Made by a program: the position numbers and the translations under genes. DNA of 64,000 bases, taken from NCBI RefSeq assembly GCF_006345805.1, contig NC_043010.1, positions 17,484,001 through 17,548,000 of the forward strand. The letters are read 5' to 3'. The DNA is from Octopus sinensis (lineage: Eukaryota). A model generated the notes under the pieces. It searched no databases and was not told where the DNA came from. It saw only the letters and a list, made by a program, of their open reading frames with translations. Of this stretch, positions 1-64,000 are shown in pieces; within the stretch, counting starts at the first letter, position 1, and every line of letters begins with the position of its first letter.

Positions 1-709
1 AGAAATTGATGGAAAATAGCTTTTTTAAAAAAAAGTCCAATTTGCAGCAGTTGAAATAATGGCCTGTAACTCCTGGAAAGATCACTTCAAAGGTGCTGCA
101 TCATTATATATATGTATGTGCATGCATATATATTTTCTCAAACAAAAAAACCACAGCATCATGCCTATGCAATACATGGATAACTTTTTTAATTTAATTT
201 TGTTTCAATTGCATACCCTGAGTTTATTACAACCCAACAGGCTTTCCACAATATCAGTGAATGTATTATTCACTATTTTCTATACATCAGAAGAGACATT
301 TTATTTACGCAATGTGTCAAATGGATACTTATCGTTGACAAGGTCCAAAAAGGCTGAAACGTGTCTTACATTCTCGTGAGTCACTGGCTGAAATAGTGTT
401 CACCTCACTCCCTTGTTTTAACACAACTTGTCTAGAGATTTCCTCTTGGATAAAAACCACAGCATCAGGGGTGTATATATGTTATGTATGAAACACAGAC
501 GGTTACAGAGAGAAAGAAAGATCATTTTTGTCTGTAGTATAGTTTTGTGTTTTAAACCTTGAAACACATGCAAATTTTAAGAATCATTAAAATAGTATTT
601 TTTTTATCCATTTACTTAACGGTTTCATTACATTCCAAAATGATTCTTTTCTTTGAATTACCATTTTCTTCTATATATTTAACGTTTTTTTTTTTTTTTC
701 GTCTTGCAG

Positions 710-849
710 TGATATTGATGATAGCTTCAAAAATACTAAACAGGTCTTTCAGGATCTTAACTTAACAAACTTTATGGTGGAAGATTGTCGTATCGCTCAG
801 TATGTCTGCTCAACTATTTCCACACGAGCTGCCTATTTATCTGCCGCAG
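710..849 (+). CDS. HK: Hexokinase, third-from-last coding exon (upstream exons lie outside the window)
   Basis: Acceptor ttgcag|, donor |gtaagc. 140 nt reading DIDDSFKNTKQVFQDLNLTNFMVEDCRIAQYVCSTISTRAAYLSAA, which matches the hexokinase 'V..RAA.L.AAG' helix. Phase is compatible with the next exon. Confidence 0.93.
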
Positions 850-1000
850 GTAAGCGAAGGTTTCGTGAAATATTTTAACCTTTTTTTATGCAGCTTCTTT
901 GATTGATGTTTTCAGATTAAGTGATTGTGTCTGTCCACAGCAGAGACCATAAGAACTACATCAGGACAATAGATTTGGTAACTGTTCTTGGATATCCATT

Positions 1001-1033
<33 letters not shown>

Positions 1034-1034
1034 T

Positions 1035-1116
<82 letters not shown>

Positions 1117-1120
<4 letters not shown>

Positions 1121-1433
1121 GAAGGTTTGAAAATGCAATTTTAAAGATGTTTATTTACTTGACCAGTTTCACTTTTTTTAGAAAAAGATTGTCAAAAGTA
1201 AAATGTAAATCTTTGTTGTTATAAGTACTGGTTGTCACAAAGGTATTAAAATACATATATACATTCTTTGATAATAATAAGAAAATGTTAAAAACAGTTT
1301 ACAAGGAAATATCTTGAGAAAATATTAAACAGAAATTTCTGTTACATTTTACTTCTGACAATCTTTTTCTAAAAAAAGTGAAACGTGTTAAGTGAATGAA
1401 CATCTTTAAAATTGCATTTTCAAACCTTCTTTC
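1117..1433. mobile_element. MITE-like inverted repeat (92-nt arms) embedded in (TA)n
   Basis: 1117-1208 is a near reverse complement of 1342-1433, with TA runs on both sides. Confidence 0.75.
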
Positions 1434-1639
1434 ATATATATATATATAAATAAATACATAAATACATACATATATTTCCAGCAGTTTTATTTTCAGGCGG
1501 GACTTTTCACTGCTTTCAATTTGTTTGTTTAGGCGATTTGAAACTTTTGTACGCCATCTCATAAAAATTTTTCACTCTCTGGGGATTTTGTTCTTGTGTA
1601 CAGTGGCCTTTCTCTCTGGGATACATACATATACATATA

Positions 1640-1711
<72 letters not shown>

Positions 1712-2313
1712 CATACACACACACACACACACATATGTGTGTGTACGTGTATGTATATATACGTATATACACATATATGGTGGATTCTACTGTCTTAGAC
1801 AAAAGGTGAGGATTCTGCTACTTCTTGCAGAACAACCTGCACAAATGGTTTGTTGATGCAATGTCGTGCTGTGCATTAGCTCAATCCCTCCATCAAATCG
1901 GCGTTACCTGTACAGGTGCACAATGAGTAATTAAGCTTGGTCTATCTTGCCGCTCTATATACACTTAATAACACAGCATCATTTCCAACGGACCTTTCAT
2001 AGAACAAGGTTTTAATATGAGCAAGTGTTTCCCTCCTTTCATATTTGCTGATGTCTAGGGACCACCTAAGATGGTCCCTGAAATCTTTTGCTCAACTCAT
2101 GCTACAGATACATATAGATGTAAATATATATAAATATGTTTATTGTTTATTTAATTTAGTAAAGCAGTGTGTAGTCTTAAGAGGTACGATATAAGAAATA
2201 TGTAGTGAAGCCTCAATAAAGTCTGTACCAATTGAAGAGGGACAGATCCTGGCTGTAATACGTACGTTTCAACCAGAATCTAATACTTTAGCCAAAGATA
2301 TGACAGGTTGTAC

Positions 2314-2668
2314 ACTTGTTTCAGTCATTTGACTGTGGCCATGCTGGAGCACCACCTTTAGTCGAGGAAATCGACCCCCCAGGACTTATTCTTTGTAAGC
2401 GTAGTACTTATTCTATCGGTCTCTTTTGCCGAACCGCTAAGATACGGGGACATAAACACACCAGCATCGGCTGTCAAGTGATGTTGGGGGGACAAACATA
2501 TACACATAATATATATACATATATACAACTGGCTTCTTTCAGTTTCCGTCTACCAAATCCACTCACAAGGCTTTGGTCGGCACTTGCCCAAGGTGCCATG
2601 CAGTGGGACTGAACCCAGAACCATGTGGTTGGTAAGCAAGCTGCTTACCACACAGCCACTCCTGCGCC
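2314..2668 (-). mobile_element. tRNA-derived SINE family A (head GGCGCAGGAGTGGCTGTGTGG); other copies at 11227-11622 (+), 32283-32480 (-), 33330-33503 (-), 36725-37078 (-), 38721-38880 (+)
   Basis: Dispersed near-identical copies with A/B-box-like head and an internal TA/TG microsatellite. Confidence 0.85.
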
Positions 2669-2786
2669 TATATGTAATATTGACTGATGAAGTTGTCTTG
2701 TAATTGTATTGCGGTTGAGAGCAATGGAAAGTCTTGTCAGGTCAACGTTTCTCTTTTACTTCAATGTGTTGTTGTTGTTGTTTCAG

Positions 2787-2920
2787 GTACTGCTGCTTTG
2801 ATTCACAAGATGGGTCGATCTGAAGTCACTGTTGCTGTAGATGGCTCTCTCTACAGATTCCATCCTCATTTTCATGACTTAATGGTAGAAAAAATTAAAG
2901 CACTTTGTCCCCTTACTAGA
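2787..2920 (+). CDS. HK: Hexokinase, penultimate coding exon
   Basis: tttcag| ... |gtaagt, 134 nt. GTAALIHKMGRSEVTVAVDGSLYRFHPHF contains the conserved VAVDGSLY..HP.F motif. Confidence 0.96.
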
Positions 2921-3392
2921 GTAAGTAGATTTCTAAGTTCATTTAACTGAAATTTTTCTGTCAACCCACCTGAAACCGCTCCTGGTTCTGTGATACCAAT
3001 TCTGTTTTAAACATCAGCTTCATATCAGTTATTTTACAAAATTTTTATTTAAAAAGTTAAACAAAACAAAGGCAGTGGATTTAACTTTGAATGTTGTAAT
3101 GAAAGGCTTGGCCATTCAGCATTTAAACTGGTCATATCCAATCCAAATATTCTAACCATTTTATGTTCAAACTGGCCGGATCTGATCCTTCACACCTACC
3201 CTGCAATATCATTCTAAAAATAATCGCATCATTGAAATCTTGAAGCTATAAAATAATGCATAATTAATTTTTTAAAAAAACGAAACAATTTGAATAAATA
3301 AGCAAACCTTTTGACAGAATAATCCGGATGCAAAGATGTCTTTTGGAATTGGGTTTTAGTTATTTCTAGTGTTCTTCTCTTTCATTTTCCAG

Positions 3393-3512
3393 TTTCGTCT
3401 GATGCTGTCCCATGATGGAAGCGGAAAAGGTGCAGCAATCGTTGCAAGTTGTGCTACACAAGAAGGCCAGAATCAAAACAACAATTCTGCATTAAGGGCG
3501 GAAGTTCATTGA
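3393..3512 (+). CDS. HK: Hexokinase, last coding exon
   Basis: ttccag|, 120 nt: FRLMLSHDGSGKGAAIVASCATQEGQNQNNNSALRAEVH*. Contains the C-terminal DGSGKGAA motif. Confidence 0.96.
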   Translation, partial: FRLMLSHDGSGKGAAIVASCATQEGQNQNNNSALRAEVH

Positions 3513-6500
3513 GAATAATAGTTAATTAGAAATCTATGTCCATGTATGTTTTGGTGTGTGTGTGTGTGTGTGTGTGTACATACATATATAGGTCTCTCTC
3601 TCTCTCTCTCTCTCCTTTTATATATGTATGTATATATATATATATATTTGTAGATAGATGTATTTGTGTATATATTTAGCTCTTTGTGTGTGCATGAATA
3701 TATATATGAACGTATATTACACACATATAATCACTCATATATGCACACATACATCTACGCATTCATGCCAATATTCTCTTTCACACACACACCCACATAC
3801 ACACAAAGAGGTCCATATATATATTCATATATATATATATGGTTGAAATAATGTGTGAGAATTTTTAAAAGAAATAGTTTTCAATTCCAAAGAGAAAATG
3901 TTAATGAATTTTTTTTTTTTTCTTAAGGAAACAAAAAAAAAAAAGAAAAGAGATTTGTCAGATTCTGATGTTGCTTCTCTCAAAGACTTCTCTAGTTGCA
4001 CCTTACTCGTTGCTACGTATAATAGCTACTTTCAAACTCTGCTTCTGGACTGCCACCCTCAACTTGTTAACTCACTATCACAAAACTCAAAAGCATCTGT
4101 GTGTGTGTGTATTTTTATATATATATACATAGGTGATGGTATGTATGTGAGTGTGGAATACGTGTGCGTGTGTGTGTGTATTTCTATACACACGTGTATA
4201 TATATATATATATATATTGTGAATGTATGAGTGTCTCTGTAAATGTAACGATATATGTAAATATATATATATAAATACATACACAGACACACATCTGGTG
4301 AAAGAGCAAGTAAGGGGGAGATAATCGGTAAATGTTCAGAAAATATGAATAACCATTAAAATTAGTCAAAATAATTAATCTTCATTTCCATCTTAATCTT
4401 GATTTGGGGGGGGGTCGGGTAGAGGGAGTGATATGTATGTTTTATTTATTATTATTCTTATTGTTTTTAAACCTTTTCTATGCATAATTTATTTGACATT
4501 CTTTCAGAAACGGTATTTCTTCTCGAGTGTATTCCCTGGTTCATTTCTTAGGTGTTACTACGGAAGAGCTTTTACGTTTAGTAAAGTTTTAGAATAATAT
4601 ATCCATGTCTGCTAAAATCTTCTTACATTTTTATGAGACATAGTTGATCAGCAGCGCTGGTTTCTTTCATTAAAGCAAAAAGTATTTAGAATCTCTACCA
4701 AATTGAGAAAAAGAAAATAAATTATTCTAATTTTTTTTCTTTCTTATTTTAAAAGCATTTAAAAAGATTTTGGTTCATCTGTACAAATATCTGATAAGCA
4801 ATGTCGTTTTCATTCTATCAAGAGTTACAAAATCTCTTTCAGTTTTGGTATCTTTCTATTTAAGGCAGTGATGAGCTTTTAGAATTGTTAGAATGGTAGA
4901 CAAAATGCCAAGCAATATTTCTTCTGGCTCTGTGTTCTGGTTTCAAATCTCGCCAAGGTCAACTTTGTCTTTCATCTTTTGGGGGGGTTGATAAAATAAG
5001 GTACCAGTTGAATACTGGACTCAATGGCACTGACTAACCGACTTCCTTTAAATTTGTTGGCCTTGTACCTAAATTAGAACCCATTATCTCTCCATTTCGT
5101 CATCTTAATTGATACATTGCCATGATACCATTCTTAGACATTCTGCCACTTCAACAGCAAGGTTTCCCTTGTCTAATTAGTTATATTTATAAAATAAGGA
5201 TTGGAAACCTTAATTATTTCATCTAAAATTGATACTTCATAATTCATATTGAATATCACAGATGACTTACCAATATATATTGCAATATTTAAAACAAAAA
5301 AAAAGATTTTCAAATATAAACTTTCAGAACAAATCAGGAAATTGTTGACAGTTGAGCTTTAAAAAAGTGAATCTGACGCTTGTTTCTGTTGGATCTCATT
5401 TAGTAACAAAACAGCAATCATTTATTTATTTTTTTTTTTTCCACCTTGAAAAGTTCCTTTTTATTTGTAAATAGTTCTTAGAACGTTTGTCCCTCTTTGA
5501 TGACTTAGGAAACATTAGAAATATCAGTCCAAAAACTTTAACATTGGCAGTAATTTCAAACACTTTGGCTTAGTCATCCAAATGTTCATATAATTAGGTA
5601 TTGTCTATTTGGAGTTTTTTTTTTTTTTCTACCCCCTTCTCACCAGAATTAGATTATTAAGTAGGTTAACGAATCTGTGCTTTGGAGGAGAGAATGGCTG
5701 CATTTCTTGTAATAAATATGATGATGATGATATTTATAAAACTACCTTCAGAATCCATACTGTGATATCATCTTACCTGTCGATAAACATTTAAATCAAT
5801 GCGTATAAAATGTTTTGTGATTTATTTTGTGTGTGTGTGTTTAGTTTAATATTTGATGGCTTAAAAGCTATTTAGAATAACTTTTAATTAATTATTCATC
5901 ACTTGCACAAAAAGAAGTAAAAATTCAACTTAGACTTCAGTTGGTGGAGAAATAAATATAAAAATAGTTTCTTTTTCAAGAAGCAAATACCATTATTGTC
6001 TCTCATCTTAAATATTTTGGCAGAAATACTTTTTCCTAAATTTATTTAATAAAAGCTATATTTACATTTTTTTTTTTTTTTCAATTTATTGGTATTAGAT
6101 GTTAATTAAATAATACTTTTTTTATCAGGATATTTATCTAGTCTTCACAGTTCAGAAAGAAAGATTATTTCACAAAACAATGCAAATATATATTTTGAAC
6201 AATCAGCAAAACAGAACTTAGTAATGTCTCTTTTTAAAGATATCAGTTAAAAATACCATAATTATGTTAGAAACAATGGTTTTATTACATTAAGGCTGTT
6301 CTAAAACATCCCTTAATTATCATATTAATCATCAGTGCCCTTAGTTAACAAGGAAAATAAAGTGGGTTTTTATTAGATTTTATTCAGATCACCACACACA
6401 CACACACACACACACATTCTATTTTTAGCTTGTCAATGAAGTTGTTGGTAATAAAAAAAGGCTTCTTTCTTCATCTCTCTCTCTCTCTCCTATTGTGGGC

Positions 6501-7353
6501 CAAAAATGGGGTTGTTTGTTATTAATAATTTTAAGTATCTTTCAAAGATGAAAAAGAAAAAGCTATTGTTTATTCTGTTTTGTTATGAATATGTTTTTTT
6601 TTTCTTTTTTTTTTTTCCTTTTTGAATCAAATTTTATTTTTTCCAATGTTAGACTATATTACTCTTAAATGATTCTGTACAACATTGCTTAACAAATTAT
6701 TATGGAGAAATAAAAGAATTAAAAACATTTTTAATGTTTATGTTTTTCCTTGAAATTTAAGTGAATTTTAAAATAGTTATTTCTGCTCTTAAAATAGGAC
6801 ATGACATAAACAAACCACAGAACACTACGACTGATTTCAATGCGTGAGAAATATTTAGTGAAAACCTCCTGAGACAGATACACATTTAAATGCAACACAA
6901 GGGGAAACAAGACAAATTCAAATAATTCCAAAGTGACACAAGTTTACAATTTGTCCTCATTGGGTCTTTGTTTTAATTAGTTTAGTCTAATAAGTTATCC
7001 CATGTATTTAACATTAAAACAAACCTTGCTTTTCCTTCCATCATAACCTTTTTTTTTTTTTTTTAAATCCTAATCTTTGGTTTTCTACAATGGTCTAGTT
7101 TAAACTGGTTTGCAACAGAGTAATATATATATCCATGCCCCTCAATTTTGGTCCTTTCTTTCAGATAAAGAATTCTTTAATTCTTCAATGAGAACTACAA
7201 TTTGTCTTCAACTCCCTACATTCTACAAAACTACAATAAACAGGAAATAGCTTAAAACCATAGACATTTAGCTGCATGCTAAATGTCTATGAATTAGATT
7301 ATTAAGTAGGTTAACGAATCTGTGCTTTGGAGGAGAGAATGGCTGCATCTCTT

Positions 7354-7991
7354 GAGCCACTCTCTGGCTATCTATCTGCGGCTATATATAGGTATGGTAT
7401 GACCTCACCTGGAATTTGCATCACCTGTCTGGAACCCCTATCTTGCCCAGGATATTAATCGTCTGGAAGCCGTTCAGCGACGTGCAACCAAAAGAACACC
7501 CTCCATCAGGCATTTGCCATATTCTGAACGCCTTACTTCCCTGGGCATGGACACATTGAAACTCCGACGTCTGGCAGCTGACTTGGCAGACACCCATAAA
7601 ATTATTAACCATCTTACAAACAATAACTCTGAGCACCTTTTCAAACTCCATCTGTTTAACACCCGTGGACATATTTACAAAGTCAGAAAACAGCACAGCT
7701 CCCATGACTTTTGAAAACATTTTTTCATGCTGAGAGTTGCTGAAGCATGGAACAAACTGCCAGCATCAGTTGTTAGTTGTCGGAGCACTGCATCCTTCAA
7801 AACTTCCGTGCTTCCTGAGATTCGCCAACACTACACCTGATCTTCTCCCCTCCATACACATGCAAGCATGTATCTGACTCATACACTGTGCACTTCCCAG
7901 ACATTTGTACATTACTGCATACACTTTATACACACTTTCTGACAAGTTGTGGTGCACCTGAGCACTGTATATAATAATTTCATTATTATTT
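7354..7991 (+). mobile_element. 5'-truncated copy of the same CR1 LINE
   Basis: Closely matches 45970-46616, including the 3' UTR and ATT tail, with scattered substitutions and a premature stop. Confidence 0.95.
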
Positions 7992-8843
7992 TATAAATAT
8001 GATGATATTTATAAAACTATCTTCAGAATCCATACTGTGATATCTTACCTGTCGATAAACATTTAAATCAATGCATATAAAATGTTTTGTGATTTATTTT
8101 GTGTGTGTGTTTAGTTTAATATTTGATGGCTTAAAAGCTATTTAGAATAACTTTTAATTAATTATTCATCACTTGCACAAAAGGTGGCAAACTGGCAGAA
8201 TTGTTAATATGCCAGACAGAATGCTTCATGGCATTTCAGCCATCTTTGTCTTAGGTTCAAATTCTGCTGAGGTTAGCTTTGCCTTTCATCCTTTTGGGGT
8301 CAATAAAATAAGGACACAAAAAAAAGTTTCAGGCCTTGTGCCTATTGTAGACAGGATTACAGAGCTGGTCTCAGGCAGGTTGGGACATCAAAAGCGTCGC
8401 TTTGCCCCTCATCCCTCTGTACACCCCACACTTCTAATCCTTGCGATGGAGAACAGAGGCAAACCTCTGACTCTTATTCACCAACTTCTCTGCTCTCCCC
8501 ATTTTCTCGACTCATGACTCTGACTACTGTACCATTCTACCAGCAAGTTGAGAGTCAAGGACTCTTGACAAGTATAGATAACAACAAAGATTGTATTTAT
8601 CAAAAATTATAAATCTCTTATTGATTTTTTTTTATTATTGTCTTCATCCAGCAATTGATTTAAAAAAATGTTATGTAGACATGATAAATCTTATGTAAAA
8701 ATATGAAACAAATTTAGTTGAATTGTTAAATTTTGTCCATGTTGAAATTGTGGAATCAACAAAGAATTAAGTGTAATTTGCTTTTAAATGACTTCTTCAT
8801 TACAGAACTCTTTAAATTTAAATGGTTTAGGACAATGCCTTTT

Positions 8844-9000
8844 CTATATGTAGCAAGGCCTTGCATTGGCATTCGGAAGAACAATAAAGCCAAATGTTAA
8901 TGGTGGTATGAGGACTGGTAGTCTCTGTGGTTTCGGCTTAAAAGAAGGTAACTGGTTGTTATTTAATAAGTGAAGTGGGATTCCATTTAACTTGACATTC
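8844..9000 (-). CDS. HPSE: Heparanase-like exon 10 (last coding exon)
   Basis: ttttag|, 157 nt. NVKLNGIPL...LPSFKPK...IPPLTFGFIVLPNANARPCYI*. The ten exons sum to 1494 nt (497 aa plus stop), with every phase consistent. Confidence 0.94.
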
Positions 9001-9777
9001 CTAAAAAATAAAATACTGAAAGTTTAGAATCGACACAAGTCAAACCATTGAAAGCATAACTCAACAGAGGCGCTTCTCCAATTTAATTAATTTCCCTCCC
9101 GCTTCATTCATAATATTTACATTAATATAGAATTATAATTAAAAGTTAACTTGCTAGAAATAACAACCAAATCTCTCTTAAATCCGATTCTTCTATATTG
9201 CTGGTAGCAATGTATCTCCTCCACAGCAAAATCTTGTTCTGGCCCCTTTCCTTCATACTCTAAACCTTTCATCACCTTAGTACAAAACTGCATCACTCTC
9301 TATGGTGGCCCCATTCAGTGGAAAGGGATCTTAGACTTCTGAATTACTTGACGTCACTAGTGCCAAGGTTATGAGAAAAAAGGCACCCAGTACCCTTTGT
9401 AAAGTGGTTGGTGTTGGAAAGGGCATCTGGCCATAGAAACCATGTCAAAACAGACAATGGGGCACAATGCAATCCTCTGGCACACTGGACCCAACCCATG
9501 GAAGATGAATGTTGACTGCCTCAATTCATCTATTTCTCAGCTAACAGTATGACCATCCCCATCCCTGCTCTCACTATTACTCACCCACAAGGATTGCATA
9601 CGAAGAGTTTGATTGAGGATCCTTTCCTACTTACCACTTGCCTCTGACCCTATGTCTTCACAGTCTCACCAAATTTATCTTTCATTGGCAAAGATCCTAA
9701 TCAAACAATATTCAATAAACCGTACAGGCCACAACTTTATCACTCTGCAAGAAAAGATTAAATTGTGTAGCACTTAC

Positions 9778-9924
9778 CTTGACTTGAGACCCATTTCATC
9801 TGCAGGTTCCAACAGGTACAAATGAACAATTTGGTTACTGTATTTAGGAAAATCAACGGCAACAGTTTTCTTTGAAAATACATTCAGGAAGTAAACAGTC
9901 ATTGCACCAGGACCATATTTTGTC
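9778..9924 (-). CDS. HPSE: Heparanase-like exon 9
   Basis: ccatag| ... |gtaagt, 147 nt. TKYGPGAMTVYFLN...VHLYLLEPADEMGLKS. Confidence 0.94.
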
Positions 9925-11733
9925 CTATGGAAATAAAACACATATACTGAGGTGGTTTATTTGCGAGTCTTTTTCCAATGTGCATGCAGTGGTGTGGTGG
10001 TTACATTAGAACCACAGTCAGCTGTGGTTCTAATGCAAAAGCAGTTTTTATATTATTAGTGCTGGGGATACGTGAGAAGCCAAGTTGATTCTGGTAAGAT
10101 TTGAACTCGATACATAAAGGAACCAAGCTAAATCCTAAACAGTATTCAGCCTGGGTACTCTATCCAAAATAGTTTCATTGTTATAACATGTTAATATTTT
10201 GACTTTGATTCAAAAGCTTGGCATTTTAGGCAGAAATCATTCTCTATGGCATTGCATCAAACCATATCTCATGAGTGAAATTGCAAAGATGGGAACTATA
10301 AAGAAGCCCACCATGTAGATTGTACCTGGAATTCAAAAGGGTACAACCTTGTCACACTGTGTCAAGCTGAATCTGGCAGAGGATTACATTAGTGCTTAAA
10401 CCAGTCATATCAGGACCAAATGTTCAACATGTTTTACAGGCTAATATATTTTATGTAAGTTTAAATCACAGACTCCTCAGGATATCTTGGATTTCTGCAG
10501 TTGAATAGGTCTTTATGTTTATTTAGATTTTAATTATTTCTGTGGGAGGCTTTGGAACATAACACCCACGATAGTCGAGGGATTACTGTAAATACATTAT
10601 ATAATTTATAGATAGGTGAAACCTGTCCTATTGTGGCCCCTTCTTATACTTTAACCTTTCATCCTGTAGCACTAAGCTGCCCTCCTCTCTACTGTAGCCC
10701 CACACAGTTAAAGAGAGTCTTAATCATAAAGTGGTGGGCATTAGGAAGGACATTCGTTGATAGAAACCAGGCCAAAGCAGACACTGGAGCACACTGCAGT
10801 CTTCAGACCCCTCAGATCATGTCAGACTGTCCAACCCATGCCAGCATGAAAGATGGACATTAAAACACGACAAGATTGTTTTCTTTAGTTTATAAGTCAG
10901 TAAAAGAGGGGCAGCACTTATAATAATTTCGGAGCCTCCCACACTGGTGAGACTGAGGTGACCAATATGCAGCCTGAATATCTCCAATTCATTGTCTGCA
11001 GGGGACCAGTGGGGTTCTGGTCAAAATGCTTCTAACAAATATTGGCTTTTAATAAAGTTTTACTATGAGGTGAAGACATTTCTTCTCAAAGACATCTTCA
11101 CTCTTTTAAATGGATTCTTATGTTTCTTCATTTTCTTCTTCTTTCCACAGATCTACATTTCCTTAAATTTATTCAGTTGAGAAAATATAGTCATTTATAT
11201 ATTGTTATTAGTTATATATAGTTATAGGCGCAGGAGCGGCTGTGTGGTTAGTAGCTTGTTTACCAACCACATGGTTCCGGGTTCAGTCCCACTGCATGGC
11301 ACCTTGGGTAAGTGTCTTCTACTATAGCCTCGGACCGACCAAACCTTGTGAGTGGATTTGGTAGACGGAAACTGAAAGAAGCCCGTCGTATATATGTATA
11401 TGTATGTATATATATATATATTTATATGTGTGTGTGTGTGTGTGCATGTGAGTTTGTATGTCTGTGTTTGTCCCCCAACATCGCATGCTGGTGTGTTTAT
11501 GTCCCCGTCACTTAGCAGTACTGGGCTTACAAAGAATAAGTCCTGGGGTCGAGTTGCTCAATTAAAGGCGGTGCTCCAACATGGCCGCAGTCAAATGACT
11601 GAAACAAGTAAAAGAGTAAAAGTTGTTTCTCTGACAGTTTGTGCCGGAGCATGAGAGCTACTGTTGTGACCATCCCGTCTCTATTGTAAGGAAAAAAGGG
11701 TTAAAAACAAAAGATAAAAGAAACTGAGATTAC

Positions 11734-11849
11734 CTTCGTAAGTTGGTACAATGTGTATAAACTCTGATATGGTTTGTAGGATCTAAGGCAACAGTTTCAA
11801 AAACTGGGCCACCAACCAATGTCTTGAACAAGAGACTCAACCAATAATC
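11734..11849 (-). CDS. HPSE: Heparanase-like exon 8
   Basis: tttaag| ... |gtaatc, 116 nt. DYWLSLLFKTLVGGPVF...RVYTHCTN. Confidence 0.96.
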
Positions 11850-12657
11850 CTTAAAAAGAAGAAATATTCAGTCTTTTATGGCCTTAACAATTATGATGAT
11901 GATGATGAATATACCAAACTTTATTATTATTACTATTATTATTTTTTGATTTTGGATTTGGTTTGCAAGATTCTTTATATGAGTTCGTGTGTTGAAGCAT
12001 ATTCTGTTGTGTCTGGGGAGAGTCATTCTCTTTTAGTGCCTTATTATTTAACACACTCACCGGTAAAATTTCCACTTATTTTGTCTTTTTCTTTTCCTAA
12101 AATTTTCGTTGCGTCTTGCAACCTTTTCAATAGTCTTGACTCTGAGTTCAAATTCCGCCAAAGTCGACTTTGCCTTTCATCCTTTCGGGGTCGATAAATT
12201 AAGTACCAGTTACACACTGGGGTCGATGTAATCGACTTAATCCCTTTGTCTGTCCTTGTTTGTCCCCTCTGTGTGTAGCCCCTTGTGGGCAGTAAAGAAA
12301 TAAGAAATAATAAAGGGATGACATTGTAGGAATCAGATGTCCAAATTCCTCACTGGTCACAATCCACTTCAACCCTACTCTTTCATTTGGGTCCAAATTA
12401 TTTCTCTATCATCTTGAAGGACTTTTGAGTGGCTTCTTTCAATGTCTTGGTTTTTATTTTTTTACACAGGTCCATCAGTTGACTTGTAAGGCTCAAATTG
12501 TCTGAAAAGAATGATGCAGACAAAAGTCAAACAGCCGTAACAACTGCTAGATATGTTTTAAATACAATGAAGGCAATATGTGGCCAAGTGGTCAAAGTGT
12601 CCAGATTAAGGTCATGAATTTGATACCTAGCAGTGCCTTTTGTCCTTGAGTAAGGTA

Positions 12658-13262
12658 CTCTATTTCCTATTTCTTTACTACCCACAAGGGGCTACACACA
12701 GAGGGGACAAACAAGGACAGACAAACAGATTAAGTCGATTATATCGACCCCAGTGCGTAACTGGTACTTATTTAATCGACCCCGAAAGGATGAAAGGCAA
12801 AGTTGACCTTGGCAGAATTTGACTCAGAATGTAGCACTAGACGAAATACCTATTTCTTTCCTACCCACAAGGGGCTAAACACAGAGAGAACAAACAAGGA
12901 CAGACGAACAGATTAAGTCAATTACATCGACCCCAGTGCGTAACTGGTACTTATTTAATCGACCCCGAAAGGATGAAAGGCAAAGTCGACCTCGGCAGAA
13001 TTTGAACTCAGAACATAGCGGCAGACGAAATACCTATTTCTTTATTACCCACAAGGGGCTAAACACAGAGGGGACAAACAAGGACAGACATAGGTATTAA
13101 GTCGATTACATCGACCCCAGTGCGTAACTGGTACTTAATTTATCGACCCCGAAAGGATGAAAGGCAAAGTCGACCTCGGCGGAATTTGAACTCACAACGT
13201 AACGCAGACGAAATACCGCTAAGCATTTCGCCCGGCGCGCTAACGATTCTGCCAGCTCGCCA
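12658..13262 (-). mobile_element. Three tandem copies of SINE family B (head GGCGGCGAGCTGGCAG); other copies at 12140-12305, 21019-21238, 25192-25406, 26405-26582, 47295-47450
   Basis: ~185-230-nt units joined at 'gacgaaatac|ctatttc'. Only the last unit has the head. Confidence 0.88.
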
Positions 13263-13478
13263 CCTGTATTTCCTCTTGCTCCAATCCATTCGACTGGCAG
13301 AAACGAGTTGTGTTCATATTTGGAAGGGTCAGCTTTGTTGCACTCTGTGTCAGTCTGAATCTCCCTGAGAAACACGTTAAGGGTAACACATTTCAGAGGA
13401 GCACTCAGCCACATAAATGTGGTACCCTCATTGTCGTAACCCAGGGGACTGTCAGTTTTAATTCCTTCAATAACTTAC

Positions 13479-13593
13479 TGGGTTTGGGTCCAGATTCTTA
13501 TACTGGATCAGTCCATAGTTTCCACCATAGAAGTCTTGTCTCATCACAATTTCAACTCCGTATTTGGCAGCTAATCCAAGTTTATCCAACCAC
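13479..13593 (-). CDS. HPSE: Heparanase-like exon 7
   Basis: ttgtag| ... |gtaagt, 115 nt. [38 protein letters not shown]. Confidence 0.96.
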
Positions 13594-14309
13594 CTACAAG
13601 ATAAAACGTTTAGAAATTAAACTCAACAGTTAATTATCAATACTTCTTTGATTATTGACTCTTAATGACTTACAGAATAAAATCAATGAGGTTTGTACTT
13701 CAGAGAGACAGAAAAGGATTCCTATATAATTTATTCAATCCCTAATAATATAAGAAATATTGATTTCAAATTTTGACACAAGGCCAGCAACTTCAGGGGA
13801 GTGGGGAAGGTCAATTAGATTTACCCCAGTACACAACTGGTACTCATTTTGTTGATCCCAAAAAGATGAAAGGCAAATTCAAACTTGGCAGAATTTGAAC
13901 TCAGAACATACAAACACGTGAAACGCCACAAAAAACAATTTGTCCAATGTGCTAACGATCCTGCCACCTTAATATATTATGTAACCAATCAATAACAAGG
14001 CCAATTAAGCTATTTCTCCATAGATTGAAAACCTTAATTGATTTTTAAAAATTTTATTGTCAGCTGTATGTGCATCAGTTTGACAAATTGCAGAGAAACA
14101 AGCAGCCAATCTCAAAATATTGATTGATGATTGATGAATGATTTGTATGTAAGCCAAGATAATGCTGAGGGTGTCTGAGAGCAGAAGAAGTAAAATTTAA
14201 TAAATTCTGGGAAGAAATCATTGTAATCTTTGTTTAATGAGCAATTAGTTCAACTGATTTGAATTTAAATGCTGTATGAGGTGGTATCCAAGTTGTTGGA
14301 TCAGATAAT

Positions 14310-15627
14310 GAAAGTCACAGAGAGGGTCATAGCCCAACTAATTAGGGAGTGAGTCAGTCTAGATGAGATGCAGTTTGGGTTGGTGCCAGGGAGAAGCACC
14401 ACTGGTGCTATATTTCTGGTAAGAAAGCTGAAGGAGAAATACCTAGCCAAAGATAAGCCCCTGGACCTGGCTTTCGTTGACATGGAGAAAGCCTTTGACA
14501 GGGTCCTCCAATCCCTTATCTGGTGGTCAATGTGGAAACTAGGGATAGATGAGTGGTTAGTGAGAGCTGTACAAGCAATGTACAGGGTGGTGTCAGTAAG
14601 GTGAAGGTTGGCAACGAGTACAGTGAAGAATTTCGGGGTAGAGGTAGGGGTCCACCAAGGATCAGTTCCCAGCCCCCTCTTGTTCATCATAGTCTTCCAG
14701 GCAGTAGCAGAGGAATCCAAGACAGATTGCACCTGGGAGCCCCTCTATGCTGGTGACTTTGCTCTAATAGCTGAGTCACTATCAGAACTAGAGCAGTTTC
14801 AGGTGTGGAAGCAAGGTCTAGAATCGAAAGGCCTTAGGGACAATCTAACAAAAACCAAAGTCTTAATAAGTAGGAAGGCAGGCAAACCACAAATACCTTC
14901 AGGTTGATGGCCCTGCTCGATCTGTAGAAAAGGGGTAGGTAGAAATTCCATAACATGTACCCATTATATGGACATATAAGAGGTGTAGCAATATCAAAGG
15001 AAGGCTAACTGGGAAGACAGATTTTGTGTGCGGAAAATGTACAGGGACAGTAAAAACTGAAAATGTGCAGAAAACAGCTTCCGTCACATGCCAGTGGGTG
15101 TTCTGTGAGTGTAGCTGCAAAATAAGAATAGCCTGGACAAAGTTCAGAGAGCTCCTACTTCTGCTGGTGACAAAGGGCCTCTCGCTCAGAGTAAAAGGTA
15201 GACTGTATGACGCATGTGTGTGAACAGCCATGCTACATGGCAGTGAATCATGGGCTGTGACTGCTAAGGACATGCATAGGCTTGTAAGAAATGAAGCAAG
15301 TATGCTCTGTTAGATGTGTAATGTCAGTGTGGATGCACGACAGAGTGTAAGCACCCTGAGAAAAAAGTTGGACATAAAAAGCATCAAATGTGGTGTGCAA
15401 GAGAGATGACTGTGCTGGCATGGTCAGGTGTTGCATATGAATGAGGACAGCATGAAAAAGTGGCACACCCTAACAGTAGAGGGAACCTGTCGAAGAAGTA
15501 GACCCAGGAAGACCTGGGATGAGGTGGTAAAGCATGACCTTCAAGCGTTGGGCCTCACAGAGGTAATGACAAGAGACCAAGACCTTTGGAGATACGCTGT
15601 GCTTCAGAAGATCTGGCAAGCCAAGTA
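14310..15627 (+). mobile_element. RTE-clade LINE, 5'-truncated and degenerate
   Basis: QFGLVPGRSTTGAIFLVR...AFVDMEKAFDRV...GVHQGSVPSPLLF...LYAGD; C-terminal GRP-like 'SRPRKTWDEVVKHDL'. Confidence 0.88.
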
Positions 15628-15749
15628 AGACCATAACTGTGGCCTATGCCAGTGCAGCATAACCAGCCCATTTAAGAATACCCTTCAATCATTGGGCTAG
15701 AAACTGTGCTTACAAAGACCTTTTGAGTCAAGTGAAGTGATTGTCATGG

Positions 15750-16852
15750 CTGATGCTAAAGACATTGGGAATGCTTCGGCAAGCTTACAGCAATGAGGCA
15801 ATGGGTCGTACGCAATGTTTCAAGTGGCACAGGTGCTTCAAAAGTGGAAGAATGTCCCTGGAAGACGACGAAGCAGCCTGGGAGACCTGCCACAAGCATC
15901 ACTCCTGGAAATGTGGTGTTGTGCATCAAGAATTCATCCTCCAGAGCCAGACCATCAGTTGAGAATTCTGTTGCATTGTTTCGAAGCATTTGATGGAGGA
16001 CATTGGGCAAAAGCAACTGGGTCAGTGGAGTAGAAAGAATTGGATTCTTCATGATGACGATGCACCGGATCTTTTCAGTTTGAACGGCAGTTTTTAACAT
16101 AATTTCTAGGTAACTAAAAAATTTTAAACTTCGTATACTGGTAGAATGTGTTTATAAAACATCTTTTTCTCTTGGCTTTATTGAGAAAATTCTATAGTTT
16201 GTAAGATATTTGTTGTTTTTTTCTTCAATTTCTGCAATTTCAACCAATCAATGACGTCCATTGAGGTGAAAAAACATTCTGTGCCGTATGAATATGTCCC
16301 TCGTTTAAGAAACAGATTGGGTTTATTTACATTTGTGAAGAAAAAAAGATAACCTTCCCCCCACATCTAACCCTAACCCTAAAACAGATTGAAATGCAAT
16401 AGATCGATACTAGGGTCATAATTATGGGTGACAATTTCATATGACACCGCCAGAGAAAACTGCTGTTCAAACAGAAAAGATCCCGATGCACCTTGTCACC
16501 AAGCTCTCCTCATTCATGAGTTTCTTACCAAAAACGACATGGTATCACTCCTGCACCTGTCCTATTCCCCAGATTTAGCACCTGCAGACTTCCATCTCTG
16601 CCCCAAGATAAAAATGCAGCTCAAAGGTCACCATTTTAATACTGGTGTCGAGATCAAGATCAAATCGCTGAAGGTCTTTGTCTCGCTTATGAAAAACAAG
16701 TTCCATGATGGATTCCAGAAGTAACAGGAATGCTGGGACTGGTGTGTTGCTGTACAAGGGGACTATTTCAAAGGAGATGAGGTTGAAACTTAAGTAAATA
16801 AGTTAATTTTTTTATCAAACATAACCAGTCCAGGAAGCTTTTGATACCACAT
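15750..16852 (+). mobile_element. Degenerate mariner transposon, interrupted by a MITE
   Basis: HTH-like 'MLRQAYSNEAMGRTQCFKWHRCFKSGRMSLEDD', the YSPDLAP(A)DF catalytic-region motif and a 'GDYFKG' C-terminus. Confidence 0.85.
16067..16483. mobile_element. MITE with ~28-bp TIRs (GGATCTTTTC...), a 9-bp TSD (CGATGCACC) and internal telomeric CCCTAA units
   Basis: The TSD is exact at 16058-16066 and 16484-16492. The TIRs match at 26 of 28 positions. Confidence 0.9.
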
Positions 16853-17610
16853 TGTCCTCATCGCCATTTAACATTTGTTTTCCATTCTGACATAGGTTGA
16901 ATGGTTTGATAGAGTCCAAGGAGCTGCAGAGCTGTGATAGACCCCCAATATCAGCTTTTCTGGGTGCTTTTCTCATGATACAAGTACTAGTGAGGTCGCT
17001 AAGTAACTTGCAAGACAAAGTAAGGAGCTGTAACAATAATAATAATAATAATGTAATGTATATAGAACCGGATATAGATGTAACATTAGAATAGAGATGC
17101 CGTAATACTAGAAACATCCAATAATAACAGAAAGTGGAAGCAGTTGAAAAGATATTTCTATGAAAATCATTAAAATTACTTAATGGGGAGATGTGACCTG
17201 AAAATAAAAAATGGAAAATCAAAATAAGGGAAAGGACAGTTTTAAGCACTAAATTTTTGTGGGTTTCAACCATTCAGCTGTGGCCATGCTTGAGCACCAC
17301 TTGTTGTTGTTTAGTATTAAGTCATTCCTGACCTATGATCAAAGTTATTCCAGCCATGACCATCCCATAGTTTTACAAGTTTGTTGGATAGCATTATCTA
17401 ATGAGAGACAATTAGCTATTGTTTTTAGCAGACTCAGCAAGAATGTGAAAATTCTCTTGTCGATTCCATACTTGGCTTTTATATGGCACACCTTTAGTCT
17501 GTTTTAGTTGCTACAGCTGAGGCCATGCTGGAGCACTGCTTTCAATGAATGCCAATAATAAAAAGAGAATAAATACAAAAATTACTAGAAATCTTAAAAA
17601 AACAACTTAC

Positions 17611-17811
17611 AAAAATCCAGCAACATATGAATTCGAGACGTTAGCAGCACCAGAATCCCAGGCTGCACTTGTTTCTCCAAGCCAAAGTTTCTTTCCTGGA
17701 GCATGGTTTCTCAAAATATCATTGGCTGAAGCAAGTTCCTTTTCCAAATAGTCCATAACTGCTACATCGTAAAACTGCGAAAGTTTGGCATATTTACCAT
17801 CAAGATAATAT
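17611..17811 (-). CDS. HPSE: Heparanase-like exon 6 (nucleophile Glu)
   Basis: ttccag| ... |gtaagt, 201 nt. YYLDG...PGKKLWLGETSAAWDSGAANVSNSYVAGF. Confidence 0.96.
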
Positions 17812-17984
17812 CTGGAAGAAAACAGGAACGTTTAAGAAGCTGTTTCAGTTTATTGCAATGAAAAGGACAAGGAGCTTAATTAAACCATTTTTACTCAACG
17901 AGAATATCTCTTAATTAAAGTAGGGAGATGTAACAGGAAACAAACTTGGCATTATACAAGAATTGATTAACAAGAAATCATCAT

Positions 17985-18343
17985 CATCATCATCATCATG
18001 ACAATAGATAATGAGAATTCTTGAGAGCAATGCAATGCAATGCAGACAACAATGTGTCACTGTGTGTGTGTGTGGGTGAGTGAGTGAGTGAGAGTGGGTG
18101 TGTGTGTGAGAGAGAGAAAGTGAGTGAAAGTGTGTGTGTGAGAGAGAGAGAGTGAGTGTGTGTGTGAGAGAATGAGTGGGTGTGTATGTGTGTGTGAGAG
18201 AGAGAGAATGTGTGAGTGGGTGTGTGAGAGAATGGGTGTGTGTGTGAGTGTGAGAGAGTGGGTGTGTGTGCACATGTGCGTTTGTGTGTGTGAGAGAGAG
18301 AGTGCATGTGCATGTGTGTGTGTGTGATAGAGAGAGAGAGAGA

Positions 18344-18374
<31 letters not shown>

Positions 18375-18455
18375 TGGGTGGGTGTGTATGTGTGTGTGAT
18401 AGAGAGAGAGAGAGTGGGTGTGTGTGTGCACATGTGCGTGTGTTTGTGAGTGAGC
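17985..18455. repeat. Compound (CAT)n/(TGCAA)n/(GT)n(GA)n microsatellite
   Basis: Visible directly in the sequence. Confidence 0.95.
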
Positions 18456-18657
18456 CATTAGTTACCTACGCATCCAGAGGACTGTTAAAGTAGGGTTGAA
18501 ACTAACCGATGACAATAGCATCATCATCATCATCATCATCACATCAACAACAATAGTCAGTCCACAATGAACCTTCTAGAAGGTCACTCGACCTGCTATA
18601 TATATATATATATGAATAAATAAATAAATGGAGTTGAATGAAGATGTTAATAAAATT

Positions 18658-18750
18658 CCTTTACTTTCAACATATGTTTCGAAGACAACATGGTTTTATT
18701 CCAAAGGAATAAACGGTGTAAGATGCAATCTTCTCATCAGGAAAGAAAGG
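18658..18750 (-). ncRNA. Type I hammerhead ribozyme fold with a canonical core
   Basis: Minus strand: CCUUU-CUUUC CUGAUGA GAAGAUUGCAU...AUGUUGUCUUC GAAAC AUAU GUU GAAAG-U-AAAGG. Stems I, II and III all pair, and the NUH triplet is GUU. Confidence 0.8.
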
Positions 18751-18961
18751 GAGCCTCTCTCAACAACAAGACAATACAATAATTACGAGGACTGCCTACA
18801 TGATAAACAAAACCATGTTGACGGTAAACATAGGATAATTCATTCACCCATCGATATATATATATATACTTTATTTAAAAGCAGCAGAAATATAACAAAA
18901 GCTGTTACTCGGAGTTTCATGTTCCCGTTTGTCGGACAGTTTTGTTAAAATAGAACCGAAA

Positions 18962-18999
18962 CTGTCCGACGAACGGGAACGTGAAACTCCGAGTAACAG
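18962..18999 (+). ncRNA. Minimal hammerhead-like motif (core variant CCGACGA), PLE pseudo-LTR type
   Basis: CUGU CCGACGA AC-GGGAAC-GU GAAAC UCCGA GUA ACAG. Stem I is CUGU/ACAG, stem III is near-palindromic (ACUC-C-GAGU), and the triplet is GUA. U4 is replaced by C. Confidence 0.5.
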
Positions 19000-19103
19000 C
19001 TTTTGTTATATTTCTGCTGCTTTTAATTAAAGCATATTACTCTACCTCTGGTATTTGAGTACTCTTTTTTCCACCTTGTTTCACATTTATGTGCTAACTC
19101 CGG

Positions 19104-19164
<61 letters not shown>

Positions 19165-20167
19165 CTGAGAGAGAGACAGACAGACAGACAGATAGAGAAA
19201 GAGTTTACTGTTCCATTAAGGTAAGATCAACAAAAAGTGTACTCCATCCAGTGAGAGATAAGTAAATATCATTGAATGTAAACTGTATTCAGATGAGAGC
19301 TATTAATGATTTGCTCCATTTGAAAATCAGGACACTGGTACACCAGAAACCACTGAGAAAAATATGAGAAGAAGGTTGATGCAAAAAAGAGGAAGGAGAA
19401 GACAAAGAGTGAATAAAAATGATAAAAGAAAGGAAAGAAAGAAATTTAGGGTCACGTCCCCTTTGACTAGAAGTCACAATGTACTTATAAAATAAAATAA
19501 AAAATTAACAGAGAGGTGTCTAAAGTCTGCAAGGCAGCTGCTCAATTCAGAGAGGGTGATGTCCTCCAGTTCACTAAAAGAAATATGTCCATAGGCTTAC
19601 ATTTACTGAAAATTTCGGATCTAGAATTAAGTAGTGTGTTGGAATTTTGGGGATCAAAAAAGAATGTGTGATCTTTCAGCAATATATAAGTTGTATTTCT
19701 TAGATCCATTTATATATGGTAAGGATTTTTCAACAATTCTCTATTTGGTTGTATGTGGTGTGCAGTTGGTCTTCAAACATCATACATGGCTAGCCAACCT
19801 AATGGTTTTACTTTTGTCGATATGCCAGAAAGAATGGTTTGCATAATGTCTTTCAAAATTGCCTTCACATAAACCAATGTAATTTTTCTTTTCAGGTATA
19901 TTACCTTGAAGTGTTGTTGTGACTTCTGCTTCATAGATGATAGTTTATCATACATGCCTGGTTAAGTGGGCAAGCTTCAGCATCTCAACAGGTACAACTG
20001 GGAGTGAGCTCTTGATGAAGCTTATGAGTGATAATGTCCTGCATATTAAGGCAGCAGCTGTATATCTCTATTGAGTTTTTATTAGAAAAATTTCCTGTAT
20101 TTATGGTTTACTGGGAAATTCATATTTGAAAGAGCCAAGAATTTCTTGCCTGCATTAGTTTTAACAT

Positions 20168-20525
20168 TTAAGGAGAAAGGGTGGGGGACCATATTATTTT
20201 CCTAGGTCTGTTATTAGATTTCATATTTTTAATTGTAGGGTTGTAATATATCTTAACTTTGAAGCCACTGTTAGCTAGGGCATTTTTATAGTAGGGGGTT
20301 ACCTTATCAAATATTTCTTTTGAAGAGAAGAGATTAGATATCCTATTAATAATGTTAGCTACCAGGTTTCTAAGCACTAGAGAAGGGGTAACAGTACTGT
20401 TTGTATATGTCAGAGAGTTTCTCATTTCGTTTATGGTAAGGTTTATAAAAGAGGGAGTTCAGGTCTAGGGAAACATCTAAAAAGTTGACTTTGGACAGTG
20501 ATTAACACGTTTATGTAAATTCAGT
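20168..20525 (-). mobile_element. Penelope-like RT thumb/linker fragment (degenerate)
   Basis: Frameshifted FLDVSLDL...YKPYHK and 'INRISNLFSSKEIF...YYKNALANSGF...RPRKIIW' pattern typical of the PLE RT C-terminus. Confidence 0.7.
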
Positions 20526-21345
20526 CACCTTATTGAGCTACAATCTCAATATTGAAGAATAAAAATCTACAATACCAAATTGAGTAAATCTGACCCCATG
20601 TTTGTCCTTTAAATTCTGAAACTAATCTATTATAGTGCTGTTATTAGCCCATTTCTGTAGCTAAGTAGTCCCTCTCATTCTGAGTACCTTTTGTAGGGAC
20701 TACTAAACTGATTTCAGGCTTTGCTGGGTTTAAAAGCCTACAGTCAAAGGGGACGTAACTCTCATTTTCTTTCCCTTCTTTATCTGAGTCTATTCCCTGT
20801 TTCTCTTCTAATTCAACTCTTTTGCATCTACCTTCTCCTTGTCTTTTGTCGTTTCTCAAGTATCTGCATCCTAATTTTCAAATAGAACAAACCATGAGCT
20901 CAGAGCCTGGATATTGCTTGCAGACACAAGGCACATTATAAATCCTGCCTAACCACATGTCTTAATGGCTAGAACTTATTAGTAGCTCTTAGTTAAATAC
21001 ATTAAATGATATAAATATATCTATTTCTTTACTACCCACAAGGGGCTAAACACAGAGAGGACAAACAAGGACAGACAAACGGATTAAGTCAATTACATCG
21101 ACCCCAGTGCATAACTGGTACTTAATTTATCGACCCCGAAAGGATGAAAGGCAAAGTCTTTGAACTCAGAACATAACGGCAGGCGAAATACGGCTAAGCA
21201 TTTGACCCGGCGTGCTAACGTTTCTGCCAGCTTGCCGCCTTGATATAAATATACCGTCATCATGCATAATCCAAATATCATTCATCCATCCATGAAATGA
21301 CAGACCTTAAAATGCTAAGAATATAAGACAAGTCCAATAACATAC

Positions 21346-21393
21346 TGATGTAGAGTAACAGCATCCAAGGAAGTGTGGGCCGCATCTAGGTAT
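21346..21393 (-). CDS. HPSE: Heparanase-like exon 5 (48-nt small exon)
   Basis: tgacag| ... |gtatgt. (K)YLDAAHTSLDAVTLH(Q) corresponds to HPSE 'FLKAGGEVIDSVTWHH'. Phases 2/2 fit both neighbours. Confidence 0.9.
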
Positions 21394-22995
21394 CTGTCAA
21401 ATAAAAAAGAATAAAATAAAAAATGCTTGAGGAATTCAATTTATTTACAATTTTGACAGTATTTCTAAGTTGAGAAATCTGTGAACAAAAGGTGGCATCG
21501 CTGGTGGGATAATATGAGCACTTTTTGTTGTTGTGATTGCAATAATTACTGTTTGGTAAAGAGTCGTTAGCAGGCCGAGGAAAATGCTTAGAGGTGTGTT
21601 TTCCAATTTTACATTCTCAGTTCAAATTCTGCCAACCAAGGTCAATTTTGCTTGTCATGGGGTTGATAAAATAAGTACCAGTTGAGTGTAGGGGGATCGA
21701 TGTAATCAACATACTTCCGCCCCTGAAATTGCTGGCCTTGTGCCAAAATGTGAAACCAATAATTAATGCCTGGCTTAAATAAAAAGAATGTCTTTCCATC
21801 AGGTGGATGGGGGTCAAAGGATCAGTTGTTGTTTAGTTCCCAGATCGTCCATGATCTGGTAGACCTAATTAAAGGTAAGATCTAATTAAAGGCATCCCAG
21901 ACATGACAATCCAGTCTATTTTTCGGGTAAAGGCTATCTAAAACTGTATTATCAAATGGTTCTCTTTTTAAAGAGTAGAGTGTAGTTTGAAGGAGATTTA
22001 GCTGCTATTTATCAAAGGTTTAAGGGTGGGGAAGTGGTTGGGGTGAGTGTAGAATAGAGTGAAAAGTGAAGTGTGAAGCGATATAATGTCATCAACAGAA
22101 ATACTGTTTCTAGATTCATCTGGAATAAGGTGTGGTGGCAAGTTGATTCTGATCTGATCAGTAAATGACTGAAAGTTCAGCTGGGGTAAGATCAATCCAC
22201 GATCAATATAATTTATTTCAACTCGATTATACCCTTTTGTTGATAAATTTTTGCTGTTTAGTTAAGGGTATGAACAGGGTGACCTCCATGGCCCCTTCCT
22301 CCAGCCTGAGATTTTTGTGGCTGATGTTTATAAGAAATTTATGTCAGAAACATCTTGTCAAAAGGGGAATTCCAGAAGGTTGCATCACAGGAGAGGAATG
22401 ACTCAGAAAAGTATTTAGAGTTTATTGGGTGAGAGATAATGGGGTGGTGAGGATGAGATTCAAGAAGTGGGGTTCACTGGACGATAGTCAGCTGGAAAAT
22501 TCAGTTTGATAAAAGAGGTAGTAAGAAAGGACAGGGATTGTGTTGGTCAATGAGTCTTTCACAAATAACTGGATCACATTTTGGGGATGCAATTTAAGAT
22601 GTTTACATGGGTAGCCCTGTCCAGTATTTTAACAGGGGTCTAAAATATTTTTATATGTAGCATTAGCATGACAGTATATCTATATATATTTCTATATGAA
22701 GTATCTTTTTTTACTTTCTTGACCCTTAGAACTCATAATGTTGAATACCCAGTTTCTATGACAGAATACAACATTCCCTCTGAACAGGATGCCAGCAAGG
22801 TTCATGGGGACAGGTCAATTCCATTAAACCCTGTACTTAACAGGTTCTTTATTTTCATTAACCCTGAAGAGATGAAAAACAAAGTTGACCTTAGTGGAAT
22901 TTGAACTCAGATTGTAAGGATCTGGAAGAAAATGCCACTAAGCATTTTGACCAATGTGTTAATGTTTCTTCTAGTTCACTGCTTTATATGAAATA

Positions 22996-24230
22996 CTAGC
23001 TGAATAGCCTGTCGTTGCTAATTTTTACAATACAATGTCCATGTTAGAGCAATGCCTTCCCTGATAAACCTCTTGATCAGGACAAGTTTGTGCAATTTTC
23101 CGACAAAAAACTTCATTGAGGACTTTTTTTACCTTTTTAAATTATTTCCATGCCTGTTCGACCATTTTGCATGACTTTATTCATTAAGACTTCAGAAGTT
23201 CTTACACCTTTGGTCGTTGTAATGCTTTGCTTTCGTTTGTTTAATAAAAATTCCTCCTCCTAATGATTTTGCTTTCATTTTGTGATAGACAGCTATCATG
23301 CAGAAAATGCCAGCTTCCAAATCCTGTTTTCTAATAAGGTAAAATTGATTAAACTTTAAACCTCAGTAACATTTTTTTATGTAACTTTTCTAGAACAAAT
23401 AAATATCAAAATCAGATTTAACATGGCAAATTATTTCAGTAAACCAAATTTGGAAATTTTGATGCAATTTTAAAATTTCACAATATGTGACAGTAACAAA
23501 GAAGACTCTACAAAAGTAAGGAGACAGACAGTTATAGGATGTGACACACACACATTTGTTGCTAGCAAAATGGTATATGCCGGCTGTGTGAGCAACTGGT
23601 TGTTTTAATGGTGGAACAAACAGGAATTCCATTAGAAAAAGTTTTAATCGATTTTCTCGGTAACTACCGGGGCTAGTTAAAAAATACAAACCGCATTCCA
23701 ATCTATGTACCCATCTTCACATATGTGCCATTTTTCATGCGAATCTACCCAGCTGTTTGGCTGTGAACCTCAAGACAAGAAAAAATACAACGATCGCCCA
23801 TGTCCAATTTATATCATAGACTAGCAGCTAAGCCCGGTTTCACCCGGTCTGTTTGGATGTTGTGGCTATGATTGTTTTCGGTTAGCCATAATCTATAACA
23901 GCATTTCTCAACCTTATCATTTCGGGTCCCCAGTTTCGATTGGAGCCTCCAGCTGTATGAAACCTTCCTGGCTTAATCCCGTCAGAAAACAGCTTCTAAG
24001 CAACTGGTTGTTTTAATAGCGGAAGAAAGAGAGGAATTCCATTAGAAAAAGTTTTTATCGATTTTCTCGGTAAGTATGGGGGGTTAGGTAAAAAATACAA
24101 ACTGCATTCCAATCTATGCACCCATCTCCACATGTGTGCCATTTTTCACGCGAATTCACCCAGCCGTTTGGCTGTGAACCTCAAGACAAGAAAGAATACA
24201 ACGATTGCCCATGTCCAATTTATATTATAG

Positions 24231-24231
<1 letters not shown>
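22996..24231 (-). mobile_element. Two related Helitrons head-to-tail (22996-23820 and 23821-24231)
   Basis: On the minus strand each begins TCTAT(G/A)ATATAAA and ends in a GC-rich stretch plus CTAG. They share ~230 nt of 5' sequence. The outer flanks are A|...|T. Confidence 0.75.
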
Positions 24232-24262
<31 letters not shown>

Positions 24263-24974
24263 ATAGTCATAAATAATAGAAAAGTAGTTTGATGAAATTT
24301 CATTTAACAATAAGAAAATTAAAATATCACAAATTGTTTCATAACTTAGAAACATCTAAATAATTTATATTATTATATTTAATAATAAATTATTTACTTA
24401 GTGTCGGTTTTAATGCAAAATGCAAAAATTCTTTCAAAATGAGTGTGTGTGTCTGTGTTTGTCCCTGCCCACTGCTTGATAACTACTGTTCATGAATTTA
24501 CAGCTTCATAACCTAGCAATTTAGCAAAAGAGACCGATGGAATAAGTACTAGGCTTTTAAAAAACAAGTCCTGTGATCAATTCATTCGACTAAAAATTCT
24601 TCAAGGTGGTTCCTGGTGCAGCTTCCTGGCTTGCCAGCCCTCAATCGAACCGTCCAACCCGTGCCAGCATGGAAAGCAGACGTTAAACGATGATGATGAA
24701 ACCATGAATGAAAACCTCCTCTTCCTCCTCTTCGTGTTCTTCAATTCAAATTAACAAAAGCACCGCATTGGTTCACTTTCTCTCAAGAAATATTCTGGAA
24801 GTTAGAAACCTGTGGCAAAATCAAAACTGTTCTATTTCATAAAAAAAAAAAAAAGAGAGGCAAGCAGAATCCTTGGCCACAGTCTAATGAATGAAACAAG
24901 TAAAAGATGAAAGATTAAATCTGTGAAATAATCTTTAAAAACCTAACGGAATTTTATAAAAAAAAAAAACCTAC

Positions 24975-25155
24975 TTTTTAAAGAAATTTTTATATGACGA
25001 TTGAGTAACACATAGGTTAGTGACATCAGGCCCCACCAGTTTTGTTCCCTTGAAATGTGGTATCTGATCCATGATAGAACGAAGATATGAAAAATCACTT
25101 CCTAAGATCGTTGGATCCGGTCTGTGAGGCAGAATCAGTTGGTAGACATCTGGTT
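24975..25155 (-). CDS. HPSE: Heparanase-like exon 4
   Basis: ttccag| ... |gtaggt, 181 nt. (E)PDVYQL...LGSDFSYLRSIM...KLVGPDV. Confidence 0.93.
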
Positions 25156-27311
25156 CTGGAAAACATAGGATTATTTTTGTTAACGATATATATTTCTTTA
25201 CTACCCACAAGGGGCCAAACAAGGACAGACAATCGGATTAAGTCGATTATATCGATCCCAGTGCGTAACAGGTACTTAATTTATCAACCCCGAAAGGATG
25301 AAAGGCAAAGTCGACCTCGGCGGAATTTGAACTCAGAACGTAACGGCAGACGAAATACGGCTACGCATTTTGCCCAGCGTGCTAACGTTTCTGCCAGCTC
25401 GCCGCCCTTACTTTGTTAACGATATAATTAAACAGATATTTTGAGTTTTCTATTTCATATCTGAATTTAAATGGCTAAAAGCACAGAAATTAGATTCAAA
25501 TATGAGCTGAGAGAGCCGCCATGCAATTGTTTGACCTGCTGAAAATAGCAGCCAAACCTATCCTAAATTGCACCTACCATTTTAAGAAAAGAAAGAGCAC
25601 ATTGAATAATGTAATCCAGGATGTATCAAATGATGGACAGGGCATGGCTGGAAGGCCTTTACTGATAGGTGTGTTTTGTTCTTGGGACCAATCCGGAGCT
25701 CAACATTAACAGTTTCAGATATATTTATTTTAAGCATCCAGCTGTAGAAACTCTGCCAGATGAGATTGGTTCCTGGTGCAGCTTCCTGGCTTGCCAGCCC
25801 TCAATCGAACCGTCCAACCCGTGCCAGCATGGAAAGCAGACGTTAAACAATGATGATGAAACCATGAATGAAAACCTCCTCTTCCTGTTCTTCAATTCAA
25901 ATTAACAAAAGCACCGCATTGGTTCACTTTCTCTCAAGAAATATTCTGGAAGTTAGAAACCTGTGGCAAAATCAAAACTGTTCTATTTCATAAAAAAAAA
26001 AAAGAGAGGCAAGCAGAATCCTTGGCCTTTGGCTAGTATCAACAATTGCAAATTCTGGTTTTGTCCGTCTTTGTCAGCACTAATTATGTCAACTCATGTT
26101 TACGATCCTATAATTCTCCTGCCATTAACTCTCAGAAATGACAGGATATTTTGCAGAGCTTTCAAAACCAGTGCAGATGAGGTGGGTCATCAGGTCAAAG
26201 ACTTGGTCCAAAAGCTTGCAACAGAGCATCCCTATAAAAGGAACCCAAGAGCTATGTGGCTCTTGGGTTCCTTTCCATCTTTGTTTTATTGCATTGGCAG
26301 CCTCCAAATGACAAAAATAAGTGATCTTTGAATTTTCTCATCTTTCTAAACCTATAGTTATTTTTCTCTTTCTTCTGCTATACTTCATCTTAACACCTCT
26401 TAGTATTTCGGTCCGCCACTACGTTCTGAGTTCAAATTCCGCCAAGGTCAACTTTGCCTTTCATCCTTTTGGGGTCAATTAAATAAGTACCAGTTACGCA
26501 CTGGAGTCGATATAATCGACTTAATCCGTTTGTCTGTCCTTGTTTGTACCCGCTATGTTTAGCCCGTTGTGGGCAATAAAGATATATACATATATATCTG
26601 ATACCATTCTCAATGCCATCTCATATACACAACCATGCTACGCTCAATACGGCCCCCTTATGTACCTCTTCATCGGCCTTCCACCTTGCTCATCATCCCC
26701 TACTTCCCTGACCCACTTCTATCTCTCTCACCTTACCCCAACCCATTCCCCTACTTATATTTCCCATCAAGTCACACTTCCATCTCACTAGTCACCTCCA
26801 CCCCCATCTCTAACCACATTACTCCCCACTTCACACTCTTCTTATACTCCACTCCTTCCACTCCCTAAGGCACTGTTTCTATCCTCTCTTATGTCCACCT
26901 CTTTGTTCCTTACTCTGGCACTCCATCACTAACATCTTTTCCTTCTTCCCACCTACTCCCAGCTACTCTTATACAATGTGGGGGTAACCATGTATCTCCT
27001 CTATAGTAAAACACCTGTGCTTGTCTCACTATCATATTTTAACTTATCCCACCTCTTGAGTACTTTTCCCTTCTCTTTTCTTGTCTTACAAATCACTTGT
27101 CAACCTCACGAGTGTTGGTGGCACGAAAAAAGCACCTAGGCAAAGTGGTTGGTGTTAGGAAGGGTATCCAACTATAGAAACCATGCCAGCATGGAGAACA
27201 GGCATTAAAGGATAATAATGATCATGAGGATGTTTATTTCACTACATGTTTTAGAGTCTGTCTGTCTCATAAGTAATACTACAAAATGACACTGTATTTG
27301 AAGTAACTCAC

Positions 27312-27485
27312 CATTTCCTAATTCAAGGGCAGCCACAGGGTAGCCCTTTTTAGCAATATACTGAAGCAGTCTCACTGCATTATCAGCGTCCCATCTACCA
27401 TGTCGTCGATTCAACATATTCAAACCAAAAACAACATCCCAGTGGACAGAATTGGAAAACTTAAAGAGGGAATCGATCTTATGGC
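27312..27485 (-). CDS. HPSE: Heparanase-like exon 3
   Basis: atttag| ... |gtgagt, 174 nt. HKIDSLFKF...WDVVFGLNML...WDADNAVRLLQY...ELGN. The acid/base Glu codon is split across the exon 3/4 junction. Confidence 0.95.
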
Positions 27486-27950
27486 CTAAATATAAGAGAA
27501 AACAGTTAATAAACAAATTACATTTAAATTCAAATGAACAAATAAAATTGATAAATAAAACATAAATAAAACATGAATATAAGGAACTCATTGAAGAACT
27601 TGAACAACCATTTTGTCTAAACACATGTCAAATCTTTATAAATTCCCAATTTAAAACCCCTATGTGCCCCTATCAACAATGGAATAATAATAATCATGGC
27701 TTAATTATTTACAAATGTTTTTCTTAAATCAAAACTTCATCTATTCATCAATTTGCAGAAACAAACAACTCCCCTCTCTCTCTCTCAACAACAATCATTT
27801 ACTCTGAAGATCTACATGATTGGAGTAAGGCTTAGCAATCAAAATAAGTTGATCACAAAGTAGGGACTGGCATGGCTGTGGTTAAGAAGTTTGCTTACCA
27901 ACCATATGGTTTCAGGTTTGGCCCTACTGCACAGCAGACTGAGCAGTCGA

Positions 27951-28140
27951 GGCGCAATGGCCCAGTGGTTAGGGCAGCAGACTCACGGTCGGAGGATCGC
28001 GGTTTCGATTCCCAGACCGGGCGTTGTGTGTATTTATTGAGTGAAAACACCTAAAAGCTCCACGAGGCTCCGGCAGGGGGTGGTGGCAACCCCTGTTGTA
28101 CTCTTTCGCCCCAACTTTCTTTCACTCTTTCTTCCTGTTT
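27951..28140 (+). mobile_element. tRNA-derived SINE family C head, inserted into a family A SINE
   Basis: A box TGGCCCAGTGG and B box GGTTTCGATTCC; the anticodon stem does not pair well. Confidence 0.7.
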
Positions 28141-29035
28141 CTTGTCCCCGACTTCCTATACGCAACTGCTGAGCCTGGACGCGCATTCATCCATCCATCG
28201 ATGCTCTCGGTGTTGGGGGTTGACCTGCTTTCTCTTCTGCGGGTCTTGCGAATAGCGAGGGACCACATTTCAGACTTCTCCCATCTTGTGAGCTCTGGGA
28301 CGAAGACCATTCGCTCAACAGCAACAGCAGCTTGAGCAAGTGTCTGCTACTCTAACCTTAAGCTGAACAAAGCTTTGTGAATAAATTTGACAGCTAGAAA
28401 CTGTATGGAAGTCAGTCTTCTATCAACAAAACATCTACTTGCTTTGTGCCCCCTTCACAGAGATCCCTTACTTGAAAAACAGGTAAGGGTTAGTGACAGT
28501 AAGGGATTCTACATGTAAAACAATGCCTTGATAATATACATTCATATTCTTCTAACCCAAGCTAGCATGTTAAAATAGACATGAATTTATTACTTAATTA
28601 ACAACAAGAGAACTGCATTCAAATCTGAAGTGGACTTTATTGATCCTCTCAAAGATTATATGAAAAAAATAGCAGTTAGGTGGGGGTGGGGAGGGTCAAG
28701 CTTACCTGTTCTCTCTCTGACCCATTGTATGGCCATGTAGCTTTGTAAGGAATAATTATTATTAGAACAATAAACTTTAACAAAACCCACTCTGTAGCAG
28801 AGGTTCCGGCCAAAGGTCCAGTCTGAGAATAATTTCCCCCACATTCCTGCCCACTATAAATGATCATGAGACCTGCTTTAACTCTTAAAAAATAAAAATA
28901 AACCAAGTGTTCAACCATGACACTGCTTTCAATCATCGTTATATTCATCAATACATATCAATAATATATCAGGTGGTGCCCCAGTATGGCCACAGTTTAA
29001 TGACTGAAACAAGTAAAAGATAAAAGATATCCTAC

Positions 29036-29181
29036 CAGTTATATTAAATGGCTTCAAGATGTCGTTCACGTTTTCTAAGGCACTGGAATCATCATGAAAA
29101 TAGAGAAAGTCTTCTAAAGTTCCACCAATCCTCAGATATACAGGGGACAGCCCACGAGCCAAAGCTTGTACTTTGGGAGAA
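29036..29181 (-). CDS. HPSE: Heparanase-like exon 2
   Basis: ttctag| ... |gtagga, 146 nt. [28 protein letters not shown] matches the HPSE LARGLSPAYLRFGGT motif. Confidence 0.95.
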
Positions 29182-29989
29182 CTAGAAAATAGGAAAATAT
29201 TTAATAAAAATTTTAAACACCATCATTTAACGTCCGCTTTCCATGCTGGCATGGGTTGAATGATTTGACTGAGGACTGGCGAACCAGGAGGCTGCGCCAG
29301 GCTCTAATCTGATCTGGCAGAGTTTCTACAGCTGGATGCCCTTCCTAATGCCAACCACTCGAGAGTGCAGTGGGTGCTTTTATGTGCCACAGGAACAAAG
29401 GCTAGCCTGGCAGTACTGGCAATGGCCACACTCGAAATGCTGTTTTTTACTTGCCACCTGCACAGGAGTCCAGTCCAGCGGCACTGGCAATGACCTCGCT
29501 CAGTGCCACATGAAAAAAATCATCCGAGCAACTACTTGATATTCTTAGGCTTACAGCTGTTTCACAGTCTTCTCCATGTAGCAACAATTGCGGGGTTGAA
29601 TGAAATTATGTTTACATGTTTGTAGTAATATGATTGTTATGCATTATCCCATGATGGAAGCTGAGGGCAGCTACTTAGAGTAAACTGTTATCTCACAGCA
29701 ATTTGATCTTTTTGGATTTTTAAAAGATACTTTTATTTTTGGATAGGATGTTGTTTTCTTTTCCTTCTACGCAAACTATCAAATTTAGCCCAAACTCTGT
29801 GTATATGTGTATACATATATTATATATATATATTGGTGGACTTTTTGGAATAGCTGTCACAAATTGAATGGAATTAGTTCAGTTTTTAATATTTTTTGCA
29901 GCATTTTCATCATTTACCCACATTTAAATCATGTAATTTGCATGTCCTCAGCTCAGTAAGAGAGAGGGTCCCACAACTCTACTACTTTG

Positions 29990-31620
29990 CATGACAGGCT
30001 TATCAGGAGACTTCCTATCTCTCTTTCGGTGACTTCGGTGACCAAATCATCACCTCTGCCTCAGGAGTTCAACAGGGCAACCCACTCAGGTCTGCTCTGT
30101 TCACACTGGTCATTGATGGCATCACCAAGATGGGCATTGAGCTAGACCTCAGTGTCAGGTATCTCAACGATGCTCATTCGGCAGGGACCTCTGGACAGGG
30201 TTTTCACCATTGCAAACATGATGGTTGGGAAGCTTGGTCACCAGTGTCTCCAGGTAAACAACTCCAAATGTGAGCTCTGCATCCTCAACCACCCAGCTTC
30301 TCAACATCAACCAACTATTGACCTTTTTGCAGAGTCCTTCCCTTCCATTGCAGTCTCTCCCCCATTGACTTGGTGCTCTCTAGGTGCCCCAATCACTGAC
30401 CTTGCCTTTGAGTCCATCTTCCAGTCGAAGGTGGCTGCCCTTGAGCAATTGCTGAAAAATACTGAAGCTATCGAACAAGGTTTTTTCATACTTAGGAATT
30501 ACCTCTCGATCCCTAAGCTTCTATATTTACTCAGAGTCAGCTCATCTTACCGAATCCCATTGTGCCTCCAATGCTTCGACAACCTAATCTTTGAGAGACT
30601 AAAATGCTTAGTCAATGACAGACTCTCTCCAATGTCCCAAGATCAGGCTGCATTGCCAAAGCGATTTGGAGGACTTGGTCTTCGTAAGTGTTCGTCCCTC
30701 TCTCTCCCCTGCTTCCTTTCCTCCACCCTAATGAGCAACATCCTCTCCTCTCCAACATAGACTAGTTCCAACAGGGAGTTGGATGAAGCTCTCCAATACT
30801 GGAGGGAATTGGGCATATCTGCTCCAGAGAAAGTGGAGGACTGTCAGAGTCAGAGGGCTTGGGACAACATAATTTCGAAGGCCACCTTCGACTCCCTCTT
30901 CATCCAGTCAGACCAGTTTTCAAGGCACTGCTCATTGTCTGCTAGCACCAAATACTCAGGTGACTGAATTGATGCCGTCCTTGTGGCTAATGTTGGTGAC
31001 CTACTCAAACTTTGTGTTTCCATTGGACAAACTTTGTGTTTCCATTGCCCTCAGAATTGGGAGCTGACATATGCACAAGTTTGATCTGTCGTTGTAGCAG
31101 GCTCCACGACTCCACGGCCTTTCTTGCCGCTTTGTATGTCATACGGAGTTGAACCTGATACTCAAGAGGAGCTTGGCCTGGGTAAACATCCCCTCCATCT
31201 TGGAACCATCTGGATTGTCCAGATGTGATGGGAAGAGACCTGACAGCCTCACCCTGTGGCCCTGGTTGCAAGGCAGATGCTTTGTCTGGGATGTCACAGT
31301 TAGCAACTCCTTTGCTTCAGTTCACATCCTGGCTGCTGCAGTTGGGGTGAGATCCACAGCTTCTGCGGCCGAGCAGAACAAAATCCTGAAGTACCACAAT
31401 CTATCAGCCAACTACATTTTCCATCCTGTGGCTTTCAAGACGTTTGGTGGGGGTCAGACCACTAACTGCGAGATTCCTGTCTTCACTGGCAACTTGCCTA
31501 GCAGAAGTAACTGGTAACTGGTGAGGCACATCAGAGCAGTTGGCTGTTCCAACACATCAGTCTTGCCATCACCTGCGGCAATGCTGCAAGCATGCTGGTT
31601 TGTCTCAACAGCCATTAGAG
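29990..31620 (+). mobile_element. Degenerate CRE-like non-LTR retrotransposon (RT plus restriction-like endonuclease)
   Basis: GVQQGNPL..ALF (frameshifted), LGAPI, LPKRFGGLGLR, and the RLE signature 'LEPSGLSRCDGKRPDSLTLWPWLQGRCFVWDVTV'. Confidence 0.75.
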
Positions 31621-33825
31621 AGCTTTCCCAGCGCCCCCCACTTTTCAACCCAAGGTGGTGAATTGTTTTGGGTTTCTTCTTTTTTTTCTTTTTTCGCCAA
31701 GACTTCTGTCCCCCTCAACCTACACCAACCACCCTTTTTTTTTTCGATACAAACCTCCCTTTTCGGCTATGGGGAATACAAATCTGCAAAAAAATTGGCA
31801 AAAATCAGCATTTTTAAATTACCACCCCTACACCCATTTCCTTCATTTTTAACTTTTTTCTGATTTTTTTTTTCAAAATATGCAGAAAAATATGGACATT
31901 AAGATTCTGACAAAAATTTCCAACAATTTTTGTAAAATTTTTTTTTTCTAAATATACAGAAAAATATGGACGTTAAGATTCTGACAAAAATTTCAAAACA
32001 AGTGTTGGGGAAAAAAGTCAAAATTTAAGAATTTGGGCTGGGAGGGGGAGTTTATTTTTGTAATTTTTTAAGCCAAAACTCCCCATTTTCGGATACAGAG
32101 GTTCCGGAAAATTGCCAAAAATTGGCATTGTGAAATTCCATCCCCTTTCCCCCACAACTTCTTCAATTTTGACTTTTTTCCCAAACACTAACCCTTAAAC
32201 CCTAACCGTAAGTGCAGAAATGTTTTGAAATTTTTGTCCGAATCATGATGTCCATATTTTTCCGCATATTTATTCTCTCTCTCTTTTACTCTTTTACTTG
32301 TTTCAGTTATTTGACTGCGGCCATGCTGGAGCACCACCTTTAGTCAACCAAATCGACCCCAGAACTTATTCTTTGTAAGCCTAGTACTTATTCTATCGGT
32401 CTCTTTTGCCGAACTGCTAAGTTACAGGGATGTAAACACACCAGCATCGGTTGTGAAACGATGTTGGGGGGACAGACACACAAACATATATATATATAGA
32501 TATGTGTGTGTGTGCGTGTGTGGTGAATCTTGCATGCATGAAGTGGATTCGATCCACCATAGCCAAATTTAAATTAACACTGCTACAGAACTTTTCCCAT
32601 GATGGAACAATGGTTTTTCTCAGACAGCAGTTTTTACATTTTTCAGATGCCTTTAGCTAGGCCCGAAATAATGTCTTCACCACTTGACCCTTTCTAACCT
32701 CTTCTACTTCACCAAAAGCTAGAATAGATAACAAGACCACCAACTAAATATATTATTCTCAATGCTATATCTATCCTTCTGGATAGTTATATAAACCAGT
32801 ACATCCCAAGCCAAAAATCAGTTCGTCACCAGCCGGTGACGACTCAACCAAGTAGCCACTTTGGTGACAACGAAGTCTGGCTGACCAGCCTTGGTCAGAG
32901 GGAGAAATGAAGTTTACTGTCAGCAACGTCCCACATTATAGAACTCTCACTAGCTCTAATTCTGTTCTCTTACAACATCATTCAATCTGTCTCAGCAATT
33001 ACTACTAAACAAGGAAGAGAGCACCAAAACAAACTTTACTTTGCATGCTTTTGGATGTATCGAACCCTGCGCATCGAGGCAAGGTATTGTAACGTAACGG
33101 TAAATAAAAATTTCCGTAAAACCTCATGCATTGCTAATTCTTCCACATCTTACAACATGCAAATATAATAACAATTTCTTAGCGTTGCATCTGCTGACTC
33201 GTACATATCAATAACATTGTTTACCAATCTTACTCGTTACAATTGGTAACCACACCAAAATCAAAATCTGCCGTTACAAACTGGTGACTACAACATATCT
33301 TAATAATGTTTACAAACCAATTAATACATATATATACATATATACGACTGGCTTCTTTCAGTTTCCGTCTACCAAATCCACTCAAAAGGCTTTGGTTGGC
33401 CCGAGGTTATAGTAGAAGACACTTGCCCAAGGTGCCACGCAGTGGGACTGAACCCGGAACCATGTGGTTGGTACGCTACATACCACACAGCCACTCCAGC
33501 GCCTATTTAGAAAAAAAATGGCACTGTCATGCTTTTAGTTGTCAGAAGTGAAAGTAGAAAAATCTGACGTCAGACGTCAACTTCGTGTATTTACGTCGTC
33601 AGGTTTATACCTTCGTTAATTTACGCCGTTTATTTACGTACCACCACGCTGTTAGGTTTATAAAACAATTGCAGTTCAGTTTAAAGTTTATAAATAAATA
33701 CATTTCATTCCATGTTCTGTTTAAACTTTATAAATAAATATATTCTTGCAGTGTGTGTATATGTGGCTATATGTCTGACTAATGTGTGTGTGTATAAGAT
33801 GTGTCTATACATGTATATATATATA

Positions 33826-35317
33826 TCTCTTCTCTATATATAAAACTGAAATGCGTTTTTACCGCTTGGATCGCTTTCAATGCCACTACATCCCGTCCGA
33901 TTCACTCCAAAATTTACAGGGACATGTAGAATGAGGTGACGATGCCCGTGGGCTACCTTAGAAATCCCTATCTTGAAAGATGTGGTTGCTAGGGGCCATC
34001 TTCCTCATTCACGCTATTTCCTCCTTTCCCTCTCTTACTCCCCTTCATTTATAACTTTGAGAATTCCACTCCCGTTATTTAATGTATTCCCCTCAACTCC
34101 CTTTCACTTTCCCTTTATAAGTTCGTCAGACGGCTTTCTTTGATGTATCTGTCTGCATTCATAGGGAGAATTATCATCGCTACCAACAACACACAATCAT
34201 GAGAACAAATATTATGAATCAGATATTCATTGCGTTCATTTATATAAGTGTGTGTGTGTGTTCGATATATAAATATGTATATATAATGTATATATACAAA
34301 GTGTATATATCTGTATTTATGTATATTAAACTTTTTAATACTTTTTGATAGTTATATATATTTTTAAACAAATTATAAATATAATTTAATAATTTTTATT
34401 TTAAATTTAAATAATTTAAATTTTTCAATTTTATATATTTTCTATATTATATTTTTATTTTTATGTTTTTGTTTTTTTTTGCCTATTAGTGGTTTTATCT
34501 CTAATTTAATTTATACATATATATATATAATTTGTATATATAATGCGTGCACACACACACATACATATATATATATATTATATATATATATATCGGGCGG
34601 CTTTGGGCGGTTTGGTAACGAAAGGGTTAAAAGTGCTGGCAAGTTTGCATGACAACTATTTTTTTCCTCAAATGAAAGGCGTGACCTCTAGGACAAAATT
34701 CCTCATCTTATAAAATGTGGTCCCAGTAAACCCGAATGAAATCGGGTTATATTAACCAAAAGGTGAAAAGGGGTATAAATGGGGCTGGAAGGGGATTAAA
34801 ATTTAAAGGAGTGAGTGTTTAGGAATTCTCTGTTACATCAAGCTAAAAAATTTGCGCCAGCCTTTTAATCTTCAATGTGTTGCCGTCCATGATGAAGAGG
34901 TTTTGAATGCTTGCCATGGTGAGTCTACTGTCACTTCAAAACTTGGTGTTTACGAATTTTCTTTTACATCAAGTTCAAAATTTTACGCCAGCCGTTAAAC
35001 TGTCAATACGTTGCTGTCCGTCGTTAAGAAATGCCAGTCATGGTGACTCTACTATCCTCAGATTCTATCCCTTCAAACTTTGCTTTCCAATATTTTATTA
35101 TTTTTATTCAGCTCGCAAGTTCGTCTGTCCCTTTAAAATGTTAGCGTTTTGCTGTCTGCCTTGAAGCAGACCTTTCCGTTGCCACTGGCACAGAAGCCAG
35201 TCAAGGCGGCGCTGCAATTGAACACGTTCGGATGGTGCTTTTTACGTGCTGAAAGGAAGCAACAGAAAGTAACAACCACACTCTTACCCGCGCGTAGAGC
35301 GGGTCACTTTCAACTAG
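33826..35317 (+). mobile_element. Helitron nested in the long-TIR element
   Basis: 5' TC...TCTATATATAAAA. The 3' hairpin CCCGC-gcgtaga-GCGGG (35287-35303) is followed by CTAG|T. Confidence 0.75.
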
Positions 35318-35318
35318 T

Positions 35319-35671
35319 ATATATATATATATATATACATGTGTATACATATATATATACATGTGTATACATATATATATACATGTGTATACATATATAT
35401 ACATGTGTATACATATATATATATAACATGTGTATATATACATATACATGTGTATACATATATATATATATACATGTGTATATATACATATACATGTGTA
35501 TACATATATATATATATACATGTGTATATATACATATACATGTGTATACATATATATATATATACATGTGTATATATACATGTGTATACATATATATATA
35601 TACATGTGTATACATATATATATACATGTGTATATATATACATGTGTATATATATACATGTGTATACTATA

Positions 35672-35705
<34 letters not shown>

Positions 35706-35775
35706 CATGTGTATATATACACATGTATATATATATATGTATACACATGTATATATATATATATATATACATGTA
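35319..35775. repeat. Compound (TA)n/TACATGTG minisatellite, ~20-nt near-palindromic unit
   Basis: Repeated 'atatatatacatgtgtatac'. Confidence 0.95.
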
Positions 35776-36430
35776 TAGACACATCTTTAATTAAACTATT
35801 GACCGCCTTAAAACGGATTTCAACAGACAAATATTACTATAATAGATAATATAAGCATATAACTACTTATACACACATACAATAAATACAGACACACACA
35901 CACACATTAGTCAGACATATAGCCACATATACACACACTGCAAGAATATATTTATTTATAAAGTTTAAACAGCATGACAGTGCCGATAAGGCGTAAGTTA
36001 ACAAAGGTATAAACCTGACGTAAATACACGAAGTTGACGACTTTCACTTCTCACAGCTAAAAGCATGACAGTGCCAAAAAAATTGTTTTTTTAAATTCTA
36101 CAAAGATTTTTGGAAATTTTTTCAGAATCATAATTTCCGTATTTTTCCGCATATTTTGAAAAAATAAAATTGTGAAAAAAGTTTTAAATGAAGGAAATGA
36201 GAGGGAGGGGGGGGGGTGATAATTTATAAATGTTGACTTTTGCCAATTTTTTGGGGGCGGGGGATAAGTACTCGGCTTACAAAGAACGAATCCTGGGGTC
36301 GAATTGTTCGACTAAAGGCGGTGCTCCAGCGCAGTCACAAGACTGAAACAAGTAAAACAATAAAAAAAAACTATTCCATTTTAATTCCGGGTGAATATGC
36401 GAGGATGTTATTAAAAGAAAATGAAAATAC

Positions 36431-36639
36431 CTGATATTCAGATGTTCCCAATTTTTTTTCAGAGTGCGTGTGTCAATTGTAACAGAAAGGAATCGTGACG
36501 AAACATTCTGTAAAACAATGTCAGGATAAACAAGTACCGCAATTGTGGCAGGCTGTGTAGAATTCGAATTAGGTATTTCATGATAGCCAAAAACTTGTAA
36601 ATAAAGTGGAAACATTAAAAGACCGTAGAGACGTGACAT
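36431..36639 (-). CDS. HPSE: Heparanase-like GH79 endo-beta-glucuronidase, exon 1 (signal peptide-like N-terminus)
   Basis: ATG at 36639. MSRLYGLLMFPLYLQVFG...VSSRFLSVTIDT...WEHLNI matches the HPSE 'V...FLSVTID' strand. Donor AG|GTATTT; 209 nt. Confidence 0.88.
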
Positions 36640-37080
36640 GTTTGTATACGGCAGCGGTCCTGAAGCAAATTATGTCACTACGTAAGGGAATTCCAGTTCA
36701 CTCGAAAGGTAAATCTAATGGACTCTTTTACTTGTTTCAGTCATTTGACTGTGGCCATGCTGGAGCACCGCATTAAGTCGAGCAAATCGACCCCAGGACC
36801 TATTCTTTGTAAGCCTAGTACTTATTCTATCGGTCATTTTTGCCGAACCGCTACGATAAACACATCAGCATAGGTTGTCAATCGATGTTGGGGGAACAAA
36901 CACAGAAACATACATACACACATATATATATATATATATATATGCAACGGGCTTCTTTCAGTTTTCGTCTACCAAATCCACTCACAAAGCTTTGGTTGGC
37001 CCGAGGCTATAGTAGAAGACACTTGCCCAAGGTGCCACGCAGTGGGACTGAACCCAGAACCATGTGGTTGGTAACCAAGT

Positions 37081-37960
37081 CAATTAATTTAAGTGAGCGA
37101 TTTTGGAAAGTGGTTTGAGCGCCTTTAATGTCCTTCCAACACCTGTCTGTGTCCTTGCACAGAGGCCATCCGGACTCCCATTTGCGCCGTGAACAGGGAT
37201 TAATTTTCTCTCTTCGCTCTTTTACGCCATTTGGCCTCAACTCTCCTCCCCGACTCCTACTTCTCTTCACTCCTACATCTCTTTCTCTCTGCTCCCTCAC
37301 TGTTTCTCTCCTCTCTCTCCCCTCCATCCTTACTCTTTCACCCTCTCTTTCTCTCTTCTCTTCTCCTCACGTACCCACCTTCCCCTCCCCCATAAGCCCA
37401 CCCACCCCTACATATTCCTAATCCCCCTTCCCTATCCTTCCCATTCCATCCCACATACCTACCCTCTGCCTACCCACAAACCCCAACCCTCAGCCGTACC
37501 CACACCCACCCGCGCTTTCCCCACTCTCGCCTCCCCCACCTCCTAACAACATCATACCACACCACACTACACCATACATTACACATCACAACACACCACC
37601 CACACACCCATCCCCACATTTTCACACCTACACATACATACACGCACACATCCAGACCACCAGCCCTCTTTCACACGCACATACATACTCTCTTATACAC
37701 ACACGCACCTTCGTGTTGGGGGGTCATCTTTACTTTGTTATCTCCCCTACTTTCCTTCTCGTGTGTGACCCTTCTGTCCGAGTCAGTCGCCATGATAGAT
37801 CGTTACCCACTACACATATTTTTTTCTCTCTTTATTTTTTCTGTGTCCCTTTCTGTAGAAGAGCGTAGGCTCGAAACGTAAAAGACTTTTTCTATTCCTG
37901 AGCGTTATACTAATACATCTGTTTGTTTTGTACACCATCTGTCTTTGTCTTTTGTTTTTT
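37081..37960 (+). mobile_element. Penelope-like element 3' remnant: GIY-YIG C-terminus, low-complexity tail and pseudo-LTR with a degenerate hammerhead (37849-37884)
   Basis: ORF 37128 carries 'RREQGLIFSLRSFTPFGLN', the PLE endonuclease C-terminal pattern. The downstream motif is CUUU CUGUAGA A GAGC-GUAG-GCUC GAAAC GUA AAAG. Confidence 0.65.
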
Positions 37961-39837
37961 TCGCAAACCCTCCCTATATATATACATATATATATATCAT
38001 CATCATCATCATCGTTTAACGCCCGCTTTCCATGCTAGCATGGGTTGGACGATTTTGACTGAGGACTGGCGAACCAGATGGCTGCACCAGGCTCCAATCA
38101 TGATCTGGCAGAGTTTCTACAGGTGGATGCCCTTCCTAACGCCAACCACTCCAAGAGTGTAGTGAGTGCTTCTTACGTGCCACCGGCACGGGAGCCAATT
38201 AGCCGCTCTGGCAACGATCACGCTCGGATGGTGCTCTTGACACCCTACTAGCACTGGCACAAGTGCCAGTAAGGCGACGCTGGTAATGATCACACTCGAA
38301 TGGTGCCTTTTATGTGCAACTGGCACGGAAGCTGGTTAGCCGCTCTGTCGATAATCACACTCGTATGGTGCTCTTTGCACCCCACTAGCATGGATGCCAG
38401 TCATCGAATTTGATTTTGATATATATGTGTATACATCTGCACAAATGTATATATATAGAGAGATGTATATGTATAGCTGTATATGTCATCATCATCATCA
38501 TCGATTAACATCCGCTTTCCATACTAGCATGGGTTGGACGATTTCACTGAGGACTGACAAACCAGACTCCAATCTGATCTGGCAGAGTTTCTACAGCTGG
38601 ATGCCTTTCCTAATGCCAACCACATGTATATGTGTAGATTATATATATATAGATATACATGTAATATGTACACATATATACATGCATACATATATACACC
38701 CATACACACACATATACATAGGTGCAGGTGTGGCTGTATGGTAAGAAACTTGGTTCCAAAACACATGATCTTGGGTTCAGTCCCACTGTGTGGTGACTTG
38801 GCATGTGTCTTCTGCTATAGCCTCAGACCAACCAAAGCCTTGTGAGTGAATTTCGTAGACAGAAACTGAAAAAAATCAATCGTGTATACATGTAAATTTA
38901 TGTGTGTGTCTTTGTGTTTCTCCCTCATCACTGCTTCACAACTGGTGTTCGTTTATTTACATCCCCATAATTGACTGGTTTGACAAGAAGAAACTGATAG
39001 AATAAGTACCGGGCTTATCAAAATTTAAAAAAAAAAGGCACTAGGCAGTGTCTCATATTTTTGTTTGCCCACTCAGTTGTATCTATCAATCTATCTTTTT
39101 GTGTGTGTGCGTGTATATATATATATATTTTTCGTTTTTGGATTTGGTTTGCAAGAGATGAGTTCGTGTGTTAAAGCATATTCTGTTGTGTCTGGGGAGA
39201 GTCATTCTCTTTTAGTACCTTATTATTTAACACACTCACCAGTAAAATTTCCACTTCTTATTTTAATTTTCCTAAAATTTTCATTGCATCTTGCAACCTT
39301 TACAATAGTCTTGACTCTGTCCGTTATTTATATTGCATTCCTTTTTTGTTTGTTTGTGTGCATGTGTGTGTGTGTGTGCATGCATGTATGTGTGTATGTA
39401 TATGTGTGTGTGTGCATCTGTATGTATGTATCCTGCATATTCATGTGCTTGCATGTCCGTGTTTGTGTTTGTATATGTATGCACCTCTATCTCTTTGTGT
39501 GTGTTATGCAACTATGTACCATGTTTGTATGTATGGATGTGCATCTCTGTATGTATGGGTCCGTGTCTCCATATGTGTCCTTGTGTGGAGTAAAGTGTGT
39601 GTATATATGGTCATGTGTCAGTCTCCATTTGCGTATGTGTGCTTGTCTGTTCTTATAACCTATGTACCTATCCGTCTGTATGTTGATCTGTTTATTTTCA
39701 TATCCATATGCTTACATACATAAAAAAAAACCCTGCATACACACACACTCACATACATCTATCTACATAAATCTACATAACAATTCACTAACTATTCTAC
39801 TCTACCTGTGTAAACTGTGGGTATGGAGGTATGATAT

Positions 39838-40161
39838 CTAACATGTATATTTTCTATTTAGTATTGGGGAGGTTTCATTTATAAGGACATACTCCCATAT
39901 TGGTCTGAGTGTTGGGTCTTTTGGGTGCTTGGATAAGATGCGGATGTTGAGTTGACCCAAGTTGCCTCCATGGTGGTCTTTGGCATGCTGGTAGAGTATG
40001 GAGGACTGTTTCTTGTCGTCATATTGTCTCAGATGTTCATTTATTCGTTCCACAATGCTCCTCGATGTCTTCCCTATGTACATCATGTTCATTTCTTTAC
40101 AAGAAATGAACATGAAAAACAGAAAGTGTTCTGAGGAGTGAACAAGAAAATGTTCCATCAT
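39838..40161 (-). mobile_element. GIY-YIG endonuclease fragment of a Penelope-like element
   Basis: MYIGKTSRSIVERINEH...SILYQHAKDHH...E.VLINETSPILN. Confidence 0.8.
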
Positions 40162-40907
40162 TTTGTTGCTAAAAGATTTTTGTTAGTGAATAAATATAAA
40201 CCCAACATAGTTTGCAGTTGATAACATCTTGTCAGTGTTGCAAAGTTTGGATTTAGTGCTTCATAGCAGCACAACGGTAAAAATGACAGTCTGGTAGCTA
40301 TGGTGGTAGGATGTATACCCTGGCAAGTCCAACCATGCTATTACTGGACTACCAACTCTACAGAAAGACTGTCTTACAGAACCAGGCCTACCTGAAAAAA
40401 GATAATTAGAGTACAAAGTGGTGGGAATGAGGTGATTGGGGAATACGGAAAGAACAAGTTCACAGAGTCAGCCATGTCACAAGGCACAGAACCAAGTGAA
40501 TGCATACAGTTGAGTATGATGTTGTGTAGAATCCAAGAGATCAAAGAAAACTACTCAGAAGACCTCCAAGAGGATGGGAAGTTAATAGAGTCAAACAATT
40601 TGGGCCCAAATGAAAGAGAAGGATGTCATCAAGGAAAGAATGGAAGTGCTGTGTGACCAGTGATGCATAAAGGTGTCTGATAGGCTTATAAGAAATTCTG
40701 CTGTAAACATTTTTGCCAGGAGAAAATTTGCTGGAACAAAAAAAGAATTGCAAAAAAAAAAAAAAAAAGGATTAGTTGTTTTCTTAAAATAGCAGCTTCA
40801 TCAATTAACCTACCAATTAGAGAAAGGTAATTTGTTTAACCCTTTCGTTGCTGCTTTTATTTTGAGATGCTCCAAGTTTCTTTCCATTAATTTTAAATAT
40901 AACAAGG

Positions 40908-41500
40908 AATTCAAGACAGATTGCCCCTGGGAGCCCCTCTATGCTGATGACCTTTCTCTAATAGCTGAATCCCTATCAGAACTAGAAAAAAGTTTCAGGT
41001 GTGGAAGTAAGGTCTAGAATCGAAAGACCTTAGAGTCAATCTAACAAAAACCAAAGTCTTAGCAAGTAGGAAGGCAAACAAATTACAAATCCCTTCAAAT
41101 AGATGGTCCTAGTTGATCTGTAGAAAAGGCGTTGGTAGAAACTCCATAAGATGTATCCGGTGTAAGCTATGGACACGGAAGAAGTGCAACAAGATCAAAA
41201 GAAGGCTAACTGGGAAGATAGTTTTTGTGTGCGGAAAATGTACAGGGGCAAAACACTGAAAATGTGCAGAAAATAGATTCCATTACATGCCAGGGGGAAA
41301 AACTAGAAATAGCTGATAGCTTCTGTTACCTAGGTGACCAAGTCAGTAGCGGGGCTGGATGCTCTGAGAGCATAGCTGCTTGAATAAGAATAGCCTGGGC
41401 AAAGTTCAGAGTGCTCCTACCTCTGCTCGTAATAAACATTGGGCCTCACAGTGACCGAGACCTTTGTAGATATGCTGTGCTGGATAAGACCTGGCATGCC
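40908..41500 (+). mobile_element. Second RTE-clade LINE fragment
   Basis: CPWEPLYADDLSLIAES and nucleotide similarity to 14710-15170. Confidence 0.8.
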
Positions 41501-42309
41501 AAGTGAGACTGTAGTTGTGGATTTTGCCAGTGTAGCATAACCGGCCCATTAGGCAATAAACTATGCTTGAGAAGACCTGTTAAGTCAAGTGAAATCATTG
41601 TCATGGCTGATGCCAGTACCACACGACTGGCTCCCGTGCTAGTGACACATAAAATGCACCTTACGAACATGGATGATGCCAGTGCCACCTGGCTGGCTCT
41701 CGTGCTGGTAGCATGTAAAAGGCACCATTTGAGCGTGGTCGTTACCAGTGCCACCTGACTGGCCCTCATTCCAGTAGCACGTAAAAAGATCTCACTACAC
41801 TATCGGAGTGGTTGGCATTAGGAAGGGCATCAAGCTGTAGAAACCTCGCCAGATCAGATTGGAGCCTGGTGCAGCCTCCTGGCTTGCTAATACTCAGTCA
41901 AACCATCCAACCCTTACCAGCAAGGAAAGCGGGCGTTAAATGATGATGGCAATGATTGTTTAGAAAAGAGGCTTCAAAATTGTACCACAACATTTTAGTC
42001 CTTTGTCCTTCATTGCTAGGTGTGTCATGAACTCAAGTAAATTCGTATAACTATGAAAGACATGATACACTCATGACAATGGGTACATTGAATTGTTAAA
42101 AATGGGTGAAGGCAATATTTTTAAGATGTAGGTCACCAGTGTGAAACTTTTGAAAAGTTCTGATTTAGAGAGAAGTAACTTGAGACACCTGAACATGGAA
42201 GTGTTCAGTGGTCCTGTCTAATGGACCAATTTCACTTCCGTCTTCCATGCTGGCACGGGTTGGAGGATATTGTGGAATCTGATGAACCATGTGGAAAGCG
42301 AAAACAGTT

Positions 42310-45300
42310 AACAGTAATAACAACAACAAATAATAACATCTTATTTATCTGTATCTTCACTTTTTTTCTTCTTCTTCCTTTCTTTGTTTACCTTGCACCA
42401 CAGTACGGATGGGCAGACAGAACAAAACTGCCACGGTATCATCCGCGGATGAGCCATGCAACAAAACTGGTCGCTGTCCTACAATAGAACATTGCCCGGC
42501 AAATCACATCTGTCATCTATGCACAAAACTCGAAAATTCCTTCCGAAATAGATGGGTTGAATGCAGTAACTGTCGTGTTTCGATCTGCTTTCAATGTGCC
42601 ACAAACTTTCAGAAGATCCCAGGTCAAAAGAAAGGACACCATACTTCTATGATGGATAAACTCTGGGAAATGGTCCAGCTACCAAACTGGTCGTTTCATT
42701 GCCTGACTTGTGTGGCGACTTGTGTGTCCCCTGCCACCATTGCTGCTGAACAGCAACAACCAACTACTTTGTCTCCCAAAACCAGCCCTGTTATAAAGAA
42801 CAACAGCAAAAACTGAATCCGCCCATGTCTTCCTCCCCTGTCACTCTTCAACAGCAGCAACAAAAATCGGCCATTCATGTTGAAGAACAACAAAAACAGA
42901 AACTTAAACCCCCTATGTCTTCCTCCCCTATTGCTCTTGGACAACAAAAATTAATCATTCCAGCTGAAGTACATCAGCAGGAACAAAAACCAACCATGAT
43001 GCTTCCCAACTAAAACAGAGATCGACCATCAGCACAGAAGTTGCAGAAATTAGACGAATGATTTCCGCTTTGAGTCGTGAAGTAGCAGGACTCAGAACCA
43101 GTGTCTGTCCAAAAAACTCGCAGCGAAGGGTCATATAGGAGTGCCCTGCTCAGCAACTTACCTGTAGCTCGTACAGAACCTCAACGCATCGAGGGAGTTG
43201 CTGAGCCGGCCACTCATGAATTAATAGCCACCGGAGTGCCGGAAGATGTGGCAGATCTGCAGGCATTCATTGGAAACACAGGTAGGGATCGCAGCTGTGT
43301 CCCTCCAAAAAGTGCTTCCCGCCTTGGCCGACCGGGATCCAAACCCAGGCTGATCAGGCTGTTGTTTACAGGCTCTACTGAGGCGTGGACATTCCATCTG
43401 GCTGCTGACAGAGCTCGGCGTGACAACATTATCAACTTTAGAACACGTCCTGGCCTACCACCCGATGTACGCCCAAAGCTAAGATCCGTGGCTTCCCTAA
43501 ATCGCAACTCTGTGCCACGGGAGAGTTTTAGCCTCCGCGATGATGGGCAGATCTGGAAATTTGTCAAGTCTGGTGAGTCGTGGATAAGGGATGCCAGTTG
43601 GACTGAGCAGACTACACCCACAACAACAACTGGCAATGCAAAAATCTTGGGAAACTAACCAAGAACAATCAGCCATCCCCTGTATATCATCATCTGAAAT
43701 CCAGATATAAACTGCTGTCCTTGAATGCCCGTAGTTTATGCAACAAGGTGCATCTTTTTGTCTCCTACGTCAAAAGTATCAACCCAGATTTCATCACAGT
43801 CATGGAAACGTGGGCACACTCTGCACTCTGTGATGGAGTTTTCAGCATAGCCGGCTACAACCTGTTCCGCAAAGACCGCATTAATTGCCGTGGAGGGGGT
43901 GAGATGATTTATGTTCGATCAAGTCTATCGGCAATCCCCTGTGATGATTTGAACCAATCTCAGCAGGAGGTATTTTTCTGCAATGTACACATGACCATGT
44001 CAACACTTCTGCTCGGAGTCGTTTACCGTCCTCCAAATTATCGCCAAGACGCACAGCTTTTTGATATCCTCAGGGCGGCTGCCATGAAAACAGCCACATA
44101 TGTGTATGTTGCGGGGGACTTCAATTTCCCTGAGATTGACTGGGAGGCCTTCCGTTGGCCGCAAAGTGCAGACGATTTCCTTGAACTGGTGCTGAATTCA
44201 AATTGGTCCCAAGTTGTTACCTCCCCCACAAGGGGTAAGAACACTTTGGATCTGCTACTTACTGCTTCTCCTGAAACAATCATTAGTGTCGCTACCGAAG
44301 AACCTTTGGGTAACTCTGATCATTCCATGATCATGGCCGACTTGTCTCTGATTGGTTGTAACAAAAAACACAACCATCTTCAGATTGCCCGCTTTGACTG
44401 GAATAAAGCAAACTGGAGCTCTTATTGTACTGAGCTGCAACGCCCAAACTGGCGCAAATTTTATGCCTCTGCAGATGTGGACACTATACTCCAGAACATT
44501 CTGAATTCAATATGGGAAGCATGTGCAGCATCAGTACCACGCAAGCACAAAAAACCACCCAATAGTGCAATTTGGGAGACTGCAGCAGTCCGACTTGCCA
44601 GGAAAGAACGCCGTAATGCTGAACGGGAATACAAATTGCACAAATCAGAGAGCAACAGGAAAAAGCGCAATAGGTCAGCCAACCACCTCAAGCAGGTGAC
44701 AAAAAAGGCAGTGCTTGAATTTGAACAACGCATTACAGCTAACCCTGACAGCAAAGGGTTCTGGAAGTATGTGCACTCAAAGCAGAGACCCCACTCTCCA
44801 GTTGGTCCCCTTCGCAATCCCCACACAGGACAGATTACTGGCAATCCCGAAGAATGTGCAGAAATCATTGCTGGATGCTATGCTGGCATCTTTACTGTCG
44901 AAGACCAAAATGTTCCATCTTCATCACCACTGACATCGGACTCTATATCTTCTATGCAATTTACACCAGCAATGCTGCAACGCCACCTAAAGAATAAACG
45001 CAATTATGCCTCTCCTGGTCTCGATGGTGTTACATACCTACTTCTCAAACGCGGTGGGTACTTTCTTCTAAGCCAACTTTCTCTATTCTTCCAATTCTGT
45101 CTTGACAATGGTGTTACTCCAGAACAGTGGAAAACTGCCAGTGTCATCCCTCTGTTCAAAAAAGGCGACCGCACATCGCCCCGTCAGTCTTACTAGCTGC
45201 ATCGCCAAACTGATGGAATCCTGTATCAGAGAAACCCTCTGGAACTTCTGGAAGTCTAACAGCCTCATCCAGCCATCACAATTCGGATTTATTCCTAACT

Positions 45301-46617
45301 CCAGCTGCTGTAATCAACTCATCGAGTTTCTTGAGGACGTTACCCAAATCACTGATCGCAGATCCTGGGTGGATGTTGTTTACCTGGACTTTGCTAAGGC
45401 TTTTAACTCTGTGCTACACAAAAGACTTATGGTGAAGCTTTCTGCGTTGGGTGTAAGAGACAAACTCTATAACTGGTTAAAGTCCTTTATTTTCGGCCGA
45501 AAAGAGGTTGTCACAGTTCTAGGACAGCACTCTTCGCCCTATGAGATGACATCTGGTGTGCAGCAGGGATCTGTTCTTGGCCCCCTTTTATTTGTTGCAT
45601 ATGTTAATGACATAGATGCCAACTTAAAGAATGCCACAGTGCTGAAATATGCAGATGACATCAAGCTGTACCTCGAAATAAAGAGGTCAAATCCTGTACA
45701 CTATGGATCTCTATTGCAAGCAGACCTGGACACAATGCAGCAGTGGATCATGGACTGGCAACTCAAGCTGGCTGTGGACAAATGTACCACCATGCATTTT
45801 GGGAGGAGAAACCCAGCGTCCACCTACTCCCTCCACAACACTAGTCTCAAAAAGTCTTCAAGTGAACGTGACCTGGGTGTTATTGTCGACAGTGATTTGC
45901 GTTGGACAAAACACATCGCTAAAATTGTCAAGAAGGCTGAGGGTGTCTTGGCATCACTCACCAAATCCTTTGTGAGCCGCTCTCCGGCTATCTATCTGCG
46001 GCTTTATATAGCTATGGTAAGACCTCACCTGGAATTTGCATCACCGGTCTGGAACCCCTATCTTGCCCAGGACATCAATCGTCTGGAAGCTGTTCAGCGA
46101 CGTGCAACCAAAAGAATACCCTCCATCAGGCATTTGCCATATCCTGAACGCCTTACTTCCCTGGGCATGGACACATTGAAACTCCGACGTCTGGCAGCTG
46201 ACTTGGCAGACACCCATAAAATTATCAACCATCACACAAACAATAACTCTGAGCACCTCTTCAAACTCCACCCATCTAACACCCGTGGACATATTTACAA
46301 AGTAAGAAAACAGCACAGCTCCCATGACTTCAGGAAACATTTTTTCACGCTGAGAGTTGCTGAAGCATGGAACAAACTGCTGGCATCAGTTGTTAGTTGT
46401 CGGAGCACTGCATCCTTCAAAACTTCCATGCTTCCTGAGATTCGCCAACACTACACTTGATTTTCTCCCCTCCATACACATACAAGCATGTATCTGACTC
46501 ATACATTATTCGCTTTCCAGACATTTGTACATTACTGCATATACTTTATATGCACTTTCTGACAAGTTGTGGTGCACCTGAGCACTGTATACAATAATTT
46601 CATTATTATTATTATTA
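42310..46617 (+). mobile_element. Near full-length CR1-group LINE (ORF1 with PHD finger; ORF2 APE endonuclease plus RT; (ATT)n tail), inactivated
   Basis: ORF1 region 42409-43658 has C-x2-C...C-x2-C...C-x2-C...HCLTC and RLGR...PRLIRL, interrupted by stops. ORF2 43721-46460 has NARS, YRPP, GDFN, SDH, YLDFAKAF and KYADD, with a frameshift near 45180. The tail is 'ttcattattattattatt'. Confidence 0.93.
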
Positions 46618-47642
46618 TAGAACACCTGGGATGAGCTAAAATGTCAGCTTTGGTTTCGACAGTTAGATGCTCTTCGTAAAGACAACCACATTACACTGTG
46701 TACCAGGCGCTTTTTCTTTTTCCTTTGTAACAGTGGTCCTAGTGACGTTACCATGAAATTCACAAGACAAGACCCTTGGACTGAAGAGAGCTGCAGCAGT
46801 GAAGGCAGTGGCTTTGTGCCACCAACTACCAAGAGTAGGAACAGAGGAACAGGAACAGTTGAAAAGGGAGAAAGGATAGAGATGTGAGGGCATACCTTCA
46901 AGGAACAGGAAGAGAGAGAGGATCAAGGATAGGCAGATGTGTAGGTTCGTGAGTGTGAAAGGAGAGTGGAGATGGTTAGAGAAGGGGAGATGTGAACTTG
47001 CAATGCTTAAATACAAGAAAGCAAGAAGAAAATTTGTTAGTGAAGGGTTTCAACAATTTGAGAAAAGTGGTATGAAATATCTACACAAAAATGAAACTTT
47101 CAGATGTCTTAAAAAAGTTACAATACAAAACACACCGTATAAGTAATTTATTAACAACAACAAAAAACAAAAGAAACATGAATATTATGAAGAATAAAAG
47201 GAGAAAAATTTCTCTTTGCTTTTTTTTTTGTTAAAAATATACCGAATGTAAAATATGTTATAATTTAATAATGAAAATATAATTACTTTGTAACATTACC
47301 CCCAGTGCATCACTGGTATTTATTTTATCGACCCCGAAAGGATGAAAGGCAAAGTCAACCCCGGCAGAATTTCAACTCAGAATGTGAAGACGGACAAAAT
47401 GCCACAAAGAATTTTGCCCAGTGTGCTAACGAGTCTGCCAGCATGCCAGCTTACGGGATGTAGATGATATTAATTATGATAAGTATGCTGCTTCTCATCA
47501 TCTGCTCCTGTCCTTCTGTGCTTGATAACAAGTCAACAGGACGTTGTTGAACATCCTGTTGACCCGTCCAAACCCTGCCCAGCATGTATAATTTATAAAT
47601 AAAATAATTATATTTCCATTTTAAATTATAACAAATTTACTT

Positions 47643-47870
47643 CAACCCTTTAACATTTAAGCTGGCCATATGTGGCCCAAACATTCCGCCAGTTTCCAGT
47701 TCAAACCAGCCTGATCCAGCCTCTCACACTTACCTTGCAATAATCGTTTTAAATGTAAAGAGTCACATCATTGAAATCCCAAAGCCACAAGATAATGCAT
47801 GATTAATTCAAAACAATTTGAATAAACGAGAATTAAATTTGACAAAGTAATCTCAATGCTGAAAAGTTAA
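47643..47870. mobile_element. piggyBac-like (TTAA-type) MITE, degenerate; related copy at ~3117-3335
   Basis: Ends ttcaaccctt...aaaagttaa, with shared internal sequence between the two copies. Confidence 0.55.
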
Positions 47871-50677
47871 ATATTTCTTTAACAAGAAAATATAAGAGAA
47901 AACTGAATTTTTCAAATTTTAAATATGTAATGAAAATTAAAATATACATTTGATATTTCTGAGAAATGAAAAATAATACCAGTAAAAGAACCAATTATTC
48001 TTTTTGCACCAATTTTGAATGATTAATAAATAAATAAATTTTTTTTAAATCCTCAAACCCTGGATGTTATATGCCAAATAGTTACTTGAATTCCCTGTAC
48101 AATTGATATGAATATTTTAAGGACAACAGAATGAATTTACTAAGACACTCCATCATGCCATATCCTAATTAACAACAATAATTTGCTGTTAATTTGTTAT
48201 AAAAGTAAAAAGAAAAGAAAGGAATGATCTTATATTTAAAAAATAATTAACAAGGGAGTCCTTATCATTTAATGTCCATTTTCCATGCTGGCATGGATTG
48301 AACGGTTTGACAGGAACAGCACTAGGTCCCATTGTTTGTTTTGGCTGGGCTTCTACAGCTGGATACCCTTCCTAGCACCAACCACTTTACAGAATGGACT
48401 GGGTGCTTTTTATGTGGCACCAGCACCTAGAAAAATAGAATATTTATATATATATCTTAATGACTCAAAACCCAGTTTGCAAATAACTATGGAAACCAAC
48501 TATATGATTAATAAATGGGACAATATCATGAGTTCTACTTGACTAATATGAAGGCATGTGGTTAATGGATTAGGGTGTGACACTCAGAATTGCAAGATCA
48601 TCGTTACACTTCCCAGGTGGTGTGTTGAGTCCTTGATCAAAACACGTCATGTTGCCCAGGCCACTCGGTTGTAAATGAGTGAGCTTGCGATCAACTGGTA
48701 TCCTGTTTCAGTGGGGAATGTTGTGATTTTCAGTCAATTTGATTCCCCTGCTTTAGGGGGTCCTGCAACTCGAGTCAGTATTTACTTTTTTTCTTTTTTT
48801 TGTAATTTACTCCATCAAAGAACAAATGTATATGTAAAGTGTATGACTGCATTGGGGGAGTGAGAATGAGAAAAGAGAAAAAAGGAGGAAGTTGTAGTTG
48901 TGAGATGAGGTTGAAATTAGCATTGAGATTGGGGGGGGGGAGATACGTGTGCATTAAGTAGTTGTCCAGTAATTATACTTTTGTTGCTACTGCTCGACAT
49001 ATACAATCTTGAATGTGTGTGTTTGGGAAAATTCTGGGGGGAAAAAAAAGCACAAAAAAAAACCCTTCAAATCTATGTAACCAGTCATTCTGCACTGATT
49101 TCTGACCACTTAGCAGAGTTGATGTGGTAGCCAATCTCTAATTAAACAGCTGATGAAAGGTAGAGAACTGTGTGAGGCTGAACATTTTGGTTCCTAAATT
49201 TTCTTGATCAAATTAATTTTCATTTTTCCTGTTGATATTTCTAGTAATTTTATGAATATTCTAATATCAAATATTCATAAAATTACAGCATCAACGAGAA
49301 AAAGGAATCAAAGAATACTTATCAATGAAATTTATGATCAAAATGGAAAATACCCCCCCCCCCCCGAAAAGTAGCAATACTCATAAGAATGTTAATTTTA
49401 ATGAGAAGTAGGTGGAAATTCATTTGATTAACAAAAAGGTATTTAGTTTGTGAACATAAACTGAAACTAGAAACCTCAAAGCCATTTGGAAATGTCCAAA
49501 TGGATATATTTCAACAAGAGACTCCCTTCTTTTCTGTTCTCCCCCCACCCCCGATAAAAAAATTTTTTTTAAGAGCTTTACAACTTTCTCCCCACCTTTA
49601 AAAAAAAGAAAAAACACCTCAATTATTATTTTCCTTTCTTACCCAGTCAATTACTGCTTAGAATAATGTCCAGCTTTCTTGTTGTGCATATAAAACCGGA
49701 AAAAATACCAAGAAATGTTTAGCATGGTGTGTGTTTGACCCGACCAGCTGGTGTTGATTCGATACTACAACCGAAAGAATGTCGTTAACAGCTTAACCAA
49801 GAGTTCCTAAAATAGCTTACAAGTTTTACTTACTACCTCAACTTTCTGTTTTTTTTGCTTAATTTATCACTTGGCAAATAGCGTTTAAATTTAACACTAA
49901 CTATTAATAATAAGTTATTAAACAACCAGCAAAGTTCTGGGGTCAGCTCTATACTCTCTAAGTAGTTCCTAATATTTTCTTGCTTTCAAAGAAATATAAA
50001 CAATTTCTAAGAAAATCAAGAGCAAATCTGAATGAAAAAAAAAACATAAATAGTGAGAATGGGTATAAATGCAGATTGGTGCCCCATCTCCCAATTTTGT
50101 TTCTTCACAAATTTCTGAGAAGTGTATATTTTTCAAAATTCAAATACTGCCGAAATATATTTTCGCGGGTGTAGATTACAATTATGTCCTTAAATTTAAG
50201 TAAAAATTTTAAAGAATATTTTAGGACCGTTCCTCCCCCACTCGGTACCGTTTGTTGGTACTAATTTCCATAATTTTAGCATTTTTAGAAAACTTTTTAA
50301 ACCAGGTATGTTTGAAGCATCAATATTATATAATGTAAACTCTCGAAAACGTATTTCTACAAAATGTTTAAAGAGAGCTATGAGGAAACAGTCGGCAGGA
50401 GAGAAGAATGTTCTAAAATTCCTTTTAAAAAAGGATGGGGTTAAAATTGCCGACATAATCGTAATTCAAATCCTTGATAACATATCCCAGCTAAATTTCA
50501 TTAAAAAATATGCATTATTGAGAAAGTTATAAAGAAATACAGTAGGGAATATTAAAGAGAAATTTCGACCTGGGTCGGGGGTGAACTAGCTCATGAGTCC
50601 CTTAAAGTATGTAAATATTCACCGAATGAAGAAATTGCAGGCTAAAATAATGAACAAATGAATTATTACACCAGAGG

Positions 50678-52057
50678 CTATTTTTTTAACATACTTCTAC
50701 CGAGGAAATATAATTCAATTTCCTCAAGAGATTTCCCTTTTGTTTCGGGTAACACAAACCACACGAAAAAAACCCCAGCAAAAGAAAAAGCGGAAAACAA
50801 CCAGAATGTTTCTGCTGGCCCAAAGCTTTCTTTCACTGTAATAAATTCTTTGGTGACTATAAATGCAAACAACCAGCTGGTAAATATTGAAAGGGCACTA
50901 GCTTTGCCCCGAGCATGAGATGGGAAAATCTCGGACATAATAAGCATTGGAATTGGCCCCCATCCAATAGAAAAACTTGCAATAAACACAACTAAACTGA
51001 TTAGAGGAAGAGTCTTCAAATTATTCGCTACAAGATAATTGTGTTCTTTCAAAGCGTAGTAAGATCCGAGTATAAAACAAGAAAAACTTAGAATCAATCC
51101 TCCACATATTAACAATTTACGGCGTCCAACACGATCCATTATTTGGGAAACAAAGAATGTAAATAGGATCTGTGTGGCTCCAATAATGGCACTTGCAAGG
51201 TAACTTTGATTTTCATAACCAGATTCTTTAAATATTGGAACAGCATAAAAGAGAACGGCATTAATACCAGTAAGTTGTTGCAGAATCATTAGACTTAGGG
51301 AAATAAAGATTGGTCTGGAAAGTTCAGGTTTTCTCCACATATCTCTATAGGATATATCTTGTACGTCTAATCCTTCTTCAATATCACGAATTTCGTCCTC
51401 GACATCGCAGTTGACAGATCGAAGTTTGGTCAGTGCTTGGATGGCTTCGACTCGACGGCCCTTGTAGAGTAACCAGCGAGGGGTTTCCGGCATTGATAAC
51501 GTAAAAAATAAGGAAAGAAATGGAAAAAGTATTCCGAACTTAGCCATTTGTATATAATCCATATACATTCCTAGGATATACGCCACAAAAATGCCAACTG
51601 TGATACTGAGCTGAACACTTGAGCCAAGCATTCCACGTAGAGATCTGGTTGAAATTTCAGCTATGTAAATGGGCGAGACAACACAGGTCATTCCAATGGC
51701 TATACCACTAACAATGCGGCTCAAATAAAACAAAATAACGTTAGAAGTAGCAATGAGGAGACACCAACCAACAATTAACGGTACTGATATGAAATTCATT
51801 GTATATTTTCGTCCGTGTTTCTCCACAAACCAACCCGCGATGGGTCCACCCAGCATGGCTCCGATGGTTACCATAGAACCGAACCATGCAGCTTGTTGCT
51901 CGTGTAGGAACTTACTCTTTAGTAATTCGGCAATGGCAGGAGAACTATATCCCAGGATGTAACCAAACGAGAAAGGTCCGAGGAAAGCAGCAAGGCATGA
52001 TGTGATAAACTGCCTGGATACAGACAAATGTTTACGGTGTAATCGTTCTGAGAACAT
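50678..52057 (-). CDS. Sugar porter (MFS) transporter, GLUT8/SLC2A8-Tret1-like, single uninterrupted ORF, 459 aa
   Basis: Sugar porter motifs GR(K/R) in loops 2 and 8 (EKHGRK, DRVGRR), YIAEIS..SLRG, PETPRWL, QQLTGINAVLFY, GWGPIPMLIMSEIFP and PETKGKSLEEI. About 12 hydrophobic segments. Confidence 0.93.
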   Translation of the reverse strand: MFSERLHRKHLSVSRQFITSCLAAFLGPFSFGYILGYSSPAIAELLKSKFLHEQQAAWFGSMVTIGAMLGGPIAGWFVEKHGRKYTMNFISVPLIVGWCLLIATSNVILFYLSRIVSGIAIGMTCVVSPIYIAEISTRSLRGMLGSSVQLSITVGIFVAYILGMYMDYIQMAKFGILFPFLSLFFTLSMPETPRWLLYKGRRVEAIQALTKLRSVNCDVEDEIRDIEEGLDVQDISYRDMWRKPELSRPIFISLSLMILQQLTGINAVLFYAVPIFKESGYENQSYLASAIIGATQILFTFFVSQIMDRVGRRKLLICGGLILSFSCFILGSYYALKEHNYLVANNLKTLPLISLVVFIASFSIGWGPIPMLIMSEIFPSHARGKASALSIFTSWLFAFIVTKEFITVKESFGPAETFWLFSAFSFAGVFFVWFVLPETKGKSLEEIELYFLGRSMLKK

Positions 52058-52289
52058 CTTCCGACATTGGTTTCACGTAGAATGGCGGTTGCCCCTTCTA
52101 TCAATGAAAAATAAACGTTTTAAAAAAAAAGTCAGTGACCTTATAAAAGAAAACAAACCTAAACAAAAACGTTTCGATTTAATTTCTTGGGAATAATTTT
52201 CGAAAATAATTTTAAAGTTAATTCTTTCGATATAAATTAAATACTTTAAAATGTGTTAGTTTGTATGAATGTAAATAAACATAAGACAT

Positions 52290-52500
52290 GTCTCCTTATT
52301 GAGGCCGTCGGGCTGCAAGCTGCATTCTCGACTCATTTGGATCGGTCGTAGATTAATTATTGTAAAACATTTAATTAAAATATAACAGCAGTACGTTGTA
52401 TTGGGTACTACTAGCGAACAGTGGTCCCGGTGCGCGCACTCGCGTAGTCGCGCATCCGCGCTAGCTAGTCGTGACTAGTCGATCCTACAACGACTACCTA
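52290..52500. promoter_or_regulatory. CpG-rich patch upstream of the sugar transporter, probable promoter
   Basis: Local CG enrichment (GGTGCGCGCACTCGCGTAGTCGCGCATCCGCGC) ~250-450 nt upstream of the ATG in otherwise very AT-rich DNA. Confidence 0.4.
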
Positions 52501-53590
52501 GCAAAGTAAATAAAACACAAAATAATTGATTTTTTTTACACAAAGCAAATAATTTTTCAAACAAAGTAAATAACACAAAAAAACAACAAAGTAAGGTTCG
52601 CCAGTGGAAACCGTCGTATTGTGACTGTCTATTTTATATGACATGCATCGATGGTATTGAAGCATGACATTAACATAATAATAAACTTCATCTAAATTAT
52701 TCGTCACAATGACAACACGGACGCAAACCCTAACTACATTTTGGTGCCCCACCAACTTTTCATAAATCTATTTAGATTGCATATTTGGAACTTTTCCAAA
52801 TCCGCATATTTTTTTAACCAAATTTTACAGAGCAACATTTTTTGAGGGTATAGTTTTCTTTTATTAAGGGAATTTTGGACTGTTTCTTCCTCTTATATTG
52901 ACAACTATGCTGTATGAAACGAAAGAATACCTTCTCGACATTCTATACCAGAATACCTATTTTTTAATGTCACTTGTAATAAATACGTTTTTCAGATTTA
53001 AGGTTACATAAAATCGATGATTCAAACATAGTGAGCTGATTTAAAAAGTGAAAAATATGAAAGTTACGGAAATTAGTGTCAACAAAGTCAGGATGGGGAA
53101 AATGACTTGAAATTCTCCCAAATATAGTTCATTCTAATGACGTATCTCTGAAAAATTTTCATTACAATACGCATTTTTTAATAAGTTACAAAGAAACAGT
53201 CGACGTGGTGACCAATACGCGCAGACATTGATCAGTAGTTGTAAAACTTGATTTCAACTTGTGACACACTTAAAATGTTAGCAAGCTGTTATTTCTTTAA
53301 TAAGTAGGTTACAGCATATTTCTACTTTTCTTCCTTTCCACATGTTTTAGGGAAAACTTTTGGAAGACTGTGGTAGTTTGGGTTGGTTCCTATTTTATCT
53401 TTGTAACTGTGGCATATATACAGTTCAAATCACAGAAAAACAAAAGACGAAGACGGGTGTAGGAACAATTAGCAAGTGTACAAGTTGAACGCTCGGGAAA
53501 AGTGGAAAAGTCTTTTAAGTTTCGAACATACGCTCTTCAACAGAAAGGAATAAGAGGGGGGGGGATGAAGAGAATGAAAAGAAAAAACGA

Positions 53591-53960
53591 GGATTTTTTC
53601 GCTTTGACCGACAGATTTTAAAAATAATTTCTTTGTAACTAAACACTTTTAAACTTCGTATACTGGTAGAATGTGGCCATAAACTGAGGGGTCATTCGTA
53701 AACAGAGCTGGATAACAAAACCGTTCCCTCTTTAGTGTCCACCCATAATTATGACCCTAGTATCGATCTATTGCATTTCAATCTGATTTAGGGTTAGGGT
53801 TAGAGTTAGGGTTAGGGGTTGGGGTTGGGTTAGGGTAAGGGTAAGGGTTATGGTTAAAGTTAAGTTTAGGGTTAGGGTTTAGGTTAGGGTTAGGGGTGGG
53901 GGAAGGGTATCTTTTTTTTCTTCAGAAATGTAAATAAACCCAATCTGTTTCTTAAACGAA
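53591..53960. mobile_element. Fragments of the same MITE family with an expanded (TTAGGG)n tract (~53788-53895); further fragments at ~57015-57276
   Basis: Reverse-complement similarity to 16067-16445 on both sides of the Helitron array. Confidence 0.75.
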
Positions 53961-54099
53961 TATATAATATGTAATATGTGTATCTGTGCAACAGAGAGGA
54001 AAATTAAAACTGCATATGTTGTGAACTTAGAATATGTGTTTATTAATAAAAGTTTAATAACGATAATCTTTTATTCATACGAACGTAACTGATATGAAA

Positions 54100-56994
54100 T
54101 CTATATATATAAAAGTGAAGTTGTGTGAGTGTCTGTCTCCTACGATTTAGATTCCTAACTACTCCCACATTTTGCGGTGCGGTTTAACCAAAACCGGGTA
54201 TCTTATAGTCGTGATTCATATCGAGCCCTTCTGGGTATTAGCGCGCGTCTACGATGAGTCTACGATTTTTAAAATAATTTACCATAATTTTTTTCCATTT
54301 TAAAGCATATCTTTTGGGTTCTTCCAATTTTTTCGTGTGTCGATGGCGGCGGAGTTGGCGTCCATGCTCACACCTGCACCTGTGTTGCTTCTCCCCCTTC
54401 TTCCCTCCCTCGTGAAGCTGTGGGGAAGGGAGTGTAAGGAAATCAACGTCGTAAAGCGTTGTCAAGGAGACCAGCGTTCTTTTAGAACAACGACTTCATG
54501 GCTTGAAGACACCAAAACAGAAATGGCTAAGAAAGCCCGAAAGCAAATTCTACAAAATCGGGAAACACACCACACAGGGAAGGTTTCCCGTGCAAAGAAT
54601 TTGCACAACCGAATGTTTTAGTTGTTGCACAACTTTTACTTAAAAAATATTATCCAAACACAAACTTTTGAAGGCAATATTGTATGTCGATGGTACTTGT
54701 GAAATATGGTAATGGATTTAGTAGCCAAAAGGAGAGAGCAGAGGCATAGTATGGTGGTGGTGGAGGCGATGGTAGTGGCAGCGGTGGTGGCGGTGGTGCT
54801 GGTAGTGGTGATGGTGGTCGTCGTGTTTGTGGTGGTGGTGGTGTTGTTGTTGTTGGTGGTGGTGGTCATGGTGGTGGGGGTGGTGATGATGGTGGGGGTC
54901 GTGGTGGTGGTGATGGTGGTGGTCGTGGTGGTCTTCGTGATGGTGGTGGTGATGGTCATGGGCGTAGTGGTGATGGTGGTGATGGTGGTAGTGGTGATGG
55001 TGTTGGTCGTGGTGGTGGTGATGGTGGTGGCTGAAGCTGTCGTCTGGGTTCTTCCAATTTTTTCGTGTGTCCATGGCGGCGGAGTTGGCGTCCATGCTCA
55101 CACCTGCACCTGTGTTGCTTCTCCCCCTTCTTCCCTCCCTCGTGAAGCTGTGGGGAAGGGAGTGTAAGAAAATCAACGTCGTAAAGCTTTGTCAAGGAGA
55201 CCAGCGTTCTTTTAGAACAACGACTTCATGGCTTGAAGTCGCCAAAACAGAAATCGCTAAAAAAGCTGAAACAGATCCACAAAAACGGCAAAAACCGTCA
55301 CACAGGGCAGGTTTCCTGTGCAAACAATTTGCACAACCGAATGTTGTAGTTGTTGCACAAATCTTTATATATAAAAGTGAAGTTGTGTGTCTGTCTCCTA
55401 CGATTTAGATTCCTAACTACTCCCACATTTTGCGGTGCAGTTTAACCAAAACCGGGTATCTTATAGTCGTGATTCATATCGAGCCCTTCTGGGTATTAGC
55501 GCGCGTCTACGATGAGTCTACGATTTTTAAAATAATTTACCATAATTTTTTTCCATTTTAAAGCATATCTTTTGGGTTCTTCCAATTTTTTCGTGTGTCG
55601 ATGGCGGCGGAGTTGGCGTCCATGCTCACACCTGCACCTGTGTTGCTTCTCCCCCTTCTTCCCTCCCTCGTGAAGCTGTGGGGAAGGGAGTGTAAGGAAA
55701 TCAACGTCGTAAAGCGTTGTCAAGGAGACCAGCGTTCTTTTAGAACAACGACTTCATGGCTTGAAGACACCAAAACAGAATGGCTAAGAAAGCCCGAAAG
55801 CAATTCTACAAAATCGGGAAACACACCACACAGGGAAGGTTTCCCGTGCAAAGAATTTGCACAACCGAATGTTTTAGTTGTTGCACAACTTTTACTTAAA
55901 AAATATTATCCAAACACAAACTTTTGAAGGCAATATTGTATGTCGATGGTACTTGTGAAATATGGTAATGGATTTAGTAGCCAAAAGGAGAGAGCAGAGG
56001 CATAGTATGGTGGTGGTGGAGGCGATGGTAGTGGCAGCGGTGGTGGCGGTGGTGCTGGTAGTGGTGATGGTGGTCGTCGTGTTTGTGGTGGTGGTGTGTT
56101 GTTGTTGTTGGTGGTGGTGGTCATGGTGGTGGGGGTGGTGATGATGGTGGGGGTCGTGGTGGTGGTGATGATGGTGGTCGTCGTGGTGGTCTTCGTGATG
56201 GTGGTGGTGATGGTCATGGGCGTAGTGGTGATGGTGGTCATGGTGGTAGTGGTGATGGTGTTGGTCGTGGTGGTGGTGATGGTGGTGGCTGAAGCTGTCG
56301 TCTGGGTTCTTCCAATTTTTTCGTGTGTCCATGGCGGCGGAGTTGGCGTCCATGCTCACACCTGCACCTGTGTTGCTTCTCCCCCTTCTTCCCTCCCTCG
56401 TGAAGCTGTGGGGAAGGGAGTGTAAGAAAATCAACGTCGTAAAGCTTTGTCAAGGAGACCAGCGTTCTTTTAGAACAACGACTTCATGGCTTGAAGTCGC
56501 CAAAACAGAAATCGCTAAAAAAGCTGAAACAGATCCACAAAAACGGCAAAAACCGTCACACAGGGCAGGTTTCCTGTGCAAACAATTTGCACAACCGAAT
56601 GTTGTAGTTGTTGCACAAATCTTTATATATAAAAGTGAAGTTGTGTGTCTGTCTCCTACGATTTAGATTCCTAACTACTCCCACATTTTGCGGTGCAGTT
56701 TAACCAAAACCGGGTATCTTATAGTCGTGATTCATATCGAGCCCTTCTGGGTATTAGCGCGCGTCTACGATTAAAAAAAAAAATTACCATCATTTTTTCC
56801 ATTTTAATGCATTTTTTCGCTATTATATAAGGGAAATAACTCTCTAAAAATGTCTACGATGAGTCAGCGATTAAAAAAAAAATTTACCATAATTTTTTTT
56901 CCATTTTTAATACATTTTTTTGCTATAACTCTCTAAAAATGCTTATATAGTTATTTCCCTTACAAACCCGAGCAACGCCGGGCGATACTGCTAT
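54100..56994 (+). mobile_element. Non-autonomous Helitron with tandemly repeated 5' portion (units start at 54100, 55362, 56620)
   Basis: 5' end A|TCTATATATATAAAAG. The 3' hairpin CCCG-agcaacg-CCGGG (56967-56982) is followed by CTAT, a degenerate CTAG. Period is 1258-1262 nt. Confidence 0.75.
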
Positions 56995-58256
56995 TATGTC
57001 ATAAATAACAGGGACAATTTCATATGACACCGGAAAAAATTGTTGTTGACACATTACGGCAGAAATCGTTTTCGCCTCAATAGACGTCATTGATTGGTTG
57101 AAATTGCCGAAATGCAAGAAATTAAAGACCAAATATCTTACAAACTACAGAATTTTCTCAAGAATGCCAAGAGAAAAAGATGTTTTATCAACACATTCTA
57201 CTAGTATACGAAGTTAAAAAATTTTTAGTTACAGAGAAATTATTTTAAAAATCTGCCGGTCAAAGCGAAAAGATTCGAATTTTCGATCTAATGCAGTCCA
57301 CACTCTCTCGAAAATGTATTTCTGCAAAATGTTATCTAAAGAAAGAAATAGCCAAAAATATTTGAAAATGGGAGTGGAGTGAAATTTCCGAGGGTTCCAC
57401 CCCCATCCCACCCCACCCCGTTTTCCGGATCCCCAAAAGGGTTTTGTAGCATATTCGTAGGTCACCGCAATTCAGTCAACGAAAAAAATTTACATTGATT
57501 CCGGGAGAGGTGTCCGGATCCCCTACTCCCTGCCCACCCCACCCACTTTTTTCCGAACAAAAATTAGGAGTTTGCAGCATATTAGGAAGTCAGGGTACTT
57601 GATTCCACGCAAAAAATCCGAGTGTATTTTTTTTTCTTAGTGAAAATCATGCGGGTGAAACGACCAAATAATATCCTGACTAACGGAACATGTAAATCGT
57701 ACATTCGGGCCCAGTTTGTATTATCAGGTTTTCGCTAAATTGAAGGGGACAGTTTACTCTAAAATGCAGAGATTTATGATATGTTGCAGTATTTCCTTGT
57801 GAAATCTGTTCTGTCTTTAGTGGTTACCCGTAATGAAACCGAGCAAGGTGCGACGAGTCTCTCTCCTTCCTTCTTAAAACTTGGTTGTTATCTTATATCT
57901 CTCTCTAATGTTGTGCTTCATAGAATAAAGAAGAATAATACTCGGAAACGAGAGAAGTTATGTTGTAATATATAACTGTGCATCGTCAAAAACCTTGAAA
58001 CTTTCCGCAGCAAATATAAACTTCAACTGGGTCCAACTGCCAGCCTAATTCATATGAAACACAACGAATAACTCCATGAATTTAGGTGGGGATTTAGAAA
58101 CAGAGCTCTGATAATTTGGTTAATAATTTCAAAATACTCTCCTTTCTCTATTCAGTAAATATAGGTTGTTGTCAGTGTTATTGTTGTGAACAAATAAAAA
58201 TAAAACTCGTTCTTAACAACGGAAGCGATGTTGTTAATTTCACTTTCATTATTACA

Positions 58257-58390
58257 ATGGCTGCGAATTGTCCGTCTGTCGGTTACTGGACCAACGTGAA
58301 AGGCTTGCTTTTAGATATAACAGGAGTTCTTTATGAAAGACATGGAAGCGAGGGTTGTGTCATTGAAGGTTCGGTTGAGGCTATACAAAG
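58257..58390 (+). CDS. LHPP: LHPP-type HAD phosphatase exon 1, copy 1
   Basis: MAANCPSVGYWTNVKGLLLDITGVLYERHGSEGCVIEGSVEAIQ(R) resembles the LHPP N-terminus 'VRGVLLDISGVLY...GSVEAV.R'. Phase-2 donor AG|GTATTT. Confidence 0.85.
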
Positions 58391-58730
58391 GTATTTCTCG
58401 CTATTTACTAGAATTATTTATGATTTGCATAGGTGACGATGTAGTAAAGACATCGATATCCAAAACTCATCCACAGCCCATCCCGTTATCATCATCATCA
58501 TCATCATCATCATCGTCATCTTTATCGGTGTCATCATTATCATTATGTTGTTATAGTTAATAGGGTGACGAAATGCTTTTCTGAGTTCAAATTCCGACGA
58601 GGTCGGCTTTGCCTTTCATCCCTTCGGGGTCGATAAATTAAGTACCAGTTGAATACTGGAGTCAATGTAATCGACTTAACGCGAAATTGCTGGCCTTGTA
58701 TCAGTATCTAAAATCAATATTATAATTAAT

Positions 58731-58771
<41 letters not shown>

Positions 58772-58882
58772 CACAAAATGCTAAAAATCGGGCGAGTGCA
58801 CAAAGTGAAAGAGAGTACAGGTTTTATTATTATTATCATCATCATCATCATCATTATTATTATTATTTTAATTATTATTTTA

Positions 58883-58942
<60 letters not shown>

Positions 58943-60039
58943 TTCGTTTATTTATTTTGCGTAATTGTAAACCCCTGAGGTTTAAAACATGGAAATAGGA
59001 TGGACTGATTCTAATTTCAAGATAACACTATTATTGCAAAACAACAACAACTATTGTTGTTGTTGTTGCTGTTGCTGCTGCTGTTGTTAAGCAACAAGAC
59101 GGGTAAGGGTGATTAGGTGATGGTCTAGGGCTTAGGGGCGGGAGACCCCAGACCTTGGGGGAAAAAAAACTTTGGTCGTCTTGTAGTTGAGGGCTCTTCG
59201 TTGACGCCCGACACCACTGGGAAGTGGCCCTCGAAGTCGCTGGAAATGGAGATCTCCAGGTCCAAATTCTTGAACGGCTGCTGCTGCTGTCCTTAGTTTG
59301 TTCTTATTCGGGCTCAGTATTGTTGTTGTTGTTGTTATTGTTGCAACAATTGTAACACAATTTTTAAAATTTGATCCACTCCACTCGATTTCCATGTTTA
59401 AAACCAACGTGGTTATTGGCTTCGGTGTCTTTAATGAAGACATTTGTTTGTAAATATCCTGACTAACGGAACATGTAAATCGTACATTCGGGCCCAGTTT
59501 GTATTATCAGGTTTTCGCTAAATTGAAGGGGACAGTTTACTCCAAAATGCAGAGATGTATGACATGTTGCAGTATTTCCTTGTGAAATCTGTTCTGTCTT
59601 TCGTGGTTACCCGTAATGAAACCGAGCAAGGTGCGACGAGTCTCTCTCCTTCCTTCTTAAAACTTGGTTGTTATCTTATATCTCTCTCTAATGTTGTGCT
59701 TCATAGAATAAAGAAGAAGAATACTCGGAAACGAGAGAAGTTATGTTGTAATATATAACTGTGCATCGTCAAAAACCTTGAAACTTTCCGCAGCAAATAT
59801 AAACTTCAACTGGGTCCAACTGCCAGCTTAATTCATATGAAACACAACGAATAACTCCATGAATTTAGGTGGGGATTTAGAAACAGAGCTCTGATAATTT
59901 GGTTAATAATTTCAAAATACTCTCCTTTCTCTATTCAGTAAATATAGGTTGTTGTCAGTGTTATTGTTGTGAACAAATAAAAATAAAACTCGTTCTTAAC
60001 AACGGAAGCGATGTTGTTAATTTCACTTTCATTATTACA

Positions 60040-60173
60040 ATGGCTGCGAATTGTCCGTCTGTCGGTTACTGGACCAACGTGAAAGGCTTGCTTTTAGATA
60101 TAACAGGAGTTCTTTATGAAAGACATGGAAGCGAGGGTTGTGTCATTGAAGGTTCGGTTGAGGCTATACAAAG
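60040..60173 (+). CDS. LHPP: LHPP-type exon 1, copy 2
   Basis: Same peptide and donor as copy 1. Confidence 0.8.
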
Positions 60174-60501
60174 GTATTTCTCGCTATTTACTAGAATTAT
60201 TTATGATTTGCATGGGTGACGATGTAGTAAAGACATCGATATCCAAAACTCATCCACAGCCCATCCCGTTATCATCATCATCATCATCGTCATCTTTATC
60301 GGTGTCATCATTATCATTATGTTGTTATAGTTAATAGGGTGACCAGCTGGCAGAGTCGTTAGCACGCTGGACGAAATGCGTTTCTGAGTTCAAATTCCGG
60401 GGTCGATAAATTAAGTACCAGTTGAATACTGGAGTCAATGTAATCGACAACGCGAAATTGCTGGCCTTGTATCATTATCTAAAATCAATATTATAATTAA
60501 T

Positions 60502-60549
<48 letters not shown>

Positions 60550-60711
60550 TTCACAAAATGTTAAAAATCGGGCGAGTGCACAAAGTGAAAGAGGATACAA
60601 GTTTTATTATTATTATCATCATCATCATTATTATTATTTTAATTTTTATTATTATTATTTTAATTATTATTACTATTATTATTATTATTATTATTATTAT
60701 CATTATTATTA

Positions 60712-60764
<53 letters not shown>

Positions 60765-61856
60765 TTCGTTTATTTATTTTGTGTAATTGTAAACCCCTGA
60801 GGTTTAAAACATGGAAATAGGATGGACTGAATCTAATTTCAAGATAACACTATTATTGCAAAACAACAACAACTATTGTTGTTGTTGTTGCTGCTGCTGT
60901 TGTTAAGCAACAAGACGGGTAGGGTGATTAGGTGATGGTCTAGGGCTTAGGGGCGGGAGACCCCAGACCTTGGGGGAAAAAAAACTTTGGTCGTCTTGTT
61001 GTAGTCGAGGGCTCTTCGTTGACGCCCGACACCACTGGGAGGTGGCCCTCGAAGTCGCTGGAAATGGAGATCTCCAGGTCCAAATCTTGAACGGCTGCTG
61101 CTGCTGTCCTTAGTTTGTTCTTATTCGGGCTCAGTATTGTTGTTGTTGTTGTTATTGTTGCAACAATTGTAACACAATTTTTAAAATTTGATCCACTCCA
61201 CTCGATTTCCATGTTTAAAACCAACGTGGTTATTGGCTTCGGTGTCTTTAATGAAGACATTTGTTTGTGAATATCCTGACTAACGGAACATGTAAATCGT
61301 ACATTCGGGCCCAGTTTGTATTATCAGGTTTTCGCTAAATTGAAGGGGACAGTTTACTCCAAAATGCAGAGATGTATGACATGTTGCAGTATTTCCTTGT
61401 GAAATCTGTTCTGTCTTTCGTGGTTACCCGTAATGAAACCGAGCAAGGTGCGACGAGTCTCTCTCCTTCCTTCTTAAAACTTGGTTGTTATCTTATATCT
61501 CTCTCTAATGTTGTGCTTCATAGAATAAAGAAGAATAATACTCGGAAACGAGAGAAGTTATGTTGTAATATATAACTGTGCATCGTCAAAAACCTTGAAA
61601 CTTTCCGCAGCAAATATAAACTTCAACTGGGTCCAACTGCCAGCTTAATTCATATGAAACACAACGAATAACTCCATGAATTTAGGTGGGGATTTAGAAA
61701 CAGAGCTCTGATAATTTGGTTAATAATTTCAAAATACTCTCCTTTCTCTATTCAGTAAATATAGGTTGTTGTCAGTGTTATTGTTGTGAACAAATAAAAA
61801 TAAAACTCGTTCTTAACAACGGAAGCGATGTTGTTAATTTCACTTTCATTATTACA

Positions 61857-61990
61857 ATGGCTGCGAATTGTCCGTCTGTCGGTTACTGGACCAACGTGAA
61901 AGGCTTGCTTTTAGATATAACAGGAGTTCTTTATGAAAGACATGGAAGCGAGGGTTGTGTCATTGAAGGTTCGGTTGAGGCTATACAAAG
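61857..61990 (+). CDS. LHPP: LHPP-type exon 1, copy 3 (remaining exons presumably lie beyond the window)
   Basis: Same peptide and donor as copy 1. Confidence 0.82.
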
Positions 61991-62318
61991 GTATTTCTCG
62001 CTATTTACTAGAATTATTTGTGATTTGCATGGGTGACGATGTAGTAAAGACATTGATATCCAAAACTCATCCACAGCCCATCCCGTTATCATCATCATCA
62101 TCATCGTCATCTTTATCGGTGTCATCATTATCATTATGTTGTTATAGTTAATAGGGTGACCAGCTGGCAGAGTCGTTAGCACGCTGGACGAAATGCGTTT
62201 CTGAGTTCAAATTCCGGGGTCGATAAATTAAGTACCAGTTGAATACTGGAGTCAATGTAATCGACAACGCGAAATTGCTGGCCTTGTATCATTATCTAAA
62301 ATCAATATTATAATTAAT

Positions 62319-62351
<33 letters not shown>

Positions 62352-62522
62352 TTCACAAAATGTTAAAAATCGGGCGAGTGCACAAAGTGAAAGAGGATAC
62401 AAGTTTTATTATTATTATCATCATCATCATTATTATTATTTTAATTTTTATTATTATTATTTTAATTATTATTACTATTATTATTATTATTATTATTATT
62501 ATCATTATTATTATCATTATTA

Positions 62523-62585
<63 letters not shown>

Positions 62586-63617
62586 TTCGTTTATTTATTT
62601 TGTGTAATTGTAAACCCCTGAGGTTTAAAACATGGAAATAGGATGGACTGAATCTAATTTCAAGATAACACTATTATTGCAAAACAACAACAACTATTGT
62701 TGTTGTTGTTGCTGCTGCTGTTGTTAAGCAACAAGACGGGTAAGGGTGATTAGGTGATGGTCTAGGGCTTAGGGGCGGGAGACCCCAGACCTTGGGGGAA
62801 AGAAAAACTTTGGTCGTCTTGTTGTAGTCGAGGGCTCTTCGTTGACGCCCGACACCACTGGGAGGTGGCCCTCGAAGTCGCTGGAAATGGAGATCTCCTG
62901 GTCCAAATTCTTGAACGGCTGCTGCTGCTGTCCTTAGTTTGTTCTTATCCAGGCTCAGTATTGTTGTTGTTGTTATTGTTGCAACAATTGTAACACAATT
63001 TTTGAAATTTGATCCACTCGATTTCCATGATTAAAACCGGTTTTAAACCTCAGGGATTTAGTACTGCGCAAAATAAATAAAGATAAAAACATCCTCTTTC
63101 ACTTTTGTGTACTGAACTAGCTTTTGAATTTTTGCGATTTAAAAATAAAATTATATTTTAAACACAAGAAATTACAACACAGAAACAACAAAAAGAAGTC
63201 AAAATTCACTTCTTTATCCCAACCACCACCACCGCCACCACCACCACCACCACACAGAAACCTTAATTCCAGTAACCTTTTTTTAATAGTCTTTGGACTT
63301 TTGTGTTTTGAACTCCAGATATCAGGAATTTGCAAAATGGTTAAAGAGAGAAAAGCAAGTCCAGGAGAAGGGTTAACATGATATAACTGGTCAGGTAGTT
63401 ACCATTGGTTTCACGCATACTATTGCACTTGGCTATATAGGTGACTCTCCAAGTACAACGGTCGACGTGAAACCATTGGTAACTAGTTGACCAACCATGA
63501 CTGACGATATACAATTTGACCACATAAAATATAGCTGCTCAAAATTTTCTTTTGGAGCGTGTCCTTCTCTTCAGACATGGACTATTCACCTATTATGTGC
63601 ATGTGCGTGTGAATACA

Positions 63618-63686
<69 letters not shown>

Positions 63687-63764
63687 GGTCCCGGTTGATC
63701 CGGGGTTAACCACAGTAAGTAAGGTACTCAATACATAGCAGAGTAAAATTAATTTATTATATAG

Positions 63765-63820
63765 AAGGAGCTTCTACAGGACTAGTACTGTTTCATTCAA
63801 GAGAAATCTTCAGGAAGCTA
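63765..63820 (-). ncRNA. Type I hammerhead ribozyme fold in a PLE/retrozyme-like repeat
   Basis: Minus strand: AGCUUC CUGAAGA U-UUC-UCUU-GAA-U GAA ACAG UACUAGUC CUGU A GAAGCU. Stem I has 6 bp and stem III 4 bp, with a GUA site. The closing pair of stem II is U-U. Confidence 0.65.
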
Positions 63821-64000
63821 TTTAACAAGAATTGTATTAGCATTTATACATTTAGGCAGGTTTAAAGGAGTGGTGGTGGGGGACTTTTTTGGGGGTAGGC
63901 ATAGCGCAAAATATCATACTTGGGGGAGTGGTCAAGGAGTCAGTGGTAAGTTAGATGAAAGAATAGATAAATAAAAAAATATAAAAATATATAAAATAAA

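What the first reader, a model, noticed from the sequence alone, without database searches (positions are those of the whole stretch)
18658..18750. Canonical hammerhead ribozyme in sense orientation inside heparanase intron 5
Seen: the minus strand, which is the heparanase pre-mRNA, reads CCUUU-CUUUC | CUGAUGA | GAAGAUUGCAU ... AUGUUGUCUUC | GAAAC AUAU GUU | GAAAG-U-AAAGG. Every core nucleotide is canonical, and G10.1-C11.1 is present. Stem I is 5 bp, a bulged U, then 5 bp. Stem II is unusually long: 11 positions with one U-U, capped by a further GUUUAUUCC/GGAAUAAA hairpin. Stem III is a palindrome (ACAUAUGU). Predicted cleavage is between 18669 and 18668. Known: minimal type I hammerheads with palindromic stem III occur in Penelope-like elements and retrozymes and can act as dimers. 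Inference: this copy could cut the heparanase intron co-transcriptionally and affect splicing or transcript level, or could mark an undescribed cephalopod retrozyme/PLE family with an extended stem II.
Basis: partly seen in the sequence, partly recalled or inferred. Interest (0 to 1): 0.85.

Follow-up and report, generated by a model that had tools for sequence, protein, structure and literature searches.

The report
Lone hammerhead ribozyme motif, octopus intron
A complete self-cutting "hammerhead" RNA motif lies in the sense strand of an intron of the Octopus sinensis heparanase gene. It is most likely a stray piece of a retrotransposon-type element, predicted to cut poorly on its own, so it is a credible but fairly ordinary find.

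Summary
The minus strand 18750..18658 spells a complete type I hammerhead: core CUGAUGA / GAA / A15.1-U16.1 / U17, G10.1-C11.1, helix I of 5+5 bp with a bulged U, helix II of 10 pairs plus one U-U capped by an 8-bp hairpin, and a palindromic helix III (ACAUAUGU). It is the only such motif in the window. It lies in sense orientation in a 3,534-nt GT-AG intron of a heparanase gene of Octopus sinensis.

The statistics are good but not overwhelming. I found 0 comparable motifs in 400 shuffles. With permuted "decoy" cores on the real, hairpin-rich sequence, 1-2 of 719 decoys reached similar helix quality, about 1e-3 per window. No Rfam hammerhead model matches. No second copy could be reached, so covariation is untested.

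The motif sits in a 240-bp, 34% GC unit bounded by (TA)n tracts. That unit folds back on itself in a way that disrupts the ribozyme, by roughly 8-9 kcal/mol (rough estimate). Helix III is not stable in a monomer, and the window holds no partner copy.

Best reading: a solitary Penelope-like-element or retrozyme-derived hammerhead inserted into a TA microsatellite, with little expected effect on heparanase. It is a new member of a known kind. Interest is modest.

The parts
18741..18750 (-). Helix I, 5' strand (CCUUUCUUUC; positions 2.x)
   Evidence: sequence. It pairs with 18658-18668 in the MFE fold.
18734..18740 (-). Core C3-A9: CUGAUGA
   Evidence: It is the only CUGANGA between 10.8 and 22.8 kb.
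18723..18733 (-). Helix II, 5' strand (GAAGAUUGCAU), starting with G10.1
   Evidence: Ten pairs plus one U-U with 18681-18691.
18695..18714 (-). Apical 8-bp hairpin that extends the helix II domain (GUUUAUUCC-UUU-GGAAUAAA)
   Evidence: The helix II domain alone folds at -12.1 kcal/mol.
18681..18691 (-). Helix II, 3' strand (AUGUUGUCUUC), ending with C11.1
18678..18680 (-). Core G12 A13 A14
18670..18677 (-). Helix III: A15.1 C15.2 - AUAU - G16.2 U16.1. It is a perfect 8-nt palindrome, able to form an 8-bp intermolecular helix in a dimer.
   Evidence: The monomer hairpin is not predicted to form (0.0 kcal/mol). The dimer duplex is -7.0 kcal/mol.
18669..18669 (-). U17. The predicted scissile bond is 3' of this base (between 18669 and 18668).
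   Evidence: by hammerhead numbering.
18658..18668 (-). Helix I, 3' strand (GAAAG-U-AAAGG; positions 1.x, bulged U at 18663)
18614..18853 (-). 240-bp, 34% GC unit that carries the hammerhead. It is the presumed inserted element (PLE 3' fragment or retrozyme monomer) and folds back on itself.
   Evidence: The 223-nt core of the unit folds at -56.8 kcal/mol, z = -3.2.
18597..18613 (.). (TA)n tract that bounds the unit on its 3' side (minus-strand sense)
18854..18868 (.). (TA)n tract that bounds the unit on its 5' side
18803..18820 (-). Upstream competitor CAACAUGGUUUUGUUUAU. It is complementary over 16 bp to the 3' half of the helix II domain.
   Evidence: MFE. The duplex is -20.4 kcal/mol, against -12.1 for the helix II domain.
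18754..18766 (-). Upstream competitor UUGUU-GAGAGAGG. It forms a local hairpin with helix I's 5' strand and part of the core.
   Evidence: The hairpin is -11.1 kcal/mol. It is also read as a type-III-like alternative.
17812..21345 (-). Heparanase intron (GT...AG, 3,534 nt) that contains the motif. The donor is 2,595 nt upstream of the motif. The acceptor is 856 nt downstream of the cleavage site.
   Evidence: The exon junction restores ...LHQ|YYLDG..., aligned to human heparanase WHHYYLNG.
21346..21393 (-). Upstream heparanase exon (...YLDAAHTSLDAVTLHQ)
17611..17811 (-). Downstream heparanase exon (YYLDGK...WLGETSAAW...AGFL)

Best explanation
This is a solitary, transposon-derived type I hammerhead.

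Origin (inferred): a roughly 240-bp AT-rich unit was inserted by reverse transcription into a (TA)n microsatellite inside a heparanase intron of Octopus sinensis. The unit is either the ribozyme-bearing pseudo-LTR or 3' piece of a 5'-truncated Penelope-like element (PLE), or a monomer of its non-autonomous derivative, a non-LTR retrozyme.

Normal role in the parent family (inferred): such hammerheads process multimeric element transcripts. They act mainly as dimers, in which the palindromic helix III of two copies forms one long helix.

This copy (inferred): it is transcribed only as a passenger of the heparanase pre-mRNA. It is predicted to be a poor self-cleaver for three reasons. Helix III is 2 bp and unstable. 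No partner copy lies within 64 kb. Upstream sequences of the same unit pair more strongly with helix I, the core and helix II than the ribozyme fold does. Any cut would fall inside the intron, 856 nt before the acceptor, so little effect on heparanase is expected.

Shown: the motif, its uniqueness in the window, the gene, strand and intron, the TA-bounded unit, and the competing folds.

Not shown: the transposon origin, the dimer mechanism, and the low activity.
For: Motif:
- It is complete and unique in the window.
- 0 of 400 shuffles reach its quality.
- It has the top helix score among 720 core permutations.

Architecture. It matches what the literature gives for invertebrate type I, PLE and retrozyme hammerheads:
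- Helix III of 2 bp with a palindromic tetraloop.
- G10.1-C11.1.
- Palindromic 15.2-16.2 plus loop 3.
- A longer helix II and a 5-bp proximal helix I (PMC4209133; PMC7229834).

Context:
- The unit is 34% GC and 240 bp, within the 170-400 bp and <45% GC range given for non-LTR retrozymes.
- It is bounded on both sides by (TA)n. (TA)n or AT-rich DNA is the reported preferred target of GIY-YIG PLEs (PMC8557442; PMC11167929).
- PLE hammerheads are reported mostly as dispersed single motifs from truncated copies.

PLEs in this genome:
- They are abundant and recently active in the sister species O. vulgaris: 31 families and 336 young insertions (PMC13282606).
- A PLE-type GIY-YIG relic lies in this same window.

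Predicted weak activity:
- The unit's MFE fold (z = -3.2) disrupts the hammerhead.
- The ribozyme-compatible fold is about 8-9 kcal/mol worse. This figure is a placeholder approximation, because hard constraints failed in the sandbox.
- Monomer helix III is not predicted to form.
Against: - No second copy was found, so there is no family, no covariation and no tandem array.
- No PLE reading frame adjoins the motif. The nearest GIY-YIG relic is 21 kb away, and its 3'UTR has no hammerhead core.
- No Rfam hammerhead covariance model matches, even at E <= 10 on 121 nt.
- The extra nucleotide between A9 and G10.1 that is typical of PLE min-hammerheads is absent.
- A 53-nt helix II domain is unusual.
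- U17 is a less common cleavage-site base (from my own knowledge).
- TA-flanked fold-back MITEs are also common in this window. So the TA flanks and the fold-back are not specific to retroelements.
- Decoy cores show that hairpin-rich real sequence gives near-equal architectures at about 1e-3 per window.
Confidence: 0.6

Rival explanations
1. Chance motif. This is an AT-rich, hairpin-rich stretch that happens to carry CUGAUGA and GAAA...UH in the internal loops of a long imperfect hairpin. There is no evolved ribozyme.
For: - On the real sequence, decoy cores give helix scores of 19 and 17 against 20 for the true core. That is about 1-3 chance architectures per 1,000 windows of this genome.
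- The permissive descriptor hits 0.12 times per shuffled window.
- A 22-base core-plus-stem pattern returned 4 plainly fortuitous matches in metagenomes.
- No Rfam hit.
- No relatives found.
- Helix I is a polypyrimidine/polypurine pair of low complexity.
Against: - The best decoys have loose helix III spans (22-27 nt). The true motif has the compact 2-bp plus palindromic-tetraloop form.
- It also has G10.1-C11.1. These are features outside my descriptor that the literature lists as marks of authentic metazoan hammerheads.
- Multiplying these in gives roughly 0.1-1 expected chance cases per whole genome (my estimate). PLE-derived hammerheads typically number in the thousands.
- 0 of 400 shuffles reach the observed quality.
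Confidence: 0.2
2. A fold-back DNA element (MITE-like) inserted at TA, in which the hammerhead-like arrangement is a by-product of its palindromic structure, or a ribozyme carried by a DNA transposon rather than a retroelement.
For: - The 223-nt unit is an imperfect fold-back (z = -3.2).
- It has weak terminal inverted similarity: GGGTGAATGAA near the 5' end and TTCATTCAACTCC near the 3' end.
- It is TA-bounded, like the neighbouring 174-bp palindromic MITE at 18864-19037 and the fold-back at 1082-1468.
Against: - The terminal similarity is short (a 7-nt perfect core) and could be chance.
- The hammerhead hairpin is off-centre by about 36 nt relative to the unit.
- Viroid-like and retrozyme RNAs are also strongly self-complementary, so the fold-back does not discriminate.
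- No second copy is available to show terminal inverted repeats or target-site duplications.
Confidence: 0.13
3. An exapted, functional intronic ribozyme that cuts the heparanase pre-mRNA co-transcriptionally and tunes splicing or transcript level, in the manner proposed for conserved intronic hammerheads of amniotes.
For: - It lies in sense orientation within an intron.
- The core and all three helices are intact.
- A recent survey reports retrozymes depleted from introns, implying that genic copies are selected against. A retained sense copy could therefore be special (bioRxiv 10.64898/2026.07.22.740005).
Against: - There are no conservation data.
- The monomer helix III is unstable, and competing folds are 8-9 kcal/mol better by my rough estimate.
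- It is not similar to HH9 or HH10 (no Rfam hit).
- It is embedded in microsatellite and MITE debris typical of neutral intron sequence.
- From my memory of the reporter-gene literature (not checked here), hammerhead cleavage inside an intron had little effect on splicing unless cleavage was very fast.
Confidence: 0.07

Closest known systems
Type I hammerheads of metazoan non-LTR retrozymes (Cervera & de la Pena 2020, PMC7229834)
   Same: - Type I topology.
- Helix III of 2 bp capped by a tetraloop, described there as 'similar to invertebrate HHRs'.
- A low-GC unit of a few hundred bp.
- A strongly self-paired RNA in which the ribozyme fold competes with a more stable fold.
- Mollusc (mussel) examples that likewise lack the archetypal loop1-loop2 contacts.
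   Different: - Retrozymes are defined by tandem repeats that each carry a hammerhead. This is a single copy with no repeat.
- Helix II here is a 53-nt domain rather than about 4 bp plus a loop.
- Expression as circular RNA is unknown.
Hammerheads in the pseudo-LTRs of Penelope-like elements, including min-HHRs (Cervera & De la Pena 2014, PMC4209133; Frangieh et al. 2024, PMC11167929)
   Same: - G10.1-C11.1.
- Palindromic 15.2-16.2 and loop 3.
- A longer-than-usual helix II and a short proximal helix I.
- They occur mostly as dispersed single motifs from truncated copies.
- Low or protein-assisted activity, with a dimer model.
- Insertion into AT-rich or (TA)n DNA.
   Different: - No adjoining RT/GIY-YIG frame and no second flanking repeat.
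- No unpaired nucleotide between A9 and G10.1.
- Helix II is far longer than the 6-8 bp reported.
Conserved intronic hammerheads of amniotes (HH9, HH10; de la Pena & Garcia-Robles 2010, cited in PMC7229834)
   Same: Sense-strand hammerhead inside an intron of a protein-coding gene.
   Different: - Those are defined by deep conservation at orthologous positions and have Rfam models. Here conservation is untested and no Rfam model matches.
- Those have stable helices for monomer activity (from my own knowledge).
'HHR_half_core' cases in Naiad PLEs (Craig et al. 2021, PMC8557442)
   Same: The two core halves are separated by an unusually long spacer (35-50 nt there, 53 nt here). Naiads prefer (TA)n targets, and remnants occur in Octopus.
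   Different: Those were reported as not fitting hammerhead stem/loop descriptors. This one fits fully. No Naiad sequence could be obtained for comparison.

Membership tests
Hammerhead ribozyme (type I) | Conserved core: C3 U4 G5 A6 N7 G8 A9, G12 A13 A14, A15.1-U16.1, H17 (not G) | tested here: met
   reading and descriptor hit. The core is CUGAUGA / GAA / A...U / U17.
Hammerhead ribozyme (type I) | Three helices radiating from the core in the order I-II-III, with helix I open-ended and G10.1-C11.1 closing helix II | tested here: met
   Helix I is 5+5 bp, helix II is 10 pairs plus a U-U, and helix III is 2 bp plus a tetraloop.
Hammerhead ribozyme (type I) | Match to a curated covariance model (Rfam Hammerhead_1, _3, _II, HH9, HH10) | tested here: not met
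   No hit at gathering score on the window. No hit at E <= 10 on 601 nt or on 121 nt. The probable reason is the 53-nt helix II domain and the minimal helix III, but this was not shown.
Hammerhead ribozyme (type I) | Helices supported by compensatory changes among homologues | not testable with these tools
   No homologue was found in the window, in protein-indexed assemblies or in metagenome and viral contigs.
Hammerhead ribozyme (type I) | Mg2+-dependent site-specific self-cleavage | not testable with these tools
   This needs in vitro transcription. The predicted energetics are unfavourable for a monomer.
Hammerhead ribozyme (type I) | Tertiary contact between a loop or bulge in helix I and loop 2 | tested here: inconclusive
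   A bulged U sits after 5 bp of helix I, where loop 1 usually lies. Helix II has no loop at about 4 bp, only a U-U and G-U region at pairs 6-8. Mussel retrozyme hammerheads also lack the archetypal contacts.
PLE pseudo-LTR hammerhead | Located in a repeat that flanks an RT plus GIY-YIG reading frame | tested here: not met
   No such frame lies within several kb. The only GIY-YIG relic is at 39838-40182 and has no hammerhead core after it. Truncated solo copies are, however, the majority class in the literature.
PLE pseudo-LTR hammerhead | Palindromic 15.2-16.2 and loop 3, and a conserved G10.1-C11.1 | tested here: met
   ACAUAUGU is a perfect palindrome and G-C is present.
PLE pseudo-LTR hammerhead | Unpaired nucleotide between A9 and G10.1 | tested here: not met
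   A9 is followed directly by G10.1.
PLE pseudo-LTR hammerhead | Insertion into AT-rich or (TA)n target DNA | tested here: met
   The unit is bounded by (TA)n at 18597-18613 and 18854-18868. This is not specific, because TA-flanked MITEs occur nearby.
Non-LTR retrozyme | Head-to-tail tandem repeats (about 170-400 bp), each with a type I hammerhead | tested here: not met
   It is a single unit. No tandem array was found by TRF, the repeat finder or blastn. It could only be a 'solo monomer' as defined.
Non-LTR retrozyme | Low GC (<45%) and a highly self-paired unit | tested here: met
   34% GC. The fold has z = -3.2.
Conserved intronic hammerhead (HH9/HH10-like) | Conservation at the orthologous intron across species | not testable with these tools
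   No orthologous cephalopod locus could be fetched. The heparanase exon query found no protein.

The most novel reading that the evidence does not exclude
This copy may represent an undescribed cephalopod family of type I hammerheads whose helix II is a 53-nt two-tier domain. Such motifs escape Rfam models and the usual descriptors. They could be the 'missing' ribozyme of PLE lineages reported as lacking canonical hammerheads (the long-spacer 'HHR_half_core' cases). Less likely, this particular copy has been exapted to cut the heparanase pre-mRNA.
Probability: 0.22. Interest if true: 0.55.

Novelty: new member of a known kind. Interest (0 to 1): 0.3.

Why it matters
If it is genuine, this would be the first hammerhead pointed out in a cephalopod genome. 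I found no paper that describes one.

It would also show that standard covariance models miss hammerheads with large helix II domains. That matters for counting ribozyme-bearing retroelements in the large, repeat-rich cephalopod genomes.

For heparanase biology it probably matters little. A weak, solitary intronic ribozyme is expected to be nearly neutral. It would become interesting only if it is conserved in other cephalopods or demonstrably cleaves in vivo.

Tried and rejected
1. Rfam at three stringencies and window sizes: no hammerhead family matched.

2. Second copies in the window: none found with blastn at word size 7, nhmmer --max, or 3-mismatch searches of both ribozyme halves. Scans for type II and type III topologies found only an alternative reading of the same core.

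3. Reaching other octopus DNA through protein look-ups:
- Exact look-ups of three arbitrary ORFs failed.
The heparanase exon found no candidate. The GIY-YIG relic found one 918-nt Logan contig with no hammerhead. The ORF across the unit found none.
- The one exhaustive HMMER job on that ORF gave two low-complexity repeat proteins that are unrelated.

4. Pattern scan CTGATGAGAAG-N25-55-CTTCGAAACNNNNGT: 4 metagenome hits, all fortuitous with no helix I. Viral contigs gave 0.

5. Comparison of the unit with the 3'UTRs of the PLE relic and of L001: no significant similarity.

7. ViennaRNA structure evaluation and hard constraints failed in the sandbox. I replaced them with a placeholder-hairpin estimate, so the 8-9 kcal/mol figure is approximate.

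8. I considered whether the neighbouring 174-bp palindrome (18864-19037) was an inverted PLE copy. I rejected this because its arms are symmetrical about their own centre, do not include the hammerhead, and it has TTAA on both sides.

Full report
**What is there**

On the minus strand, 18750 to 18658 reads as follows: CCUUUCUUUC | CUGAUGA | GAAGAUUGCAU - CUUACACC - GUUUAUUCC UUU GGAAUAAA - ACC - AUGUUGUCUUC | GAA | AC AUAU GU | U | GAAAG U AAAGG.

In hammerhead numbering this gives:
- C3-A9 = CUGAUGA
- G10.1-C11.1
- G12 A13 A14
- A15.1-U16.1 and C15.2-G16.2
- U17, with the scissile bond between 18669 and 18668

Helix I is 5 bp, a bulged U (18663), then 5 bp, all Watson-Crick. Helix II has 11 positions: 8 Watson-Crick pairs, 2 G-U pairs and 1 U-U. 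An asymmetric internal loop and an 8-bp hairpin follow it. Helix III plus its loop is the perfect palindrome ACAUAUGU.

A descriptor I wrote (helix I >=4, helix II >=3, helix III >=2) finds this site and no other on either strand of the window. The local MFE fold keeps helices I and II.

**Is it more than chance?**

- In 400 dinucleotide-preserving shuffles of the window, the permissive descriptor hit 47 times (0.12 per window). No hit had helix I >=5 and helix II >=6.
- Shuffles destroy the many inverted repeats of this genome. I therefore also kept the real sequence and permuted the letters of the core (720 combinations).
- The true core has the best combined helix score (20). Two decoys reach 19 and 17, both with a loose helix III span of 22-27 nt.
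- The honest figure is therefore about 1e-3 per 64-kb window for this helix quality.
- It is lower, by my estimate 1e-5 to 1e-6, if one also counts the compact palindromic helix III and G10.1-C11.1. Cervera and De la Pena list these as descriptor-independent marks of genuine metazoan hammerheads.
- That corresponds to roughly 0.1-1 chance case per octopus genome. A real family would be expected to have thousands of copies.

**What argues for caution**

- No Rfam hammerhead model matches, at gathering threshold on the window or at E <= 10 on 601 or 121 nt. The likely cause is the 53-nt helix II domain and the minimal helix III, but I could not test that.
- There is no second copy, even degenerate, in the 64 kb.
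- I could reach no other cephalopod DNA. Exact-protein look-ups and all three homology searches gave nothing useful. The exhaustive HMMER search of the ORF that overlaps the unit gave only unrelated repeat proteins.
- A core-plus-stem pattern found four fortuitous matches in metagenomes and none in viral contigs.

**Gene and organism**

- Translated minus-strand segments at about 29.1, 27.3, 25.0, 21.35, 17.7 and 13.55 kb align colinearly with human heparanase. The match to 5la4_A has E = 1.3e-41 and includes ELGN(G)E, GPDV, WLGETS and WLDKLGL.
- The motif lies between the exon 21393-21346 and the exon 17811-17611. These join across GT...AG (intron 21345-17812, 3,534 nt) to give LHQ|YYLDG, aligned with human WHHYYLNG.
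- The hammerhead is thus in the sense strand of the pre-mRNA. It is 2,595 nt from the donor, and its cleavage site is 856 nt from the acceptor.
- I did not count upstream exons, so 'intron 5' is unverified.
- An intronless sugar-transporter ORF at 50678-52057 is encoded identically on CM016872.1 of GCA_006345805.1. That assembly is Octopus sinensis.

**Local anatomy**

- The motif sits in a 240-bp, 34% GC unit (18614-18853), bounded by (TA)n tracts at 18597-18613 and 18854-18868.
- The next 235 bp hold a 174-bp near-perfect palindrome with TTAA on both sides, a MITE-like element. A third (TA)n tract follows at 19104-19164.
- This looks like one TA microsatellite split by two insertions.
- The 223-nt core of the unit folds into an imperfect fold-back (-56.8 kcal/mol, z = -3.2, 1 of 200 shuffles as good). 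That fold does not contain the hammerhead.
- Upstream CAACAUGGUUUUGUUUAU (18820-18803) pairs over 16 bp with the 3' half of the helix II domain. That duplex is -20.4 kcal/mol, against -12.1 for the helix II domain itself.
- UUGUU-GAGAGAGG (18766-18754) forms an -11.1 kcal/mol hairpin with helix I's 5' strand and part of the core.
- A placeholder calculation puts ribozyme-compatible folds 8-9 kcal/mol above the MFE in three different contexts. This figure is approximate, because hard constraints failed in the sandbox.
- Helix III is not predicted to form in a monomer. The palindrome gives a -7.0 kcal/mol duplex between two copies.

**Comparison with what is known**

- The literature describes metazoan type I hammerheads with helix III of 1-2 bp capped by a small palindromic loop. 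They are poorly active as monomers and active as dimers.
- Invertebrate retrozyme hammerheads typically have 2 bp plus a tetraloop. Mussel examples lack the classical loop-loop contacts. Retrozyme units are 170-400 bp and <45% GC.
- PLE hammerheads have a longer helix II, a short helix I, a conserved G10.1-C11.1 and a palindromic 15.2-16.2 plus loop 3. They are found mostly as single dispersed motifs from truncated copies.
- One PLE hammerhead cleaves only with the element's protein.
- GIY-YIG PLEs prefer (TA)n or AT-rich targets.
- PLEs are numerous and recently active in O. vulgaris. A PLE-type GIY-YIG relic (Pfam PF01541, E = 1.8e-6) lies at 39838-40182 of this window, although without a hammerhead core behind it.
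- A 2026 preprint argues that animal retrozymes are non-autonomous PLE derivatives and are depleted from introns.

**Interpretation**

The best-supported reading (about 0.6) is a solo, retroelement-derived hammerhead: a truncated PLE end or a retrozyme monomer, inserted into a TA microsatellite in the heparanase intron. In its family it would process multimeric transcripts as a dimer. Here it is a passenger of the pre-mRNA with little predicted activity and little expected effect.

The rivals are:
- A chance motif in hairpin-rich sequence (about 0.2).
- A fold-back DNA element carrying the motif (about 0.13).
- An exapted regulator of heparanase (about 0.07).

Membership in 'hammerhead ribozyme' is met on sequence and secondary structure, but not on the Rfam models, and it is untested for covariation and activity. 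Membership in 'retrozyme' fails the tandem-repeat criterion. Membership in 'PLE pseudo-LTR hammerhead' fails the adjoining-ORF criterion and the 9/10.1-bulge criterion. I therefore say only that it works like these elements and probably derives from them.

**Novelty and score**

Hammerheads of this architecture are known in thousands of copies in many invertebrates. A lone intronic copy is not surprising. No paper I could find reports one in a cephalopod, and the very long helix II domain is unusual. This makes it a new member of a known kind, with interest 0.3. It would rise to about 0.55 if a long-helix-II family, or conservation in the intron, were shown.

Noticed in passing
window 18864-19037: A 174-bp near-perfect palindrome (88% between arms) with TTAA on both sides, sitting in the same TA microsatellite as the hammerhead unit. 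It looks like a piggyBac-type MITE. It produces strong but sub-threshold matches to several miRNA-precursor Rfam families.
   Followed up: partly
window 39838-40182 (-): A GIY-YIG endonuclease relic (Pfam PF01541, E = 1.8e-6). It ends in a stop codon, as expected for the C-terminal endonuclease of a canonical Penelope-like element, and it has no RT upstream. No hammerhead core lies in the roughly 100 nt before a TG-rich microsatellite. Its only database relative is a 918-nt Logan contig (L001, 48% identity).
   Followed up: partly
window 18754-18766 with 18741-18750 (-): The same catalytic core can be read in a type-III-like topology. Upstream GUU (U at 18762) would be the cleavage triplet, helix I would be closed (GAGAGAGG/CCUUUCUU) and helix III would be 3 bp. 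This is probably just the competing hairpin rather than a second ribozyme.
   Followed up: partly
window 12639-13189, with copies near 12141, 13810, 20993, 25147, 26411 and 47286: A 183/184-bp unit present as a tandem triplet and as dispersed direct and inverted copies (79-95% identity). It looks like a SINE. It contains no hammerhead core.
   Followed up: no
window 43607-46457 (+) and 14353-14904 (+): A LINE with long open frames for an endonuclease and a reverse transcriptase, seemingly young. A separate RT fragment (Pfam RVT_1, E = 9.6e-15) lies in the next heparanase intron downstream (between the 17.7-kb and 13.55-kb exons), not the one that holds the hammerhead.
   Followed up: partly
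window 50678-52057 (-): An intronless 459-aa MFS sugar-transporter gene (Sugar_tr/MFS_1). It is identical to a called gene on Octopus sinensis chromosome record CM016872.1, and this identified the organism.
   Followed up: yes
window 57670-63000: A roughly 1.8-kb unit repeated three times in tandem at 93-100% identity. It carries exons of a HAD-family hydrolase gene according to the gene calls of locus L006.
   Followed up: no
window 18061-18500: A 440-bp compound (TG)n/(GA)n microsatellite in the same intron, just downstream (in the sense of the gene) of the hammerhead unit. It generates long spurious His/Thr/Ser-rich ORFs.
   Followed up: no
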